Shown here: in pieces, positions 1 through 64,000 of the stretch
Layout: every line of letters begins with the position of its first letter
How positions within the stretch are numbered: the stretch's first letter is position 1
Assembly (NCBI GenBank): GCA_903896545.1
Contig: CAITYF010000151.1
Span: 42,272-106,271, forward strand
DNA from: an uncultured Myxococcales bacterium
Lineage (GTDB): Bacteria; Myxococcota_A; UBA9042
Length of the DNA: 64,000 bases
Direction of reading: 5' to 3'
The notes under the pieces: model-generated
The model's database searches: none
Seen by the model: only the letters and a program-made list of their open reading frames with translations
What the model was told of the DNA's origin: nothing
Position numbers and translations under genes: made by a program

Positions 1-716
1 GAGTGTGCAAGGTCGGTGTAGAGCACTTCGTCGCCCAAAAGCACCGCGTTGGCACCCATTGCGTCGAGCGCGTACAGGTCTTGCTCCAAACGCCCAGGAA
101 TCGCCACTGCACGCGAGGCCGGCGTTTCATCCGCCACGCGTTTGCTGCGCGCCAGCACCTGAAGGTACTTGCGATCGGGCGTCACCACGCACAAAGAAGC
201 GTAGAACGCGAGTTCATTGGCCTCGATTTCGAACATCACCGCGCGCGCCAGACTCGCCAAATCTTCGCAGTGGACGCCCGCTTGATTGACCCGATTCAGC
301 AGTTGCAGGCGTTTGATCTGGTCCCATGCCTCGTGCTCGCGCGTCCGTTCCTGCGTGACGTCGCGCGCGATGCTGATCACCCACGCTTTTGCGCCGATCT
401 GCGTTTGGCCAATCGAGATCTGCAGGTCAAACAGGCTGCCGTCACGGCGCTGCGCCGAGACCACGCGCCGCAACATGGGCGGTCGGTTCGAGGTCGCCAA
501 GTGCTGCGTTCGGATACCAACGTGGGCGGTTCGACTCGGTTGGGGCACGAGGACTTCGATCGGCTGCCCAACCAACTCCGCGCGCAGCCAACCAAAAAGC
601 CTTTCTGTCGTCGCATTGACGTAGTGAATCACGCCGTGATCGTCGCTCAGGATCACAGCGTCCAGAACGCCTTCCAGCAACGCTTCAAGCGTAGAAAGGG
701 GCACGTTTCCGTCCAC
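1..716 (-). CDS. PAS (plus probable GAF) domain sensor protein, N-terminal part only; the gene runs off the window start
   Basis: Reverse-strand translation from GTG at 716 (an in-frame TGA lies just upstream at 723-725) reads VDGNVPLSTLEALLEGVLDAVILSDDHGVIHYVNATTERLFGWLRAELVGQPIEVLVPQ...RRDGSLFDLQISIGQTQIGAKAWVISIARDVTQERTREHE. This is a canonical PAS fold, followed by GAF-like sequence. It is absent from the ORF track because no stop codon falls inside the window. Confidence 0.6.
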   Translation of the reverse strand, partial: MDGNVPLSTLEALLEGVLDAVILSDDHGVIHYVNATTERLFGWLRAELVGQPIEVLVPQPSRTAHVGIRTQHLATSNRPPMLRRVVSAQRRDGSLFDLQISIGQTQIGAKAWVISIARDVTQERTREHEAWDQIKRLQLLNRVNQAGVHCEDLASLARAVMFEIEANELAFYASLCVVTPDRKYLQVLARSKRVADETPASRAVAIPGRLEQDLYALDAMGANAVLLGDEVLYTDLAH

Positions 717-777
717 ATGCCATCATCGTCGGCCACGGCATCTGACCAGAACGCGTGAAACACGTCATTGATCGTCG

Positions 778-1569
778 TCAACGGCGTGCGGGGCGGGTCT
801 GCACCTTGCCGGCCAGGCTCAAGCCGTCGCGGTCGGTGATGACCCAACGTCTGGTCTCGCCGCGGATGCAGCCGTCGCGTTCCAGTTCGCCCAAGGCGCG
901 GCACGCGGTTTCTTGTGCAAGACCGACAACACCCGCCAAATCCGCGAGCGTCATGGTCTTTTGCACACAGTATTGGCCGTCTTCGCCTGCCCGTGCATGG
1001 CGCGCGAGCCACGCCGCCACTTTTGCGGTCGAACGCACCGTTCCCAGACATACCTGAAGCGCACGGGCCTCGCGCAGTTGGCCAATGAGCCGCCGCGTCA
1101 TGTACTTGCCCAGCTGCGACGAATGGCGCAACGCCTCGATCATGTCCGGCTTGGGCATGCCGCAGACTTCCGCCGCACGCAGGGCAATCGCCGAAACTTC
1201 GTGGATTCCCTCATCCAGTGTATCCAAACCCACCATCTCGCCGGGGCCAAAGACGCCGAGCACGTGTTCGCGTCCCGTCGTGTCGACCGTCACCAGCTTG
1301 AGCTGGCCGCCGCGCACGGTGTAGACAGTCGTGGCTGGCTCGCCTTCGCGGAACAACACCTCGCGCGGCGCCAGCTTGCGCGACGCGGCCTGAACGCAGA
1401 GCTTGGCGGAAGCCGCGTCTCCAGCCTTGGAGGCGTTGTTGAACATGCAATCGGAGCAACCGACAGACCGACCTTGTTTGGGAAGCACTGTTTTCACGCG
1501 GTCACCGGGGGAAATGGGCCTACCAGCTGGGCCAGCGCAAACGCCGCACACAACGCCAATGTCGCGCAA
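778..1569 (-). CDS. Crp/Fnr-family transcriptional regulator (cNMP-binding effector domain plus C-terminal HTH)
   Basis: Effector domain REVLFREGEPATTVYTVRGGQLKL..GEMVGLDTL and HTH MTLADLAGVVGLAQETACRALGELERDG. The 1569 start is a TTG that adds an N-terminal extension with 4 Cys (C8, C11, C38, C41). An alternative ATG at 1446 gives a classic 222-aa Crp. Confidence 0.8.
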   Translation of the reverse strand: MRDIGVVCGVCAGPAGRPISPGDRVKTVLPKQGRSVGCSDCMFNNASKAGDAASAKLCVQAASRKLAPREVLFREGEPATTVYTVRGGQLKLVTVDTTGREHVLGVFGPGEMVGLDTLDEGIHEVSAIALRAAEVCGMPKPDMIEALRHSSQLGKYMTRRLIGQLREARALQVCLGTVRSTAKVAAWLARHARAGEDGQYCVQKTMTLADLAGVVGLAQETACRALGELERDGCIRGETRRWVITDRDGLSLAGKVQTRPARR

Positions 1570-1596
1570 ACGGTAACGCCTTTCGCGGCAAAGTCA

Positions 1597-1610
1597 TTGA
1601 CTACGGTCAA
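1597..1610. promoter_or_regulatory. Perfect FNR/CRP-type palindrome TTGAC-tacg-GTCAA upstream of the Crp/Fnr gene
   Basis: Seen directly in the sequence: 5-4-5 inverted repeat matching the FNR box architecture (TTGAT-N4-ATCAA). It lies 28-41 bp upstream of the TTG start at 1569. Confidence 0.5.
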
Positions 1611-1758
1611 GACTCGTTACCGCGATCATGCGCCTGCCGCAGGGCACACGGGCAGAACGTCACACACACCTTCACGATTTTAGCGATCGCATTGGCGCCG
1701 TCAGAATCCGAAATGTCACAAATGCAGGCGCAAGGCCGCCCTCAGCCGACTATGGCCT

Positions 1759-3558
1759 CTAATGAGCGCCGCGTCCAGACGGCTTGGCGTGCCAAATCCG
1801 CAGGCAAAGCAAAAAGCCAATGACGCCAAATGGAAACAGGAATAACGGCCAATATGTCCAGCTGCGGGTCGTCAGCCAGCCCAGCGCGACGGATTGCAAG
1901 GCAGTGCCCAGGTAGACAAAGCCGTCGATGACGCCAACCGCGGTGCCGGCTCCCTGCTTGCCGCCAAAGTCCATCGTCGCGGTGCCTGATAGGACGCCGT
2001 GGACGCCGATGACCGACAAACTGACAAGGAATACCATCAGCCCAAGCCACAGCGCGGACATCGGCAATTGCGGCTGATCCTTGAGGATTCTCTTGTCGCC
2101 GGCGCGTTGAATCGGCGACGGATCGCGCAGTTGGATCGCCTGATCAACGCCCCCGCGGTGAATGCGCGCAGAAATCGTCGGCGCAAGCGCAGTGACCTTG
2201 CCAGTGGGCTTTTCACCCGTACACATGCACGTTTTTGCGTTCCAAACCGAGTCCTGACACGCAGGCTGCACGCAGGCCACGGCAGGCGTGACGTCGGCCC
2301 AGCCTTTGATCGGCTTTCCGGCGATTTCAAGGACTTCATCACCGGGTTGCAAGCCGCTCTTCGGGTCGGCCACTGCGACAATGTTCGTCGGCGGCGCGAG
2401 CGTCAGCCACATGCCGATCGCCAGGATTCCCAGAAGGGCGTAGAGACCGCCTGCGACGGGTCCACGGCGACTCTGGAACAGCAGGTCGGACAGCCAGCCC
2501 GCAAGGTTGCCGCCAACGACGCCCGCGATGAAGAGCAAGCCGCCCCAACCGCCCTGGAAGAACGGCACGAGGACGACAAGGCTCGCGGTGACGACCAGCC
2601 AGCCCTTGATCTTGCCGCGGGCGCGGCTGGCGATGAGCGCCGTGACGGTTCCGAACGCAAAACTGGCGCCCAGAAGCGGCAAATTCGTCCAAGCGCCCAT
2701 CATGAGGACGTGATCCTTGGGCAGAATCCAGACCTCTTTGGCGTAGATTGGGAACCAGTGCATGATGCCGTTGCGCAGGACACCGGTGCAGAATTCGATG
2801 CCCGCAACCGTCATGATCACGGGATTGGTCAGGATGCGCTTGAGCAAGACGGCGGTGGGCACCGGTGCGTCGGACTCGCCCGATGAAGCATCGCCCGTAT
2901 CAAAGTCCAGATGACCGGTTTCACTCGGCTTGTCGCGCAGGAGCGCGATTTCAACGATGCCAAAGACAAGCAGAAGCAGTGCGGGGCCAGCAAACACGAT
3001 CCACTGATTGCCGCCGCCGGGCCAGATCGCATTCGCGCCGTCGAGCAACCAGCCGTTGACGGTGAATGCGAGGAAAATACCTGACGAGATCATCGTGCCA
3101 AAAATGCCGGAGAAGCCGCCGCGTTCACCGACGTGAAACCAGTGGGCGTTGACCTTGACGATCGAAACAGCGCCAAAACTTTGGAAATACATGTTGACGG
3201 CGTAGAGAACGCTCAGCCAAAACGTGATGTGCTGAAAATGGCCGGTCGTCATGCTGTAGACGAAGAAGCCGATGGCGAGGTTGGCCAGCGCACTGCCAAA
3301 AGCAGCGGCGAGGATGCCTTTGCGGCCGCCCAGTCGGTCGACCAGCGGCCCGTTGAACAGAAACGAAATCGCGTAGACGAGCGTGCCGGCGCCAAAGATG
3401 TAGCCGAAGTCTTCTTTGGTGATGCGCTCACCCAGCGAGGTCTTGGCGACCGTCAGGTTGTAGCGCGCCATGTACAGAAGCGCATACGTGAGGCCCATCG
3501 GGAACCAGTTCCAGAAGCGTCGAACGCGAAATGCCTGGCTGTGCTGTGGGACGGTCAT
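1759..3558 (-). CDS. MFS transporter of the organophosphate:Pi antiporter (GlpT/UhpC) type, with a ~110-aa inserted PDZ-like/Cys4 module
   Basis: N-terminal region RRFWNWFPMGLTYALLYMARYNLTVA is typical of GlpT/UhpC, and the protein has about 12 hydrophobic helices. An insert between C-terminal helices reads SGLQPGDEVLEIAGKPIKGW...ACVQPACQDSVWNAKTCMCTGE. I place the start at M19 (MTVPQ) of the ORF. Confidence 0.8.
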   Translation of the reverse strand: MTVPQHSQAFRVRRFWNWFPMGLTYALLYMARYNLTVAKTSLGERITKEDFGYIFGAGTLVYAISFLFNGPLVDRLGGRKGILAAAFGSALANLAIGFFVYSMTTGHFQHITFWLSVLYAVNMYFQSFGAVSIVKVNAHWFHVGERGGFSGIFGTMISSGIFLAFTVNGWLLDGANAIWPGGGNQWIVFAGPALLLLVFGIVEIALLRDKPSETGHLDFDTGDASSGESDAPVPTAVLLKRILTNPVIMTVAGIEFCTGVLRNGIMHWFPIYAKEVWILPKDHVLMMGAWTNLPLLGASFAFGTVTALIASRARGKIKGWLVVTASLVVLVPFFQGGWGGLLFIAGVVGGNLAGWLSDLLFQSRRGPVAGGLYALLGILAIGMWLTLAPPTNIVAVADPKSGLQPGDEVLEIAGKPIKGWADVTPAVACVQPACQDSVWNAKTCMCTGEKPTGKVTALAPTISARIHRGGVDQAIQLRDPSPIQRAGDKRILKDQPQLPMSALWLGLMVFLVSLSVIGVHGVLSGTATMDFGGKQGAGTAVGVIDGFVYLGTALQSVALGWLTTRSWTYWPLFLFPFGVIGFLLCLRIWHAKPSGRGAH

Positions 3559-3691
3559 GCGCGGAGCCTCGGTGGCGAAGTGCCGCGTCGATTCTTGGCA
3601 TGAAGTGGCCAAAGCGCAACTGCCTCGCGCGCAAAGCCCGTGCGACAGAAATGTGACAGATTGGCGACAATTTGCTACTTTGGACTCCCTG

Positions 3692-5224
3692 ATGACCCAC
3701 CTGCAACACCCTGAACTTCTTACAAATCCCGACGCGCCGCCGCTGCAACTTCGCGTTGCCGCACACGATCAGTCGCGCGTGGAGTGGATTTGCACCGTGC
3801 CGATGGCGCCGCCGGGTGTGACGCAGAACTACCAGGTGACGTTTGAGTTCGAAATTCCCGACGCGATTTGGGTGCCACACGATCCGTGGAAGCGGTACCA
3901 AGTGCGAACCCGGCTGACGAGCCCGAAGTGGCAGATCAACGCCCGTCGGCCGGACGCGCCCGATCCGCGCGATCGCTTGCGTCTGCAGGCGCTGTCGGTG
4001 GCGCATGCGTTGCGGGTCGCGGGGCGACTGCCCGTCACGACGCTTCTCGCAGCGCAGCGCCGCGACGGCGTGTTGCAGACGGAAGAAGCGCAGCGCGCGA
4101 TCGAAGCGCTACACCTCGCGCTTCTGCCGGCGCAAGAGCACCGCAAACTCTTGGCGGAGATTGCCCCTACTGCGGACGCGTCGCTTCAGCGCGAGCAACT
4201 GCTGGCCGATGAGTACGTGTCGGGCCACGTTCTGCTGCTGCTGACACGGGTGCGCGCGGCGCTGCAGGCACGCCATACCCGCAAGGCGAGGCTTCTGGCT
4301 GGCGATGTCCAGCCGGTGATGGATGCGCTCGCCGCAGCGCTGGCCGCCGAGCATGCCCACCGCACCGAACGGCAGATGCGGCAGCCCGCGCCGCACACTG
4401 TGGCTGAAGTCGAAGCGTACGTGAACCGCGCGGCGCAGCTGAAAAAACACTTCCAGCAAGCGCTTTTCTTGGACGCGACGGCCTTTATGCTGGACGAGCG
4501 CCTGCGCAACTGGATCGCCGCGACGATGGCGATGGTGGCGGCGGTCTTTTACTTTGCCTGGCAGATTTCAGTGCTGAACGCCGTGACCACGGGTGCGACG
4601 ACGGTGTCGCTCGCGCTGGCAGCGCTGGTCGGCGCGCTTGTGTACGCGGCGAAGGATCGGATCAAAGAAGTGGGACGCTCGTGGCTGGCGGAGAAGCTCA
4701 AGCACACGTATGCCGATCGCATCGCGCGCTTGCGGCTGCAAGAACGGATGGACCCGCAGCGCAGCGAGTTCGTTCTGGCGCGCGAGACCATCACGATGCA
4801 CAAGTATCTGGAGCCGGATCGTTTCAACCCGGAGTTGGGGCGGACCACGCCGGTGCACCGCCTCCGGATCCGCGAGCGGCTGCGCCACACCGGGCTGGCA
4901 CAGCTGCAGGCGCAGGGGCTGCTCGGCTTGAAGCACGTGTTCCGATACGACCTCTCGCCCCTGCTGGCCAAGTTGGACGATCACGAAAAGCACGTGCCTG
5001 TCGCGGGGCCGCACGGCGTCACGTTGCGCGCAGGTTCGCGGGTGTACGTGTTGCCAGTCGTCGTGCGGCTCTCCCGCCAAGAGGCCGACGGCGATCGCGA
5101 ATTGCTGTGTCAGCGCGGGCACTTGCTGCTGCGCGGACGGCAGCTGGTGCGCTTTTCACCCCACGTCGGGCCGGTGGATGGGGCGCGCACCACGCCAATG
5201 GTCGATGGACGGGAATTTGGCTGA
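3692..5224 (+). CDS. Hypothetical protein with a central pair of transmembrane helices
   Basis: The long ORF is trimmed to MTHLQHPELL (M75) so it does not overlap the convergent MFS gene. Central hydrophobic hairpin WIAATMAMVAAVFYFAWQISVLNAVTTGATTVSLALAALVGALVYAA. I recognise no family. Confidence 0.55.
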   Translation: MTHLQHPELLTNPDAPPLQLRVAAHDQSRVEWICTVPMAPPGVTQNYQVTFEFEIPDAIWVPHDPWKRYQVRTRLTSPKWQINARRPDAPDPRDRLRLQALSVAHALRVAGRLPVTTLLAAQRRDGVLQTEEAQRAIEALHLALLPAQEHRKLLAEIAPTADASLQREQLLADEYVSGHVLLLLTRVRAALQARHTRKARLLAGDVQPVMDALAAALAAEHAHRTERQMRQPAPHTVAEVEAYVNRAAQLKKHFQQALFLDATAFMLDERLRNWIAATMAMVAAVFYFAWQISVLNAVTTGATTVSLALAALVGALVYAAKDRIKEVGRSWLAEKLKHTYADRIARLRLQERMDPQRSEFVLARETITMHKYLEPDRFNPELGRTTPVHRLRIRERLRHTGLAQLQAQGLLGLKHVFRYDLSPLLAKLDDHEKHVPVAGPHGVTLRAGSRVYVLPVVVRLSRQEADGDRELLCQRGHLLLRGRQLVRFSPHVGPVDGARTTPMVDGREFG

Positions 5225-5269
5225 ACACGGCGGGTTATGGCACCCTCCAACGCCCAACGCGAGGAAGAC

Positions 5270-5605
5270 ATGCGAATCGTTGACAAACCCTGGGGCCACG
5301 AAGAGATCTGGGCGGAAACAGCGCGTTATGCTGGGAAATTCTTGATCATTTCTGCTGGTGAGATGCTGTCACGGCAGTACCACGAGAAGAAAGAAGAGAC
5401 GATCCACGTGCTCGACGGGGTGCTGATTTTGGAGATTGGCAAGGACCCGCCCCAGCGTCTGTTGCTGCAACCCGGTGAGACCTACCACGTGAAACCCGGC
5501 ACAATTCATCGCTTTTGCGCTGGAGAGACCGACGTGCGGCTCGTGGAAGTCAGCACGCCTGAGCTCGATGACGTCGTGCGCTTGGAAGACAAGTATGCGC
5601 GATGA
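5270..5605 (+). CDS. Cupin-domain protein (cupin_2, similar to the mannose-6-phosphate isomerase C-terminal domain)
   Basis: WGHEEIW...SRQYHEKKEETIHVLDGVLILEIG...PGETYHVKPGTIHRF is a cupin beta-barrel motif. GAGGAAG ribosome-binding site before ATG 5270. Confidence 0.7.
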   Translation: MRIVDKPWGHEEIWAETARYAGKFLIISAGEMLSRQYHEKKEETIHVLDGVLILEIGKDPPQRLLLQPGETYHVKPGTIHRFCAGETDVRLVEVSTPELDDVVRLEDKYAR

Positions 5606-5710
5606 TTCGACCGCTTGGATGCTTGTCGAGGGCACTTTCGCCAGCTAGACTCGCCCGAGGATGTTGGTTCGTCGGCGCTGTGCCGCAACCTTAGCTAGGA
5701 GCACACTTCG

Positions 5711-8700
5711 ATGCAGCAGCCGGCCGGTAGTGCAGCCCTGCCCATCGAGGCGGATATCGAGAAAATCTCAGCTGTTTTGCGCGAGGATATGACCGCGGCG
5801 GTGTTGGCTGAAATGGCCGAACGCCTGCTGCAGTTGTCGGCCGCGGAACTGCACCCGCGCCTGCGCGCAGCGCTTCTGGACCGCGCGGGCTCGCTCTGTG
5901 GACACGCCGACCCGGCACGAGCGCTCAGCTTGTGGCTTGAATCCTTTCGCCTTTTCCCCGATCCACCGGTAGGGCGTCGGCTTGCGGTTCTCGCTGCGGA
6001 CGATCCCAACTTCGCGCGGCTGAACCGACTCGGACATCTCGTCGATGCGATAGCGGAGCTCGCGCCACCCGCACAGCGCCCCGACGACTTGGCGGCCGCG
6101 GCGCAGTATCACATTCAACAGGGCCACGGCACTTCAGCGCAAGCAGCGCTGGCCAAGCTGGCGGAAATCGCGCCGCACCATCCGCAACTGCTGGAACTGT
6201 CCGATGTCGCACTGCAGCAGGCGGAATCCCGCGCCGACGCGCTACAGACGATGCGCTTTGAGTTGGCGAACGCGTCGGACGACGAGCGCGCGCGGTTGCT
6301 GATCGGCTACGCGGACATGCTGCTGCACGGCGATGAGCCGCTGAACGACGCTGCGGCAGTCCTTGCTGATGCTGTCGATGCCGGCGTTTCACCTGCGGAA
6401 ATTGCGCCGATGTGGGTTGAAGTGGCCCGGGCAATGGGCGACGGACCGCAGCTTGCCCGCGCGTTGGCGCTGGCGATTGGCGATGAATCGAATCCACTGC
6501 GCCTGCAATACGCCGATGAACTGACAAACTTGCCGGACATCGAGCGCACGGAGCCCTTGGCGGCAATCGCGGCGCTGCGCCTGCTCAACGCGGTGATGCC
6601 GGATGACGTTGCGCTTCAATCGCGCTTGGCGGTGACGGAAGCGTTCGCAGAAGGCGTGGGCGCGGAAGCGTCGCTGGAAGCCCTCCGCCTGAAGGCGATG
6701 CAGACGCGGGACCGCGTGCTGGAGTCGGCCGCGTGCCTCGCGCTGGCGCAGATCGCCCAGACGACCGGCGATCTGGAGAAGGCCGAGCGGCATTTCCGAC
6801 GCGTACGGAGCCTGTCGCCACAGAACCCGGAAGCGCTGGATTTCTTCGAGCAATGGTACCGGCGCGCTGGCGATCATCGGCGCCTCTTTGCCGCCTTGAC
6901 CCAGCGTGCAGCGCAAAGCGATGGCCGCGTCCTGGTGCGGATCGCGCTGGAGATGGCGCAGTTGGCGGAAGGCCCCTTGGCGGCGCTCGACCCGACGACC
7001 GCGACCGAGCGAGCGATCGAGGCGTACCAGCGCGTCCTCAGCGTGCAGCCCGACCACATGGACGCGATCGCCGCGTTGGAACGTCTGCTGACGGCAGGCG
7101 AACGCTGGCCAGAACTCGCGGCGCTGTTGGCCCGCAGCGCCCATGTTTTTGCACCACGCGCCGTCATCGACACCTCGGCGCGCGATTTTGCGATCGCAAT
7201 TTGGAATCGCCTGGCGGCGTTGAATTCGGACAAGACGCGACTGCCGGACACCGATGCGGCACTGGAAGCGCGGCTGCGGGTGTTGGATCTCGATCCGCGC
7301 AATCCTGACGCGCTGCAGGCGGTCGTTGCGACGCTGGAGAGCACGAACGATTGGAACGCCGTGCGGGACATGCTGCTGACCGCGGTGGAGGCGGCCGAGG
7401 ACCCGCACGAGCTCGCGTCTCTGTCGCAGCAGTTGGGCGAAGTCTACCGAACCCACCTGAACAATCCCGAAGAAGCAGCGACTTGGCTGGATCGCGCGGC
7501 GATGAGCGAACCCGATCGTGCCGATGCACGCTTGCAGGCGCAGGCGCTGTGGCGCGCGCGCGGCGATCGCGACCGGCTGCTCGACGCGTTGATGGCCGAT
7601 CTCCGCTCGCGGTGGGGCCGCCACCCGACCGAAGTCACGCTTCAAGAAGCGCTCGCGCTGACACCGGAATCCGAGCGTGAAACGGTCGGGGCGATCCTGG
7701 AAGAAGCCGCGCAGCTGGCAACAACTGCAGCTGGAAGCCCCTTCAGTCCGCAAACGCAGAGCTTCTTGGGTGCACTTTGGAGTCTGCTCGTCGCGCTGCA
7801 ACCCGGCCATCTGCACGCGCTCGACGCGCTGCACGCGCTGTGGGCTCAGAACAATTCCGGCCTGCTGGTTGATTTGCTGCAGACGCAAGCCGCGCTCCCC
7901 AACCTACCGGCATCGCGCAAGATCGCCGTGTTGGAGCGCCTTTGCCCGCTGCTGGCGAGCGCCGCCTCAAACGATCCGGAAACCGCACACGCCGCGCTGA
8001 CCGCTGCGGACCAACTCAGTGGTTTGGTGCCGGACGCGATGCTCGCACGGACGACGCGTCTGCACGCGCTTGTGGCCCTGGGTGACATTGCTGCGCTTCG
8101 TGCCACTTACGCACATGACGACGACGGTGCGGCCGCGTTTGCCGAGTCCGTTGCCGCAGTTGCCGAACAGAAGCCGTTGGAGGCGCGCGTTGGGCTGCTT
8201 CGGTCGGCAGCGGACGCGATCGCCGCGACGGGGCAAGCTGGACGCGCGACCGAACTTCTGGCAGATGCGCTGCACACCGCAGAGCAAATGGAAGCGTCGG
8301 ACGTGCGGCAGACGACCATCGTGGCGACGGCGGAAGCCCTGCTCACTGCCGCGCGTGACGCCGGTTTTGTCGGTCTGGAACGCCTCGCTGTAGAGACACT
8401 CGCCACGCACGCGCCGGTCGAGGACCTGCCGCGTTACAAGAAGATGCGCACGGCGCTGCTCGTTTCGGCCGGTCTCTGGTCCGACGCAACCGCCGCTGCC
8501 GCGGACTGGATCGAAGAACTTCTTGCCAATGGCGATTTTGCGGACCTTGCCGAGGCGATCGCCGAGTTGAACGAAGCCGCACGTCGAGCGGGTGAACTTG
8601 ACACGGTGCCGCACCGCTTGCTGGCATGGGCCGAAGTGGTCCCGCCGGAAAACGATGGACTCGCGCTGCGTGTGAAGCTGTGGTTGGACGCGGCGAACCA

Positions 8701-11700
8701 GCTGCTGTCCGCCGGCACCGATCTCGAAACCGCACGTCACGCGGTGGATTTGGCGACGGAAGCTGCGCCGAATTCGCCGGGCGTGCTGAATCTGCGCGAA
8801 CGCGTCTGCACCGAGCAAGCCGATTGGCCCGCCGTCGTCGCCACGCTGGAGCGCCTGGCTGAGTTGCAAAACGGCAATGAACGTCTCGACACGCTGCTGC
8901 GCGCTGCGAACCTGTGCGACCATGCGCTCACGGATCCCGCGACTGCCGCGCAATTGTACCGCCAAGTGCTGGAAGAGACGCCGGATGCCTTGGAAGCTTG
9001 GTATGGCCTTGCGGCGTCGCTGCGTAAAGCCGGAACGTTGGATGAACGGGCAGATGTGCTCGATTCTCTCTTGGCGCGCGACGATTTGAGCCGCGACTCA
9101 CGAGCCCGTTTGGCGCTGGAACGTGTCGAACTCGCGCACCAACGGACAGAGGCGGATCACGCAGCCCCGGCTTTTGCCGTGCTGGCGCGTTTGGCTGCGC
9201 TTCTGGAAGGCGACGCAACTGGTGTCCTCCCGCTGAACGATAGCGAGAATGGCCTCCTTGGCGTCGCGCTGACGCAACTGGACGACGAAGCCCACGCGGC
9301 ACAAACCGCGGAACTCTTGCTGCCGATCTTGCGCTCGCTGCGGAACGAGGACACGTCGGCGCAGCACGGACTGCTGCGGTGTCTGGACACGCTCGTCGCG
9401 ACACCGACGGCGACACCCGAAGCGCGCGAAGCGTGGCTGCGCGAAGCGGCTGATTGCGCGGTGAGTGACCCGAATCGCCGATACGCCGCGGTGCGAGCGC
9501 TTGTCGAACGCGCTCCGGACGTGCAGAACTTGGACGAACTCTCCGCGCTCGCCGCTGCCGCGGGTACGGACGCAGAATGCAATGCGTTGCTGACGACGAT
9601 TGCGACGGTGACGCAGGCGACTGAACTACGCACGCACGCCGCGCGTCTCCTCGCAAACCGGGGCAAGACCGCACGTGACACGGCACAGACAATTTCAGGC
9701 TGGACGCTGGCGCACGAGATCGAACCGGAGAATCCGGAACCGCTGGTGCAGTTGGCGGCGATGTATGCGGAAGTCGGCGATAACGACGGTTTGGCCTTTG
9801 CCCTCAGGCAGCAGACAACGCTTGGGGACGAGAACGCGCGCATTCAAGCGTGGACTCAACTGGCAACGTTGAAGCTCGATACGCAGCGGGATGCCCAAGG
9901 CGCGGCGATTGCGACGCAAGAAGCGCTCGCCCTGCACCCGAACGACGAACGCCTGTGGTCGCTGCACCTGCGTGCGCTTCGGGAGGCATCCGACGCGACC
10001 TCTCTCCTCAATGGGTTGCGGGCGCGACTCGGTCAGAGCGGCCTGTTGGAAGAAACCCGGCTGAGCTTGCAGCGCGAAATTGCCTGCCTCTATGACGATG
10101 CCGGCGACCACGCTGCCGCGCTGAGTGTGTGGCTCAAGCTCGCTTGCGACGATCCCAACGACGAAGATGCAACGGGACGGGCGACCGCGAACGTGTTGCA
10201 GCTGGCAACGGACGGCCTCTCTGATGACCTGGCAAGTGCGGCGCGCGCCCTGACGGACGTGCTCGATCTGCGCGGCGATCAGGAACGGCTGACTGCGGTG
10301 TTGAATTTGCGCCTCGCGCACGCGGTGGGAGAGGAGAGAGGTGCGCTCCTCGAACGTCTTGTCTCTCTGCGTGAGGAAGGCGATGACCCCGCTGGTGCCT
10401 TTGACGCCGCGGCGACGCTTTTTGTGACGCAGCCCGATGCGCCCAATGCCCTCGTGCGCTTGGCGCGCTTGGCCGAAGCTGCCGGGGTTCCGCGCGATCG
10501 TTTGGCTGCAACCTTGTTGTCGGGCATCGATGCCGCGACGCTGACCACGCGACAGGCGTTGCGCGAGGCGGCTTTGGGCGCGTTGGCTGACGACGAGTCG
10601 ACGTTGACCGTCCGCCGTGGCCTTGCTGAGGCCGCGTTAACGGACAGCCCGGACGACGCACTTTGGCTGCAGCGCGCTGACACGTGGGCGCACGATTCTG
10701 ACGACGATGGCGCTCGCCTTCATCTCCTTGCCCGTCGCGTTGCGTTGGCGGCCGACGACGCCACGCGTTTGGCGCTGCAACAGGAACGCGCACGCTTGGC
10801 GGACCGTTTGGGGGATCTCGCGGCGGCGCAAACGGCGTGGACGGACGTACTCCACCATGATGACCCAGATGCGCGACGGGAAGCCGCCGCATCGTTGGGC
10901 GACGTCAGCGAGCGTCTGGGCGACCACGCCACCGAGTCCAAAGCGTGGGTTGCGCTGCGTGCCGACACAGAAGACGCCGACGCACGCCTGGCCCTGAGCT
11001 TGAAGGCCGCGCATGCCGCACAAGTTGCAGGGAATCAAGCAGAGGCGCTGGCGATCCTGGAGACCGAGGCGCTCGACCATCCGCACGACACGACGCTCTA
11101 TCACGCGATCGCGGCGCTTCTGCCCGACGGAGAGAGGAAGACGCAGCATCTCGCGTTCGGTTGGCAGCAAATCCTCGCAGATGACTCCGAACGTCTGACG
11201 GCTGCCGACGCTTGGCTGTCCTCTCATGGAGACGACGACGCGGGAGCAGCATGGCAGCGTTTGACGCAGGTTCTGGATGTCGGCCTGAGGGGAGATGATC
11301 TCATCGCGCGCTTGGCACAGCTTGCCACTGCAAGCGATGATACAGTGGCCATTGCCGCTGGAACACGTCTGGCAAACCACGCGGCAACTGCACAGGACAT
11401 CCCCGCCGAAATCGCCGCACGACAAGCACTCCTCTCACGGCTGGATGGCCATGCGGCTCAAGCAGAGCGCCGCGTCCTTGCCGCGCTTCTGGAGCAGGCC
11501 GGGGAATACGACGACGCCTGCGCGCACCTGCGCGTTAGTCTCGCGGAGTCGTGGGATCGGAGCGTCGCGGAGCACGCGCTCGCGCTGGCGTCGCAGAGCG
11601 CGATCGCCGAGACAGTCGCGGAGGAAGTGGCCGTTGCTGCTGCTCAGGGCGTTGCGGTCGCGGATCTGACGGAGATTCAGGAGTTCACGGGAACGGCAGC

Positions 11701-14700
11701 GCTGGCCGAGGTTGCCGCACGGCACCTCCTGACCCGCTTGGAGCACACAGGCGAGGCGTCCGACCAAGCGGCGCTTTTGCACCTCCTCCTCGCGTTGGCA
11801 CACCAGCACGGTCTTTCGCAGTTGCGCGAGCACACCGTGGACGTCGTTTCGACGAACCCGCAGCTGGCAGCGATTCTGTCCCACGCACAGGGCGATCCCC
11901 TCGTGGCCCCTCTGCGTTTGCGCGCGGCGGAACAGGCGGTCCAAAACGCCGGTCCTGAGGGACGTACTGCGGCCACTCGCCAGCTCGCGGAGCTGCGCGC
12001 GTCGGTTGCAGGTGACGTCGTTGGCGCGCTCGAATTGCTGCTGCAGCGCGCGCCCGATAGCGATCCCCTCGCGGCGCTTCGCGACGCACAGTCGTTGGCT
12101 GCAGCGCATGGCCGTTTGGACTTGTGGCTGGACGCCGCCGAAAATCTGCTGATGGACGCCGACCTTGCCGGGGAGCAGCGCACCCAAGCAGCGACGCTCG
12201 CTGCAGAGGTCGCGGTCATTCAGGGCCTGCCGGCACGTGCCGCGGCACTTTGGCAGCTCGTCTGGGACGACGATCCCGATAGCGCCGTCGCCCGCGAGCA
12301 GGTGCTGAATCACAGCCGTCGGGCCGGCGATCCGGCGCCGCTCGCGACCGCCATCGAACGCGCGATGTTGCTGGGCGGTGACGTCGATCGCGGGGCTTTG
12401 CGCGTTGAACTGGCCGACCTGAAACGGCAACTCGGCAAGTCGCGAGAGGCGCTCCGCCTGCTACAGGACACTGTCGCCAGCGATCCGGACCGGCGCGATG
12501 TCATTCGCGTCGCCGAGGGATTGCTCCACGATCCACAGCTGCTCGATGAGACGCTCGAATTGTTGGAACGGCAGTATCGGCACCACGAGCAGTGGCCGCA
12601 GTTGGCGAGCGTGTTGCAACAGCGAATGGAAAGGACGCACCGGCCGACCTCCCGCGTGGTGTTGGCACAGGCCCTGGCGACCGTGCAACAGCAGCATGGC
12701 GACGTTGCGAGTGCGGTTGCTGCGCTCATGACGGCGCTGCGTGCAGCACCTTCGATGGACGGGCTGGCGGCCATCGAGCGCTTGTGTGACGCGCAGGCGC
12801 TTCCGGAAGCACTCGTGGAAGCCTACGCGCTGATGCAGAGCGAAGAACTGTCCTCCGAGCAGCGGGAAACCGTCCTGCGCCACGCGATCGCGTTTGATTT
12901 GGCACGCGGGGCGACGGACCACGCGGAAGCGGCGCTGATTGCCCTCATCCAACTGCGTCCAGAAGACGACACTGCGTTCGGCCAGTTGAGTGATCTACTT
13001 GGCTCCATCGACCGACGTGAAGACCTGATGGCGGCTTGGCAAGCGCGCATCGCAGCCACGCCGACTCCCGCACGTCGGCGCGAGGGATTGCGCGAGATCG
13101 CGGGGCTCGCCCGCGCCCTGGGCCACACGGATGTGGCGATCGACGCCGCGCAAACGTGGAGTGATCTCGACCCGGACGAGCCAGCGGCGCTCGAAGTCTG
13201 GGCTGATCTGCTGCGGGAGTTGGACCGCCCGGCTGAGCTTGCCGGCGTCCTTGTGCAGCTCGCACAAGTCACAGCTGAACCCGCCGATCGTGCGCGACTC
13301 CTCATTGAAACAGCACGTCAGCACGAACACTTGGGCGACATCGATGCGCAGCAGGCTTCCTATGAGGGGGCTTTTGACGCGGATCCGACCAACGATGAAT
13401 CGTTCGTTTTCCTGGAGCGCAAGGCGGGAGCCGACCCGGAGCGGCTCATTCCTCTCTTCTCTCGCCGCAGCGAGACGTTGGCTTCAGGCCCCTCACGCAC
13501 GTTGATGCTGCGCAAGCTCGCGAACGCGGCCGCGGAGTTGAACGATGGCACGACGGCCTGCCGGGCTCTGGAAACGGCCATCGCCGATGATCCGAGCAAC
13601 ACGGCGGTTCTCGATGAACTGCTGCGCATCGCCGAACAGCAACACGAGTGGGAAATCTGGCTGCAGACCGCACAGAAGCGTTTGGCGGTCGAAACCCGCA
13701 AGGAAGGCAAGGCGAATCTGCGGCGCCAGATGGCACGTGTGACGCTGACGGATCAGATTGACCCCGTTGCCGCGGCAGAGCACATCGCGGCGCTGGAGAA
13801 GTTGGCTCCTGACGACGCAAGCGTGGCGCAGTTCAAGACGATGTTGCAAGCACGCAGCGCGGATCCGCGGGAAGCGGCGGCGGGACTGGAAGCGCTGCTG
13901 AAGGACGCGACCGATACGGCGACGCAGACCTCTCTCCACCAGCAACTGGCGGACCTGTACGGCGGTCCACTGGACAATCCCGGCAAGGCGATTCGCGAGT
14001 TGGTACGCCTCGTTCAGTTGGATCCCCGGCGCTGGAGCGCGCGGCGCCGTTTGTGCGACCTCTACAAGGCTCGCGGGTCGATGGAAGCGTACGCGGAGTC
14101 GCTGCGGCAGTGGCTGCAGACGCTAGGGGATAGCCGCGATGCCAATACGCTGAGCCCGGAGCGTCTCGCGCAGTTGGGTGCGCTGCAGTTGGAACTGGGA
14201 GAGGCTCTCGCCGCCGTCGGGCAGGTCGCCGAAGCAGCCAACGTACTGAAAGACGCGTTGATTCTGAACGGCCATAGCGTGCGCCTCGATGGCATTCTGG
14301 CGCAGATGTTGGAAGCGACGAGCGACACGGCCGGTGCGGCGGAACTGGAAGACTGGCTGGTCGGCCACCACGCGCTTGGCGACAGGGAGCAGATGGCGAC
14401 CCACGCGCAGAAGGCCGCTCAATTGTGGGAACAGCTTGGCGACCATGCGAAGGCACGTGACGCGTGGCGGCGTGTGCTGGAAGTTCGTGTCGATGAACCC
14501 GTCGCGATGCTGGGGCAAGGCCGCGCGTGTCTGGACTTGGGCGACACAGACCGCGCGCTGCGGCTTTTTGACGCAGTGTCGCGCAACACCAAAGCGTCGC
14601 CCAAGCTGCGAGCGGACGCGCTTGTGGGTATGGGGCGCTGCCGGATGAGCCGCCTCGCGCTGGACCAGGCGCGCAACTGTTATGAGCGCGCTTTGCAGTT

Positions 14701-14746
14701 GGTGCCGGGTCACCGCGGCGCACTCGACGGGCTGTCTGAGTTGTAG
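5711..14746 (+). CDS. Giant (3011 aa) all-alpha TPR-like helical-repeat protein
   Basis: Single uninterrupted ORF, Ala/Leu/Asp/Arg/Glu-rich. Recurrent TPR-like units such as EAWYGLAASLRKAGTLDERADVLDSLL, and a C-terminal ARDAWRRVLEV...ALRLFDAVS...ARNCYERALQLVPGHRGALDGL. No Walker A motif, catalytic motif or transmembrane segment seen. GC3 is high in this frame. Confidence 0.85.
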   Translation: MQQPAGSAALPIEADIEKISAVLREDMTAAVLAEMAERLLQLSAAELHPRLRAALLDRAGSLCGHADPARALSLWLESFRLFPDPPVGRRLAVLAADDPNFARLNRLGHLVDAIAELAPPAQRPDDLAAAAQYHIQQGHGTSAQAALAKLAEIAPHHPQLLELSDVALQQAESRADALQTMRFELANASDDERARLLIGYADMLLHGDEPLNDAAAVLADAVDAGVSPAEIAPMWVEVARAMGDGPQLARALALAIGDESNPLRLQYADELTNLPDIERTEPLAAIAALRLLNAVMPDDVALQSRLAVTEAFAEGVGAEASLEALRLKAMQTRDRVLESAACLALAQIAQTTGDLEKAERHFRRVRSLSPQNPEALDFFEQWYRRAGDHRRLFAALTQRAAQSDGRVLVRIALEMAQLAEGPLAALDPTTATERAIEAYQRVLSVQPDHMDAIAALERLLTAGERWPELAALLARSAHVFAPRAVIDTSARDFAIAIWNRLAALNSDKTRLPDTDAALEARLRVLDLDPRNPDALQAVVATLESTNDWNAVRDMLLTAVEAAEDPHELASLSQQLGEVYRTHLNNPEEAATWLDRAAMSEPDRADARLQAQALWRARGDRDRLLDALMADLRSRWGRHPTEVTLQEALALTPESERETVGAILEEAAQLATTAAGSPFSPQTQSFLGALWSLLVALQPGHLHALDALHALWAQNNSGLLVDLLQTQAALPNLPASRKIAVLERLCPLLASAASNDPETAHAALTAADQLSGLVPDAMLARTTRLHALVALGDIAALRATYAHDDDGAAAFAESVAAVAEQKPLEARVGLLRSAADAIAATGQAGRATELLADALHTAEQMEASDVRQTTIVATAEALLTAARDAGFVGLERLAVETLATHAPVEDLPRYKKMRTALLVSAGLWSDATAAAADWIEELLANGDFADLAEAIAELNEAARRAGELDTVPHRLLAWAEVVPPENDGLALRVKLWLDAANQLLSAGTDLETARHAVDLATEAAPNSPGVLNLRERVCTEQADWPAVVATLERLAELQNGNERLDTLLRAANLCDHALTDPATAAQLYRQVLEETPDALEAWYGLAASLRKAGTLDERADVLDSLLARDDLSRDSRARLALERVELAHQRTEADHAAPAFAVLARLAALLEGDATGVLPLNDSENGLLGVALTQLDDEAHAAQTAELLLPILRSLRNEDTSAQHGLLRCLDTLVATPTATPEAREAWLREAADCAVSDPNRRYAAVRALVERAPDVQNLDELSALAAAAGTDAECNALLTTIATVTQATELRTHAARLLANRGKTARDTAQTISGWTLAHEIEPENPEPLVQLAAMYAEVGDNDGLAFALRQQTTLGDENARIQAWTQLATLKLDTQRDAQGAAIATQEALALHPNDERLWSLHLRALREASDATSLLNGLRARLGQSGLLEETRLSLQREIACLYDDAGDHAAALSVWLKLACDDPNDEDATGRATANVLQLATDGLSDDLASAARALTDVLDLRGDQERLTAVLNLRLAHAVGEERGALLERLVSLREEGDDPAGAFDAAATLFVTQPDAPNALVRLARLAEAAGVPRDRLAATLLSGIDAATLTTRQALREAALGALADDESTLTVRRGLAEAALTDSPDDALWLQRADTWAHDSDDDGARLHLLARRVALAADDATRLALQQERARLADRLGDLAAAQTAWTDVLHHDDPDARREAAASLGDVSERLGDHATESKAWVALRADTEDADARLALSLKAAHAAQVAGNQAEALAILETEALDHPHDTTLYHAIAALLPDGERKTQHLAFGWQQILADDSERLTAADAWLSSHGDDDAGAAWQRLTQVLDVGLRGDDLIARLAQLATASDDTVAIAAGTRLANHAATAQDIPAEIAARQALLSRLDGHAAQAERRVLAALLEQAGEYDDACAHLRVSLAESWDRSVAEHALALASQSAIAETVAEEVAVAAAQGVAVADLTEIQEFTGTAALAEVAARHLLTRLEHTGEASDQAALLHLLLALAHQHGLSQLREHTVDVVSTNPQLAAILSHAQGDPLVAPLRLRAAEQAVQNAGPEGRTAATRQLAELRASVAGDVVGALELLLQRAPDSDPLAALRDAQSLAAAHGRLDLWLDAAENLLMDADLAGEQRTQAATLAAEVAVIQGLPARAAALWQLVWDDDPDSAVAREQVLNHSRRAGDPAPLATAIERAMLLGGDVDRGALRVELADLKRQLGKSREALRLLQDTVASDPDRRDVIRVAEGLLHDPQLLDETLELLERQYRHHEQWPQLASVLQQRMERTHRPTSRVVLAQALATVQQQHGDVASAVAALMTALRAAPSMDGLAAIERLCDAQALPEALVEAYALMQSEELSSEQRETVLRHAIAFDLARGATDHAEAALIALIQLRPEDDTAFGQLSDLLGSIDRREDLMAAWQARIAATPTPARRREGLREIAGLARALGHTDVAIDAAQTWSDLDPDEPAALEVWADLLRELDRPAELAGVLVQLAQVTAEPADRARLLIETARQHEHLGDIDAQQASYEGAFDADPTNDESFVFLERKAGADPERLIPLFSRRSETLASGPSRTLMLRKLANAAAELNDGTTACRALETAIADDPSNTAVLDELLRIAEQQHEWEIWLQTAQKRLAVETRKEGKANLRRQMARVTLTDQIDPVAAAEHIAALEKLAPDDASVAQFKTMLQARSADPREAAAGLEALLKDATDTATQTSLHQQLADLYGGPLDNPGKAIRELVRLVQLDPRRWSARRRLCDLYKARGSMEAYAESLRQWLQTLGDSRDANTLSPERLAQLGALQLELGEALAAVGQVAEAANVLKDALILNGHSVRLDGILAQMLEATSDTAGAAELEDWLVGHHALGDREQMATHAQKAAQLWEQLGDHAKARDAWRRVLEVRVDEPVAMLGQGRACLDLGDTDRALRLFDAVSRNTKASPKLRADALVGMGRCRMSRLALDQARNCYERALQLVPGHRGALDGLSEL

Positions 14747-14776
14747 CCCGATTCCCATACAAAGGGGGAGATTCCC

Positions 14777-15856
14777 ATGACTGAGAGCTCGATCGCGCAA
14801 TTGCAGCGGCCGGTTCGTGTCGCCATCGTCGGCGCAACGGGCTACGGCGGCGCGGAACTCATCCGCCAACTCGCACCGCGAACGGACATTCGCTTGACGC
14901 GTTTGATCGCCAAGGACGGCATCGGCAAACGCGTTGGCGACATTCACCTCTCCTTGGCAGCCCTCAAGCTGCCGCACACAATCGAAGACGCGGAGCCTGA
15001 GGCCGTTGCGCCAGACGCGGACGTTGTCTTCGTCGGCCTTCCACACCGCGTCAGCGCGCAGGTGGGCGCCAAGTACGCCGATCTCGGCTGCGCGGTCATC
15101 GACCTATCGGGCGACTATCGCCTGCGCGACTTGGCGGCGTACGAGCAGTTCTACGAGGCCCAGCACCCGCACCCGGAACGTCTTGGGACTTTCGTTTATG
15201 GGCTCCCAGAATTCCAACGCAAGGCCATCGCACAGTCGCGACGTGTGGCAAGTCCGGGGTGCTTCGCAACGACCATCGCTCTGGCGCTCTGGCCGTTGGC
15301 GCGCGCCGGGTTCCTCTCTGGGCGTGTACAAGTTTCGGCGATGACGGGGTCGTCGGGGTCGGGCGCGAACGCGCAGCCGGGAACACACCACCCGCTGCGG
15401 GCGCAAACGCTGCGTCCGTACAAGCCGCTTGGCCACCAGCATGTCCCAGAGATCGTGCAGACGCTGACAGACGAGGGCGCGCACGACCTCTCACTCGAAT
15501 TCGTGCCGGTTTCCGCGCCGCTGGTTCGCGGAATCCTCGCGACCTGCTTTGTGCAAGTGCCTGCTGAGGTCGACAGTGCCCGCCTGAAGCAGCTTCTCCA
15601 TGACGCCTACGACAAGGAACCGCTGATTCGCGTGCTCGACGGTCGTCTGCCTGAAGTCAACGCCGTGGCCGGCAGCATGTTCGTGGAGATCGCGGGGACG
15701 GCTGGCGAGGCACGCGATGGCAAGCGAACAGTCGTGTTGCACGCGGCGCTCGACAATCTGATCAAAGGCGGGGCTGGGCAAGCTGTCCAGTCGCTCAATG
15801 TGATGCTCGGCATCGATGAGTTTACGGGGCTCCTGCAGCCCGCGCAGTGGCCTTGA
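14777..15856 (+). CDS. argC: N-acetyl-gamma-glutamyl-phosphate reductase
   Basis: VAIVGATGYGGAELIRQL NAD(P)-binding N-terminus, active-site region SPGCFATT, and C-terminal DNLIKGGAGQAVQ. Confidence 0.85.
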   Translation: MTESSIAQLQRPVRVAIVGATGYGGAELIRQLAPRTDIRLTRLIAKDGIGKRVGDIHLSLAALKLPHTIEDAEPEAVAPDADVVFVGLPHRVSAQVGAKYADLGCAVIDLSGDYRLRDLAAYEQFYEAQHPHPERLGTFVYGLPEFQRKAIAQSRRVASPGCFATTIALALWPLARAGFLSGRVQVSAMTGSSGSGANAQPGTHHPLRAQTLRPYKPLGHQHVPEIVQTLTDEGAHDLSLEFVPVSAPLVRGILATCFVQVPAEVDSARLKQLLHDAYDKEPLIRVLDGRLPEVNAVAGSMFVEIAGTAGEARDGKRTVVLHAALDNLIKGGAGQAVQSLNVMLGIDEFTGLLQPAQWP

Positions 15857-15859
15857 GGG

Positions 15860-16699
15860 GTGACGACCATGCGGACGATTCTCGTCAAGGTGGGAGGAGA
15901 GACGCTGTTGGCCGCCGATGACCGTGCGCGACTTGCAGCGGATCTACAGCAGGTCGTCTCGGCAGACAAGGATCGCCGCCTGTGCGTCGTCCATGGCGCG
16001 GGGCCGCAGATCACCAAGCTGGGGGAGCGGCTTGGCCTGACGTCAACCTTCCGGGCGGGTCGGCGCGTGACGGATGAACCTATGTTGGATGCCGTCGCGA
16101 TGGCGATGTGTGGTCAAGTGGGGCCTGCGCTGTTGGCGTCCTGTTTGGCCGCAGGCTTGCCAGCCGTTTCGACTCCGGCGGCGTCCGGCGGCGTGGCCGT
16201 GGGGCAAAAACGTCCGCCAATGCCCGTGCCTGGTGAGGCGGATCCCGTCGACTATGGCCTCGTAGCCGACCTCGCAAGCGTCGACGGTCGGCTGCTTGAA
16301 GCGCTGTGGACCGCAGGTTTTGTGCCGTTGCTCTCCTCTCTGGTCAGCGATGCGTCGGGACATCTCCTGAATTTGAACGCAGATAGCCTCGTCACGGGAC
16401 TCACGAAGCAGTTGGCGTTTACCGACGTCGTGCTGGTCACCGGCGTGCCGGGGGTGTTCCGCGATTTGGCCGATCCGACGACGCACGTCCCAGAGTTGTG
16501 TGCCGGTGACATCGATGAACTGATCGCAGCCGGCGCGGTTCAGGGCGGCATGATAGTGAAGTTACAAGAGGTGCAAAGCATCCTCTCACGCGGCGCGCAA
16601 ACGGTGTGGATCGTGGGGTTCCGCGAACCAAACGCGATCGCCGATGCCCTGGCCGGGAATCCGGGCACGCGGACTCGGGTGCGCGCCAATACACGCTGA
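15860..16699 (+). CDS. argB: Acetylglutamate kinase (amino-acid kinase family)
   Basis: ILVKVGG, VVHGAGPQI, NLNAD and GMIVKL motifs. The start is probably the ATG at 15869, which follows a GAGGGG ribosome-binding site. Confidence 0.8.
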   Translation: MTTMRTILVKVGGETLLAADDRARLAADLQQVVSADKDRRLCVVHGAGPQITKLGERLGLTSTFRAGRRVTDEPMLDAVAMAMCGQVGPALLASCLAAGLPAVSTPAASGGVAVGQKRPPMPVPGEADPVDYGLVADLASVDGRLLEALWTAGFVPLLSSLVSDASGHLLNLNADSLVTGLTKQLAFTDVVLVTGVPGVFRDLADPTTHVPELCAGDIDELIAAGAVQGGMIVKLQEVQSILSRGAQTVWIVGFREPNAIADALAGNPGTRTRVRANTR

Positions 16700-16828
16700 C
16701 CAAGGTTTGAGTTGAGTGGTTCTCGATCCGCGCCGTGCTACCGGAGGCGCTCGATCGCTGTACAAGTCCGAAGTGCAGCACGTCAACCCGACGCGCGTTG
16801 GCGTTGGGCTCCCATCAGCGGGGGTCGC

Positions 16829-18244
16829 CTACTTCCTGCTTTTGGCCGCCTTCGCTGCTGCTTGACGTTCCTTCTTCTTCGCGGTCCACCCCTCAATGTT
16901 CTTCTGCTCAGTGCGCGACACCGCGAGCGCTCCAGCAGGCACGTCCCGGATAATGGTGCTACCCGCGCCGACGTACACATCGTCGCCCAGCGTCACTGGC
17001 GCGACCAATTGCGTGTCCGAGCCAATGAAGACGCCGGCGCCCAGCGTGGTCTTGAACTTGTTCACGCCGTCGTAATTGCACGTAATGGTTCCCGCGCCGA
17101 TATTGCAGCCGGGGCCAATATCCGCATCACCCAAGTAACTCAAATGACTGGCCTTCGCGCCGACACCCAGTTTCGCCTTCTTGGTTTCAACAAAATTTCC
17201 GACTTTCACGTCCGCCGACAATTCGGTGCCGGGACGCAGGTGTGCGAACGGTCCGACGTGGGCGCCCGCACCGACCGTCGCTTCCGTCGCGACCGTGTAC
17301 GCCAGCAGGTGACCGTGCTCGGCCACGGTCACGTCGCGCAAGACGCAGCCGCGATCGATTCGCGCGCCGGCGGCGATCCGCGTCGCGCCTCGCAATTCGA
17401 CCGACGCGCCAAGACTCACATCAGGTTCAATGCGCACCGTCGTCTCAATCCAAGCCGTCTCCGGCTCATCCATCGCCACGCCGGTCATCATCCACGCGTG
17501 ATTGACGCGTTTGCGCAGCACAGCCGTCGCCGCCGCCAATTCCGCGCGGTTGTTCACCCCCTGGATCTCGCTCGCGTCGCCGGCGAAGGTCGCAATCCCC
17601 GCCTTCCCCGACTCCGCCGCCATCCCGACCAGGTCCGTCAAGTACAGCTCCCCCTGCGCGTTATTCGGCGTGAGGCGCTGGAGAGAGGTCTTCAGAAAGT
17701 CCGCGCGCACGGCCATCATTCCAGCGTTGACTGCGTTGATTTGGCGCTCTGCATCGCTCGCGTCCTTGTGTTCGACGACGCGGGCGATCTCCGCGCCATT
17801 CAGCACCACCCGGCCGTAGCCCGTCGGATCCGGGACGCGCGCCACGAGCAGCGACAGCGGGCGATCGCCGCGATCACGCAACAACGCGTGCAGCGTCTCG
17901 ACGCGCAAGAGCGGCACATCCCCGTAGAGAATCAGCACTTCATCGGCGTGGTCCCAGCCAGGCTGCGCGCACAACATGGCATGTCCCGTACCGTTCGGGT
18001 TCACCTGTTCGAGACACGTCATGGGCACGGTGTTGTGCCGCGCCGCGATCCACGCTTCCACCTGTTCGCGCCCGTGCCCCGTCACAACCACGATCCGCGC
18101 TGGCTGCAACGCTTCGGCCGCTCGGAGCACGTGACCCAGCATCGGCTCGCCCAAAACCGGGTGCAAGACCTTGGGCAATCTGGACGCCATCCGCTTGCCG
18201 AGACCCGCGGCCAGAATAACTACTGTCAAGTTTGTCTGCGTCAT
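16829..18244 (-). CDS. glmU: Bifunctional UDP-N-acetylglucosamine pyrophosphorylase / glucosamine-1-phosphate N-acetyltransferase
   Basis: N-terminal VVILAAGLGKRM nucleotidyltransferase motif and C-terminal left-handed beta-helix hexapeptide repeats (IGPGCNIGAGTITCNYDG). Start at M28 of the ORF. Confidence 0.85.
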   Translation of the reverse strand: MTQTNLTVVILAAGLGKRMASRLPKVLHPVLGEPMLGHVLRAAEALQPARIVVVTGHGREQVEAWIAARHNTVPMTCLEQVNPNGTGHAMLCAQPGWDHADEVLILYGDVPLLRVETLHALLRDRGDRPLSLLVARVPDPTGYGRVVLNGAEIARVVEHKDASDAERQINAVNAGMMAVRADFLKTSLQRLTPNNAQGELYLTDLVGMAAESGKAGIATFAGDASEIQGVNNRAELAAATAVLRKRVNHAWMMTGVAMDEPETAWIETTVRIEPDVSLGASVELRGATRIAAGARIDRGCVLRDVTVAEHGHLLAYTVATEATVGAGAHVGPFAHLRPGTELSADVKVGNFVETKKAKLGVGAKASHLSYLGDADIGPGCNIGAGTITCNYDGVNKFKTTLGAGVFIGSDTQLVAPVTLGDDVYVGAGSTIIRDVPAGALAVSRTEQKNIEGWTAKKKERQAAAKAAKSRK

Positions 18245-18411
18245 GTGCCGTCTCCACGCGTGCGCGCTGCCCGCATACGTAGCCTCAAGCCCGATTGTTT
18301 GCAAGTTGTCACGGCGGTGTCGCAACGCGCCATTTGGCGTTGTCAGCGGCCTTTACACAGGCTAGGCTGCGGTATCTGCCGGTAGCGATATCCACGGCAG
18401 CGGAGGTTTCG

Positions 18412-19389
18412 ATGTCCGACGTACGCGTTTGGCTCAACGGCAAGATGGTTGAGGCGGAGGAGGCACGGCTTCCCCACCTGACTCACACGTTCCACTATGG
18501 TTTGGGCGCCTTTGAAGGCATCCGCGCGTACCAACAACAGAGTGGGCGTGGCGCGGTGTTTCGTCTGGGCGACCACATCAACCGCTTGCTCGCGTCCTGC
18601 CACTTGGTCACGTTGGACCACGGGCTGACCTACGATGTACCGGTTTTGGCGCAAGCCTGCGTGGACACGTTGATCGCCAACGGTTTGGACGAAGGCTACT
18701 TGCGCCCCGTGATCTACATCGCTGACGGCGCGATGGGCATCGGCGCCAAGGGCAATCCCATCCACGCGATGGTTGCGGCATGGAAATGGGGCGCGTACCT
18801 GGGCGAAGAGGGTCTGGCGAACGGGATTCGCGCGTCGATCAGCTCGTTCAAGCGGCCTGGGCACGCTTCGGTGATGTCCAAGGCCAAGCTGACGGGGCAG
18901 TACATCAACTCGATTCTCGCCAAGCGCGAGGCGGTCTCCAACGGCTTTGACGAGGCGATTCTGCTGAATGAGCAAGGCTACGTGACCGAAGCGACCGGCG
19001 AAAATATTTTTATGGTCATCGACGGTGAGCTGACGACGCCGCCACTTTCGGCCAACATTTTGGGCGGCATTACGCGCGCGTCGATCATCGAAATTGCCCG
19101 CAAGCGCGGCATTCGGGTCTCGGAGCGACTCTTCGCCCGCGATGAATTGTACAGCGCCGACGAGGTCTTCTTCACCGGTACCGCCGCAGAGGTGACGCCG
19201 GTGCGCGAGATCGATCGACGCACCATCGGTCGCGGCAAGCGCGGGCCCGTGACGACGGAATTGCAGCAGGCGTTCTTTGACATTGTGCGCGGTCGCAACG
19301 ACGACTATGCGCACTGGCTCACGCCTTTTGATCTGACACCGGCGGCGGATGGCGAAGTGGCAAACGCGCGCATCGCCCTGCCCGTCTGA
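18412..19389 (+). CDS. ilvE: Branched-chain amino-acid aminotransferase
   Basis: Class IV PLP fold: GLGAFEGIRAY, ...KAKLTGQYINSILAKREA..., EVFFTGTAAEVTPV. GGAGG ribosome-binding site before ATG 18412. Confidence 0.85.
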   Translation: MSDVRVWLNGKMVEAEEARLPHLTHTFHYGLGAFEGIRAYQQQSGRGAVFRLGDHINRLLASCHLVTLDHGLTYDVPVLAQACVDTLIANGLDEGYLRPVIYIADGAMGIGAKGNPIHAMVAAWKWGAYLGEEGLANGIRASISSFKRPGHASVMSKAKLTGQYINSILAKREAVSNGFDEAILLNEQGYVTEATGENIFMVIDGELTTPPLSANILGGITRASIIEIARKRGIRVSERLFARDELYSADEVFFTGTAAEVTPVREIDRRTIGRGKRGPVTTELQQAFFDIVRGRNDDYAHWLTPFDLTPAADGEVANARIALPV

Positions 19390-19464
19390 CGCACGAACGG
19401 GTCGGCGCAAGTTCGGTGTCTGATGCCGCGGCAGGCGTCAGGCAGCACAGCATTGGGATGAACA

Positions 19465-20616
19465 GTGGCACTTTTCTCTGAAGAATTCGCTGGCTGGCGA
19501 GACAGCGACTTTGACGCATTCGCACCGATCAAGTGGCGCTCGAACCGGTTTACGCCGGAACGCACCAAGGTGCGCTTGCGCTTGTCGGCAGCGCTCGAGG
19601 GCGCGGTTGCGGCTGCAGGGCTGAGTTCCGCCGGGCTCGAATTGTGGTCGAGCCGCGTCGAACCGGCGCTGATCAACCAGCATGAAGTCCGCGCCGTCAC
19701 CGTCGCGTGGACACGGGTTGGCGCTGAAAACGTCGAGTCCTCGCATATTTACGCCGGCATCGCTGTGGATGAATCCGCGGTGACGCTGCGCCTGCGGCTT
19801 CCGGGCGAGCAACAGGCTGCGTGGCAACCGCTTCTGGCAACGCTGGGGGAACTGGCCGCGCTCTGTGGCATGGCCGTGAAGGTGGGTGCGACCGAAGTGG
19901 CGGCCGACGCCTTGTCGCAGTCCGAGTTGAACGGCGACTTGGTGTTGGAACGCGTGCTGACGCGCGCAGACGCGATCGGTGGTCTACTCACGATCGACGA
20001 GCTCGCGGCGTGGAGCGGGGTGGTCTTGCCGCTCCTGGCGCAATTGCTTGGCGTTACGCTGCAGGCCGCGCCTGTACCTACGCTGCCGCCAGAGGAGCCG
20101 CTGCCGGAGCCTATCGCCGTTCTCGATGAACGCGCCGAGCCGCCGGTTGCGTCTCAAGCGCGCCCGGGTGAACGGGATCCAGCGCCGCGGCGGGGGTATC
20201 GACCACAGTGGGCGCCACAAACACAGGGAAAGACTCAGCAAGCCGACGACGTGCGTCCGCCGATCGAGCGCATCATGCCGCCGACGTGGCATCCGGAGCC
20301 GATCCGACGCCCAGAGCCGCCGCGGCGCCCGGAACCGCAACGCCAGCCGTTCCGTCGTCCCGATTTTCAGCCGCCGCCGCAGCGCCCCGCCCATCAGCCA
20401 AGCTTCTCGCCTGGGCGCACTTTTGAGCTGGGTCCAAACCCGCAGAAGCCCGCTGCGAGTTCGGGCGTGCTGGCTGCCGGGGCGCGTGTGGAGCTACAGA
20501 AGGGCCTGTTCGCAGGCAAAACCGGCACGGTTGCGGAAGTGTCAGGAACGCACGTGCAAGTGCTCTTGGGCTTGATGAACGTGCGCGTTCCGGTCGCAGA
20601 TCTGCGCGTGCTGTGA
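19465..20616 (+). CDS. Hypothetical protein with a conserved N-terminal domain, a Pro/Arg-rich linker and a C-terminal KOW-like motif
   Basis: C-terminal GKTGTVAEVSGTHVQVLLGLMNVRVPVADLRVL resembles a KOW/NusG-type beta-barrel. Middle region is a PEPxRRPEP low-complexity linker. GTG start per the ORF track. Confidence 0.55.
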   Translation: MALFSEEFAGWRDSDFDAFAPIKWRSNRFTPERTKVRLRLSAALEGAVAAAGLSSAGLELWSSRVEPALINQHEVRAVTVAWTRVGAENVESSHIYAGIAVDESAVTLRLRLPGEQQAAWQPLLATLGELAALCGMAVKVGATEVAADALSQSELNGDLVLERVLTRADAIGGLLTIDELAAWSGVVLPLLAQLLGVTLQAAPVPTLPPEEPLPEPIAVLDERAEPPVASQARPGERDPAPRRGYRPQWAPQTQGKTQQADDVRPPIERIMPPTWHPEPIRRPEPPRRPEPQRQPFRRPDFQPPPQRPAHQPSFSPGRTFELGPNPQKPAASSGVLAAGARVELQKGLFAGKTGTVAEVSGTHVQVLLGLMNVRVPVADLRVL

Positions 20617-20619
20617 CGG

Positions 20620-21816
20620 CTACAAGCTGCCCGACCGCACGAGCGCCGCGACAATCATCCAGGCGAGCGTGAAAACCAACGCTCCGGCGCCTACCGCCAG
20701 AAACTGCAGGGTTGCCCGCCGCGTTGGCCACCAGTCGGGCCGCGCAGGCGACGCGATCGCGGGCGGCGCCAGCGGGATTTGACTGACAATCGTGAACGGC
20801 GACTGCAGAAACGACGTGCGGTCCAAGTGCGGCAGCGGCGGGGTTTCGACGTCGGACGGCTGGCGTGTGCCTTCGGGCGCGTCCGCGAGGATGCCCGCCA
20901 CAAGTGCCGCCAAGGCCGCGGCGTCAAAGCCCGGTGCTGCTGACGACAACCAGCGGTCGAGCGCATCGGCAACTTCCGCAGCGCTGCTTGGACGCAGATT
21001 GCGGTCGCGATTGAGACAGTGCGCCGTGATGTCCGCGAGCGGCTGCGGCACGTCGGGCATGATCGAACGCACCGGCGGAATGACGCCTTCGCGCACGGCG
21101 TGCAGCACGGCGAACGGCGACGCGGTCTCCTTCTGGCGAAACAAGCCTTGCGTCGTCAGCAACTCGAACAGGCAGATCCCCAAGCTGAACACGTCCGATC
21201 GCGGATCCAGCGGTTGTGCACCAGCTTGTTCCGGGCTCATGTACGCGTACTTGCCTTTGATCACGCCGGCGATCGTCTGCTCGACCTTGGCCGCGACCTT
21301 GGCGACGCCAAAATCGATCAGCTTGACCTCGCCGCGCGTACTAATCAGGACATTTTGCGGCGAAACGTCCCGGTGGACGATCCCCAATGGCCGCCCGTCC
21401 GTGCCACGCATCGTGTGGGCGTGATCCAACCCGCGCGCCATCGCCGAAACGATGAACGCCACCGCCACCGGGTCCAGACGCTCACCCATCGCGGACACAA
21501 CTTGCACGAGCGCGCCCAGATCCACGCCGTCGACGTACTCCATCACGAAGTACCACACGCCATCGTGGTGCCCCAACTCAAACGTCTGCGCGATCGCCGG
21601 GTGATCAAAGCGCATGCAGAGCTTGGCTTCCTGCACGAGCATGTCCACAGCGGCGCGGTCGTTGCCCAACTGCGGGTGCATGCGCTTGACCGCAACGAGT
21701 CGCGGTTGACCTTGAATCGACGGAGCTTTTGCGAGAAACACCTCGGCCATGCCGCCACGTCCGACGCGTCGGAGTAGCTCGTAGGGACCAAAGGGTTGGG
21801 GAAAGTCGCCTCTCAC
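20620..21816 (-). CDS. Ser/Thr protein kinase, tail-anchored by a single C-terminal transmembrane helix
   Basis: Gly loop GRGGMAEV, VAVK lysine, HRDVSPQNVLIS catalytic loop, DFG, SPE. C-terminal LQFLAVGAGALVFTLAWMIVAALV. Start taken as GTG 21816; the upper 630 codons of the 1032-aa ORF are an antisense shadow of the FG-GAP gene. Confidence 0.8.
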   Translation of the reverse strand: MRGDFPQPFGPYELLRRVGRGGMAEVFLAKAPSIQGQPRLVAVKRMHPQLGNDRAAVDMLVQEAKLCMRFDHPAIAQTFELGHHDGVWYFVMEYVDGVDLGALVQVVSAMGERLDPVAVAFIVSAMARGLDHAHTMRGTDGRPLGIVHRDVSPQNVLISTRGEVKLIDFGVAKVAAKVEQTIAGVIKGKYAYMSPEQAGAQPLDPRSDVFSLGICLFELLTTQGLFRQKETASPFAVLHAVREGVIPPVRSIMPDVPQPLADITAHCLNRDRNLRPSSAAEVADALDRWLSSAAPGFDAAALAALVAGILADAPEGTRQPSDVETPPLPHLDRTSFLQSPFTIVSQIPLAPPAIASPARPDWWPTRRATLQFLAVGAGALVFTLAWMIVAALVRSGSL

Positions 21817-21915
21817 GCGCGGCAGGGTAGCGGCGCACGAGGGACTGTGCAAATCTCCGCGCAAACGACGCGGCGCAAAAGACACGGATGTCGCGTCGGC
21901 GCAAGGAAGGTGAGC

Positions 21916-24204
21916 ATGCGGCGCTTGGCGTTTCTTCTCCTGACGTGGAGCCTGTTGGCGCTTCCACTGGCGGTCTGGGCTGCGGAAGTGCCCGCATCGT
22001 TCCAGTTTGACGCGGGACCGGGCGTGAAGGGACTGACCATCCTCGGCAAGCCGCTGCCCGTAGGTACGCTGCTGGCGAGCGGCTTTCGTGCCGAACACCG
22101 TTTGAGATTGACGAAGCTGGCGATCGCAGGCTGGGGAACGCCCGGCGCGCTTGAAGTGCACGTGTGGCGTGATGATGGCGGCAATCAGCCCGGCGCGCCG
22201 GAAGGCCAATTCGCGACGAGCGACGCGGCCGATCGCATGACGCCGCGCAAAGTGCCGACTGCCGCCAATGGCGAATGGGTCGACGTTGACCTCAGCGATA
22301 ACCCAATTGAGATTGAACCGTTGGAGCTGTTTTGGGTCGGGGTGCGCACCCTGAAGGAAGGAACCAGCGTCGCGTTTGACGCGATTCCGCCGCCTGAAGG
22401 CACGGTCACCGGCATGGTCCAGACGCCCGAAGCCGTCACGCAGTGCGTCGATGGCTGCGGCATCCCGGGCAACCTGCTCTTGCGCGCAGAGGGCGTCTAC
22501 GTCGATCCAGTCGCAAAGACTTGGTTCACCGACATCACAACGCTCGCGGGCATCACGTCCAGCGGTCGCGTGGCGATTGCCGACTACGACGACGACGGCG
22601 ACGACGACGTGCTCATCGGCGGCGCGCAGCTGTGGAGAAATGACGGCAAGGCTCACTTCGTCGACGTCACGGCCAAGGTCGGCCTGAGTGGTTTGGGCGG
22701 CGCAGGCGGCGTGTGGGGCGACTACGACAACGACGGCCGCCTGGACATCTTCGTCTTTGGTGGACGCGAACACCTGATTCATCAAAACAGCGACGGCACA
22801 TTTGTCGAAGCCAACGCAGGCGAGTTCATCGAGGATCCAGCACGCGACTTCCCGACTGAAGCGGCAAGTTGGGTCGACGTGGACAACGACGGGCGCTTGG
22901 ACGTGTACACAGCGAACTACGAAGTGCTCGCCAAGGACGCAAACGGCGTGGACATCCTCGGCATCTGCGACTGGCACTTCCTCTGGAAACAGGACGAAAC
23001 TGGGCACTTTCACGACGTCGCCAAAGCGTACGGCATGCACACCAAGAAGGAGTGCGGCCGCAGCGTGACCGCCAACGACTGGGATCAGGACGGCGATCAG
23101 GACATCTACGTCGGCAACTACCGGCTGAATCCCAATTACTTGTGGCAGAACGACTTCGAGCAGCCCCACATGACCGACACCGGCAAGGCCACCGGCACGC
23201 GCGGCGTGGGGACCAACAACGACTTTGGTCACACGATCGGCGCGACGTGGGTCGACGCGGACGACGACGGCGACTTCGATCTCTTCGTCGCCAATCTCGC
23301 GCATCCGCGCTTCATCGGCTTTTCCGATCGCTCCAAGTTCTACCAAAATCTCGGCGCGGACAGCGGCTGGACGTTCTCTGAACACCGTGAGATGAGCGGA
23401 ATCGGCTATCTGGAAACGCACTCGAATCCGGATTTTGCCGACTTCGACAACGACGGGGACCTCGACCTGTCGCTCACCGCGGTCTACAAGGGCCGCCTCG
23501 GGCAGTTTTGGCGCAACGACGGCCGCAGCGACGCAACGTGGCTGACGTTCTCCGACGCAACCTATTCCACCGGCTGGATCGTCGACAACGGGTGGGGCAG
23601 CGCGTGGGGCGATCTGGACGGCGACGGCGACCTCGATCAAGTGGTCAACAAGGTTTTCCGCAACGACTATGGCGACGTCAGCGGCGACCATGGACACTGG
23701 CTCAAGGTCAAGTTGCACGGAACCCAGAAGGTCAACGGCGCGGCGATCGGCGCGTGGGTCACGATCGATCTAGGGGACGGCAAAATGCGTTCGCGGCTGG
23801 TCCACGGCGGCCACGGGGTGGGTTGTCAGGACTCGCTGACGCTGCATTTTGGCCTGGGCAAACAGACCGTCGTGCAAGGCGTGACCGTGCACTGGCCAGG
23901 ATTGCCCGCCGAGACGTTTGGCCCGTTTGCAGCCGACCAAGTGCTGCGGGTAACGGAAGGTCAAGGCGCGACCGGCAAAGGTGTCGACGCGCCGGACGCG
24001 GTGGGAGACGCAGCCGGCGACGGTCTTGGCGCGGACGTTGGGGGCGATGACACAACCGCGGACGCCGCAGCGCCCCGAGCGTCGAGTGGCTGCAAGGCAA
24101 GCCCCCATCGCTCTGAGAACGCGGGATGGCTAGCGCTCTTCGCTTGTTCGGCCGCTATTCTTGGGCGACGCCGAAACGCGGCTACTTCGGGCACGCGCTC
24201 TTGA
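21916..24204 (+). CDS. Secreted FG-GAP/VCBS-repeat protein with a UnbV/ASPIC domain (CRTAC1-like) and a MYXO-CTERM-like sorting tail
   Basis: Signal peptide MRRLAFLLLTWSLLALPLAVWA. Repeated DxDxDGxxD FG-GAP calcium motifs. HGGHGVGCQDSLTLHFGLG is an ASPIC/UnbV signature. C-terminal SSGCKASPHRSENAGWLALFACSAAILGRRRN has a Cys, a hydrophobic stretch, then RRR. Confidence 0.8.
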   Translation: MRRLAFLLLTWSLLALPLAVWAAEVPASFQFDAGPGVKGLTILGKPLPVGTLLASGFRAEHRLRLTKLAIAGWGTPGALEVHVWRDDGGNQPGAPEGQFATSDAADRMTPRKVPTAANGEWVDVDLSDNPIEIEPLELFWVGVRTLKEGTSVAFDAIPPPEGTVTGMVQTPEAVTQCVDGCGIPGNLLLRAEGVYVDPVAKTWFTDITTLAGITSSGRVAIADYDDDGDDDVLIGGAQLWRNDGKAHFVDVTAKVGLSGLGGAGGVWGDYDNDGRLDIFVFGGREHLIHQNSDGTFVEANAGEFIEDPARDFPTEAASWVDVDNDGRLDVYTANYEVLAKDANGVDILGICDWHFLWKQDETGHFHDVAKAYGMHTKKECGRSVTANDWDQDGDQDIYVGNYRLNPNYLWQNDFEQPHMTDTGKATGTRGVGTNNDFGHTIGATWVDADDDGDFDLFVANLAHPRFIGFSDRSKFYQNLGADSGWTFSEHREMSGIGYLETHSNPDFADFDNDGDLDLSLTAVYKGRLGQFWRNDGRSDATWLTFSDATYSTGWIVDNGWGSAWGDLDGDGDLDQVVNKVFRNDYGDVSGDHGHWLKVKLHGTQKVNGAAIGAWVTIDLGDGKMRSRLVHGGHGVGCQDSLTLHFGLGKQTVVQGVTVHWPGLPAETFGPFAADQVLRVTEGQGATGKGVDAPDAVGDAAGDGLGADVGGDDTTADAAAPRASSGCKASPHRSENAGWLALFACSAAILGRRRNAATSGTRS

Positions 24205-25573
24205 GCGCCTGAACGCCCTGCACCAGCTTGAACGTTTGCCCCGTCGCAGCGTCGTACACCGGCTTCCCGGTTTGCTGCAGGAGCTTGTACAACGCGGCGC
24301 TCGTCAGTGATGGTTTGCATGCCATCAGCAGCGCGCCCACGCCCACGGCGACTGGAGACGCCTGAGACGTGCCCGACATCGTCGCCGTTCCACCGCCCAG
24401 TCCAACGGACACGATCGGCGCACCTGGCGCGACCAACTTCAGGTTCGTGCCGCGGTTGGAGAAACACGTGAGCTGGCCCGCCTTCGGCGACTTGTCCGCG
24501 CACAGTCCGGGATAGCTCGCCGACGGCAGGTCGCGGGAGTACACAGCACCAACTGCGCGGACTTGCGACAAACATGCCGGATTGCCAAGACCGTTCAAGG
24601 CCCCGCCGTTGCCGGCAGCGGCAAAAACTGCGACGCCCTTTTGCCCCAGCAGCTTGACGGCCTTGGCCGTCGCAGAGTCAAACTTGTCGCACGCCGCCGC
24701 CCAAGTCTGTTGCGAACCGAGGCTCAGGTTCACAACGCGGACGTTCAGCGCCTTGGCGTGCGCCGCAACCCAGTCAAGCCCCGCGAGAATGTCCGACTGA
24801 CTGCCTGCGCCCGACTTGTCGAGCACACGCACGGCGACAACGTCAGCACCAGAAGCGATACCGGGCGCTGCGACTTTGCCTGCGCTGACCAAAATGCCCG
24901 CGACGTGTGTCCCGTGGCCTTCGTCATCCGTGGCGAAGTTCGATTCACTTGTCCACTTTGGCGGACACGCACCTTGGGTGAAGCAATGTTGCGCCGCCAC
25001 ATGCGTCGCGAGATCCGGGTGCAGCGGGTCGATGCCCGTGTCGATCACGGCGATCCGGACGCCTGCTCCGGTGTATCCGAGCTTGTGCGCGTCCGTCGCC
25101 TGCACCATCGCCCCGGCGTACTTCAGCACGGTCGTCATGCGCAGGTCCTCTTGAACCGACTCGACTTCGGGCATCGCCGCGATCGCGTCACGCCAAGCGC
25201 CTCGCGCATGCAGCGCCAGCGCGGGCAAAAGCGTGTACACGCGCAGCACACGCACTTCTGCACCCGGCAGCCGATTCAACACCGACTGTCGAGCCGCGGC
25301 GATTCGCGCCTCCCGTTCGGAGTCGTCCAACGCGTCGTCGAGGTCCAGCTTGAAGTTGACGATGAACGGCCGCGCCGCATCAGCCTGCTGTGGCATCGCA
25401 GCCGCAAGCGTGCTCGGTGAAAAGTCCGTGCCGTCTGCCGCCGTGTCCTCGGCCACCCGCGCGTCGAGCGCTGTGGGTGGATTGGCGGGCGCGGTATCGC
25501 AAGCGACGAGAAGAACCGAAAACAGCGCCGCGATCAGCACGCGCGAAGCGCCAAGCGAGAGAAACTTGTACAT
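24182..25573 (-). CDS. Subtilisin-like serine protease (peptidase S8), lipoprotein
   Basis: Lipobox LLVAC. Catalytic triad contexts VIDTGID (Asp), HGTHVAG (His), GTSQASP (Ser). Start at M27 of the ORF. Confidence 0.85.
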   Translation of the reverse strand: MYKFLSLGASRVLIAALFSVLLVACDTAPANPPTALDARVAEDTAADGTDFSPSTLAAAMPQQADAARPFIVNFKLDLDDALDDSEREARIAAARQSVLNRLPGAEVRVLRVYTLLPALALHARGAWRDAIAAMPEVESVQEDLRMTTVLKYAGAMVQATDAHKLGYTGAGVRIAVIDTGIDPLHPDLATHVAAQHCFTQGACPPKWTSESNFATDDEGHGTHVAGILVSAGKVAAPGIASGADVVAVRVLDKSGAGSQSDILAGLDWVAAHAKALNVRVVNLSLGSQQTWAAACDKFDSATAKAVKLLGQKGVAVFAAAGNGGALNGLGNPACLSQVRAVGAVYSRDLPSASYPGLCADKSPKAGQLTCFSNRGTNLKLVAPGAPIVSVGLGGGTATMSGTSQASPVAVGVGALLMACKPSLTSAALYKLLQQTGKPVYDAATGQTFKLVQGVQALKSACPK

Positions 25574-25819
25574 GCGAACTCCAGATGCGAACGGTCGATG
25601 TGTCGCTGGAGCGCGTTGTGCAGGGAACGTGCCAAATTCCGGTTCTGGCAAATGTCGTTATGCAACAAGTCATTGCAACTCACTGCGTGTTTGGGAGTCG
25701 GTCAAGTGAGACCAGAATGCAGTCTCACAAGTCTCAGGTCGTAAGGTCCACGAATTTCCGACCTCTGGGCTTTCGTCCTGATCCAGCGCGGTTCGGGCAG
25801 GTTTGGCCCCGAACTTCGT

Positions 25820-26683
25820 TCACAGGATTTGGGTCGGCGGCGAGACCAATGAGACCAGTGAGACCTGTTCGTCGCGGTCCAGAAGACGGGAAAGCTCAGG
25901 CGCGTGCGGCAACAGGTGGGACTGCGCCGGACCAAACGGCAGGTAGTGCGCCATGACATTGCGCGGCACGTCCGGAAAGTCACGGCGGAGGCGCTCCATG
26001 ACCGGGCGCGTGCAACAGTCCAGATGCCCAGGTAGCGCGAGGTGGCGCAGCATCAGTCCGCGCGATCGGGCGAATTCCAGCGTCTTGCTCACCTCCCGCG
26101 CGTCCAGTTCGCCATCGACGCCCGCAATCCGCGTCGCGCAGGCCGGGTTACCAAACTTCAAGTCAATCAGCCACTTCGAGACGACCGGGGCAAGTAACGC
26201 GCGGGCGAGGTCGCTCATCCAGCCATTGCAGTTCCAGACAACGGGCAGCCACACGTCGTCGGGCACCTGGGCCAGAGCTTCCAGCACGCCCACCAGACTC
26301 ACGGTCGGATCGCCGCCGACAAACGAGACCGTGCGGGCACCCTGCGCGCGGCGTCTACGCAGCTTCTCGACGAACCACGCCGGCTCCAGCGGCAGTGTCA
26401 ATCCAGCCGTGGGTCGCGCGACATGTGCCCATTCGGAGCAGTACAGGCAGCGCATGCTGCAGCCGCCGAGATCGATGAGCCAGGTGGGCGAAATCTCGGC
26501 TTCTTCGCCGACGGACAAGAGTTCACGGTAGACGTGCGCGGTGGCGTCCAGACGGCAGAATGCGCCGTGGCGACTTCGCGTGCGGTCAACGCCGCAGGCA
26601 CGCGGACACAAGGAGCACGCGCGCAGGCTCACGCGAGCGGCATCCAGGTGATCGACGCTGATTCTACTTGAGGCGATTGCCAT
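25820..26683 (-). CDS. Radical SAM enzyme of the PflX / pyruvate-formate-lyase-activase-like family
   Basis: CSMRCLYC is a CX3CX2C radical SAM motif. N-terminal [21 protein letters not shown] is characteristic of PflX (COG1313)-type proteins. Its start overlaps the hscA stop by 20 nt. Confidence 0.7.
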
Positions 26684-28595
26684 GATGGTCCGGCTTGATC
26701 GCCGCCGGATCCGGCGCCTGCGCCAACACATCGGGCAAAAGTGGATCGTGGACTGCGTCGTTGAGCGCGGCTGCAAACGACAACTCCGCCAAGCGCCACG
26801 TCGCATCGTTCAGACGACGCTGCGCTTTGCGCACGGGATCCGACTGCTCCGTGCGAACCGCTGCGATCAGTCCGGCAATCGCGCCGTCGATCTCTTCGCG
26901 TTCGTCGGCGTCCAGCCGCCCACCAGCCGCGCCCGCCAGCGCACGCCGCGTCGCCTCCAGGATCTGATCGGCCTCGTTTTTCGCGTCCAGAAACATGCGG
27001 TAGTTCAGGTCTTCTTCCGCGTGGTCAAACGCGTCTTCCAGCATCCGCACAACTTCGTCATCGGTCAGCCCGTAGGTCGGCTTGACTTCGATGGTCTTCT
27101 CCAGCCCCGTCCGCACGTCCTTCGCCGTCACGTGCAGAATGCCGTTCGCGTCGATCAGGAACGTCACCGCGACGCGGGCGAGCCCCGCCGGCATCGGCTC
27201 AATTGGGATGACAAACTTCGCCAGGCTGCGACAGTCTTTCACCAGCTCGCGGTCGCCTTGCAAAATGTGCACGACCACGCCGGTCTGGTTGTCGACTGAC
27301 GTCGTGAATTCTTCGGTCGCGGAAGCGGGAATCGAGCTGTTGCGGTTGATGATCTTCACCACGACGTCGCCGACCGTCTCCATACCCAAGGACAGCGGCG
27401 TCACGTCGAGCAGCAACATGTCGCGCCGTCCCGTCGTCATGATGTCGGCCTGCACCGCTGCACCCAGCGCGACGACCTGATCCGGATCAATGTCACCGCG
27501 CGGCACTTTGCCAAAAAGCTCCTGGACCTTGCGTCGCACCAATGGAATCCGCGTTGATCCGCCGACCAGCAGCACTTCATCCAGTTCCGCCAACTTCACC
27601 CCGGAATCGCGCAGCGCCTGTCGGCACGGCCCCAGCGTCTTCTCGACCAGCGGCAGGATGAGCGCTTCCAGATCGGCGCGCGTAAACGCCAGTTCCACGC
27701 GCTGACCGGCGGACAGTTCCAGCTGCACAGTCGCCTGATGCGCGTCCGAGAGCGCGATCTTCAGGTCGATGCATGCCTTGCGGAGCCGCTGCAAAAGCGC
27801 CGCGTCACCGGCCACAGGCACGCCAGCTTGCGCGAGCTGCGCCGCCACGGTTTCCACCAGCAGCCGATCAAAGTCGTCACCACCCAGATGCGTGTCGCCG
27901 TTGGTCGCCAGCACCTCGGTCAGCCCTTCGTGCATCGCCAGAATCGAGACGTCAAAAGTGCCGCCGCCGAGATCGTAGACGACGATCTTCCCCTCAGGCT
28001 TCTTGTCCAGGCCATACGCCAGCGCCGCCGCCGTCGGTTCATTGACAATGCGGAGCACTTCCAGCCCGGCGATCCGCCCCGCGTCCTTGGTCGCCTGGCG
28101 CTGCGCGTCGTTGAAGTACGCCGGCACGGTCACCACCGCTTTTTCGACCGGCTGCCCCAGATGCGCCTCCGCCCGTCGCTTGAGCTCGCGCAGCACGTGG
28201 GCGCTCAGTTCGGGCGGACTCAGCTTCTGGCCTGCGACTTCGATCCGCACGGCCGCCGATCCCTTGGCCGTGTGCACCTGAAACGGCAGAATTCCCAGCT
28301 CATCGACCACTTCCAGCGCGCTGCGGCCCATCATGCGCTTGACTGAGTAGATCGTGCGTTCCGGGTGCGTCAGCAGCGCCCGATTGGCGGGATGCCCGAC
28401 GGATTCCAGCTGGCCGTTCGCGTCAAAAGCGATGACTGACGGCACCATCGGGCCTTCATCGCCCGCGATCACGTGCGGCTGACCGTCCGCGGCGACGTAG
28501 GCCACGAGGCTATTGGTCGTGCCCAAGTCGATGCCGACCGCCACAACCTTCTTTTCCGGGCGCTTGTCGCCGCCAAACGAGACTTGAATCGACAT
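26664..28595 (-). CDS. hscA: Fe-S cluster assembly chaperone HscA (Hsp70 family)
   Basis: [19 protein letters not shown] and VGGSTRIP Hsp70 ATPase motifs, found inside the isc operon. Confidence 0.85.
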
Positions 28596-28602
28596 GCGTT
28601 GC

Positions 28603-29298
28603 TCAATTGGCTGAATCAGCCGGATCCGCAGAAGTAAGCGCCGCGCGAGCACGGCCAATCAAGTTGTCGACGTAGCGCGCTTGCCCCAGCGTTGCGCGCA
28701 GCTGCGTGCGTGCGTGCGCTGCGGCCGAAGGTTCAGCCGACGCTTCCGCAGCATCCCACGCCGCGGCCATCGTTGCCAATTCTGCGGTCAGCGCAGCGCG
28801 GCGTTCGTCCAAGTCACCGAGCAGTTCGGTCAACTGCGCGCACGCCGCGGGATCCTGTCCCGCTTCGTCGATCGCCTCATTGGCGTCCATCACCAGGGCC
28901 AAGAGCGCGGCGGGCGGTCGATACCGCTCATCGGGATTCTCACCCGCCAACGCGAGCACGTAGACGGCGCGCTGTTCGAGCGTCTTCAGCCCACGCCAGG
29001 CGTCGTTCACCCGCGACGAATGCCACTGTGCGCGCGCAACGGCTTCCGGACCTTGGGCGTGGAAGCGGTCCGGATGCAAACCGCGAATCAGGCTGCGATG
29101 GGCGATCTCGATCGCGTCGGCATCCAGAAGAATCCGCCGCGGCAAACCGAGAATCCCGAAGTGGTCGGGGTCAGGTTCACCGGGCTGCGGCTGACGATGC
29201 AGGTCAATCGCACCCGTTTGCGGGTTGAAGACCCACGGCCGAACCGCGCGCGGCGCGTCAGGCGAATCCGCGGCAGGTTGGTCAAATTGCTCGGCCAT
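28603..29298 (-). CDS. hscB: Co-chaperone HscB (J-domain protein)
   Basis: J domain with the HPD motif (HFGILGL...RGLHPDRF). Position between iscA and hscA. Confidence 0.75.
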
Positions 29299-29321
29299 GG
29301 GGAAGTGTCCGGGGCGAAGGA

Positions 29322-29642
29322 TCAGGCAGCGAACGACGATCCACAGCCGCAACTGGAAGTCGCGTTGGGGTTCTTGAACGTGAAGCCCTTGCCGTTCAGG
29401 CCGCCTTCAAAATCGAGCGTCGTGCCGTCCAGGAAGACGAGGCTTTTGCGGTCCACGTAGATCTTCGGCGTGTCGCCAAAGACGCGATCGCCTAGACGCG
29501 CTTCTTTTTCAAAGTCGAGCACATAGCTCAAGCCCGAGCAGCCGCCGCCCGTGACGCCCACGCGGATGCCGACGAGCTCCACGCTCGCTTCTGAGGCAAC
29601 GATCTTCAACCGTTCAATGGCGCTTTCCGTGACAACGATCAT
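29322..29642 (-). CDS. iscA: Iron-sulfur cluster insertion protein IscA (HesB family)
   Basis: C-terminal CGCGSSF motif and a conserved Cys in GGGCSG. Confidence 0.8.
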   Translation of the reverse strand: MIVVTESAIERLKIVASEASVELVGIRVGVTGGGCSGLSYVLDFEKEARLGDRVFGDTPKIYVDRKSLVFLDGTTLDFEGGLNGKGFTFKNPNATSSCGCGSSFAA

Positions 29643-29658
29643 CGCAACCCCCTCTCGC

Positions 29659-30048
29659 TTACGCGTTCTTCTCTTGCTTGGCGGCAAAATCGGCCAGCGC
29701 GGCGCGAATCGCGTCCTCAGCCAGCACCGAACAGTGAATCTTGATCGGCGGGAGGTTCAATTCCTGCACGATGTCCGTGTTGCGGATCGCCGCGGCTTCC
29801 GCCAGCGTCTTGCCTTTGACCCATTCCGTCGCAAGTGACGACGAGGCGATCGCCGAACCGCAGCCGAACGTCTTGAAACGCGCGTCTTCGATCACGCCGT
29901 TGGCGCCGACCTTGATCTGCAGCTTCATCACGTCGCCGCATTCCGGCGCGCCGACGACGCCCGTGCCGACCGTCGGGTCGTCCTTGGGCAGCGCGCCCAC
30001 GTTGCGCGGGTTGTTGTAGTGATCGAGAACTTTTTCCGAGTACGCCAT
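29659..30048 (-). CDS. iscU: Fe-S cluster scaffold IscU
   Basis: [36 protein letters not shown]: the three conserved Cys/His ligands of IscU. Confidence 0.9.
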
Positions 30049-30075
30049 TGTGACACGCCCTTTCTTGCGAAAATA

Positions 30076-31299
30076 CTAGTGACCGGTCCAGTTCACAGTG
30101 CGCAGGTCGATGCCTTCCTGCACCATTTCCCACAGCGGCGACATCTCGCGCAGCCGGGAGACCACGTCGACAACGCGCGCGATCGTGTAGTCGATCTCTT
30201 CTTCCGTGTTGAAGCGACCGATGCCAAAGCGGATCGACGTGTGCGCGAGTTCATCGTCGACACCCAGCGCCTTCAACACGTAGCTGGGCTCCAAGGACGA
30301 TGACGTGCAAGCGCTGCCCGACGACACCGCGATGTCGCTGATGCCCATGAGCAGCGATTCGCCTTCCACGTAGGCGAACGACACATTCAAGCTGCCCGGC
30401 GCGCGTTCCGTCGCATGACCGTTCAGGTAGATGTGCTGCAATTTCGCGTTCAGACCCGCCCAGAGACGCTCACGCAGCGCCAACAGACGCCCCGTTTCTT
30501 CCGCCTGATTCGTCGTAATCAGCTCCGCCGCTTCGCCAAAAGCCACGATCAGCGGCACGGCGAGCGTACCTGAACGCAGGCCGCGCTCGTGACCGCCGCC
30601 GTGCATCTGCGCTTCCAGGCGCACGCGCGGATTCTTGCGGCGCACGTAGAGCGCGCCGATGCCCTTGGGCCCGTACAATTTGTGCGCCGTGAACGCGAGG
30701 ATGTCGATCCCCAGCTCTTCCACGTTCAGCGGAATCTTGCCGATCGCTTGCGCCGCGTCGCAGAAGAACAGAATGCCGCGCTTCTTGCAGAGCTTGCCGA
30801 TCTCAGCCAGCGGCTGCACGACGCCGATTTCGTTGTTCACGGCCATGATCGACACCAGAATCGTCTGGTCCGTCATCGCCGCTTCCAGCTGCGCCAGATC
30901 GACCAAGCCGTCCGTCTTCACCGGCAGAAACGTGACGCGAAAGCCTTCCTTCTCCAGCGCGTGGTGGCTGTCCAGCACCGCTTTGTGTTCCGTGCAGACC
31001 GTAATCAGGTGGTCGCCCTTCTCGCGGTACATGTGCGCCGCGCCCTTGATGGCGAGGTTGTCCGACTCGGTCGCGCCCGACGTGATCACAATTTCTTTGT
31101 CCGACGACGCGCCGATCGCCTTGGCCAGCTGCTTGCGCGCGTGATCCACGGCTTCTTCCGCCTGACGACCAAACGCGTGCGTCTTGGACGCGGCGTTGCC
31201 GTAGATCTCAGAGAAGTACGGGACCATCTTGTCCACGACGCGCGGATCAACCCGAGTCGTCGCGTGATTATCCATGTAGATCGGCAGCTTGACAGTCAT
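30076..31299 (-). CDS. iscS: Cysteine desulfurase IscS
   Basis: PLP class V fold, SGSACTS active-site Cys loop, [11 protein letters not shown] lysine. Confidence 0.9.
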
Positions 31300-31308
31300 C
31301 TTTCGTTC

Positions 31309-31710
31309 CTACAGTTGCGCCAGCGTCATCGTTTCGAGCACCGCCATGACGGCTGCGTTCAACGTGTCCAGCGGGCTTTTGATTTCGCAGCCTTCCAGCC
31401 GACTGCACTGCCCCATCAGGTCGCCCTGCTGGCACGGCGCGATGTGCTGTTCGCCGTCCAGAATCCGCACCACTTCCGCGACCGTAATCAGCGAAGGCTC
31501 ACGCGCCAGTCGATAGCCACCCATCTTGCCCATCGACGCGTCCACCATGCCCGCCGTCACCAGCTTGGCCATGACTTTGGGCGTCAGATCCAAAGGCAAA
31601 TGGTAGCGTTCAGCCAGTTCACGCGCCGAGAGCGAATCGCCCACCGGCAGACCACCGAGCGCCTTGAGCGCCACGAGGCCGTAGTCTGCTTTGCGGGAAA
31701 GTCGAATCAT
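31309..31710 (-). CDS. iscR: Rrf2-family Fe-S regulator IscR
   Basis: MIRLSRKADYGLVAL Rrf2 HTH start. Cys cluster C..(5)C.....C in CQQGDLMGQCSRLEGC. It is the first gene of the isc operon. Confidence 0.8.
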   Translation of the reverse strand: MIRLSRKADYGLVALKALGGLPVGDSLSARELAERYHLPLDLTPKVMAKLVTAGMVDASMGKMGGYRLAREPSLITVAEVVRILDGEQHIAPCQQGDLMGQCSRLEGCEIKSPLDTLNAAVMAVLETMTLAQL

Positions 31711-31937
31711 CGGTGCGCGTCCTGAGGCCGAACTCAAGTCCGACCATCCAAGTCGCAGATTAGGTCTCGGCACGGTCCGTGTCAACGCAAAACTTCCGAG
31801 CCGTGCCAGCTGTGTCACGGTTTTATCAGTTCCGGCGCGGTGTTAAGGTCGGCCGATTGACACTCCACCACTGTCATCCCTATACCGCCGCGCTGTCGCG
31901 CCTGACGCGGCCTCAACGTGTGCGCCTGGAGATCCCG

Positions 31938-33029
31938 ATGGCTTTGACCCAAGATGACGTGCTGGAAGCGCTGGTTTCCGTCGTCGAACCCGACCTCGGC
32001 TTGGATATTGTTTCAGCCAAGCTCATCCGTGAGATGGACATCTCCGACTTCGCGCTCGCTGTGACCGTCGCGCTGACGACGCCGGCGACGCCGCACAAGG
32101 AGCGTCTTCGCGCGCTGATTGAAGGCGCGCTGCGCCCGCTGCTGGGCGAGCGAAAGCTCGACCTGACGCTGCAAGCTGACGCGCCGCAAGGTCGGTCGAA
32201 GTTGCCCAATGTGCGTCACGTGCTGGGCGTCGGTGCAGGCAAAGGCGGTGTGGGCAAGTCGACGGTCGCGGTGAACATCGCGCTTTCACTGGCCAAAGCG
32301 GGTGCGAAGGTGGGTCTTCTGGACGCCGACGTGTACGGCCCCAGCGTGCCGATCATGCTCGGCCTGAAGGGCCACAAGCCGGTCGTCAACGCAGATCGCA
32401 AGATCGTGGCCTTCGAAGCCCACGGGATCCGCTGCATTTCCATGGGCTTTTTGGTCGGTGACGACACCGCTGTGGCGTGGCGTGGTCCCATGGTCGGTCG
32501 CGCAGTGCAGCAGTTCGTCGAGGACGTCGATTGGGGTCCGCTGGACTACTTGATCGTCGATCTGCCGCCGGGTACGGGCGACGTCATCCTGAGCCTGTGC
32601 CAAGCGCTGCCGCTGACGGGCGCCGTTGTGGTGTCGACGCCGCAGGACGTTGCTTTCGCCGACGTGCTCCGCGCCGTGAAGATGTTCGGCATGTTGAAGG
32701 TGGACGTCATTGGCCTGGTTGAGAACATGAGCTACTTCCTTTGCCCGGATAACGGCAAGGAATACAAGATCTTTGGACCGAGTCACAGCGAACAGCACTG
32801 CAAGGAACACGGCGTTGAATTCTTGGGGCAGTTGCCGATCGACCTCGCGCTCTCCGCCAACGCGGACGCCGGTCGGCCGATCGTCGCGGCTGAACCGGAC
32901 GGCGCGCTGACCGCCAAGTACAAGCAGATCGCCGGGCGCGTGGCGTCCAAGCTCGCTGTCCTCGCTTTTGCGGCGGAAAAGACTGAGGCAGGCGGGGAAG
33001 GCTTCTTCGGCCCGCGCCCCGGCGTGTGA
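31938..33029 (+). CDS. apbC: Mrp/ApbC/NBP35-family Fe-S cluster carrier ATPase
   Basis: N-terminal DUF59-like domain, deviant Walker A GKGGVGKST, and CPDNG / CxxC ligand region. Divergent from iscR. Confidence 0.85.
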   Translation: MALTQDDVLEALVSVVEPDLGLDIVSAKLIREMDISDFALAVTVALTTPATPHKERLRALIEGALRPLLGERKLDLTLQADAPQGRSKLPNVRHVLGVGAGKGGVGKSTVAVNIALSLAKAGAKVGLLDADVYGPSVPIMLGLKGHKPVVNADRKIVAFEAHGIRCISMGFLVGDDTAVAWRGPMVGRAVQQFVEDVDWGPLDYLIVDLPPGTGDVILSLCQALPLTGAVVVSTPQDVAFADVLRAVKMFGMLKVDVIGLVENMSYFLCPDNGKEYKIFGPSHSEQHCKEHGVEFLGQLPIDLALSANADAGRPIVAAEPDGALTAKYKQIAGRVASKLAVLAFAAEKTEAGGEGFFGPRPGV

Positions 33030-33242
33030 CACGGGCATGACAGATGTGCGCGATTCCTGGCGACGCCTCTGCGTGATTTTGAATACTTGCACGAATTCAC
33101 CGCGCGCTTTTGGCTTGACCGACGCGGCAAATCGGCGTTAGCTGATCACACGGTCGCGTCGCGCGCACCCCGAGCGGACAGGCGCGCAGTCGACCGCAAC
33201 GCGTGAACCAAACACATACCCCATGTGATGGAGGAGTCACCG

Positions 33243-33482
33243 ATGCACCAGATGCACGTGTCCGAAGACGCTTTGAAGCTGAAGCTGCGCAAGCAGGACC
33301 CGATCTACGCCGAGCTGGAACTCGCCCACCGCAAGCTGGACGACGAGTTGATGCGCTACGAGTTGCACCTCTACCTCAGCCCGGAAGAAGAGCAAACGCG
33401 GCGTGAGCTGCAAAAGAAAAAGTTGGCGCTGAAGGATCAGCTGGCGGAACTGCTGCGCAAGGAAGCGGCACTGCTCAACTGA
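33243..33482 (+). CDS. YdcH/DUF465-family small protein
   Basis: ELELAHRKLDDELMRYE...ELQKKKLALKDQLAELL matches the DUF465 coiled-coil pattern. GGAGGAG ribosome-binding site before ATG 33243. Confidence 0.55.
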   Translation: MHQMHVSEDALKLKLRKQDPIYAELELAHRKLDDELMRYELHLYLSPEEEQTRRELQKKKLALKDQLAELLRKEAALLN

Positions 33483-34349
33483 TCAGGCACGCTCAAGCGC
33501 TTTCGCTTCCTGCCACAGCCGTTCCAGTTCGTCCAAACTGGCACGGTAAGACTTGCCGTGGCGCTTTTCGACGCCCTGTTCAACGTGGCTGAAGCGCCGT
33601 GTGAACTTGTCCAGCGTCCCGCGCGCCGCTTGCTCTGCGTCCACGCCAGCGTGACGCGCGAGGCTCGTCAGCGCAAAAAGCAGGTCGCCCAGTTCTTCCG
33701 CGATGTGCGCCTTGTCGTCCGCCTTGAGCGCTTCGCGCAGCTCGGCGAGCTCCTCATCGACCTTCGCCAGCACGCTCGTGACGTTTGGCCAGTCAAAGCC
33801 GATGCGCGCCGCCTTTTCACCCATCCGCTGACCGCGCAGAAGCGCCGGCATGTTGCGCGGCACGCCGTCCAGCGCGCCTTTGCCGTCCTTGCGCTTGCGT
33901 TGTTCCCAGGCGTTCAGCACTTGCGCCGACGTCTCATGGTGCTCGTTTTCCGCCGTCACGAAGACGTGCGGGTGGCGGCGGACCATCTTATCGGCGATGC
34001 CACGGGCGACGTCATCCGCGGTGAACCAGCCCATTTCTTCGGCGATGCGCGATTGAAACGCGATCTGCAGGAGCACATCGCCCAGTTCCTCGCGAAAGTG
34101 TTCGAGCGCCGCCGGATCGGCTTCGAATGGCGCATCGGCCGGTAGCGCGTTCGCCGCGGGACCCAGCGCGTCGATCGCGTCCAGCAGTTCGTAGGACTCT
34201 TCCACCAGGTAGGCGCGCAAGCTCGCCAGCGTCTGCTCGCGGTCCCACGGGCAGCCGCCAGCGCTGGCGCGAAGCGAGGCCATCACGTCCGTCAGGCGGG
34301 CAAAGCCGTCCTGCGGCAGGTGTGCGGGATCAAAGCGTGTGTCGGACAT
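33483..34349 (-). CDS. mazG: Nucleoside triphosphate pyrophosphohydrolase MazG
   Basis: Tandem MazG domains with EExxE/ELGD motifs (LVEESYELLDAI, EELGDVLLQIAF, EELAELREAL, EELGDLLFAL). Confidence 0.8.
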   Translation of the reverse strand: MSDTRFDPAHLPQDGFARLTDVMASLRASAGGCPWDREQTLASLRAYLVEESYELLDAIDALGPAANALPADAPFEADPAALEHFREELGDVLLQIAFQSRIAEEMGWFTADDVARGIADKMVRRHPHVFVTAENEHHETSAQVLNAWEQRKRKDGKGALDGVPRNMPALLRGQRMGEKAARIGFDWPNVTSVLAKVDEELAELREALKADDKAHIAEELGDLLFALTSLARHAGVDAEQAARGTLDKFTRRFSHVEQGVEKRHGKSYRASLDELERLWQEAKALERA

Positions 34350-34358
34350 CAGCGGCGA

Positions 34359-35756
34359 TTACGGCTTGACCGCGGGCGCGGCCGGAATCGCCTGAACGGC
34401 ACCCGGCAGCATCGGCATCGCGCGACCATTGGGCGCAACGCCGAGACGCGTCGGCGCCGTGCCATTGCCCAGAACGAGCTTGCCCGCGCCCTTCAGCTGG
34501 TGGAAGTCGCCGCCGACGGGCGCCCATGCCGCCATGTGCTGGAAGTCGTGCGTGCCCTTGTCGTCGATGCGGTACAGGTTCGCCGCGAACTTCGCACCGG
34601 CTTCCGGCGCCTTCTCAAAGCCCAAGGACTTCCACGGAATCGCCGCTTCCACGACCCAGCCCTTATCCGCGCCGTCCACGTTCACGTCGCCATCGACCAC
34701 GACCTTGGACGTGAAGTTGGACTGGAACTTCGCCGCTTCTTCCCACGCCGGCGCACGGTGTCCCGTGAAGTGCGCGTCAAACGTCGACCCAGCCGGCGTC
34801 CACTGCAGCTCGTAGTAGTCTTCCTTGCCCTCGACTTGCAGGAACAACTCGACAACGTCGCCTTCCCACGTCGTGTCGTCGTTCTTCACGTGCGTGTTGC
34901 GCGCATCGTCGTCCTTCACGTTCGCGGCGAGATACAGGTTCTCGTTGTCCCACGCCAGCTTGACGTCCGCCGCCAGCGCCTCGGAAAACGCGCCGCCGTT
35001 GGGCTGCTTAAACGCGCCCACGGAACGCACCGCCGACCACACCGCTTCATCCAGCTTGCCGTCGATCGTGACCTTGTCGGTCGCCTGACCCACCGTGTAC
35101 TCCGGGCCTTTCTGCTGCGGCGGCTGAGCATTGCCCGCACCACCCGCCGGCGCGCCCGCACCGCCGATGTCGATGGTCGCCAACAGCAGGCGATCTTCCG
35201 CCTGCGCCGCGCCCGCCGGAGCGTTGCTGATCTTCAAGCGGCGATTCTGCTGCGCCTTGTTCCACGCGCCCCAATCGAACACGCCGATCAGCAACTGCGT
35301 GTTGCTCTTCGGCCAATCGCCGGGGATCTCCATCGTCACGGTATCCTTGATGATCTCGCCCTTCTTCCACTGGCTGAGCGGGTACAGACCGCCGACGCCG
35401 TAGTGGTCAAACGGCTGGCGCTTCAGGCCAGGCGCTTCCATGTGCACAAAGATCTTCCAGTCGCCCGGCAGCGGCTGATCGACGCGCCAGAACAGCGACA
35501 GCGTCAGGTTTCCACCCGCCGCAGCCTTGTCCTTGGGTTCCAGCTTGTAGCCGAGCAGCGTGAGCTTGTCCTCAAACTTCACTTCCAGCTTCGTATCGAG
35601 ATCCGCCGGCGGGGCCGTCAGAACGGACGCGGCGATCTGCTGCTCTTGGTCCTTGGTCAGGACAATCGCCTGTGCGGACGGGCGTTTGCAGCCGGTCACC
35701 GAAAAGGCAACAGCGAGGGTGGCAATCGAAAGGACGAGGGTGCGAAGGGTGCGCAT
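34359..35756 (-). CDS. Lipoprotein with a C-terminal carbohydrate-binding-module family 9-like domain
   Basis: Signal peptide plus lipobox (SVTGC). The C-terminal ...TIDGKLDEAVWSAV...LAWDNENLYLAANVKDDD...WEGDVVELFLQ...YYELQ fits the CBM9-like fold. Confidence 0.55.
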   Translation of the reverse strand: MRTLRTLVLSIATLAVAFSVTGCKRPSAQAIVLTKDQEQQIAASVLTAPPADLDTKLEVKFEDKLTLLGYKLEPKDKAAAGGNLTLSLFWRVDQPLPGDWKIFVHMEAPGLKRQPFDHYGVGGLYPLSQWKKGEIIKDTVTMEIPGDWPKSNTQLLIGVFDWGAWNKAQQNRRLKISNAPAGAAQAEDRLLLATIDIGGAGAPAGGAGNAQPPQQKGPEYTVGQATDKVTIDGKLDEAVWSAVRSVGAFKQPNGGAFSEALAADVKLAWDNENLYLAANVKDDDARNTHVKNDDTTWEGDVVELFLQVEGKEDYYELQWTPAGSTFDAHFTGHRAPAWEEAAKFQSNFTSKVVVDGDVNVDGADKGWVVEAAIPWKSLGFEKAPEAGAKFAANLYRIDDKGTHDFQHMAAWAPVGGDFHQLKGAGKLVLGNGTAPTRLGVAPNGRAMPMLPGAVQAIPAAPAVKP

Positions 35757-35847
35757 GCCAGAAACTCCGTGTGTGCAATGGCGCTTGATGGCCAAACGTG
35801 GCCGAGAGGATAGCGGAACTCGGGCGGCGGTTCAATCGCCGCCGGGC

Positions 35848-35882
35848 ATGACACGAATGTCATGGGCGTGACAAAAATGTCA
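35848..35882. promoter_or_regulatory. Two adjacent TGACA-N4-TGTCA palindromes (candidate dimeric-regulator operator) upstream of the CBM9-like lipoprotein gene
   Basis: Seen directly: ATGACAcgaaTGTCAT (35848-35863) and TGACAaaaaTGTCA (35869-35882), about 95-125 bp upstream of start 35756. Confidence 0.35.
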
Positions 35883-35988
35883 GCGGCCTTCCCCGCAGCT
35901 ATCGGTGCTACTGCGAGAAAGGCCGGACATGTGGAAGCGACGGCGGCGACGACGGTGGATCAGGCCGCCGGACCGTCACAGGTAGAAC

Positions 35989-37458
<1,470 letters not shown>

Positions 37459-37770
37459 GGTCGACTCCTGCAAGGTGGCGATGTGTGTCGCCGTGGGTGG
37501 CCGTGTTTACGGCACGTGAAATGAACAGTGCAAACCCCTTGCCAAATCGATCAACAATCACAATTTACGCGCGATCTTCAATAGTTGAAATTTCACGCCG
37601 CAGAATCCTCGCGAATCCCTCGGCGCGGAAGTGACGCCAATGTCATGCCCAAACGCCGACTTTTCGCCGTGCTTCGTGCCAGAATGGCCATACGCTTGTG
37701 TGATCCAGATGTTAAGGACTGCAAATCGGCCTGACATTGCGATCACCCCGCCCGCGACGTGGGATCTCTG

Positions 37771-37799
37771 TTGACAACCTCGCGAAGAACCTTATTCTT
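37771..37799 (+). promoter_or_regulatory. Sigma-70-like promoter (TTGACA - 17 bp - TATTCT) for the downstream lipoprotein gene
   Basis: Canonical -35 hexamer at 37771-37776 and a -10-like hexamer at 37794-37799, with a 17-bp spacer. ATG at 37876. Confidence 0.4.
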
Positions 37800-37875
37800 T
37801 TGCGCGAACGGACAAGACACGATGCAGATTCGTGTGCACACTTGGCCGCACCTATTACCTGGAGGCAGTACGACA

Positions 37876-38706
37876 ATGTTGAATTTCAAGAAGATCCTGA
37901 CGATCCTGGGCATCGCTTCGATGACCGCTCTCGCCGCTTGCGGCACGACGACGTCTGCGGACGGCGACGCCACCGACGGCACGGGCTCGGACGCCACGGT
38001 TGGCGCCGACACGACCGGTGACACGGCGACGGGCGATGCGACGACGGGCGACACGACGACCGGCGACACGGTTGCGACGGCTACGTTCAAGTCGATCGTG
38101 ATTTGGGACAAGTCGCAAGAGAAAGTCGACAAGTGCGGCACCGGCCCGGGCACGGATCTCGACGCGGTGGGCCTCTACCGCGCGGGCAAGCTGATCGCGG
38201 TCGGCGCGACCGGCACGGCGGCATACACCGCCCCGGTGACGCCGCTGAAGGACAAGGCTGGAACTTCCTGCGTTGCCGGTGACGGCAAGAACTCGGCCGC
38301 CTCCGCGGAAGGCCCGTTGGATGCACACGTGTACGCGTCCAAGTCGGATACCGGCTACATCAGCCTGAACAACGGTTCGTTGGAAATTCAATTCGCCGCG
38401 TGCAAGACCGGCACGAAGATCACCGACTGCGACGGCGCGGGCGCGCTGGTGGAGATTCAGTCGGGCGACGAGATCGATGTGTGGGAAGTCGACGCGGCGT
38501 ACAAGTCTGGCAGCAGCACGCCCGCCGATGGCAACGCGTACGGTAACTTCACCGACGCGCCGGGCACGGCCAATAGCTGCGCCTGCTACGCGGACGAGTA
38601 CCAGTTGGACCTGCGTCCGACGATGGGCAGCGAGGCCGGTTCGGTCTACGTTCCCGCGTCCGCGACCGACTACAACAAGGGTTCGAAGACCATCAAGGTC
38701 CCGTAA
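37876..38706 (+). CDS. Lipoprotein with a Thr/Gly/Asp low-complexity linker; function unknown
   Basis: Lipobox LAACG, (TTGDT)n linker encoded by 15-bp tandem DNA repeats near 38010-38070, several Cys pairs. Confidence 0.6.
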   Translation: MLNFKKILTILGIASMTALAACGTTTSADGDATDGTGSDATVGADTTGDTATGDATTGDTTTGDTVATATFKSIVIWDKSQEKVDKCGTGPGTDLDAVGLYRAGKLIAVGATGTAAYTAPVTPLKDKAGTSCVAGDGKNSAASAEGPLDAHVYASKSDTGYISLNNGSLEIQFAACKTGTKITDCDGAGALVEIQSGDEIDVWEVDAAYKSGSSTPADGNAYGNFTDAPGTANSCACYADEYQLDLRPTMGSEAGSVYVPASATDYNKGSKTIKVP

Positions 38707-38734
38707 CCAGTACCTCAGCGTCTAACGCAGCGGA

Positions 38735-38771
38735 GGGCATCGTTGGCAACAACGGTGCCCTTCGTGTTTTT
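38735..38771 (+). terminator. Rho-independent terminator after the lipoprotein gene
   Basis: GGGCATCGTTG-gcaa-CAACGGTGCCC: an 11-bp stem with one G-U pair, followed by TTCGTGTTTTTG. Confidence 0.5.
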
Positions 38772-38819
38772 GCCCACCCGGGCGCGCAACGGCTGGACAT
38801 GCGCCAGAACCGCGTTAGC

Positions 38820-39632
38820 ATGCAGACACGGTCGCGCGCGCGGTCGGAGGTGTTGGTGCGGCGGATTTTCTGGCACAACCTGATTCTGGCGCTGGTGCTG
38901 ATGGCGCTGCCCGTGACGGGTTTCGCGGCGCACCGCAAGGCCAAGGGCAAGGCCGCCGCGCAAAAGCCCGTGCTGGATCCCAAGGCCGATGCCAAGTCGG
39001 ACGCCAAGACTGACGCCAAGACTGAAGCGCAAGGTCCGGTCGATGCCGATGCCGAATACGGTCCGTCGGTGGAAGCGCAAGATGGCCCGGCGTACGAGCC
39101 GATTGGCACGCCAGTTGGGGAAGACGCGCTGCGTTTGGGGCCGTTTGTCGCGCCGCCCAAGCCATTTCCGTTCCCGCTGCTGGGCGATGAACGGCAGAAG
39201 GAAGTGTTCGTCGATCGCGATGGCAAGCTCTACAAGGACCGCCCGTACAGCGGTCAAGTGCCCGATTGGAATACCGAAGTGCCGTCGAACCTGACGGGGC
39301 GATGCAAGGTTGAGCCGCAGATGCTGACTTGGGTCGGCTTTCAGAACACCGCGGACGCCTCGCGCGTTTACGTGCAACTGGAACACGAGGCCTGCGGGTA
39401 CGTGTACCGCCCGGACGACAGTCACATCGTGATCGACCTGCCGCAGGTGGCGATCGCGAATTCCAATTTGCGCCGCGAGATTCTGACCGGCGCGTTCCCG
39501 ACGCAAATCGACTTCATCCGCGCGGAAGACGTCGTCGGTCGCGGTACGCGCATCGTGATTTCCTTGAAGGACAAGCGCAGCTACCTGTCCGCACACCTCG
39601 GCAGGTACGTTTTTGTCGACATCCCGCGCTAA
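38820..39632 (+). CDS. Secreted protein with an AMIN-like domain
   Basis: Signal peptide LILALVLMALPVTGFA. RVYVQLEHEACGYVYRPDDSHIVIDLPQVAIAN...GTRIVISLKD resembles the AMIN beta-sandwich. Lys/Ala/Asp-rich linker. Confidence 0.5.
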   Translation: MQTRSRARSEVLVRRIFWHNLILALVLMALPVTGFAAHRKAKGKAAAQKPVLDPKADAKSDAKTDAKTEAQGPVDADAEYGPSVEAQDGPAYEPIGTPVGEDALRLGPFVAPPKPFPFPLLGDERQKEVFVDRDGKLYKDRPYSGQVPDWNTEVPSNLTGRCKVEPQMLTWVGFQNTADASRVYVQLEHEACGYVYRPDDSHIVIDLPQVAIANSNLRREILTGAFPTQIDFIRAEDVVGRGTRIVISLKDKRSYLSAHLGRYVFVDIPR

Positions 39633-39653
39633 TTCGCCGGGCTACTGAGAACC

Positions 39654-40949
39654 GTGACAGACATTCCGCCACAAAAGAAGCCGACGCGTTCCAAGGCCAA
39701 GCCCAAGACGGACGCGAAACGTCAGGTCGATCTGCCGCTGGTGGAGACGCCGCCACCCGCGCCGCCGCCGGCAATCACGGCGCCGCCAGCGTTGGCAGAT
39801 CGCGCCGCGCGGTACAATCGGCATCGGTCGCCGCTGGATGACCGGCCCCTGACTCAACAAGGCGTGACCGCGCCGCCGCCGCCACGACCGGTGCTGCCGA
39901 CGCGACCGTATGTGAACCGTCACTTGCCGGAACCACCCGCGACGGAAGCGCCCAAAGTCGACGCGCGGCCCAAGAACCTGGATATGGCCGCAATCGCGGC
40001 GCGCAATCGTCAGGCGCGCGATGCGGCCCGGGATGAACGCCCAGTGGCAGCGCCGATTCCGGTTCAAGCGAATCGTCCGCGCACCGAGCGGCTTGTGCCT
40101 GTGCCGGTCAAGCCGGTGCCGGAACGACCGCGCGATGATTCGATGCTGGCGCGCGCGGCGCGGCACAACACGTTGTTGCGCGATGAACAGGAGCGCACGC
40201 AAGCGCTCGCGCAGAAGCCGGTGGAAGTGAAGACGCCTGTGCCGCAGCGGCAAAAACCGCAGCCCGACGAGCAGTCGATGGTGGAGCGTGCCGCCGATGC
40301 CACGAAGCGGCGTCGCGACGCTGTGGGCGGCCCGTTGCAGGCGACGACAACGGAAGAGATGGTGTCACCGCCGCTGCACCTGGCGACGACGGCGTTTGTG
40401 CTCGTGAGCCGTAACGATGGGGGCCGCGTGACCGACCGGCTGCACGCGTGGCGCGCGCTGGTGGAAGCGCCGGACGTGCGCTGGTGGCTGCTGGACCTCG
40501 GCTCGGTGGACGAAAGCATCGCGCACGCGGAGGCTGCTCACGCGCAAGTCGTGCTGGTGCCCGGCGGCGCGGTTGCACCGATGGCGACGCTCGCTGCGCT
40601 GCTGCGCCGCGTGGATGCGGACACGATCTTGATCGCCGACGCCGATGCGCTACCGGATCGCCGGTCGTTGCGCGTGTTGGCGGACGTGCGCGCGGGCAAG
40701 AAAGTCGCAGCAGCGCCGGCAGATCGTCCGGGCGTGCTGGCGATCGATCGAACGGCGTGGCAAGCGGAAGGATTTGGCCGCGCTGTGGACCTGCAAGCGT
40801 GGAGCCAACGCGCGCTTCCGGGAAAGTCTCCGCTCCTGCAGGCGACCGGCGCTTTCGTCCCGCGTTTGCTGCACGCACCACAGGCTGAGCAGCTTCTGGC
40901 GCGTGCGCTGCCTGTGATCAAACGGCTGCGGTCTTTGCTCAAGCGTTAA
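39654..40949 (+). CDS. Hypothetical protein: Pro/Arg-rich N-terminal half plus a C-terminal globular domain
   Basis: GTG start per the ORF track. Very Pro-rich (PPPAPPPAITAPPALA...). The C-terminal 200 aa has a VLVSRNDGG...ADADALPD pattern that may be a nucleotide-sugar-transferase-like fold. No family recognised. Confidence 0.5.
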   Translation: MTDIPPQKKPTRSKAKPKTDAKRQVDLPLVETPPPAPPPAITAPPALADRAARYNRHRSPLDDRPLTQQGVTAPPPPRPVLPTRPYVNRHLPEPPATEAPKVDARPKNLDMAAIAARNRQARDAARDERPVAAPIPVQANRPRTERLVPVPVKPVPERPRDDSMLARAARHNTLLRDEQERTQALAQKPVEVKTPVPQRQKPQPDEQSMVERAADATKRRRDAVGGPLQATTTEEMVSPPLHLATTAFVLVSRNDGGRVTDRLHAWRALVEAPDVRWWLLDLGSVDESIAHAEAAHAQVVLVPGGAVAPMATLAALLRRVDADTILIADADALPDRRSLRVLADVRAGKKVAAAPADRPGVLAIDRTAWQAEGFGRAVDLQAWSQRALPGKSPLLQATGAFVPRLLHAPQAEQLLARALPVIKRLRSLLKR

Positions 40950-42211
40950 TTCTTCGGCTTCTGCGCTTTCAGTTCGCCTGAGCCCTGCGACGGCGCGGCC
41001 TTGGCCCGCTGCGACGGCGGCGTCTCCTGCAACGATTCGGCCCGCTTGCGCGCCACAAGCGCGGCTTCCGCAGCCTTCAGCGCTTGTCGCGCCAGCTTCG
41101 CCGTCTTGTCATCCCCCGCTGCTTGAGCGGCCGCAACGAGCTGCTTCAGCGCGGCGATGCGCTCGTCCGGCGTCTGCGCGTCCTCTACGGTCTGCCGCCA
41201 GCGCGCCAGAAGGTCGGCGTTCGCCTTCTCCGCTACTTGATTGCGCGTGCCCACGTCCTTGTAGGTATTCGCCGCTTGCGCCTGCTCCGCCGGCGGCGCG
41301 GGGGCAGCATTGGCCTGCGCCTGCGGTCGGTCCGCCGCCCCGCCACTCGGCCGCTGGTTCTGCGTCTCCTCGCGCAGCGAATCGGTGATGTTCTTGGCCA
41401 TCTCACGCTTGCTCAGAGAATCCCCGTTTGCAACGAACTTGTCGTCGAGCTGCTCGTCGTACGCACTAGCCGCCTTGCCCACCGGCTTGCGCTCGGCACG
41501 CTTCTCATTGTCGGCAATGACTGCAGGCGCCTTCACAGGTTCCGGGGCCACTTCCGCTTTTGCTGCCGGCGCATCCACAGGGCCGAGAGACGCGGCCTGC
41601 GCTGCAATCGTGTGCAAGGGTCGCGGCATCGCCGGTGCCGCCGGCGCTTCAGCCGGAGGAGCCACGGGCGCGGCGGGCACTGCAGCGGGTGCTGGGTCTG
41701 TAGGTGCCACCGCTGCGGGCGCGGCAGCAGCGGGCGCTGGTGCAGCAGGTTCGGGAGCGGGTGCGAGCGCAAGCGTCGGCGGTTCCGCCATCGCCACTGC
41801 AGAATCAGGCTTTGCCGACGCCGACTGGGCCGGCTCTTGGCGCACAGAAATCGCCACGAGTATGGCAACGGCGGTAACGGCGCCGAGCAGCGGTCCCGGA
41901 CGCATGATCCAGATCAACAGACGCGCCAGCGGCGAATCGCTGCGCTGCGCCGCTGCGTGTTCCTCAGCAGCTTGAACCGCGGCAGCGAGCACAACGGCCC
42001 GCACGCCAGACGCAACTTCCCCCTGCGGCAGCGCGGCCACACGTTGGTGCAAGGACGCATACGCGCTCAGCTCCGCCGCGGCGATCTCCGCTTCGAGCGC
42101 GTCGTCTTCGGCCGTCGCACGCAATCCGGCAATCCGACGCTCGTAGGCGTCGACAACAGCCGCATCCACACGCTCTTGCGCTGTGTTGTCCGTGGCTTGC
42201 CGCCGTGTCAT
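40946..42211 (-). CDS. Membrane-anchored anti-sigma factor (putative), Ala/Pro-rich extracytoplasmic region
   Basis: Lies immediately downstream of the ECF sigma gene. Single transmembrane helix LLIWIMRPGPLLGAVTAVAILVAISV, followed by (A/P)-rich low-complexity sequence. Start at M18 of the ORF. Confidence 0.5.
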   Translation of the reverse strand: MTRRQATDNTAQERVDAAVVDAYERRIAGLRATAEDDALEAEIAAAELSAYASLHQRVAALPQGEVASGVRAVVLAAAVQAAEEHAAAQRSDSPLARLLIWIMRPGPLLGAVTAVAILVAISVRQEPAQSASAKPDSAVAMAEPPTLALAPAPEPAAPAPAAAAPAAVAPTDPAPAAVPAAPVAPPAEAPAAPAMPRPLHTIAAQAASLGPVDAPAAKAEVAPEPVKAPAVIADNEKRAERKPVGKAASAYDEQLDDKFVANGDSLSKREMAKNITDSLREETQNQRPSGGAADRPQAQANAAPAPPAEQAQAANTYKDVGTRNQVAEKANADLLARWRQTVEDAQTPDERIAALKQLVAAAQAAGDDKTAKLARQALKAAEAALVARKRAESLQETPPSQRAKAAPSQGSGELKAQKPKN

Positions 42212-42289
42212 CGTCCCCTCTCTTCCTTCTGGCGCCGGTTCACGCGACCGGGTCCCTGGCATCAGTGTAGCGCATTTCCGCCTTCCTGC

Positions 42290-42877
42290 TTACAGGAAGT
42301 CACTCAGCGCCTCGCGTAACTGTTTGAGCGCATAGCGCATTCGACTCTTCACCGTATTCTCATTGCACGCGGTCGCCTCGGCGATCTCGGCAAAACTGAG
42401 GCCTGAAAGCTCGCGCAGGGCGAACACTTCTCGTTGCTCGTCGGGCAACTCCGCCATCGCGGCGTCAAACGCCACCTGGAACTCGCGGTCGGCCAAATTG
42501 CGACTCGCGTCGGTGCCGATGCTGTCATTGGCGATGCGATCGCCCAGCGTGCGATTGTCCTCGCTCCCCGTGGGTGCGTCGAGCGACGGCCCCGCGCGAA
42601 AGCGATCGCGCCGGGATGCATCGACGCACAGGTTGCGGGCGATCGTGTAGAGCCACGTGCGAAACTTGGCCTGACCTTGAAAACCCGCAGCATTACGCAC
42701 CACCCGCAGGAACGCGTCCTGCACGATGTCGTCCGGTCGCGCCGCACCGCGTTGCGAAGCAAAAGCCCGCAGGGCACGCGCGTGGCGGTCGTACAACGTC
42801 GTCATGGCCCGCGCGTCCCCATTTTGGAACTTCGCGAACAGCGTTTCATCGCTGATCGGCTCTTCGCCGATGACCAT
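42290..42877 (-). CDS. ECF-family RNA polymerase sigma factor (sigma-24 type)
   Basis: Region 2 (ARALRAFASQRG...DIVQDAFLRV..FRTWLYTIARNLCVD) and region 4 (LPDEQREVFALRELSGLSFAEIAEATACNENTVKSRMRYA). Confidence 0.8.
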   Translation of the reverse strand: MVIGEEPISDETLFAKFQNGDARAMTTLYDRHARALRAFASQRGAARPDDIVQDAFLRVVRNAAGFQGQAKFRTWLYTIARNLCVDASRRDRFRAGPSLDAPTGSEDNRTLGDRIANDSIGTDASRNLADREFQVAFDAAMAELPDEQREVFALRELSGLSFAEIAEATACNENTVKSRMRYALKQLREALSDFL

Positions 42878-42973
42878 GAGGAGCCAACTCAGCACCCGTC
42901 ACCTCAGACGCGCGTGGCGCCCGTTCGATCTAACCGGGGTAACAGTAGCAACATCCAGCGTGTGCGCCAACCT

Positions 42974-44275
42974 TCAGGCTTTGTGCAGGCGCACCACCGC
43001 TTCCACGTGCGGCGTGTGCGGGAATGCGTCGATGACAACCGCGGATTGCACCGTGTAGCCCGCGCCCTGAAGCACCTGCAAGTCGCGGCGCAGCGTGTCC
43101 ATCGCGCAGGACACGTAGATGATGTGCGCCGGACCGCCTTGGGTCGCCTGCTGACAGACGCCGCGCGCGCCCGTGCGACCGGGATCGAGCAGCCAGAGCT
43201 CGCCCGGCACCGCGGCGTCCACCAGCTCGTCGACGTCGCCACAAAAGAGCTGAACCTGCGGCGCGGCAGTCAACGTGACCCGCGCCCGCGCCACGGCGTC
43301 GGCGTCGCGCTCGACCGTGCGAATCGTCGGCGCCCGGTTCAGGCAAAGCGCGGTCAAGTTACCAGAACCGGCGAAGAATTCCTGAATGCGCGCAACCGGG
43401 CCCACCGCTTCCAAGGCGTCGGCGACGGCCTGACGGATCGCCCGATTGCCGCCTTCCGTCGCTTGGCAAAAGCCCGCGGCGTCGACGTGAATGGGAAACT
43501 CGCCGATGGTCTCCGGCAGCGTCACTTCCGTCAGCCCCGCCTGATCCTGAAAACGTCCGAGCGATAGCGTCAGCCCGGCCACGCCCAATTCCGCCAGCAG
43601 CGGCTGCGCTTTGGGCATCAGGCGAAAATCGTGCGGCAAGCCGTGCAGCGCCAGTAGAACGCCTTCCGCGCCTTCGACCGCGTACAGTTCACCCACTTTC
43701 AGCCACGGCTGCGCGACTGCGGGCAGCACCTGCAGCAAACGACTCAGCGGCTCGGTCAGCACCAGACAATCCTGCACCGGCGCGATGTCGTGCGAAGCCC
43801 GCGCCATCATTCCTGCCACCAGCTTGCCGCGGTCGCTTTGCAGATGCAGCCGCACGCGGCGACGGTGGCGCCAAGGCTCAATGGGCTGCTTGGCGATCGC
43901 CACGTCCACGGTGCGCCCCAGCGCGTGGCGCAAAAAGCTCGCCTTCTCCGCGTGCTGCGTTTCCAAAGCGATGTGCTGCCACGTACAGCCGCCACAGCGC
44001 GCAAACACCGGGCACGGCGGCTCCTCGCGATGGGACGACGGCGTCACCACTTCCATGATCTTTCCGCGCGAAATTCCGCGATTCTGCGGTAGGAGCTCGA
44101 TCAAGAGCCGATCGCCCGGCACGGCGTCCGGCACGAGCACCACGCGACCATCGGTCAGACGCGCGATGCCATCACCGAGACCACCCAGCGCGGTCACGTC
44201 GACCAGCGCGACTTCGGACGGTTGCTGCTTGTTTCGGGCTTTTGCGGGCGGCACTTGACGCGAACGGGGTGGCAT
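42974..44275 (-). CDS. rlmD: 23S rRNA (uracil-C5)-methyltransferase RlmD/RumA family (TRAM domain, Fe-S Cys cluster and SAM methyltransferase)
   Basis: TRAM OB-fold at the N-terminus, CPVFARCGGC 4Fe-4S motif, and a C-terminal methyltransferase with the nucleophile Cys (IYVSCAMDT). Start at M35. Confidence 0.75.
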   Translation of the reverse strand: MPPRSRQVPPAKARNKQQPSEVALVDVTALGGLGDGIARLTDGRVVLVPDAVPGDRLLIELLPQNRGISRGKIMEVVTPSSHREEPPCPVFARCGGCTWQHIALETQHAEKASFLRHALGRTVDVAIAKQPIEPWRHRRRVRLHLQSDRGKLVAGMMARASHDIAPVQDCLVLTEPLSRLLQVLPAVAQPWLKVGELYAVEGAEGVLLALHGLPHDFRLMPKAQPLLAELGVAGLTLSLGRFQDQAGLTEVTLPETIGEFPIHVDAAGFCQATEGGNRAIRQAVADALEAVGPVARIQEFFAGSGNLTALCLNRAPTIRTVERDADAVARARVTLTAAPQVQLFCGDVDELVDAAVPGELWLLDPGRTGARGVCQQATQGGPAHIIYVSCAMDTLRRDLQVLQGAGYTVQSAVVIDAFPHTPHVEAVVRLHKA

Positions 44276-44315
44276 CCCTAGCCTCTGTTCGCCGCAGTAC
44301 GGCGTGGGGATCCCG

Positions 44316-45368
44316 ATGAGAACGCGTTTGTGGGCCTTTGTCACCTTTCTCGGCCTCATCGGCTGTGGCGCGAGCACCGGTGGCGGCGGCGGCAGCAGCT
44401 TGGTCTACTGCGGCGTCGGCGGCGCGTGCCCCACCGGCTTGAAGTGCAGCGCGCAGAATTTCTGTGTGCCCGCGGGCACGACTGGCGACGCCGGAGTGAC
44501 CGACAGCATCAACGAACCCGACGTGACGGCAAGCGGCACGGACGTGACAAGTGGCGGAACCGACGCTGCCGTGCAGGACACGCCGCAGCCCATCGACGTC
44601 AAGGTCGACACCAGCAAGCCCGACACGTTCGTCCCGGACATCGCCAGCCCTGACGTGCAAACTGGCGCGCAGACCGTGTCCGAGATCGAACAAGCGGAAT
44701 CCAGCGTCAACTGCGCGACGCTGGACGGCATCACCGACTCCGCGAGCGACGTCAGCTTGGAAGCCGTCGTCGTAACCAGCCCACCGATCGCGCTCAAGGG
44801 CTCGGGTGGCGTCTACTTCACCAGCTTCTTTGTCGAATCCAACAGCGGTGGCGCGGCGGACGGCAGCTGGATGGGCATTCAGGTCATCGTCACCGCGAGC
44901 CCGTTCACGGTCAGCGTCGGTGACGTGCTCAACATCAAAGGCACGGTCAAGGAATTCTACTGCATGACGGAAATCAGCGCGGCGCCGGGCGACGTCGTGA
45001 ACACCGGCAATTTTGGCCCCGACGTGCCCGCGCACACAGTCTTTGTCAGCATCTTCGGCGACAACGCGACCGCAGAGCCGTTTGAAGGCGGCCTCGTGAA
45101 GATCACCAACGTCCAGATCGGCGATCCAAATCCGATCGCGACCGACGGCAAAACGCACGGCCAAGCCACGATCAACCACAACGGCGGCAACGTCAGCGTG
45201 CTCTTCGCCCCCGCCTACGGCTCCGCCTACCTCGGCACCAGCACCAACGGCGCGACGACGACGTTCGCAGCGGGTCAAGCCTTCGCCAGCATCACCGGCA
45301 ATGTGCAATGGTCCTTTGGCCAGTGGGTCGTGCGCGCCCGCTCTGACGCCGACATCGTCCTCAAATGA
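44316..45368 (+). CDS. Lipoprotein with a Cys-rich N-terminal knot and an OB-fold of the type found in extracellular nucleases (ExeM/YhcR-like)
   Basis: Lipobox LGLIGC; CGVGGACPTGLKCSAQNFCVP. C-terminal LEAVVVTSPP...GGVYFTSFFVES...GSWMGIQVIV...VSVGDVLNIKGTVKEFYCMTEIS...FEGGLVKITNVQIG matches the OB-fold signature V.V.GVVT...GFF.Q...G..V...VGD.V.V.G.V.EFYG.TEL. No nuclease catalytic domain is present. Confidence 0.55.
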   Translation: MRTRLWAFVTFLGLIGCGASTGGGGGSSLVYCGVGGACPTGLKCSAQNFCVPAGTTGDAGVTDSINEPDVTASGTDVTSGGTDAAVQDTPQPIDVKVDTSKPDTFVPDIASPDVQTGAQTVSEIEQAESSVNCATLDGITDSASDVSLEAVVVTSPPIALKGSGGVYFTSFFVESNSGGAADGSWMGIQVIVTASPFTVSVGDVLNIKGTVKEFYCMTEISAAPGDVVNTGNFGPDVPAHTVFVSIFGDNATAEPFEGGLVKITNVQIGDPNPIATDGKTHGQATINHNGGNVSVLFAPAYGSAYLGTSTNGATTTFAAGQAFASITGNVQWSFGQWVVRARSDADIVLK

Positions 45369-46600
45369 CGGGAGTTCGTCTGACTTGGCCGGGGCGTCAC
45401 GCGCCGGAGCCGCCGCAGAAGCACGGGCTGGAGACGCTGCTCACGGTGCCGGAAACGCGGGCGGACGTCGGCGCGGCGCGGTTGATCGCAGGCCAGGCGA
45501 TCGCGGTGCTGGATCGTCTGCTGCAGGAAGGTCGGGCTGGCCAGGTCGATCTGGTCTATCTGGATCCGCCTTTTGGCGCGGGCGTTTCGTGGCCGCGACG
45601 GCGGGACGTGCAGACTGCGGACGGCCAAGCGACCCACAATGTCGTGGCGTACGAGGACCCGGCCGACGACCTCGTGGACTGGCTGCAGCATCTCGAGACG
45701 GTGCTGGACCGCGTGCACCGGCTTCTGTCGCCGCGGGGTTCCGTGTACGTCCATCTCGACTTTCGTCGCGCGCCGCATGCCCGACTGCTTCTGGACGAGC
45801 GGTTCGGCGCCGACAACCTGCGCAACGAGATCGTCTGGGCATACGGACTCGGCGGTTCGAGCAAGGATCGCTTTGGCCGCAAGCACGACGTGATCCAGTT
45901 CTACGCGAAGGACCCGCGCCACACGTATTTTCAAGCGCCGCTGCAAAAGGCCACGTCGCAGCGCATGAAGGGGCAGTCCAAGCGTGCGACCGACGTCTGG
46001 CAGACGCCGCATCAAGGCCACGACGCGGCGATCACGGGCGCTTGGCCGGATTCGCTGATCGATTTGACACTGTCCAACAGCGATAGCCAACGCACGGGCT
46101 ACCCGACGCAGAAGCCGATCGCGCTGCTGGACCGCATCGTGCACGCGTCGTTGCCGCCGGGCGGCCTGGCGCTGGACCCGATGGCAGGTTCGGGGACGCT
46201 GGGAGTCGCGGCGGTGCGCGTCGGCGGCCACGTGATTCTCGGTGATCGCAGCGAAGTGGCGCTGGACGCGAGTCGCGGCCGCCTGGTGGGCGTGGGCGCG
46301 CGGGTGCAGGTCGACGCGCTGGACGGCGCGCTGGCGACGATCAAACAGCAAGGAACGCACGTTCGACTGGCCGACGGTCAGGCGACGCTCGCTCTACCGG
46401 ACGCACAGGTGGACGCGCTCTCTGCTTGGGGGATCCTCGATGCACAGGGTCGCGCGCTGGCGTGGTGGGACGGCGGCGATCAACGTACGCGTGAGCGCGT
46501 GCCGATGACGCTGCCGCTGCCGCTGCGCGCGGGGAAGCCGGAACGGCTGCTGACGATTGATACTGCGGGAAAGTGGAGTGTCGGGAACGTGGGCGCGTGA
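45365..46600 (+). CDS. Beta-class (N6-adenine or N4-cytosine) DNA methyltransferase with a C-terminal extension
   Basis: Motif IV DLVYLDPPFG precedes TQKP and motif I DPMAGSGTLGVAA, which is the beta-class permutation like CcrM/M.HinfI. About 110 extra C-terminal residues. ATGA overlap with the upstream lipoprotein gene. No restriction endonuclease gene nearby. Confidence 0.8.
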   Translation: MTGVRLTWPGRHAPEPPQKHGLETLLTVPETRADVGAARLIAGQAIAVLDRLLQEGRAGQVDLVYLDPPFGAGVSWPRRRDVQTADGQATHNVVAYEDPADDLVDWLQHLETVLDRVHRLLSPRGSVYVHLDFRRAPHARLLLDERFGADNLRNEIVWAYGLGGSSKDRFGRKHDVIQFYAKDPRHTYFQAPLQKATSQRMKGQSKRATDVWQTPHQGHDAAITGAWPDSLIDLTLSNSDSQRTGYPTQKPIALLDRIVHASLPPGGLALDPMAGSGTLGVAAVRVGGHVILGDRSEVALDASRGRLVGVGARVQVDALDGALATIKQQGTHVRLADGQATLALPDAQVDALSAWGILDAQGRALAWWDGGDQRTRERVPMTLPLPLRAGKPERLLTIDTAGKWSVGNVGA

Positions 46601-46604
46601 CGGC

Positions 46605-48050
46605 TTAGACGCCGTCGCCCAGACCTTTGCCAAGCGCCGCGAGCAGATCGAGCAACGCCTTGGATTCTGACTCAAACGTCGAGCGCTCGCGCGAACCGAC
46701 CGAAGGCTGAACCACGCCGCCCAAGGATGCCGGGTCCAGATACTTGCTGTTGTGCTTCACGCCAAAGTGCAAATGCGGACCAGTGGAAAGGCCGGTCGAG
46801 CCGACGAAACCAACGACCTGACCTTTGTGCACCGAATCGCCCGGCTTCACCGACGTCACAAAACGCTGCAAGTGCATGTATTCCGTCAGATAACCGCCGT
46901 CGTGACGCACGCGCACTACGTTGCCCGCCGCACCTGCGCGTTCTGCGGAGACCAGATGACCGTCGCCAGCCGCGTACACCGGCGTACCCACGTTGGCCGC
47001 GAAATCGACGCCGAAGTGCGCCTTCATCTTGTGGAGAATTGGGTGCAGACGCATGCCAAAGTTTGAGGTCTGGCGGCCCACTTGCAGCGGCTGGCGCAGG
47101 AAAAGCGGTTCCAGACCCTCACCTTCGGGCGAATACAGATCGCCGTGGAAGTTGAGCGCGACCGTTCGGCCGTCCTTCGGTTTCAGCACGCTGCGGTGTT
47201 CAAGCGCCGCGACGCCCAGATAACGCTCGACGTGATCGCCATCGACCAGCTTGTCCAGCACGATCCGCAGTTCATCGCCCGTGTGCAGCTCGATCGGTCG
47301 CAACAGGCGATCGGTCAGCATGGGCTGCAGCAGTTCAACGAGACCTTCGCCCTCGCCGCAGCGACGCAGCGAAGTCTCCAGCGTGCCGATGATGCCGCAG
47401 CGCAGCGCCGTGCGAACGACCGTGCCGGGCAAACCACCTTCGCTCGCGTCAAACCCGTCCGCAGTGCGCTGAATCGTCAGGCCTTCCGCATGGCTCGGCG
47501 CGACGACCAGAATCTGCAGCGCGCTGGCGTCCATCACGCCGGCGGTATCAAAGCGCGCCCAGAGGCGCCAACCAGCCTGAAGCTTCTGCGGATTCCGCAG
47601 TTGGCTGTAGGCCGCCACAACCTTCCGCGACGTCTCGCCGTGGATGAAGAGGCGCGCCAGAGCTTGGGAAAGGCTCTCACCCTGCTCCACGAGCACCGAG
47701 CGCGAGACACCCGGCGTGGATTCCGGCTGACCACCAGGCGTTGATCGCGTGGATGACAGGCGAACCGCCGGTTGCGCCTTGCCCAGAACCGCGTCCACGC
47801 GCGAACCGCTGGGCTGCCCCGCCGCGGCCGAGGCCACCGCCGAATCCGGCAAAGACGCTTTCTCACTCGCTTCTTGCAGCGTCGTCAGCCGCGCCATCGG
47901 ATCCATCGGCGCAAGTTCCGGCGATGCGTGCCACATCGACCAGCCGTTCGCCACGAGCACGCCCGCGATAACCGCAACGGCGCCGATGGACGGCAGCACG
48001 GAGCGCTTCTCGTAACGATGACTCAGACTCAGGCGATTCAAGGCCAGCAA
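46605..48050 (-). CDS. M23/LytM-family metallopeptidase with an N-terminal membrane anchor
   Basis: HFGVDFAANVGTPVYAAGDG...HLHFGVKHN zinc-ligand motifs. N-terminal hydrophobic segment. Confidence 0.8.
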   Translation of the reverse strand: MLALNRLSLSHRYEKRSVLPSIGAVAVIAGVLVANGWSMWHASPELAPMDPMARLTTLQEASEKASLPDSAVASAAAGQPSGSRVDAVLGKAQPAVRLSSTRSTPGGQPESTPGVSRSVLVEQGESLSQALARLFIHGETSRKVVAAYSQLRNPQKLQAGWRLWARFDTAGVMDASALQILVVAPSHAEGLTIQRTADGFDASEGGLPGTVVRTALRCGIIGTLETSLRRCGEGEGLVELLQPMLTDRLLRPIELHTGDELRIVLDKLVDGDHVERYLGVAALEHRSVLKPKDGRTVALNFHGDLYSPEGEGLEPLFLRQPLQVGRQTSNFGMRLHPILHKMKAHFGVDFAANVGTPVYAAGDGHLVSAERAGAAGNVVRVRHDGGYLTEYMHLQRFVTSVKPGDSVHKGQVVGFVGSTGLSTGPHLHFGVKHNSKYLDPASLGGVVQPSVGSRERSTFESESKALLDLLAALGKGLGDGV

Positions 48051-48223
48051 CTCCGGTGGAAGTCGATTCGACGCGGTGGAGATAACGCAGACGTAACGGC
48101 TCTGTCAACTGAAAGTCGCGGTCGTCTTGCCACGAAAGTGTCAGCGACAACGTCCGGCGCGAACGCTTGTGATCCGGTCAATCGGGCGCTACACTGTGCG
48201 CCCTTTCAAGCACCTGTGGCACC

Positions 48224-49735
48224 GTGCAAATTCGCATCACCAACAGCCTGACCCGTCAAAAAGAGCCGCTCCGGACGCTCCATCCCGGCAAGCTGGGCCT
48301 CTACGTCTGCGGCGTGACCGTTTACGACTTCAGCCACGTGGGCCACGCCCGCGTCTACATCGTGTTCGACGTGGTGCAACGCACCGCGCGGCGCATGGGT
48401 CTGGACGTCAAATACGTGCGTAATTTCACAGATGTTGATGACAAGATCATCAACCGCGCGAACCAGAACGGCGAGACGACGGAAACGTTGACGAACCGCA
48501 TGATCGCCGCGTTCCACGAGGACATGGACAAGTTGGATTGCGAACGGCCGCAGATCGAGCCGCGCGTGACGACGCACATGACCGAAATTGTGGAGATGAT
48601 TGAGCAGATCATCCAGCGCGGACATGCGTACGTGGTGCCCGGTGAAACGCAGGCGGACGGCACGATCGCGCAGGACGTGTACTTCGACGTGAAGACGTTC
48701 CCACCGTACGGCGCGCTGTCGGGTCGCAGTCAGGACGACAACGCGGACGGGGCGAGCGAGCGCGTGCAACACGATGTACGCAAACGCAGTCAGGCGGATT
48801 TTGCCCTGTGGAAGTCGGCCAAGCCGGGTGAACCGGTCTGGAATTCGCCATGGGGGAACGGCCGTCCCGGCTGGCATATCGAATGCTCCGCGATGGCGTG
48901 CAAACACCTGGGCGAGACGTTTGACGTGCACTGCGGCGGTAAGGACCTCGTCTTTCCGCACCACGAGAACGAGATCGCGCAGGCGCGCGCCGCCAATGGC
49001 GCAGAGTTCGCCCAGCAGTGGATGCACAACGGCTTTGTGACGATCGACTCGGAGAAGATGTCCAAGTCCTTGGGCAATTTCTTTACGATCCGTGATGTTC
49101 TGGCGCGCTTCCACCCGCAAGTCCTGCGGTACTTCCTGCTGACGGCGCACTACACGCACCCGCTGAATTTCAGCGATCGCTCGTTGGAAGAAGCGCAGAA
49201 GCGCGTGCTGTCGATCTACGAGAAGCTCGCCGCTGCGGAAACGCTGCTGGCAGCGAAAGGCATGTTGGCAGGCGGGCAGATCGATGAGCCCGTGCTGGAC
49301 GTCGTGTCCAAGGCGCGCGACGAACTGCAAGAAGCGCTGTGCGACGACTTCAACACGCCGCGCGCGTTGGCGGCGTTGTCGGAACCGATCGCGGCGCTGT
49401 CGCTGGCACTGGACAAACCCAAGGCAGCGGGCGCGATCGACGTGATCGCCCAAGTACGCGCGTTCCTGCATGAAGCGTCGGGTTGGCTGGGCTTGTTTCA
49501 GCATCCGCCCGCGGCGACGGCCGAGGCGATCGTCGCGCAGGCGCGCGATCGGCTGTTTCCGGTGGGCAGTGAAGCACTGGCGAGCGTCGAGCGCTTGCTC
49601 GCCGAACGTCAGGAGGCGCGCGCCGCCAAGGATTGGAAACGCGCCGATGAAGTGCGCGAGGCGCTGACTCAGGCAGGCGCGGAAGTGCGCGACGGACCGC
49701 AAGGCACCGTGTGGCGTCCGCGGCTGACGGACTGA
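48224..49735 (+). CDS. cysS: Cysteinyl-tRNA synthetase
   Basis: LYVCGVTVYDFSHVGHAR (HIGH motif), KMSKS, and zinc ligands CG..C. The N-terminal ITNSLTRQKEPL start is typical of CysS. Confidence 0.9.
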   Translation: MQIRITNSLTRQKEPLRTLHPGKLGLYVCGVTVYDFSHVGHARVYIVFDVVQRTARRMGLDVKYVRNFTDVDDKIINRANQNGETTETLTNRMIAAFHEDMDKLDCERPQIEPRVTTHMTEIVEMIEQIIQRGHAYVVPGETQADGTIAQDVYFDVKTFPPYGALSGRSQDDNADGASERVQHDVRKRSQADFALWKSAKPGEPVWNSPWGNGRPGWHIECSAMACKHLGETFDVHCGGKDLVFPHHENEIAQARAANGAEFAQQWMHNGFVTIDSEKMSKSLGNFFTIRDVLARFHPQVLRYFLLTAHYTHPLNFSDRSLEEAQKRVLSIYEKLAAAETLLAAKGMLAGGQIDEPVLDVVSKARDELQEALCDDFNTPRALAALSEPIAALSLALDKPKAAGAIDVIAQVRAFLHEASGWLGLFQHPPAATAEAIVAQARDRLFPVGSEALASVERLLAERQEARAAKDWKRADEVREALTQAGAEVRDGPQGTVWRPRLTD

Positions 49736-49812
49736 CCAAGAAAAAACAGATTAGACGCCGCGATAACACGCGCGTAAGATGTGCGCCGCCGCGCGCCGGT
49801 AGGGAGAGACTG

Positions 49813-50034
49813 ATGGATCCAGATTTCATTCGCGAATTCAGTGTGTTGGCTGGCTTCGCCGCCCTCTACATCGCGGGCTCGATTTTTTTGCTGAAGGGCC
49901 ACAAGACCGACCTGTCGGACGTCGCCAACTCGGGCACGTTGTCGTCAGCGACGGGCACGCCCACGCCGCAGCGCCTGAATCGCCGCCGCAAAGCCATCGC
50001 GCGCGAGCAGGCCGCGAAGTCCGTCGTCGAGTAG
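49813..50034 (+). CDS. Possible small membrane protein (73 aa)
   Basis: GGGAGAG ribosome-binding site 6 nt before ATG 49813. One hydrophobic helix FSVLAGFAALYIAGSIFLL. No recognised family, so this is weak. Confidence 0.3.
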   Translation: MDPDFIREFSVLAGFAALYIAGSIFLLKGHKTDLSDVANSGTLSSATGTPTPQRLNRRRKAIAREQAAKSVVE

Positions 50035-50209
50035 GTTTCCGCGTCACCGTGTGCAGCACACGCAGATCGGTGCGGAATAGCCGCGACTGAACCGGTGCTT
50101 TGTCCGGCGTGCCGTGCTGGCGGCACTCCCGCGACCCGCGGTGTCACGCGCAGAAGCAGAATCGCGTTCCAAACGAGCAGGAAGTCATTTTCCGTCAGGG
50201 AGTTCTGAG

Positions 50210-52078
50210 ATGACCGCAAGCGCCACCTCTGCGAAGCCACGTGAAGTTCGTGAGTCCGTCATCATCCGTTTTGCCGGTGACTCCGGCGACGGCATCCAGT
50301 TGACCGGCAACCAGTTTTCCGCCGCCTCCGCGCTGGCGGGCAACGACACCGCCACGTTTCCCGACTACCCCGCGGAAATTCGCGCGCCGACGGGTACGCT
50401 CTTCGGCGTTTCCGGCTTTCAGCTCCACTTTGCCAGTCGCGACATCCTGACACCCGGCGATCGCGCCGACGTGTTGGTCGTGATGAGTCCGGCGGCGCTG
50501 GCAGTGAACCGCAAGTGGCTGAAGCCAAACGGCATCCTGATCGCCAACGCCGACTCGTTTCAGGCCAAGAACCTGAAGATGGCGGGCTACACTGAGAACC
50601 CGCTGGAGGACGGCTCGCTGGCCGATTTTCAGCTGTTTCAGCTCGACCTGAGCCGCCTGACGAACGACGCGCTGCAGGGCTACGGCTTGTCGGCCAAGGA
50701 GGTGGAGCGCTGCAAGAACTACTTCGCACTCGGACTGGTGTTTTGGCTGTTTGAGCGCGACGGCGGGCTGGTCGAAGACGAGATTCGCCGCAAATTTGCC
50801 ACGAAGCAGCTGCTGCTCGACGCGAACCTGAAGGTGTTCCACGCAGGCTGGGATTACGGCGAGAATACCGAGCTTTTTGCCTTGCGCTACTCGGTTCCGT
50901 CGGCCAAGGACATCGCACCGGGCACGTACCGCAGCATCGCGGGCAATGAAGCCGTGGCGCTGGGGCTGGTCGCGGCATCGCACCGTGCCGGGTTGGACCT
51001 TTTCTACGGCAGCTACCCGATCACGCCGGCAACGGACATCTTGCACACGTTCGCGGGCTTGAAAGAGTTCGGCGTCCGCACGTTTCAAGCGGAAGACGAG
51101 ATCGCGGCGATCTGCGCGACGATCGGCGCGGCGTACGGCAACCAGCTGGCGGTCACGGGCACGTCCGGTCCGGGCATCGCGTTGAAGTCGGAGGCGATGG
51201 GTCTGGCGGTGATGACGGAACTGCCGCTGGTGATTGTGAACGTGCAACGCGGCGGCCCTTCGACGGGTCTGCCGACCAAGACGGAACAGGCGGATCTGCT
51301 GCAGGTGCTCTATGGCCGCAACGGTGAATCGCCGATGCCGGTTCTGGCCGCCCGCAGTGCGGGGGACGCGTTTGAGTCGGCTTTTGAAGCGGCGCGCATC
51401 GCGGTCAAGTACCGCGTGCCGGTTGTGCTGCTCACTGACGGCGCTATCGCCAACGGCGCCGAGCCTTGGAAGATCCCGGACGTGGACAGCCTGCCGATCA
51501 TCGAACCGAACTTGCTCGATGACGCGGCCAAATTGAACGGCGAGCCGCTGCTGCCCTACCTGCGTGATCCGGAGACGCTGGCGCGGCCGTGGATCAAGCT
51601 CGGTACGCCGGGCCTCGAGCACCGCATCGGCGGTCTGGAGAAGTGGGACAAGACCGGTCACATCGCCTACGACCCGCAGAATCACCACAACATGGTGAAA
51701 GTCCGGCAGGCGAAAGTCGACGGCATCGCTGCGGAAATCCCGCCATCGCACGTGGAAGGTCCAGAAACGGGCGACGTGCTGGTGGTGACCTGGGGCTCGC
51801 CGTATGGCGCGGCGCTGACGGCGGTGCGCGAGCTTCAGGCGCAGGGCCTCTCAGTCGCGCATACGAACCTGCGGTGGCTGAATCCGTTGCCGCCGGATCT
51901 GCACAGGATCCTGCAAAAGTACCGCGTGGTGCTGGTGCCGGAGATCAACAATGGTCAGTTGGTGAAGGTGCTGCGTGCGGCGTACGCGCTCGACATCCAG
52001 CAGTATAACCGGATTTCAGGACTGCCGCTGAGCGTCGCCGAGCTGCGCGACGCGATCGTGAACGTCCTTCCGCACTAG
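50210..52078 (+). CDS. korA: 2-oxoglutarate/2-oxoacid:ferredoxin oxidoreductase alpha subunit (fused gamma-alpha domains)
   Basis: N-terminal gamma-like domain (IIRFAGDSGDGIQLTG) followed by an alpha domain. This is the KorA-type architecture. Start at M33. Confidence 0.85.
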   Translation: MTASATSAKPREVRESVIIRFAGDSGDGIQLTGNQFSAASALAGNDTATFPDYPAEIRAPTGTLFGVSGFQLHFASRDILTPGDRADVLVVMSPAALAVNRKWLKPNGILIANADSFQAKNLKMAGYTENPLEDGSLADFQLFQLDLSRLTNDALQGYGLSAKEVERCKNYFALGLVFWLFERDGGLVEDEIRRKFATKQLLLDANLKVFHAGWDYGENTELFALRYSVPSAKDIAPGTYRSIAGNEAVALGLVAASHRAGLDLFYGSYPITPATDILHTFAGLKEFGVRTFQAEDEIAAICATIGAAYGNQLAVTGTSGPGIALKSEAMGLAVMTELPLVIVNVQRGGPSTGLPTKTEQADLLQVLYGRNGESPMPVLAARSAGDAFESAFEAARIAVKYRVPVVLLTDGAIANGAEPWKIPDVDSLPIIEPNLLDDAAKLNGEPLLPYLRDPETLARPWIKLGTPGLEHRIGGLEKWDKTGHIAYDPQNHHNMVKVRQAKVDGIAAEIPPSHVEGPETGDVLVVTWGSPYGAALTAVRELQAQGLSVAHTNLRWLNPLPPDLHRILQKYRVVLVPEINNGQLVKVLRAAYALDIQQYNRISGLPLSVAELRDAIVNVLPH

Positions 52079-52107
52079 CATCCACTACCTGATGAGGAGC
52101 GGTCGCC

Positions 52108-53127
52108 ATGACTCTCGCCACTGAAAATCTGCTCAAGCCCAAGGACTTCGCCACCGATCAGGACCCACGCTGGTGCCCTGGCTGCGGCGACTACGCGATC
52201 CTCAACTCGGTGCAGCGCGCACTGGCCAAGCAGGGCATTGCGCCGCACAAGATCGCCACCATCGCCGGCATCGGCTGTTCGTCCCGGTTTCCGTATTACA
52301 TGGCGACCTACGGCTTTCACACGATTCATGGGCGCGCACCCGCGGTCGCGACGGGCCTGAAAGTCGCGCGCCCGGACCTGCAGGTCTGGGTCGCAACCGG
52401 TGACGGCGACGCGCTCTCGATTGGCGGCAACCACTTCATTCACGCCGTGCGTCGCAACGTCGACGTGAAGGTGCTGCTGTTCAACAACCGCATTTACGGC
52501 TTGACCAAGGGCCAGTACTCGCCGACGTCAGAACTAGGCAAAAAGACCAAGTCATCGCCGCAGGGCACGGTCGACAACCCGTTTCTGCCGATGTCCCTGG
52601 CGATCGGCGCCGAAGCGAGCTTTATGGGTCGGTCGATTGACGTCGACGGAAAGACGCTGGGCGACGTGTTGGGCGCGGCCGCGGCGCACAAAGGCACGGC
52701 GTTCGTGGAGATCATGCAGAACTGCAACATCTTCAACGACGGCGCCTGGGACCACCTGTCGAGCAAGGAATTCCGCGCCGACATGACGATTCTGCTCGAA
52801 CACGACAAGCCGATGATCTTTGGTGCGAACCGCGACAAGGGCATTCGCCTGAACGGCCTGCGTCCGGAAGTCGTGACGATCGGCGAGAACGGCGTGACGG
52901 AAAGCGATCTCTGGGTGCACGACGCGCACGATGAAGATCCGACCCGCGCGTTCTTGCTGTCGCGCATGGAATACCCCGCGTTTCCCGTGCCGGTCGGCGT
53001 GATTCGCGCGGTGCAGCGCCCGGTGTACGACGCGCTGGTCAACGCGCAGATTGTCGAGCAGCAGGCCGTGAAGAAGGCCAACCTGCAGAGTTTGTTGAAC
53101 GGTCGCAGCACGTGGACCGTCGCCTAA
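52108..53127 (+). CDS. korB: 2-oxoglutarate/2-oxoacid:ferredoxin oxidoreductase beta subunit (TPP-binding)
   Basis: WCPGCGDY N-terminal Cys pair, GDGD TPP-binding motif (VATGDGDALSIGGNHF). Confidence 0.85.
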   Translation: MTLATENLLKPKDFATDQDPRWCPGCGDYAILNSVQRALAKQGIAPHKIATIAGIGCSSRFPYYMATYGFHTIHGRAPAVATGLKVARPDLQVWVATGDGDALSIGGNHFIHAVRRNVDVKVLLFNNRIYGLTKGQYSPTSELGKKTKSSPQGTVDNPFLPMSLAIGAEASFMGRSIDVDGKTLGDVLGAAAAHKGTAFVEIMQNCNIFNDGAWDHLSSKEFRADMTILLEHDKPMIFGANRDKGIRLNGLRPEVVTIGENGVTESDLWVHDAHDEDPTRAFLLSRMEYPAFPVPVGVIRAVQRPVYDALVNAQIVEQQAVKKANLQSLLNGRSTWTVA

Positions 53128-53274
53128 CGGCAAGCACAGCGGAATGTGACACTCGGCTGACACGTTGAGCGTCATGCGCGCACAGAAACGACGCTGCGCC
53201 GCCACAAAGGACTAGCGCGGATTCAATGACGGGCTATGCTGAGACCATGGCGCAAGACCATCCAGGAGGTAAGA

Positions 53275-53625
53275 ATGGAACTCACAGTCGCTACCAAGTT
53301 GGGCTCGGAAGGTAACATCGTCACGGTGGATGGTTCGATTCAAGAGCACCTCGGCAAGAAGCTGGAGAAATTGGAAGTGCGTTGGGGCAAGCCGGTGACG
53401 GCACGCGCGGCGCTGGAAGAAGTCGCCGTGGGTTACGATTGCACGCTGACGATCACGCTGCACGGAACGCCGGAACTCATCTCACACGGCCATGCGGAAA
53501 CGCTGGTAAAAGCGGTAGACACGGCCGTTGAGCGCGTGACCCGCCAGTTTGAAGCCGAAGCCGACAAGCGGACTGGGCGCGAACGTCAGCGCAAGAACGG
53601 CGCGACCAAGCCAGTCATCAGCTAA
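53275..53625 (+). CDS. Putative ribosome hibernation factor / RaiA-YfiA-family protein (short form)
   Basis: Beta-alpha-beta-beta-beta-alpha pattern, with LEKLEVRW and TLTITLHGTPELISHGHAETLVKAVDTAVERVTRQFE resembling HPF. GGAGG ribosome-binding site before ATG 53275. The similarity is judged by eye only. Confidence 0.45.
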   Translation: MELTVATKLGSEGNIVTVDGSIQEHLGKKLEKLEVRWGKPVTARAALEEVAVGYDCTLTITLHGTPELISHGHAETLVKAVDTAVERVTRQFEAEADKRTGRERQRKNGATKPVIS

Positions 53626-53720
53626 GCGATACCTGACAAAAAACCTGGCTGACTGAACTGGCGCGGCCTCCGCGACTCGCATAGCATGGGCGCGTCGCGT
53701 GTGCGCGATGTGGTGACGCC

Positions 53721-55373
53721 ATGCTCAGGTTTGCCCCGATTGTCGGCCTCCTCCTTTTGCTCGCGCAATCCGCGTGCACGAGCTGGGACGAAGGCGTCAA
53801 CGGCAACATCGCAGTCTCCAACGATCCGCGCCAGGTAGCCGACGTCGATCACACCGGCTTGGTCTGGTGGGAAACTCAGGGCTCAACAGGCGCCGACGCG
53901 GGGAACGCCGCAGACACCGTGGACGACGCCGGCGGGTTGGAAGACGTGACGCCGGGCAGCGACGACGTGCTCGCGGTCGAGATCCTCGGTGAAGACTCGG
54001 CCGCCACGGATGCCGAAACGCCTGACGCAAGCGAAGAAGTCGCGCAAAGCGACGCGTTGATTGCGCCCGACGGGCTTCTCGACATCGCCATTCAGGACGT
54101 CGCGGATGCTTGCGCCGGCACCAACCGCCCCATCGGCTGCGCGTGCGAAAACAGCCAATCATGCGCGAGCGGCTTGTGCGTCTACGGAGCGACCGGCTTG
54201 GTGTGCAGCCCAACGTGCAAGAACGTCGTCTGTCCCGCGGGCTGGGCGTGCAGCATGCCTGCGTTGGTGTGCAAGTTGCTGCCAGACAGCGTGAGTTCCG
54301 ACGTGAGTGCAGACGATGCCGGCGCTCTGGACACCGTAGCAGATGGGCAAGCTGTCGATGCCGCGACCGATGCGGTAGTCAGCGACGTCGATCAGCCCGA
54401 TAGTGGCACCGAAGACGCGGGCGTGGGCGACGTGTCGCTGCAGGACGCACCGGATCCGGATGTGGGCGTTGTCGACGCGACTGATTTGGATGCCCAACTA
54501 GACGCAGACGCCGTAACGGATCAAGCGGACGTACAGATTCCCGACGGGCAGCTCGTGGACACGTTTGCGACGGACGCGACAAGCGACAGCGCCGCGGACG
54601 TCGACACGGACGGCTTGACTGGGCTCGACTGGGTGGGCTACCCCGACGCCAGCTTCCCCGACGACGCGGATATCTACGGCGGCGCCATCAACAGCTGCCT
54701 CTCGCTCTACCTGTACCAACAGGAAACCTGCGGCAAGAACAACCCCACCGCTGCGTGCATCGACGACGTGGCGGGCCAAGGTTCGCTGTACGCCAATTAT
54801 CTGTTTGAACCCGTGCGCGCGTGCCAAAACGCGCTCTGCGTGGACCTGTGCGCGACCGCGACCGATGAAACGTGCATGAACCAGTGCATCGGCAAGAACT
54901 GCCCGAACCAATTCCTCTCGTGCGTTTCCAACGACCAGCACGGGGCAGCGGACTGCAAAGCGACGTTCAGTTGCTCGATGGGCTACCCCGGCAAGTTGCT
55001 GACCATCGGCGCAAAGTGCTACGCCAACGGCACGCTGGACGCGCAGTTGCAGGTCGGCGGACTGATTTCCTGCGAGACCAAGCCGAACACGGACAGCTGC
55101 TTCCAGGCGATCGGCGACTGCTACGATCAGGGCGCAGCGGCGACCAACTCGTGCGCACAGACCATCACCTGCACGCAGAACTGCGCGGGCGCGCAGGACT
55201 GTGTGTGGACGTGCTTGGGCTCCGCTTCACCCGCGGGACGCCAAGCGATCGACGCTTTGGGCGATTGCATGGTCACCATCTGCAATCCGAAGTGCAACGG
55301 CGACAAGACGTGCTCTGACGCTTGTTTGGGCACGGACTGCGCGACGCAGTTCGGCGCGTGCATGGCGAATTAA
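53721..55373 (+). CDS. Secreted acidic lipoprotein with a C-terminal Cys-rich (about 40 Cys) domain
   Basis: Signal peptide plus lipobox (LLLLAQSAC). Asp/Ala/Val-rich acidic repeats (DVSADDAGALDTVADGQAVDAATDAVVSDVD). The C-terminal 200 aa is packed with paired cysteines. Confidence 0.6.
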   Translation: MLRFAPIVGLLLLLAQSACTSWDEGVNGNIAVSNDPRQVADVDHTGLVWWETQGSTGADAGNAADTVDDAGGLEDVTPGSDDVLAVEILGEDSAATDAETPDASEEVAQSDALIAPDGLLDIAIQDVADACAGTNRPIGCACENSQSCASGLCVYGATGLVCSPTCKNVVCPAGWACSMPALVCKLLPDSVSSDVSADDAGALDTVADGQAVDAATDAVVSDVDQPDSGTEDAGVGDVSLQDAPDPDVGVVDATDLDAQLDADAVTDQADVQIPDGQLVDTFATDATSDSAADVDTDGLTGLDWVGYPDASFPDDADIYGGAINSCLSLYLYQQETCGKNNPTAACIDDVAGQGSLYANYLFEPVRACQNALCVDLCATATDETCMNQCIGKNCPNQFLSCVSNDQHGAADCKATFSCSMGYPGKLLTIGAKCYANGTLDAQLQVGGLISCETKPNTDSCFQAIGDCYDQGAAATNSCAQTITCTQNCAGAQDCVWTCLGSASPAGRQAIDALGDCMVTICNPKCNGDKTCSDACLGTDCATQFGACMAN

Positions 55374-55499
55374 ACATGCCTGCCAAGACTGGAGATCAAA
55401 TGCTGAACACCGGGTGGGCATGTTTAGGCTGCTAGCTGGGTCGCCAAGCTCGCGTCCCTGTGGGCCGACTCGCGGCGACACAAGATATTTGGCTCCGAG

Positions 55500-55763
55500 T
55501 CAATGCGGGGATGTATAGCGCGCTCGGACCCGCAGAATCTCACGCCAGATCCGCTCGACATCTGCCGGATCCAGCCCCAGCGTCTTGCCACGCGCCTTCA
55601 GCCGCAGCATGACTTCCGCTTCCCGCGCCACGTCCAAGCGTTCCTGACCCGCAGCCTGCTTGAGCGCCCACGCGACGCGCACGCGATGCCCCCGCTCCGC
55701 GAGCAGTTCGAGCAGGCGGTTGTCCGTCTCGTCGATTTCCTGGCGCAGTTCGTCAAGCGTCAC
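55500..55763 (-). CDS. Stand-alone AroQ-class chorismate mutase (87 aa)
   Basis: LDELRQEIDETDNRLLELLAERGHRVRVAWALK...DPADVERIWREIL is the AroQ helical-bundle signature. ATGA overlap with the upstream U32 gene. Confidence 0.7.
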   Translation of the reverse strand: MTLDELRQEIDETDNRLLELLAERGHRVRVAWALKQAAGQERLDVAREAEVMLRLKARGKTLGLDPADVERIWREILRVRARYTSPH

Positions 55764-58342
55764 GGCTGGCCTCCCAAGGTCCGCATCGTACCGGACGTGA
55801 CGCCAAATTGCTCGTGGACCTCAATTTGCCTGAGCAAATCGGCCGGCGTCAAGGTGCCCGCCAGGAGTGCGCTCCACGCTTGCAGCACCTGCCGCGCCTC
55901 ATCCGTGGACTCCCGCACGAACTCGACGCGGAAGCGTTTGACGCCACGCGCCAGCAAGGTCGGCACGACGTTCGCCGCGCTCTGCGCCTGCGCGTTGAAG
56001 ACCGTGTTGCGGCAGCCCACATCGACGATCACCGGATGCTGCTGTCCCACGTGGTCGCGCAGGCTCACCGCGTGCTGCTCGCACGGCCGCCCGCACGTGC
56101 GGAAATCCTGCCCCTGGCTCAGGACGTGGGCGTAGACACAATGCTCGGTGTGGAACGTCGGAATGTGGTGATGCACCGTCACGGTCAGGCGCTCCGCCGG
56201 CACGCGGGTCAGGAGTGCCAGCAGTTGAGTCTCGTCCAGATCGTGCGCCGCGGTCAGCGTGTCCGCGCCCAGCGCGAGCAAGTGGTGCGCGGTCAGCGAG
56301 TTGGTCACGTTCAGGGAGAAATCGCCGTGTACTGCGGGACGATCCGCGTGGGGGAGCTGGGCAAACTGCATCAGGCCGCCCCAGTGACGAACCAGCACGC
56401 CGTCGGGCTTGAGCCGCGCGATGCGCCGATCGTAGCCGTCTTCGCCCGGCTTTTGGACGCGAACTGTGGCGATGGTGACGCGGAGCCCGGCCGCGCGCGC
56501 CTTGTCGACGGCACGCGTCAGCCCGACCAATTCCATCCAGTCCAGCTCCACTTCGGGCAGGCCGGCGGCCAGCACTGCGTCCAACTGTGCGTCATTGCGG
56601 CAGAGCGGGATCAACTGCGGCGTGGTCGGCGGCTGCCACGGCGTCATCTGCCGCCGCGCGACGGCTGCCTCCAGCAGCGCGAGCGCTTGCGGCGCGGGAT
56701 TCACCGCGTGGCGGTGTCGCGCTTCTACCGCAGTCGTCATCTGCTCCACGAGCTGGCGACGCAGCGCCTTCAACGCCGACACCGGCACGTGCAGCCCCGG
56801 TTCCAGATTCGCCAGATCGATCGCGCCCAGTCGGAACGGCGTCCCACCTAACGCCGCGAGCTTGTCGCGCAGCAAGGTGGCATCCAGACCGCCCGCTGAC
56901 GCCGCCTGCAACGGCACCTCGGTGTGGCCAACCACGGTCGCTTGCAGGCCGATCGGTCCCAAGGCCGTCCAGCGAACCGTCAGCGCCGCACCCGCCTGCC
57001 CGGCAACGACGAAATCGAGAGGAATCCGCCCAGTCGGCGCTTGGCGGACGACGTCAGCAGTTTCGCCCGCTAGCTTCGGATCGCCCGTGAGCCACACGCG
57101 GTCGCCCACCTGCACGCGCGCCAAGTCCGGACCCGGCTGGCCAAAACGCAGCAACCATCCATCGGTCGTTGAATCGACGCCGAAAAGCGGCCCACCGGGC
57201 TCATCGGACTCCGGCTTGCCGCGCTCAAATCCAACGCCCATCCCAGCGCGCGGCGCCAAGTCCGGCATCGTTGGCGTCGAAGGCTGCGCCGTCGATTCGA
57301 GGCCAAGCGCAATACCGCCGGTCGCCTGTCGCAACTCCGCACGCACCTGCACGGTGTTGCGCGAAACGCCGGTCACCGCACCCAGCAACAGGCCTCGATG
57401 CTTGGGAAAACGCCCTTCGACCAGCGTTTGATGGTCCGTCCCGCCCAGAAAGCCCTGAGAAAAGCCGCGGCTGTAGGATAGAGCCATCTGCGTCGCGGCT
57501 TCCTCGATACGCGTCACCGTCGGTCGGCCAGCGACGCCGTCCAAACGCTGTCGGTAGGCTTTGACCGCGGTCGCCACGTACTGTGCGTTCTTCTGCCGAC
57601 CTTCGATCTTCAGGCCGTGTACGCCGATCTCCGCCAGCTCAGGCACCGCATCCAAACCAGCCAGATCCAAAGGGCTCAACAGATACGCGACGTCACCCAG
57701 CGGCCGCAGGGTGTCATCCACAACCAGGTCGTACGGCATGCGGCATGACTGCGCGCACTGCCCACGGTTGGCCGAACGCCCACCCCAGGCTTCAGACGTC
57801 AGACACTGCCCAGACCACGACATGCAGAGCGCGCCGTGGATGAACACTTCCAATTCCAGCGGCGTACCGGCGGCGAATTGACGGATCTCTGAGACGGAAA
57901 GCTCGCGCGGCACAACGACGCGGGAGCAGCCCAGACTTGCAGCAAAGGTCGCCGCTTCTGCCGAGCTGATCGTCATCTGCGTCGACGCATGCAGTTCTAA
58001 CGACGGCGCCAGCGCGCGGGCGAGCATCGCAACTGCGGGATCCTGCACGATCAACGCGTCCACGCCAGCGTCGGCAACCGTGCGCAGAATCGTCTCGACC
58101 GCGGGCAACTCGGACTCAAAGATCAGCGTGTTGAGCGTCAGGTAGGCGCGCGCACCCGCAGCGTGAATCGTCGCGACCGTCTGCGCCAGCGTTTCCAGCG
58201 AGAAATTAGCCGTTCGCGCGCGGGCGTTAAAACCGGTGTCGAGACCAAAATAGACCGCGTCTGCACCAGCGGCGAGCGCCGCACGCAAGGCTTCAGCGTC
58301 ACCGGCGGGTGCCAGCAGTTCGGGTAGAGGGCCTGACGGCAT
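55760..58342 (-). CDS. Tandem-duplicated peptidase-U32-family protein (UbiU/UbiV/RlhA/TrhP-like Fe-S enzyme, fused double module)
   Basis: Two U32 cores, each with a 4-Cys cluster: ALCMSWSGQCLTSEAWGGRSANRGQCAQSC and HCVYAHVLSQGQDFRTCGRPCEQHAVSLRDHVGQQHPVIVDVGC. N-terminal LLAPAGDAEALRAALAAGADAVYFGL is the U32 start. Start at M25. Confidence 0.8.
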   Translation of the reverse strand: MPSGPLPELLAPAGDAEALRAALAAGADAVYFGLDTGFNARARTANFSLETLAQTVATIHAAGARAYLTLNTLIFESELPAVETILRTVADAGVDALIVQDPAVAMLARALAPSLELHASTQMTISSAEAATFAASLGCSRVVVPRELSVSEIRQFAAGTPLELEVFIHGALCMSWSGQCLTSEAWGGRSANRGQCAQSCRMPYDLVVDDTLRPLGDVAYLLSPLDLAGLDAVPELAEIGVHGLKIEGRQKNAQYVATAVKAYRQRLDGVAGRPTVTRIEEAATQMALSYSRGFSQGFLGGTDHQTLVEGRFPKHRGLLLGAVTGVSRNTVQVRAELRQATGGIALGLESTAQPSTPTMPDLAPRAGMGVGFERGKPESDEPGGPLFGVDSTTDGWLLRFGQPGPDLARVQVGDRVWLTGDPKLAGETADVVRQAPTGRIPLDFVVAGQAGAALTVRWTALGPIGLQATVVGHTEVPLQAASAGGLDATLLRDKLAALGGTPFRLGAIDLANLEPGLHVPVSALKALRRQLVEQMTTAVEARHRHAVNPAPQALALLEAAVARRQMTPWQPPTTPQLIPLCRNDAQLDAVLAAGLPEVELDWMELVGLTRAVDKARAAGLRVTIATVRVQKPGEDGYDRRIARLKPDGVLVRHWGGLMQFAQLPHADRPAVHGDFSLNVTNSLTAHHLLALGADTLTAAHDLDETQLLALLTRVPAERLTVTVHHHIPTFHTEHCVYAHVLSQGQDFRTCGRPCEQHAVSLRDHVGQQHPVIVDVGCRNTVFNAQAQSAANVVPTLLARGVKRFRVEFVRESTDEARQVLQAWSALLAGTLTPADLLRQIEVHEQFGVTSGTMRTLGGQP

Positions 58343-58426
58343 CAGCGATTTCCGTTGCAAAGGGGGCAGAGACGCCCGCAGAACCGCAAGTCGCGGCGCA
58401 GGCGAGTCAGTCAAGGGCGAATCAAA

Positions 58427-59794
58427 TCAGTCGTCGCCTTCCACAGCATGGGACGCAAGGGGCGTCGTCGGCAAGGCGAGGTCATCCAACTGCGCGTTGA
58501 GACGCTCGTTCTCAGCAAGCGCTTCGGTCAGCTGACGCCGCAGTTCGACCGCCTCGGCTTCTGCCTGGTCGTCCAGTCCGCGCAGCGCAGCTTGGGCAGC
58601 AGCGAGCTCCGCACGCAACGCTTGCACTTCGCCGTCCGCTGCCGGACTCGCGCGGCCACCACGCACTGCGGCAAGCTCCGCGAGAAGCGCCTGTTCCGCC
58701 GCAGCGTGTTGACCTTCCAACAACGCCAACCGCGACGCCAACAGACGCCGCGCGTTCTCGGCTTCCTGATACGCGCCTTGCAGGCGATCGCGCTCGGCTT
58801 CAAGTTCCGCCACGCGCGTCAGCGCGGCTTCCGACTCCTGATGCGCCTCGGACAAGTCCGCCAGCGCTTGACGCCAGAGCGCGGTGCGCGCCTCCACTTC
58901 ATCCCGGGCGGCAGCGAGTTCCTCAGCCAGTGCAGGGTCTGCCACACCCGGCGCTTGTGCGCTCATCGTCGGCGCGGGCGCCGGTTCCAGGTCCGGTTCA
59001 GCCTGCCACTGTGCTTCCGGTTCAGGCTGTGCTTCCGGTTCAGGCTGGGGTTCCGGCTCAGGCTGCGGTTCCGACGCTGGTTCCGCCGCAAATTCCGGTT
59101 CAAGCTCCGGTTCTGGTTGGGGCGCCGGACTTTCAAACGGCAGGTCGTCGTCAAAAACCGGCTCTGCGTCGGGCTCGTCGTCCGACGGCTCAGGCTCATT
59201 GGCCGGCAACCACGCATCAGATGCGGTCTGCACGACCAGCGGCGGGGTCACGCGCACTTCCACGTCGTCGGGCGGATTGTCCAGCGTGAAGCCCGCAGCT
59301 GAGGCTTCCTCGATCGACGACTCCAGGTGCGGCGGCGGCGGTGGAGGAGGAGGAGGAGGCGGCGGCAAGGGCAGCTCAAACGGCGGTGGCGGGATGTCCA
59401 TCGGCGGCGGTGGAATCGAGAACGGCGGTGGCGGAATGCCTTGCTCCTCGTGCACAACCGGCTGTTCCAGCGTCGCGTCGAACGACTCGTCCTCGGCGCG
59501 CTCAAAGCGCAGCTCAAAAGCGCCACAGCGAAACAGCACGCCGTCTTCCAGAATCACAGGCACTTGCGGATCGAGGCGGTCGGTGAAGTAGAACGTGCCG
59601 TTCGAGGAGCCGAGATCCTCCAACACGTACAAACCGTCCTGCCAACCGATGCGCGCGTGCTTGCGCGAGACCGAGTGACCCGCGGTACGGATCTGGCACT
59701 CGGAGGAACGACCGACGAAAATATCGCCAGAACCCTGATTTACTTCAATCACTTGTGGTTGATTGTTGTCATCCAGATAGTGAATAAGTGCCAC
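58427..59794 (-). CDS. FHA-domain protein with poly-proline, acidic PEPEPQ repeats and a C-terminal coiled coil
   Basis: FHA core IEVNQGSGDIFVGRSSECQIRTAGHSVSRKHARIGWQDGLYVLEDLGSSNGTF. P14 run. Start uncertain: GTG 59794 is preferred, because the TTG at 59944 would overlap the divergent NamZ start. Confidence 0.65.
   Translation of the reverse strand: MALIHYLDDNNQPQVIEVNQGSGDIFVGRSSECQIRTAGHSVSRKHARIGWQDGLYVLEDLGSSNGTFYFTDRLDPQVPVILEDGVLFRCGAFELRFERAEDESFDATLEQPVVHEEQGIPPPPFSIPPPPMDIPPPPFELPLPPPPPPPPPPPPHLESSIEEASAAGFTLDNPPDDVEVRVTPPLVVQTASDAWLPANEPEPSDDEPDAEPVFDDDLPFESPAPQPEPELEPEFAAEPASEPQPEPEPQPEPEAQPEPEAQWQAEPDLEPAPAPTMSAQAPGVADPALAEELAAARDEVEARTALWRQALADLSEAHQESEAALTRVAELEAERDRLQGAYQEAENARRLLASRLALLEGQHAAAEQALLAELAAVRGGRASPAADGEVQALRAELAAAQAALRGLDDQAEAEAVELRRQLTEALAENERLNAQLDDLALPTTPLASHAVEGDD
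58991..59116. repeat. Imperfect 18-bp tandem repeats inside the FHA gene (they encode the PEPEPQ/PEPEAQ repeats)
   Basis: cttccggttcagg recurs with 18-bp period at 59014, 59032, 59050 and 59068, then degenerates. A GGN-rich run near 59330-59375 encodes the poly-proline stretch. Confidence 0.5.
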
Positions 59795-59943
59795 GCCCGC
59801 CTCCGTTCGCAAGAGCTTGATTGTCGGAGAGTCTGGCCGCCGTCGCAAGCGGCCACGCAACGACTTTGTCGCAGCAACTGGCGCGGTGGCAAAATCCAGA
59901 TACAGTTCGGACGGGCGGCCAACCAAGGCAAGAGGCAAAGCCA

Positions 59944-61158
59944 ATGAATCGTTTCTATTTTCTCGTCCTTCTGACGGCGCTGCTGCTGCCGAACCTCGCG
60001 CACGCGCTGCCGGTCAAGCCGGGGATTGAGGTGCTCGTCGAGGAGCAGCTCGATCTGGTGCGCGACAAGCGCGTGGGATTGCTAACAAATCCGTCAGCGG
60101 TAGACAGCCAGCTGGTGCCCACGCTGGATCGCCTGCGCAAAGTCGGCGTCGAAGTGACGCAGCTCTACGCGCCGGAACACGGGATATCTGCGGCACTCTC
60201 CAACGGCAAAGGCGGGGACAAGGGCGTCGATCCAGGCTCCGGTCTACCGGTTGAGCCCGTGTGGGGCGCACATTTTTCGCCCAGCAAGGAATCACTGGAG
60301 CGAATCGACGTGCTGGTTTTTGATATTCAGGACCTCGGCTCGCGGACGTACACCTTCGCCACGACCTTGGGCAAGTTGATGATCGCGGCGGGCGCTGCCG
60401 GCAAGCCGGTGATCGTGCTGGACCGGCCGAATCCGGGCGGCGGACTGCTGTTTGAAGGGCCGATCATCGAGAAGAAGCACAAGAGTCTCGTCGGCTGGGG
60501 ACCGCTGCCAGTGACCCACGGCATGACGCTGGGCGAGTTGGCGCGCTTTTACCAGCAAGAGCTCAAGATCAAGGTCGACCTGAAAGTGGTGCCGATGAAA
60601 GGCTGGAAACGCGACATGGTTTGGGAAGACACCGGTCTGCCGTGGGTGCCGTCGTCGCCCGGCATTCCGCACGAGCTGAACGCGCACCTGTACGTTGCGA
60701 CGGGGATGGTCGGCGGCTGTGGCGCACCGGTGAACGAAGGGGGCGGCAATTCCATGCCGTTTGAGCTGATTGGCGCGCCCTACATCGACCCGCAGAAGCT
60801 GGCTGAGTGTCTGCGCGCGGAGAACCTGCCCGGCGTGCTGTTTCGCCCGATGAGCTGGAAGCCCCGGTCAGGCGCGCAGTTTTCGGGCAAACTCGTCCAC
60901 GGCGTGCAGCTCGTGCTGACCAACCCGCGGATCTTCAAGCCGCTGAAAACGGCGCTGGCGATCCTGCACACGCTCTACAAGCTCTTCCCGGAAGAGATGC
61001 AAATCAAAGACATCGGCAAGTTCGGTCGCGTATGGGGCACGGAGCGGGTCCTGCATGCGTTGAAGGACGGCGTCGACTGGCACAAGATTGAAGAGAGTTG
61101 GCAGCCTGAGCTGGCGGCGTTCGCCCTCAAGCGGCAAAAGGTGCTGCTCTACCCTTGA
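59944..61158 (+). CDS. DUF1343 / NamZ-like exo-beta-N-acetylmuramidase family protein, secreted
   Basis: Signal peptide MNRFYFLVLLTALLLPNLAHA. The conserved GLLTNPSAVD...VLVFDIQDLGSRTYTFATTLG...VLDRPNPGGG blocks are characteristic of DUF1343. Confidence 0.7.
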   Translation: MNRFYFLVLLTALLLPNLAHALPVKPGIEVLVEEQLDLVRDKRVGLLTNPSAVDSQLVPTLDRLRKVGVEVTQLYAPEHGISAALSNGKGGDKGVDPGSGLPVEPVWGAHFSPSKESLERIDVLVFDIQDLGSRTYTFATTLGKLMIAAGAAGKPVIVLDRPNPGGGLLFEGPIIEKKHKSLVGWGPLPVTHGMTLGELARFYQQELKIKVDLKVVPMKGWKRDMVWEDTGLPWVPSSPGIPHELNAHLYVATGMVGGCGAPVNEGGGNSMPFELIGAPYIDPQKLAECLRAENLPGVLFRPMSWKPRSGAQFSGKLVHGVQLVLTNPRIFKPLKTALAILHTLYKLFPEEMQIKDIGKFGRVWGTERVLHALKDGVDWHKIEESWQPELAAFALKRQKVLLYP

Positions 61159-61189
61159 TTGCCCCGGCGCACGCGCCAAGTGAGTCGTC

Positions 61190-62545
61190 ATGCAGACCCG
61201 GACACCAACGCTGTTGATCCTCGCGGGATGCGCGCTTGTCACAGCCGCCTGCTGGTGGCTGTCTGGCGTGCTACTGCCTTTGCTTTTGGGCGGCGTGCTG
61301 ACGCTCGTGCTTGCACCGATCGTGGAACGCTGGACGCCGCGGGTTGGCTCACGCGTGCGCGCCATCGCAGTCGCACTCGGAACGGTGGTGCTGATCTTCG
61401 GCATTCTCGCGGCGATCGCCGTGCCGATGATGATCGCCGAAGCACGCCACTGGACCGTCGCAGTCACGGGTGAGGGCGGCTCCGCAATGGCCGGCATCGA
61501 TCACCCCGTCGACTACGAGGACTACGCGGATCCGGACCTGACGCAGTGGCAAGGCGCGGCCCTGGCGGCCCAAGCGCAGGCGAAAGGCGCGCCGGCCGAG
61601 GTCGTTCGCCTGCTGCGTGACCTGCCGCCGCCCGCTCACGATCACACGATCGCGGAAGTGCTGGGCGATCGCGACGGAGATGGGCGCCTGGAACCGGGCT
61701 ACGCACGGCGCTTGCGCCTGCTGCAGCGCGACCGCAACAGCAGCGTCGGTCAGGCCATCGCGTGGCTCGATCGCAACGGTGTTCTCCGCAGCGTACGGAA
61801 CGCCGTGCAACAGACGCTTTCACGCGAACGCATCGCCAAGCTGCTGTCGGGACCACAACTCTCCACCGCGGGCGACGTCGGCATGCGCGTGCTCGGCTCG
61901 GTCGGTGACGTGCTGATGGCGCTGTTGGGCGTCGTCGTCGCCGCCCTGCTCACGCCGATCTACGCGTTCCTCCTGCTTTTGGCACTGCCGCGCTGGCGAT
62001 CGTCGCTGCCCAACTACGTGCCGCAGGAGCAGCGCACGCTGTGGCTGCGCATCGCCAAGCGCATTGTCGACTCCATCTCCGCGTTCGTCCGCGGGCGCGT
62101 CGTCGTGTGCGCGATTGTCGGCGCCATCACCGCGATTGGCTGGGCCGTTCTGGGCGTGCGCCTCGGCATTTTGGCAGGCCTCGCGGTGGGCGCGTTGACG
62201 CTCGTACCGCTTGCCAACGTGCTGGCGCTGGTCCCCGTGATTGTCATGAGCGCCATCGAGTGCGCCACCGGTGCCCACGGTTGGGGCTGGCTGATCGGCG
62301 TGCTGGCTGTCTACGCCGTGGGACAGATCGCTGAGTCGATCCTGAACCCGCTGATCGTCGGTGATGCCGTTCAACTCGACCTGCTGACGATGATCGTCGC
62401 GCTCACGGTGGGCGGTGCGATCGCTGGCTTTGCCGGCCTCGTCCTGGCCGTTCCCGTCGCTGCAACGCTGCGCATTTTGGCCGAAGAACTCTGGCTGCCG
62501 CGTTGGCGTGCGTGGGCCACAGGCTTGGCATCGCATCCGGACTAA
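61190..62545 (+). CDS. AI-2E family transporter (PerM/YdiK, UPF0118) with a large inserted hydrophilic loop
   Basis: Multi-pass membrane protein with the conserved C-terminal half LLGVVVAALLTPIYAFLLL...RGRVVVCAIVGAITAIGWAVLG...NPLIVGDAVQL. The central ~150-aa soluble insert (DYEDYADPDLTQW...) is atypical. Confidence 0.7.
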   Translation: MQTRTPTLLILAGCALVTAACWWLSGVLLPLLLGGVLTLVLAPIVERWTPRVGSRVRAIAVALGTVVLIFGILAAIAVPMMIAEARHWTVAVTGEGGSAMAGIDHPVDYEDYADPDLTQWQGAALAAQAQAKGAPAEVVRLLRDLPPPAHDHTIAEVLGDRDGDGRLEPGYARRLRLLQRDRNSSVGQAIAWLDRNGVLRSVRNAVQQTLSRERIAKLLSGPQLSTAGDVGMRVLGSVGDVLMALLGVVVAALLTPIYAFLLLLALPRWRSSLPNYVPQEQRTLWLRIAKRIVDSISAFVRGRVVVCAIVGAITAIGWAVLGVRLGILAGLAVGALTLVPLANVLALVPVIVMSAIECATGAHGWGWLIGVLAVYAVGQIAESILNPLIVGDAVQLDLLTMIVALTVGGAIAGFAGLVLAVPVAATLRILAEELWLPRWRAWATGLASHPD

Positions 62546-62847
62546 TCACGACCACCTTTGTCCACTACCAACGATCTGTGGGTCAAGCCTGTTGCCCGCT
62601 TGGAGTGGCACGCCGCGGTTCGGGCAGGTGTGAGCTCGAACTTCGGTCGAAGTGTGTAGCTGCCGCACACGGACCCAGCCACGTGTCGCCCATGACAACT
62701 TTCTGTGAATTTGTGACAGTTTTCTTGAACCGCGGCGCGGAAGCCCCTACAAGGACGTGGAGCGTGGCGTCGTTTGAACCGATCGCCCGTAGCTGACTCT
62801 GACCTGTCCGAACATTTGTCCGACCTTTCTGAACACCGGAGCGTCTC

Positions 62848-63423
62848 ATGCGTACTTTGTCCTTCCTTCGTTTCGCCGTCACCGGCACCGTCCTCTCCCT
62901 CGCCCTTCTCGCCGCGGGTTGCGGCAGCACGACGTCGTCCAGCGGCGGCGGCACGACCACCGATGCCACGACGACGGACGACACCGGCGCGGGCAGCGAC
63001 ACGATGACCGGCATGGACATGACGACGGGCAACGACACGGCGAGCGCGGACGTGACCACGGGCACGGACACGACGACCGGCGCGATCTCGTTCGCGACCA
63101 TCTACCCGAAGATCAAGACCGACTGCGCCACGTCCGGCTGCCACACGGCCAAGGACGCCAAGTTCAGCGGCAAGCTGGATCTGGAGATGCAGGACACGGC
63201 GTACGCCGCGCTCGTCACGGGCGCCACGGCGGATGGCGTTTGCGGCCCGATGGCCCGCGTCAAGCCGAAGGACCACGCCGCCAGCTCCCTCTGGGTTCGT
63301 CTCGACCCCGCTGCCACGGGTTGCGGAAACGCGGACAACAAGATGCCGCTCGGTGGCACTGCCTGGTCCGCCGCTGAAATCGCCGCCGTCGCCGCGTGGA
63401 TTGACGCCGGCGCTGCGAAGTAA
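62848..63423 (+). CDS. Lipoprotein with a Thr/Gly/Asp linker and a small Cys-containing globular domain
   Basis: Lipobox LLAAGCG, (TTGxDT)n linker, domain ISFATIYPKIKTDCATSGCHTAKDAKFSGKLDL. Architecture parallels the lipoprotein at 37876. Confidence 0.6.
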   Translation: MRTLSFLRFAVTGTVLSLALLAAGCGSTTSSSGGGTTTDATTTDDTGAGSDTMTGMDMTTGNDTASADVTTGTDTTTGAISFATIYPKIKTDCATSGCHTAKDAKFSGKLDLEMQDTAYAALVTGATADGVCGPMARVKPKDHAASSLWVRLDPAATGCGNADNKMPLGGTAWSAAEIAAVAAWIDAGAAK

Positions 63424-63446
63424 GTCGCTATTTGGCTTCTAATGAT

Positions 63447-63500
63447 CGCGCCACGTCTCCGGCTCAAGCAGCCTTTGGAGGCGTGGCGCGGTCGTTTTTG
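63447..63500 (+). terminator. Strong rho-independent terminator after the lipoprotein gene
   Basis: CGCGCCACGTCTCC ... GGAGGCGTGGCGCG forms a 14-bp stem with one G-U pair and an inner GGCT/AGCC extension, followed by GTCGTTTTTG. Confidence 0.55.
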
Positions 63501-63665
63501 CCACTGCTGCCGGCGAATCGCTGCTTCAGCACCCGACCTGGCCTGAGCTGGAGTTGGCTTGAAACAGCCGCGCAAGAACGCCGCGACGTGAATTCGCGGA
63601 GCCTCACGCGTCTGTCGGTCCGCTGCCGCGGCCGGCCTGGCGGGTCGAACTTTGAATTCGCCCCA

Positions 63666-63995
63666 CTAACCCGCAATCGCGGACTGAATCAGCGGCGCAA
63701 GCTCACCGCTCTGGTACATGTCCATCGCGATGTCGCAGCCGCCGATGAGCTGACCCTTCACGTACAACTGCGGAATGGTCGGCCACTTGCCGTACATTTT
63801 GATCCCTTCGCGGATGTCCGGGTCTTCCAGCACGTTCACGGACTTGTACTGCGCCGGCGCAATGCCGCACGCCTTCAAGATCTCGGCGGTACGCGCGGAA
63901 AAGCCGCACATCGGGAAGCTCGGCGTACCCTTCATGAAGAGGACGACGGGGTTGGATTGGACAAGCTGGTCGATCTCAGCATTTACATCACGCAT
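63666..63995 (-). CDS. grxD: Monothiol glutaredoxin (Grx4/GrxD type)
   Basis: CGFS active-site motif (FPMCGFSARTAEIL), plus WPTIPQLYVKGQLIGGCDI. Confidence 0.85.
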   Translation of the reverse strand: MRDVNAEIDQLVQSNPVVLFMKGTPSFPMCGFSARTAEILKACGIAPAQYKSVNVLEDPDIREGIKMYGKWPTIPQLYVKGQLIGGCDIAMDMYQSGELAPLIQSAIAG

Positions 63996-64000
63996 GGCAC

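What the first reader, a model, noticed from the sequence alone, without database searches (positions are those of the whole stretch)
5711..14746. 3011-aa single-ORF helical-repeat (TPR-like) protein with no recognisable catalytic or NTPase domain
A 9 kb gene takes up 14% of the window. Its product looks like TPR/HEAT-like repeats from end to end. I saw no Walker A motif, no transmembrane helix, no signal peptide and no enzymatic motif. Bacterial proteins of this size are usually NRPS/PKS, adhesins or STAND NTPases. A purely solenoid cytoplasmic protein of 3000 aa is unusual and would presumably act as a scaffold. It sits co-directionally between a cupin/2-TM protein pair and argC-argB.
Basis: seen in the sequence. 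Interest (0 to 1): 0.5.

Follow-up and report, generated by a model that had tools for sequence, protein, structure and literature searches.

The report
Divergent GltI-like giant TPR scaffold protein
The 9-kb gene is real and encodes a 3011-residue all-helical repeat protein related to GltI/AgmK, the giant scaffold of the Myxococcus gliding machinery, but it forms a small separate branch in lake Myxococcota with its own front end and gene neighbourhood.

Summary
The ORF at 5711-14746 (+) is real, intact and under purifying selection (dN/dS about 0.14 against four relatives with 3009-3014 aa orthologues). AlphaFold2 models of residues 1-1200 and 2085-3011 (pLDDT 88 and 91) contain only helical hairpins. 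I found no Walker A motif, transmembrane segment, signal peptide or enzymatic domain.

It is not an oddity. More than 1500 giant acidic TPR proteins of Myxococcota share its repeat unit and C-terminal cap. One subgroup sits at the gltI position of gltD-E-F-G-like clusters. GltI/AgmK (3822 aa) is the published cytoplasmic scaffold of Myxococcus focal adhesions.

The window protein belongs to a third, divergent clade ("tier A"). About 25 species-level genomes carry it, all lake MAGs. Its N-terminal 333-aa module occurs in only 25 of 1.84 billion representative proteins, always at residue 1 of a giant. It lacks the C-terminal extension of the glt-linked subgroup. It is always flanked by cupin upstream and argC-argB downstream, never by glt genes.

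The best reading is a long multivalent cytoplasmic docking scaffold whose partners are not encoded nearby. Whether it serves gliding is open. Verdict: a new variant of a known kind, of modest interest.

The parts
5697..5701 (+). Shine-Dalgarno-like AGGAG, 9 nt upstream of the ATG
   Evidence: Read directly from the sequence.
5711..14746 (+). Giant TPR gene: 3011 codons plus stop. The product is acidic (net charge -178), with 20% Ala and 15.5% Leu.
   Evidence: Orthologues. dN/dS 0.13-0.15.
5711..6709 (+). Clade-specific N-terminal module (aa 1-333), about 18 helices, with many invariant residues across the clade
   Evidence: Alignment A3. A profile search of 1.84e9 representatives found only 25 hits, all starting at residue 1 of giants or fragments of them, and none in GltI-like subgroups. 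AF2 shows it all-helical. hhalign against the tier-B N-termini gives only an out-of-register match.
6728..7570 (+). First canonical TPR block (aa ~340-620). It carries the best Pfam TPR hit (340-372), has dN/dS 0.09, and matches the equivalent position (~300-640) of tier-B giants.
9311..11962 (+). Least conserved middle (aa 1201-2084). Its length varies among relatives, it contains degenerate super-repeat copies, and it was not modelled.
   Evidence: BLAST colinearity breaks here and total lengths range from 2399 to 3916 aa. dN/dS is 0.18-0.25. Self-hits are weak. Only faint TPR/PPR hits are found.
11963..14743 (+). Conserved C-terminal third (aa 2085-3011), 52 helices. It aligns end to end, in register, with the C-terminal ~930 aa of the other giant-TPR subgroups.
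   Evidence: AF2 pLDDT 91. hhalign probability 100%, E 6e-74 (B2) and 9e-65 (B1), with the in-register alignment scoring best.
12353..13405 (+). Best-preserved copy of the ~320-330 aa super-repeat (aa ~2215-2565) that is reiterated many times in tier-B giants
   Evidence: hmmsearch domain tables.
14168..14743 (+). C-terminal 'cap' (aa 2820-3011), the most constrained part (dN/dS 0.05). It contains the TPR_1 hit at 2968-3000.
   Evidence: The cap HMM hits 265 of 266 giants. The hit lies at the extreme C-terminus in tier A and B2, and 400-700 aa (in some more) before the end in B1.
5237..5605 (+). Small cupin gene (Cupin_2 / mannose-6-P isomerase C-terminal type), the invariant upstream neighbour
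   Evidence: Pfam. It is present directly upstream in 22 of 22 tier-A loci that reach that far, at 67-89% identity.
14777..16699 (+). argC (14777-15856) and argB (15860-16699), the invariant downstream neighbours. argC starts 30 nt after the giant's stop codon, so the three genes are probably co-transcribed.
   Evidence: Pfam. argC lies downstream in 25 of 25 tier-A loci. The gap is too short for a terminator; co-transcription is inference.
3692..5224 (+). Conserved 2-TM membrane protein of unknown function. It lies upstream in about half of the tier-A loci and is not always adjacent.

Best explanation
The gene encodes a cytoplasmic, strongly acidic, all-alpha TPR superhelix of roughly 165 helices. 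If it is as extended as the published GltI model, it is on the order of 80-90 nm long. It is a divergent third clade of the Myxococcota giant-TPR superfamily whose glt-cluster-linked subgroup corresponds to GltI/AgmK, the cytoplasmic scaffold of the Agl-Glt focal-adhesion gliding machinery. I propose that it works in the same way, as a long multivalent docking platform. The two strongly constrained ends would be the specific binding surfaces: the clade-specific N-terminal 333-aa module with the first TPR block, and the C-terminal ~900 aa with the cap. The poorly conserved middle, which varies in length, would be a spacer made of degenerate super-repeats. Shown here: the gene is real and under selection; 71% of the protein is an all-helical solenoid; it has no catalytic, NTPase, membrane or secretion features; its C-terminal third is homologous in register to the other giants; its N-module is unique; and its neighbourhood is invariant. 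Inferred: the scaffold function, the cytoplasmic location, the length, and the identity of subgroup B1 with GltI, which rests on gene order. The partners are unknown and are not encoded next to the gene. I put at most about 0.25 on this clade acting in gliding.
For: Real, selected gene. Helical solenoid only: AF2 (pLDDT 91 and 88, no strands) and Foldseek (only Ski3, IFT-A TTC21B, Ctr9 and OGT-TPR type scaffolds). No motifs, TM or signal peptide. Superfamily homology: 952 related proteins, mostly of 3300-4170 aa. Tier-B giants are built of ~320-330 aa super-repeats that match window aa ~2215-2565, plus a colinear C-terminal cap. Profile-profile alignment of the C-terminal 927 aa is end to end and in register (probability 100%, E 6e-74, 925 columns; shifted alternatives score 180 units lower). 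All subgroups are strongly acidic. Link to GltI: giants P0089, P0185 and P0240 lie directly after genes of 1034-1238 aa (TPR), 456-509 aa (TPR), 95-114 aa and 573-771 aa. The last of these carries an FHA domain in two of the three clusters (residues 27-91 in L034). That is the gltD-E-F-G(-H)-I order and sizes published for M. xanthus, Anaeromyxobacter and Sorangium (PMC3169522 Table 1 and Table S3). Published GltI function: gltI mutants are non-motile, GltI-YFP localises to focal adhesions, and the protein is proposed as a scaffold with several GltG-FHA docking sites (PMC4508894; PMC11761067). Distinct clade: the N-module profile finds only 25 of 1.84e9 representatives. An NJ tree of the cap region puts tier A outside B1+B2. 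Cupin-giant-argC-argB is invariant.
Against: No partner or complex is identified. There are no glt/agl genes in the 64-kb window or within 10 kb of any of 25 tier-A genes. The super-repeats that probably carry the multiple FHA docking sites in GltI are degenerate here, with self-hit scores of 5-28 bits, so multivalency may be reduced. The M. xanthus GltI sequence itself could not be obtained, so homology to it is indirect. Residues 1201-2084 were not modelled. Similarity among TPR proteins can be inflated by repeat composition; the in-register end-to-end alignment and the shared cap argue against that, but identities are only 19-23%.
Confidence: 0.6

Rival explanations
1. It is the functional GltI orthologue of this lineage. 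The Agl-Glt gliding machinery is encoded elsewhere in the genome, and this protein scaffolds it at focal adhesions. Only its gene has moved next to cupin/argCB, and its ends have diverged.
For: It belongs to the same superfamily and has an in-register C-terminal third. GltI-family genes are not always glt-linked: P0052 sits next to yceG/ruvX. No second giant was seen in the tier-A loci.
Against: It lacks the ~570-aa C-terminal extension found in all glt-linked giants examined. Its N-module is absent from every GltI-like protein. It branches outside both B1 and B2 and scores closer to the non-glt-linked B2. Its hosts are planktonic lake MAGs, where surface gliding is less obviously needed; this last point is inference. 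I could not check whether these genomes carry glt/agl genes or a B1-type giant.
Confidence: 0.2
2. It is a lineage-specific paralogue with a role unrelated to motility. It might, for example, organise another cytoplasmic assembly, possibly with the tightly linked, highly conserved cupin or the co-transcribed arginine-biosynthesis enzymes.
For: Cupin-giant-argC-argB is invariant across the whole clade even at 35% identity, and the cupin is better conserved than the giant. The gap to argC is 30 nt. The N-module is unique. There are no glt neighbours. The related B2 subgroup is also never glt-linked in the three contexts seen.
Against: Gene adjacency with argCB may be purely positional. No known TPR scaffold acts on arginine enzymes or cupins. 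No interaction evidence of any kind was obtained.
Confidence: 0.2
3. A catalytic or nucleotide-binding domain is hidden in the unmodelled middle third, so the protein is an enzyme or STAND-like switch and not a pure scaffold.
For: Residues 1201-2084 were not modelled because only two structure jobs were allowed.
Against: The composition there is the same as elsewhere: Ala 19-26%, Leu 13-18%, few Pro. There are no motifs. Pfam and PDB searches at E<=10 return only faint TPR/PPR hits. The region is the least conserved and varies in length among relatives, which is unlike a catalytic core. It weakly matches the TPR super-repeat profile.
Confidence: 0.03
4. The ORF is a pseudogene, an assembly chimera, or a chance open frame in GC-rich DNA.
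For: GC-rich genomes give long spurious ORFs, and many overlapping ORFs of 100-500 aa lie on the opposite strand. One related MAG has the gene split into 599 + 2408 aa.
Against: dN/dS is 0.13-0.15 with dS above 1. The gene is full length and colinear in more than 20 species-level genomes from independent assemblies. The start and the RBS are conserved.
Confidence: 0.01

Closest known systems
GltI / AgmK (MXAN_4863) of the Myxococcus xanthus Agl-Glt gliding (bacterial focal adhesion) machinery, represented here by the glt-cluster-linked giants P0089, P0185 and P0240 (subgroup B1)
   Same: Both are giant (3000-4200 aa), TPR-only and strongly acidic, with no signal peptide, TM helix or enzyme domain, and both are confined to Myxococcota. 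They share the ~320-330 aa super-repeat unit and the ~190-aa cap. The C-terminal ~920 aa align in register (E 9e-65).
   Different: Local identity is only 19-30%. There is no full-length colinearity. Tier A lacks the ~570-aa extension after the cap. It has a unique 333-aa N-module. Its internal super-repeats are degenerate. It is never next to gltD-G/J and always sits between cupin and argCB. It is shorter, at 3011 aa.
Unnamed ~3730-3750 aa giant TPR proteins of Polyangia / Sandaracinus-type MAGs (subgroup B2; e.g. P0041, P0072, P0073, P0091, P0108)
   Same: These give the best non-clade scores to the window protein. The cap is at the extreme C-terminus, as in tier A. The C-terminal 925 columns align in register (E 6e-74). 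They are not glt-linked in any of the three contexts seen. A class-IV aminotransferase gene lies nearby both in two B2 loci and in the window.
   Different: Their length is tightly fixed and their super-repeats are well preserved. They have no tier-A N-module and a different neighbourhood. Their function is unknown as well, so the comparison does not transfer a mechanism.
Eukaryotic long TPR scaffolds: Ski3 (4buj_B), IFT-A TTC21B/IFT139 (8bbg_D), Ctr9 (6af0_A) and the OGT TPR domain (1w3b_A)
   Same: These are the best Foldseek matches of both AF2 models (E 1e-14 to 1e-16). They are continuous TPR superhelices that hold multi-protein complexes together.
   Different: Identity is 11-17% and TM-scores are 0.1-0.2, so the resemblance is in fold class only and there is no evidence of common descent. 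They are two to three times shorter.

Membership tests
GltI/AgmK (Agl-Glt gliding machinery) | Giant (>3000 aa) cytosolic protein made only of TPR-type repeats, with no signal peptide or TM helix, in Myxococcota | tested here: met
   for the protein. for the taxonomy given in the record titles. Definition from PMC4508894 and PMC11761067.
GltI/AgmK (Agl-Glt gliding machinery) | Encoded in or next to the G1 glt cluster (gltD-E-F-G-H-I-J) | tested here: not met
   No FHA/TonB, GltD/E/F/H-like or Agl genes are present in the 64-kb window or within 10 kb of 25 tier-A genes. The neighbours are cupin and argCB in every locus.
GltI/AgmK (Agl-Glt gliding machinery) | Full-length colinear sequence similarity to glt-linked giants, used as a proxy for MXAN_4863 | tested here: not met
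   B1 and B2 giants align with each other over 3200-3600 aa. The window protein shares only the first TPR block, repeat-level matches and the C-terminal ~920 aa. It branches outside B1+B2.
GltI/AgmK (Agl-Glt gliding machinery) | [quoted passage not shown] | tested here: not met
   The cap ends at the last residue in tier A, whereas it lies 400-700 aa (in some more) before the end in B1. Equating this extension with the published GltI C-terminal domain is my inference.
GltI/AgmK (Agl-Glt gliding machinery) | Direct orthology to MXAN_4863, binding of GltG-FHA / GltJ-GYF, localisation to focal adhesions, and requirement for gliding | not testable with these tools
The functional features need experiments.
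Myxococcota giant-TPR superfamily (GltI-like, defined here) | The ~190-aa C-terminal cap plus the ~320-330 aa TPR super-repeat unit, in an acidic protein of more than 2300 aa | tested here: met
   The cap HMM hits 265 of 266 giants, including this one at 277 bits. The super-repeat copy lies at aa ~2215-2565. hhalign is in register at probability 100%. Net charge is -5.9 per 100 aa against -5.6 to -13.8 in the others.
TPR repeat clan (Pfam TPR_1/2/8/14/16) | Significant matches to TPR profiles and a helix-turn-helix repeat structure | tested here: met
   TPR_2 E 8e-18, TPR_1 E 2e-12, TPR_8, TPR_14. The AF2 models are helical hairpins throughout.
STAND NTPase with TPR sensor / NRPS-PKS / adhesin (the usual giant bacterial proteins) | P-loop NTPase (Walker A/B) domain; condensation, adenylation or KS domains; or a signal peptide with beta-rich repeats | tested here: not met
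   No Walker A motif. No such Pfam or NCBIfam families at E<=1. No beta strands in 2127 modelled residues.

The most novel reading that the evidence does not exclude
Tier A is not a gliding component. It would be a separate giant cytoplasmic scaffold or 'ruler' that evolved from a GltI-like ancestor in planktonic freshwater Myxococcota. It would use its unique 333-aa N-terminal module to recruit a different, still unknown assembly, perhaps involving the invariantly linked and highly conserved cupin. Together with the non-glt-linked B2 subgroup, this would mean that giant TPR solenoids are a general cytoplasmic organising device of Myxococcota and that the gliding scaffold GltI is only one specialisation of it.
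Probability: 0.15. Interest if true: 0.6.

Novelty: new variant of a known kind. Interest (0 to 1): 0.3.

Why it matters
GltI is the least understood part of the Myxococcus focal-adhesion machinery, and the published structural model could not resolve the cytoplasmic platform. This analysis shows that GltI belongs to a large superfamily with at least three deep branches, two of which (B2 and the tier-A clade found here) are not encoded with glt genes. That gives comparative handles. The cap and the super-repeat are the shared core. The C-terminal extension tracks glt linkage. The tier-A N-module marks a different partner. If tier-A genomes turn out to lack Agl-Glt, the protein would show that these giants have a role beyond gliding. 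Otherwise this is an ordinary though divergent family member.

Tried and rejected
1. I could not get the M. xanthus GltI sequence or a Myxococcus-named hit. Full-length P0089 as a query timed out twice. A 700-aa C-terminal query returned only fragments of 1218 aa or less. A 2800-aa query returned 120 giants whose few names were Bradymonadaceae/Bradymonadia, Polyangia, Myxococcales/Myxococcota, Deltaproteobacteria or Proteobacteria MAGs. The listing of cluster members gave no organism names.

2. My recollection that MXAN_4864/65 (agmV) might be yceG/ruvX, which would have matched the P0052 context, was wrong. The paper calls them probable pseudogenes.

3. The class-IV aminotransferase is shared between the window and B2 loci, but it is absent within 10 kb in most tier-A loci. 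I therefore did not use it as evidence of orthology.

4. I tested whether the upstream 510-aa protein could be a GltJ analogue. It has a 2-TM hairpin but no zinc ribbon or GYF-like features, and it is not always adjacent.

5. L029-L031, weak hits of the genome scan, encode shorter TPR proteins (1678-2475 aa) and were not pursued.

6. Looking for two B-type giants from one assembly, to prove B1/B2 paralogy, failed because P0240 and P0108 come from different assemblies.

7. The promoter/terminator scan, tRNA scan, Rfam scan, and tandem and direct DNA repeat searches found nothing relevant. The repeats are ancient and visible only at the protein level.

Full report
**Observation.** The window holds one uninterrupted ORF at 5711-14746 on the + strand, with an ATG start and 3011 codons. 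An AGGAG lies 9 nt upstream of the ATG. GC3 is 0.73, the same as in the flanking genes. The identical protein is on record, and four 71-75% identical full-length relatives exist. In four other species-level genomes the ORF is intact at 3009-3014 aa. Nei-Gojobori dN/dS against them is 0.13-0.15, with dS above 1. Constraint is strongest in the last 300 residues (0.05) and in residues 301-600 (0.09), and weakest in residues 1201-2100 (0.18-0.25). The gene is therefore real and selected. It is not a chance GC-rich ORF, a pseudogene or an assembly artefact.

**Composition and fold.** The product is 20% Ala and 15.5% Leu, with a net charge of -178. It has no Walker A, HExxH or GxSxG motif. No 19-residue window is more hydrophobic than 1.38 on the Kyte-Doolittle scale, and the N-terminus does not look like a signal peptide. 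Pfam and NCBIfam report only TPR-type families. AlphaFold2 with small family alignments gave confident models. Residues 2085-3011 have pLDDT 91 and form 52 helices. Residues 1-1200 have pLDDT 88 and form 66 helices. Neither model has a single strand. Foldseek against the PDB returned only long TPR scaffolds: Ski3, IFT-A TTC21B, Ctr9 and the OGT TPR domain. The middle, residues 1201-2084, was not modelled because only two structure jobs were allowed. It has the same composition as the rest, gives only faint TPR/PPR hits at E<=10, and weakly matches the family's repeat profile.

**Relatives fall into tiers.** The homologue search returned 952 proteins at E<=1e-5.
- Tier A (P0001-P0040, 2400-3916 aa) is colinear with the window protein over the N-terminal ~600-1950 residues and the C-terminal ~900 residues. 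The middle varies.
- Tier B consists of hundreds of 3300-4250 aa TPR proteins from MAGs named Myxococcales, Polyangiales, Sandaracinus, Bradymonadia or Deltaproteobacteria, at about 25% local identity.
- Profiles of the window protein's ends show that tier-B giants are built of a ~320-330 aa super-repeat. That repeat matches window residues ~2215-2565 many times over.
- Tier-B giants also carry a ~190-aa 'cap' that matches window residues 2820-3011.
- The cap HMM hits 265 of 266 giants in hand.
- Profile-profile alignment of the C-terminal 927 residues with the corresponding part of the tier-B subgroups runs end to end and in register. For subgroup B2 the probability is 100%, E is 6e-74 and 925 columns align. 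For subgroup B1 E is 9e-65. The in-register solution outscores shifted alternatives by 80-180 units.
- The first TPR block (residues ~340-620) matches the equivalent position in tier B.
- All subgroups are strongly acidic.

I conclude that this is true common descent of a giant architecture and not mere TPR resemblance.

[quoted passage not shown] An AlphaFold study models it as a ~1100 Å solenoid with six predicted GltG-FHA docking sites and proposes it as the cytoplasmic scaffold (PMC11761067). Its gene follows gltD-E-F-G-H in M. xanthus, Anaeromyxobacter, Stigmatella and Sorangium (PMC3169522 Table 1 and Table S3).

Three tier-B giants from independent genomes (P0089, P0185, P0240) lie directly after genes of 1034-1238 aa (TPR), 456-509 aa (TPR), 95-114 aa and 573-771 aa. 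The last of these has an N-terminal FHA domain in two of the three clusters, at residues 27-91 in L034, against 26-90 in GltG. A 180-307 aa gene follows. That is the published glt order and sizes. These giants have a 400-700 aa extension after the cap and form subgroup B1, which I equate with GltI by inference. I could not obtain the M. xanthus sequence itself.

A second subgroup, B2, has a tight length of 3727-3750 aa and the cap at the very C-terminus. It was not glt-linked in any of three contexts.

**What is particular to the window protein.**
- Tier A is monophyletic and branches outside B1+B2 in a neighbour-joining tree of the cap region.
- Its cap is terminal, as in B2, and it scores slightly closer to B2.
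- Its N-terminal 333 residues are highly conserved within the clade. A profile of them, run with HMMER against 1.84 billion representatives, found only 25 proteins, all starting at residue 1 of giants or fragments of them, and none from B1 or B2. hhalign against tier-B N-termini gives only an out-of-register helical match.
- Its own internal super-repeats are degenerate, and no DNA-level repeats remain.
- A scan of one genome per species (GTDB r232) found the clade in 23 loci, plus 3 weak outliers. All are MAGs from lakes (Baikal, Mendota, Erken, Zurich, Maggiore and others) titled Myxococcales/Myxococcota or a broader name (Deltaproteobacteria, Proteobacteria, Pseudomonadota), apart from a few obviously mislabelled records.
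- The small cupin gene lies directly upstream in 22 of 22 loci, at 67-89% identity, which is better conserved than the giant.
- argC-argB lies directly downstream in 25 of 25 loci. The gap to argC is 30 nt in the window, so co-transcription is likely (inference).
- No GltD/F/G/H-like gene occurs in the 64-kb window or within 10 kb of any tier-A gene.

**Mechanism.** The best-supported reading is that the protein works like GltI: an elongated, acidic, cytoplasmic TPR superhelix that docks several partners. Scaling the published GltI length gives roughly 85 nm, which is inference. The pattern of constraint suggests that the two ends carry the specific binding surfaces and that the variable middle is a spacer. 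The ends are the N-module with the first TPR block, and the last ~900 residues, especially the cap. The partners are unknown.

The protein fails three features of GltI membership that I could test: glt linkage, full-length colinearity with glt-linked giants, and the C-terminal extension. I therefore file it as a distinct clade of the GltI-like superfamily and not as GltI.

Two things remain open: whether it replaces GltI in these genomes, or is a paralogue with a non-motility role, possibly connected with the invariant cupin. Settling this needs the complete MAGs. A hidden domain in the unmodelled middle is unlikely (about 3%), and the artefact or pseudogene reading is excluded.

**Verdict.** Giant TPR-only proteins are a large family typical of Myxococcota, with an experimentally studied prototype. 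What is new is a small freshwater clade with its own N-terminal module and a fixed cupin/argCB neighbourhood. I rate it a new variant of a known kind, with interest about 0.3.

Noticed in passing
L011, L012, L023, L028 (genome contigs records CAMDBH01, CAYHHL01, CAYTLW01, CAZPHC01): Four lake MAG records that carry the tier-A giant gene with cupin and argCB are titled 'Klebsiella pneumoniae' or 'uncultured Enterobacteriaceae'. These are clearly wrong taxonomic labels in the public records.
   Followed up: partly
P0124 + P0125 (cluster of P0003), same 73,967-bp contig: In one related MAG the giant gene is called as two pieces of 599 and 2408 aa. This is either a frameshift or sequencing error, or a genuine disruption.
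   Followed up: no
L004/L005, L033, L038/L039 (B2) versus L034, L035, L036/L037 (B1): The giant-TPR superfamily has two further subgroups. B1 is glt-cluster-linked and has a 400-700 aa extension after the cap. B2 (~3730-3750 aa) has the cap at the C-terminus and was never glt-linked: it sits next to a class-IV aminotransferase, or next to ABC exporters and type-IV-pilus minor pilin genes. Both occur in MAGs named Polyangia/Polyangiales, so they may be paralogues. The function of B2 appears undescribed.
   Followed up: partly
window 5237-5605: The 111-122 aa cupin upstream of the giant is 67-89% identical across the whole clade, which is much better conserved than the giant (35-50% at the same distances). 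It is never separated from the giant. Its substrate or role is unknown.
   Followed up: partly
window 3470-5224 (probable true start 3692): This is a conserved hypothetical protein with a central 2-TM hairpin and no Pfam family. A homologue lies upstream of the giant in about half of the tier-A loci. The ORF as listed overlaps the 5' end of the divergent MFS gene (1759-3612, -), so the later start called in the public record (510 aa) is more likely.
   Followed up: partly
window 20620-23718 (-) and 20792-21424 (+): A 1032-aa minus-strand ORF overlaps plus-strand genes. The public gene call places a 376-aa Ser/Thr kinase at about 20620-21750 (-), followed by an FG-GAP/ASPIC protein at 21796-24204 (+). 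The long ORF is a GC-rich artefact beyond the kinase.
   Followed up: no
window 37759-42316 and 44304-45365, 53721-55370, 58355-59299: Several ORFs of 277-550 aa with high GC3 have no Pfam family; one has a weak AMIN domain. They lie between rpoD and an ECF sigma factor gene and further downstream, and were not examined further.
   Followed up: no
The search for homologous proteins behaviour: With a 700-aa query the search listed no protein longer than 1218 aa and did not return the 4166-aa source protein itself. With 2800-3011 aa queries it listed giants. Short queries therefore seem unable to retrieve much longer proteins, which limits domain-level searches of giant proteins.
   Followed up: no

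Follow-up and report, generated by a model that had tools for sequence, protein, structure and literature searches.

In Escherichia coli, RlhA (YdcP) is needed for O2-independent, prephenate-dependent formation of 5-hydroxycytidine at C2501 (ho5C2501) in 23S rRNA (Kimura 2017, PMC5727448). RlhA also binds 50S precursors. Prephenate is needed by RlhA as well as by TrhP (PMC5727448, PMC6599085), and it is the oxygen donor for UbiU/UbiV (PMC10990095). The evidence for prephenate as the donor for U32 hydroxylases derives from E. coli genetics and isotope labeling, and hydroxylation catalysis in vitro has yet to be reported for any U32 enzyme, E. coli RlhA included. The combination of DUF3656 with Peptidase_U32 is reported to occur in no subfamily other than RlhA (Kimura 2017, PMC5727448). 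A second C-terminal U32 domain is known in approximately half of the members of this subfamily, and the resulting U32-DUF3656-U32 architecture has been described as RlhA1 plus RlhA2a/b (Kimura 2017, PMC5727448; Pelosi 2019, PMC6747719). Experimental work on RlhA concerns only the short E. coli form, in which C169, C176, C580, and C611 are essential. The modification ho5C2501 also occurs in Deinococcus, a genus with a protein of the RlhA1 subfamily (Kimura 2017, PMC5727448).

Here, we present an analysis of a locus that encodes a long-form RlhA-type protein together with a chorismate mutase (CM). The locus is part of a window of 64,000 nt, i.e., the whole stretch of DNA that was analyzed and to which all coordinates refer, from an uncultured Myxococcales bacterium (GCA_903896545.1, contig CAITYF010000151.1, positions 42,272-106,271). 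A first-pass annotation of this DNA had proposed three co-oriented genes on the minus strand, and all three were confirmed at about the same coordinates: a gene for an FHA-domain protein (58427..59794; FHA E=1.8e-14), a long-form RlhA-type gene with the U32-DUF3656-U32 architecture 84 bp downstream (55760..58342), and a gene for a stand-alone AroQ-class CM of 87 aa with a GTG start (55500..55763, stop codon included). Profile searches bore out the assignment of the latter two to the AroQ and U32 families, with Pfam matches above the cut-offs to CM_2 (66.2 bits versus a cut-off of 27, E=3e-18) and, in two stretches of the U32 protein, to Peptidase_U32 (E=3e-85). The longest ORF of the U32 gene starts at a TTG at 58414 and gives 884 aa, the length given in the first-pass annotation for a double-U32 fusion. 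The fusion stands; however, from the ATG at 58342, which is the start used in that annotation itself, the protein has 860 aa, and this is the length of a 100% identical database protein (P0001) and of all homologues.

The U32 and CM genes share a 4-nt stop/start overlap, as had been proposed; however, its motif is GTGA rather than ATGA (55760..55763, minus strand). Read from the sequence, the GTG start codon of the CM gene occupies 55763-55761 and the TGA stop codon of the U32 gene 55762-55760. A Shine-Dalgarno-like GGAGG motif (55770..55774, minus strand) is located 6 nt 5' of the CM start within the 3' end of the U32 gene, and the nearest relatives (L089-L092) have GGAGG as well. Based on the overlap and the internal GGAGG, the best explanation is that the CM is translated from the U32 mRNA by stop/start coupling, as far as can be predicted from sequence. 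A promoter and terminator scan of 55000-60300 revealed no promoter-like site and terminator-like sites only at the level expected by chance, and an Rfam scan of 53000-61500 gave no match. The 84-bp gap between the FHA and U32 genes is devoid of a terminator-like site, and the FHA gene may be co-transcribed with the U32 gene. Nevertheless, the proposal that the FHA gene is part of the module did not hold up. An FHA homologue adjoins the U32 gene only at locus L001 and in the nearest MAGs (L089-L092), all of them with a U32 protein that is 82-100% identical, and is absent near the U32 gene from the other ~165 loci searched; the FHA, Cys-rich, and NamZ neighbors are kept only in the nearest MAGs, and we rejected all three as module members.

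In contrast, the first-pass expectation that the adjacency of the AroQ and U32 genes is conserved was borne out. Among Myxococcota species genomes, a CM domain is encoded within ±8 kb of the U32 orthologue in 58 of 80, and in ~33 of these 58 genomes it is a small CM directly downstream. In Archangium, Cystobacter, and Vitiosangium, the U32 gene is followed by a gene for a fusion of a prephenate dehydrogenase (PDH) to a CM (PDH_N-CM_2), while a convergent PDH-CM fusion is present at ten loci, i.e., in nine Myxococcus species and one genome labeled Corallococcus terminator; M. xanthus DK1622 has this same convergent arrangement. In the metagenome set, a CM domain is found at 35 of 82 loci, and it lies within 700 bp at 21 of the 53 loci that could be assessed (600 bp or more on each flank). 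Sixteen loci of this set have a fourth arrangement, in which the CM gene is divergent and directly upstream of the U32 gene, giving four CM-U32 arrangements in all among Myxococcota-type loci. The 4-nt (-4) overlap, as ATGA or GTGA, is kept in 37 of the 44 directly adjacent co-directional loci. In a second phylum, Bdellovibrionota, three of four loci have a CM of 88-100 aa encoded upstream and overlapping the U32 start. Thus, the linkage recurs in both phyla, with the genes arranged in several ways. Compared with a rough estimate, which is not a computed control, of ~0.5 CM genes expected by chance in that flanking DNA, the pairing is far above chance. Because linkage is lacking in 22 of the 80 related genomes (mostly Corallococcus), in six sampled distant lineages, and in E. 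coli, the coupling is lineage-specific and dispensable.

With moderate confidence, we suggest that the locus encodes a long-form RlhA hydroxylase that is co-translated with its own local prephenate supply from the coupled AroQ CM. According to this model, the 87-aa CM would convert chorismate to prephenate, and the hydroxylase would therefore be produced along with a nearby source of the co-substrate that donates its oxygen, independently of the amino-acid-regulated mutases of the PheA/TyrA type. Prephenate from the coupled CM would then feed the hydroxylase, the substrate of which would be C2501 of 23S rRNA. We speculate that a dedicated supply may have arisen because predatory lineages fed on amino acids make little prephenate or repress its synthesis; a literature search for published aromatic-amino-acid auxotrophy in Bdellovibrionota and Myxococcota gave nothing usable. 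Overall, the sequence comparisons support the idea, already put forward in the first-pass annotation, that a mini CM coupled to a U32 Fe-S protein echoes the prephenate dependence of this protein family.

We consider it unlikely that the linked CM is instead the housekeeping mutase of the genome for aromatic amino acid synthesis and lies beside rlhA by co-regulation or inherited synteny. In M. xanthus, Archangium, Cystobacter, and Vitiosangium, the neighboring CM is the C-terminal part of a TyrA-like PDH_N-CM_2 fusion, and in Myxococcus and Archangium this linked fusion resembles a housekeeping enzyme of the tyrosine pathway, which counts against a dedicated supplier. Moreover, among NCBIfam models, the CM of the window is nearest to TyrA/PheA-type CM domains, with all CM equivalogs below cut-off. 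However, across the five arrangements in two phyla, it is only the CM domain that stays beside the U32 gene, and the stand-alone forms are tied to this gene by the 4-nt overlap at 37 of 44 loci. In addition, no other aromatic-pathway (aro) gene was found in the window or among the Pfam-annotated neighbors at the loci from M. xanthus and Bdellovibrionota. Finally, the coupled forms have in common a Trp located three positions N-terminal to the catalytic Lys (W32 in the CM of the window). This Trp is present in 38 of 40 coupled CMs from Myxococcota and in three of three from Bdellovibrionota, while neither the divergent CMs nor the convergent PDH-fused CMs have it, and 16 of 18 CMs encoded further downstream lack it as well.

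The U32 protein has an N-terminal Peptidase_U32 domain of the RlhA1 type (57431..58105, minus strand; Pfam aa 104-328 of the 884-aa ORF, corresponding to aa 80-304 of the 860-aa protein), the RlhA-subfamily hallmark DUF3656 (56729..57097, minus strand; PF12392, E=2e-16, 61 bits versus a cut-off of 22.1), and a second, divergent C-terminal Peptidase_U32 domain of the RlhA2 type (55850..56425, minus strand; aa 640-831). The C-terminal 301 aa alone matched Peptidase_U32 with 31.2 bits versus a cut-off of 22.4 (E=1.8e-7). In the AF2 model (pLDDT 85, pTM 0.88), the protein folds into two beta/alpha barrels, the second of which comprises aa 576-840, and a beta-rich middle domain. A PDB sequence search with this protein gave no match, and a fold search returned a lone U32 structure (5d88) and otherwise generic TIM barrels. 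In agreement with the first-pass annotation, each U32 module has a four-Cys site, and 81 of 81 homologues retain all eight Cys residues (C173/180/196/200 and C735/750/754/777 in the 860-aa numbering). The first motif, C173-x6-C180-x15-C196-x3-C200 (57743..57826, minus strand), contains predicted [4Fe-4S] ligands, conforms to the described CX6CX15CX3/4C motif (PMC6747719), and aligns to C169/C176/C192/C196 of E. coli RlhA. The second, C735-x14-C750-x3-C754-x22-C777 (56012..56140, minus strand), is a predicted second Fe-S site and its CGRPCE-H stretch resembles C611-RPC614-E-H of E. coli RlhA, albeit in a weak local alignment (z ~3 versus shuffles). Accordingly, each U32 module is predicted to hold a [4Fe-4S] cluster. 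In one-directional BLASTP searches against the E. coli paralogues, the protein scored 207 bits with RlhA (39% identity over 335 aa, E=8e-61), 174 with TrhP, 134 with UbiU, and 28 with UbiV; the C-terminal module matched none of these paralogues. Based on these sequence features, we assign the 860-aa protein to the RlhA subfamily as one of its long forms.

In comparison to E. coli RlhA, the window protein shares the N-terminal Peptidase_U32 domain together with DUF3656, the identical CX6CX15CX3C motif, and, as a tentative match, a C-terminal Cys cluster with RPCE-H. However, E. coli RlhA has 653 aa and only a vestigial C-terminal Cys region in place of the complete second U32 barrel of the window protein; moreover, E. 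coli rlhA is located between sutR and yncJ without a CM neighbor, and prephenate is provided by PheA/TyrA. The architecture is the same as that of the RlhA1 plus RlhA2a/b long forms. The first-pass view that the double-U32 architecture was uncharacterized is thus superseded by Kimura 2017 and Pelosi 2019; on the other hand, in the literature searched, these two papers included, we found no report of a linkage between genes for a CM and a U32/RlhA protein. The double-U32 architecture being known already, the best reading is that the CM linkage represents a known system in a new operon form. As in the prephenate-dependent UbiU-UbiV heterodimer, there are two U32 modules with one four-Cys [4Fe-4S] site each, and the fused long form may be regarded as analogous to a covalently linked UbiU-UbiV heterodimer. 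It is not orthologous to it, however: the window protein has DUF3656, no UbiT partner is encoded nearby, and the presumed substrate is RNA rather than a quinone. The first-pass annotation had noted a resemblance to such a linked heterodimer; we rejected a UbiU-UbiV fusion by descent because the N-terminal module is closest to RlhA, the C-terminal module has no paralogue match, and the NCBIfam scores for UbiU (182.9 bits versus a cut-off of 440) and UbiV (70.5 versus 275) are below the cut-offs. TrhP is likewise a prephenate-dependent U32 Fe-S protein, and B. subtilis TrhP1-TrhP2 are two tandem U32 paralogues encoded in one operon (Sakai 2019, PMC6599085); however, TrhP has its own characteristic C-terminal motif where the window protein has DUF3656, and coupling to a mutase has not been reported for it.

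It is improbable, in our estimate, that the long-form protein uses the prephenate from the coupled CM to hydroxylate or otherwise oxidize a target other than C2501, such as a tRNA, a quinone, or another metabolite. Several observations leave room for this idea. Work on RlhA has been confined to the short E. coli protein, function is unknown for most U32 subfamilies, and the second U32 module has strongly diverged. In addition, the best NCBIfam equivalog, TrhP, reached 215.3 bits versus a cut-off of 534 and covered only model positions 5-205 of 449; because every NCBIfam equivalog score (TrhP, UbiU, UbiV, and the CM subclasses) is below its cut-off, no equivalog name can be assigned. Against this idea, DUF3656 reportedly marks RlhA-subfamily proteins exclusively, and the N-terminal module is clearly nearest to RlhA. 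Moreover, Kimura 2017 counts proteins with RlhA1 plus RlhA2 as RlhA homologues, and the Deinococcus modification is found alongside an RlhA1-subfamily protein.

The catalytic residues R11, R28, K39, D48, R51, and E52 of the E. coli enzyme (EcCM) correspond to R7, R24, K35, D44, R47, and E48 in the CM of the window, which is identical to a protein in a public collection (P0409). These six residues are kept in 31-33 of 33 linked CMs and are invariant across an 18-sequence alignment. By contrast, S84 and Q88 in helix 3 of EcCM are not kept; the CM of the window has R80 and T84 at these positions, although the alignment of the tail is uncertain. The C-terminal tail of the co-directional CM group is short and Arg-rich. 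At this position, the closest CM domains of known structure, as aligned, terminate in sequences such as IFKEIFKAAL. Because equivalents of S84/Q88 are absent, full catalytic competence cannot be read from the sequence; however, we did not adopt the interpretation that the CM is inactive, since six of the eight active-site positions of EcCM are kept and the tail alignment is uncertain. Rather, the best explanation is that the 87-aa protein is an AroQ chorismate mutase that is predicted to convert chorismate to prephenate. Thus, it shares the CM_2 family and the catalytic Arg/Arg/Lys/Asp/Arg/Glu set with EcCM (1ecm) and the AroA(G) CM domains but differs from them in being a stand-alone 87-aa protein with a Trp ahead of the catalytic Lys and without S84/Q88 equivalents, and its coupled partner gene is that of a U32 hydroxylase instead of DAHP synthase, prephenate dehydratase, or prephenate dehydrogenase.

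Mycobacterial AroQ-delta mutases rely on DAHP synthase, and AroA(G) DAHP synthases carry CM-like regulatory domains. By comparison, the small protein could mainly serve the hydroxylase as a subunit that binds prephenate or chorismate, in order to deliver or sense this ligand, and be a poor enzyme without its partner. We consider this highly unlikely. The altered helix 3 positions, the Arg-rich C terminus, and the Trp that marks the coupled CMs are compatible with such a role, as is the finding that, among solved structures, the coupled-CM profile is closest to the CM domains of DAHP-synthase fusions (5j6f, 5gmu, 2d8d, and 3nvt; E=4e-14 to 1e-12); also, stop/start coupling favors equimolar synthesis, as for the subunits of a complex. 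However, the invariance of the six canonical active-site residues speaks for catalysis, and we found no CM-U32 fusion protein among 270 U32 homologues or 59 CM relatives. A more far-reaching speculation, which we regard as doubtful, is that the Trp-bearing CM may be a stoichiometric subunit that docks on the double-U32 RlhA, passes prephenate straight to the Fe-S active site, and is perhaps activated by this contact. The two genes would then constitute a self-contained chorismate-in, hydroxylated-RNA-out unit that evolved in Myxococcota and Bdellovibrionota because an amino-acid-rich diet shuts down ordinary prephenate synthesis. Lastly, we dismiss the older annotation of the U32 protein as a collagenase-type peptidase with an unrelated adjoining CM, which survives in public homologue labels ("U32 family peptidase", "putative protease") and in the Pfam description of DUF3656 as "Collagenase", because of the eight invariant Fe-S-type Cys residues, the reassignment of RlhA, TrhP, and UbiU/V to hydroxylation in the literature, and a conserved linkage to a prephenate-making enzyme that makes no sense for a protease.

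Altogether, an operon that pairs a CM with an RlhA-type protein provides independent evolutionary and genomic support for prephenate as a co-substrate of U32 enzymes, and this support reaches beyond Proteobacteria. Such compact two-protein systems could ease biochemical reconstitution and structural work, in which a co-expressed mutase solves the problem of supplying the unstable prephenate; if the CM were indeed a docking subunit, the complex would be a natural system for the first in vitro reconstitution of prephenate-dependent hydroxylation. From an ecological perspective, predatory, amino-acid-fed bacteria may need a private source of prephenate for the continued modification of their ribosomes.

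Chorismate mutase (CM) is the one conserved partner of the RlhA clade to which the U32 protein of the window belongs, because CM and U32 genes are linked in five arrangements in two phyla, while the other neighbors are kept only in the nearest metagenome-assembled genomes (MAGs). Three ORFs lie in the same orientation on the minus strand (55500-59944), and ORF calls and domain matches confirm the three co-oriented genes of the first-pass annotation: an FHA-domain ORF upstream of the U32 gene, the large U32 ORF (Peptidase_U32 in two stretches, E=3e-85; DUF3656, E=2e-16), and an 87-aa CM ORF (55500-55763; CM_2, E=3e-18, 66 bits versus a cut-off of 27). Pfam thus supports both the CM_2 and Peptidase_U32 assignments. 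The U32/CM junction reads ...GGGAGGCCAGCC-GTGA-CG..., with GGAGG 6 nt upstream of the CM start. Because the CM start codon GTG is at 55763-55761 and the U32 stop codon TGA at 55762-55760, the proposed stop/start overlap exists, but as GTGA rather than ATGA. A public protein identical to the U32 product (P0001) has 860 aa and starts at the ATG at 58342; the earlier length of 884 aa corresponds to the maximal ORF from a TTG.

Among the four U32 proteins of E. coli MG1655, RlhA is closest to the N-terminal U32 module (39% identity over 335 aa, E=8e-61), with lower scores for TrhP and UbiU. The C-terminal module has no BLAST match among these four paralogues; by themselves, the C-terminal 301 residues score 31 bits with Peptidase_U32, which is over the gathering score. 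In the AlphaFold2 model (pLDDT 85, pTM 0.88), two beta/alpha barrels (~8-310 and ~576-840) flank a beta-rich domain, and the best PDB fold match is 5d88, the sole solved U32 protein. As previously noted, each module has four cysteines, and none of the eight (C173/C180/C196/C200 and C735/C750/C754/C777) varies across 81 aligned homologues; the first set aligns with C169/C176/C192/C196 of E. coli RlhA. Four-Cys motifs hold [4Fe-4S] clusters in U32 proteins (PMC6747719). Kimura et al. describe the pairing of DUF3656 with Peptidase_U32 as unique to RlhA and find that approximately half of the RlhA1 proteins have another U32 motif, RlhA2a or RlhA2b, at the C-terminus (PMC5727448). Based on the descriptions by Kimura et al. 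and Pelosi et al., the fused double U32 is the known long form of RlhA. We therefore reject a new architecture, since this form is already catalogued; of the suggestion that the fusion is uncharacterized, only the part concerning its biochemistry stands. Descent from a linked UbiU-UbiV pair is also rejected, since the N-terminal module is nearest to RlhA and the protein scores far under the NCBIfam cut-offs for the UbiU and UbiV equivalogs, as well as for TrhP. Taken alone, the U32 gene is a typical member of a known subfamily. Searching 1.84 billion representatives gave 16,367 relatives, and lengths of 800-900 aa are common among the best 150 of these.

The key prediction of the first-pass annotation, that the adjacency is kept in relatives, holds in 58 of 80 genome loci and in a second phylum. 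All of the 80 closest species genomes are Myxococcota-type records, with uncultured 'Myxococcales' MAGs nearest of all (82-87% identity); a home-built HMM served to detect CM domains up to 8 kb to either side of the U32 gene. At ~33 loci (nearest MAGs and MAGs labelled Archangium or Myxococcaceae), a stand-alone small CM lies directly downstream on the same strand. Of the other 15 loci with CM on the strand of the U32 gene, most have a PDH_N-CM_2 (prephenate dehydrogenase-CM) fusion 0.8-3.9 kb downstream; these are Archangium, Cystobacter, and Vitiosangium isolates. A convergent PDH-CM fusion is found at 10 loci (nine Myxococcus spp. and one record labelled Corallococcus terminator) and also in M. 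xanthus DK1622, and the 22 loci with no CM within ±8 kb are mainly from Corallococcus. Pfam supports the fusion calls (8656-9693 of L002, the M. xanthus locus; others at L007, L014, L042, and L095). Because PDH_N precedes CM_2 in the Myxococcus and Archangium fusions, whereas CM precedes PDH in E. coli TyrA, the domain order suggests that the fusion arose independently. In a second set of 80 metagenome contigs with orthologues 54-67% identical, together with the window's own short contig and M. xanthus, a CM domain is present at 35 of 82 loci, and lies within 700 bp of the U32 gene at 21 of the 53 loci having at least 600 bp on each flank. At 16 loci of this set, the CM gene has a fourth arrangement, being divergent and 68-227 bp upstream. 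The exact 4-nt overlap (ATGA or GTGA) is found at 37 of 44 immediately adjacent co-directional loci, window included. By our rough estimate, chance would give well below one CM gene across all flanks examined.

The FHA, Cys-rich, and NamZ genes beside U32 are kept only in the nearest MAGs, and the FHA gene, framed earlier as part of the module, is thus not a conserved member of it. The FHA protein (58427-59794, minus strand) has a long low-complexity middle linker (Pro-rich with Glu/Pro repeats, PPPPF..., EPEPQPEPE...) followed by an Ala/Glu-rich C-terminus, whose weak SMC-family matches suggest a coiled coil. Convergent with the CM gene is a 550-aa Cys-rich, Asp/Ala-rich ORF (53721-55373, plus strand) with a hydrophobic signal-like N-terminus, no match in Pfam or NCBIfam, and conservation in the nearest MAGs only. 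The rest of the 64-kb window has housekeeping functions and no other aromatic-pathway genes. Fe-S-related genes not adjacent to the U32 gene encode an IscS/NifS-like class-V aminotransferase (30076-31299, minus strand), a NUBPL/Mrp-type carrier ATPase (31779-33029, plus strand), and a glutaredoxin with a CGFS-type motif (63666-63995, minus strand). A two-subunit 2-oxoacid:ferredoxin oxidoreductase (50114-53127, plus strand; POR/POR_N and TPP_enzyme_C), followed by an S30AE-family ribosome hibernation factor (53236-53625, plus strand), hints at a low-oxygen lifestyle of this freshwater Myxococcota lineage. An RlmD/TrmA-like RNA uracil-5 methyltransferase with a TRAM domain (42974-44377, minus strand) and a stand-alone N6/N4 DNA methylase (45365-46600, plus strand) are unrelated to the CM-U32 finding.

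Among representatives 35-48% identical to the window U32 protein, three of four Bdellovibrionota loci have a CM_2 gene (88-100 aa) directly upstream on the same strand, overlapping the U32 start by 4-14 nt; the fourth has no CM neighbor. The named matches are Bdellovibrionaceae and Pseudobdellovibrio, and, from agreement in the length of the longest contig, we infer that six further Bdellovibrionota U32 proteins are each encoded on the same contig as a CM match. No CM neighbor was found in six other distant lineages sampled, including Fibrobacter, and E. coli rlhA is flanked by sutR and yncJ. At locus L087 (3589-4926 and 2527-3579), a long-form RlhA gene (P0129, 48% identity) is divergent from cydAB, encoding cytochrome bd oxidase, another hint of a low-oxygen context.

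In an alignment of the window CM, 32 linked CM domains, and the E. coli PheA and TyrA CM domains, R11, R28, K39, D48, R51, and E52 of E. coli CM correspond to R7, R24, K35, D44, R47, and E48. Equivalents of S84 and Q88 are missing, and the C-terminus is a short Arg-rich tail; we did not adopt the reading that CM is inactive for lack of these helix-3 residues. Among solved structures, the profile is nearest to T. thermophilus CM and to the CM domains that AroA(G)-type DAHP synthases carry. A Trp three residues N-terminal of the catalytic Lys (codon 32, 55668-55670; same column in loci L005-L175) is shared by 38 of 40 Myxococcota CMs coupled downstream and by all 3 Bdellovibrionota CMs coupled upstream, but occurs in only 2 of 18 CMs further downstream, 0 of 19 divergent CMs, and 0 of 12 convergent PDH-fused CMs; PheA and TyrA of E. 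coli have Gly here. From this distribution, the Trp may be a partner-contact signature. The same pattern is drawn on for the unlikely alternative that the partner activates the CM-like protein, which would serve as a subunit for binding or delivery; however, no CM-U32 fusion was found among 270 U32 homologues or 59 CM relatives. A less likely reading than a dedicated supplier, that the linked CM is just the housekeeping enzyme, has support from the PDH-CM fusions of Myxococcus and Archangium. In a further alternative, the hydroxylase could act on a different substrate.

The best-supported reading is that CM would be co-translated with the hydroxylase and would convert chorismate to prephenate, the co-substrate of the hydroxylase, the long-form RlhA probably targeting 23S rRNA C2501. 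We know of no prephenate sources in E. coli other than PheA/TyrA-type enzymes, and the coupled CM would make the supply independent of these. Myxococcota and Bdellovibrionota are for the most part predators that live on amino acids; we infer that the usual prephenate synthesis is low or repressed in these phyla. Direct catalysis in vitro has not yet been demonstrated for any U32 protein. As the first-pass annotation stated, RlhA- and TrhP-dependent hydroxylations require prephenate (PMC5727448, PMC6599085). 18O labelling identified prephenate as the oxygen donor for UbiU/V (PMC10990095).

In the portions of the literature available to our search, no report described a CM-U32 gene neighborhood, and those naming both chorismate mutase and RlhA concern E. 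coli genetics. Altogether, the conserved CM-RlhA unit, in many cases with translational coupling, seems to be a so far unreported variant of the prephenate-dependent hydroxylase system. The unit supports rather than overturns the existing biochemistry and provides a practical natural system in which to attempt reconstitution.
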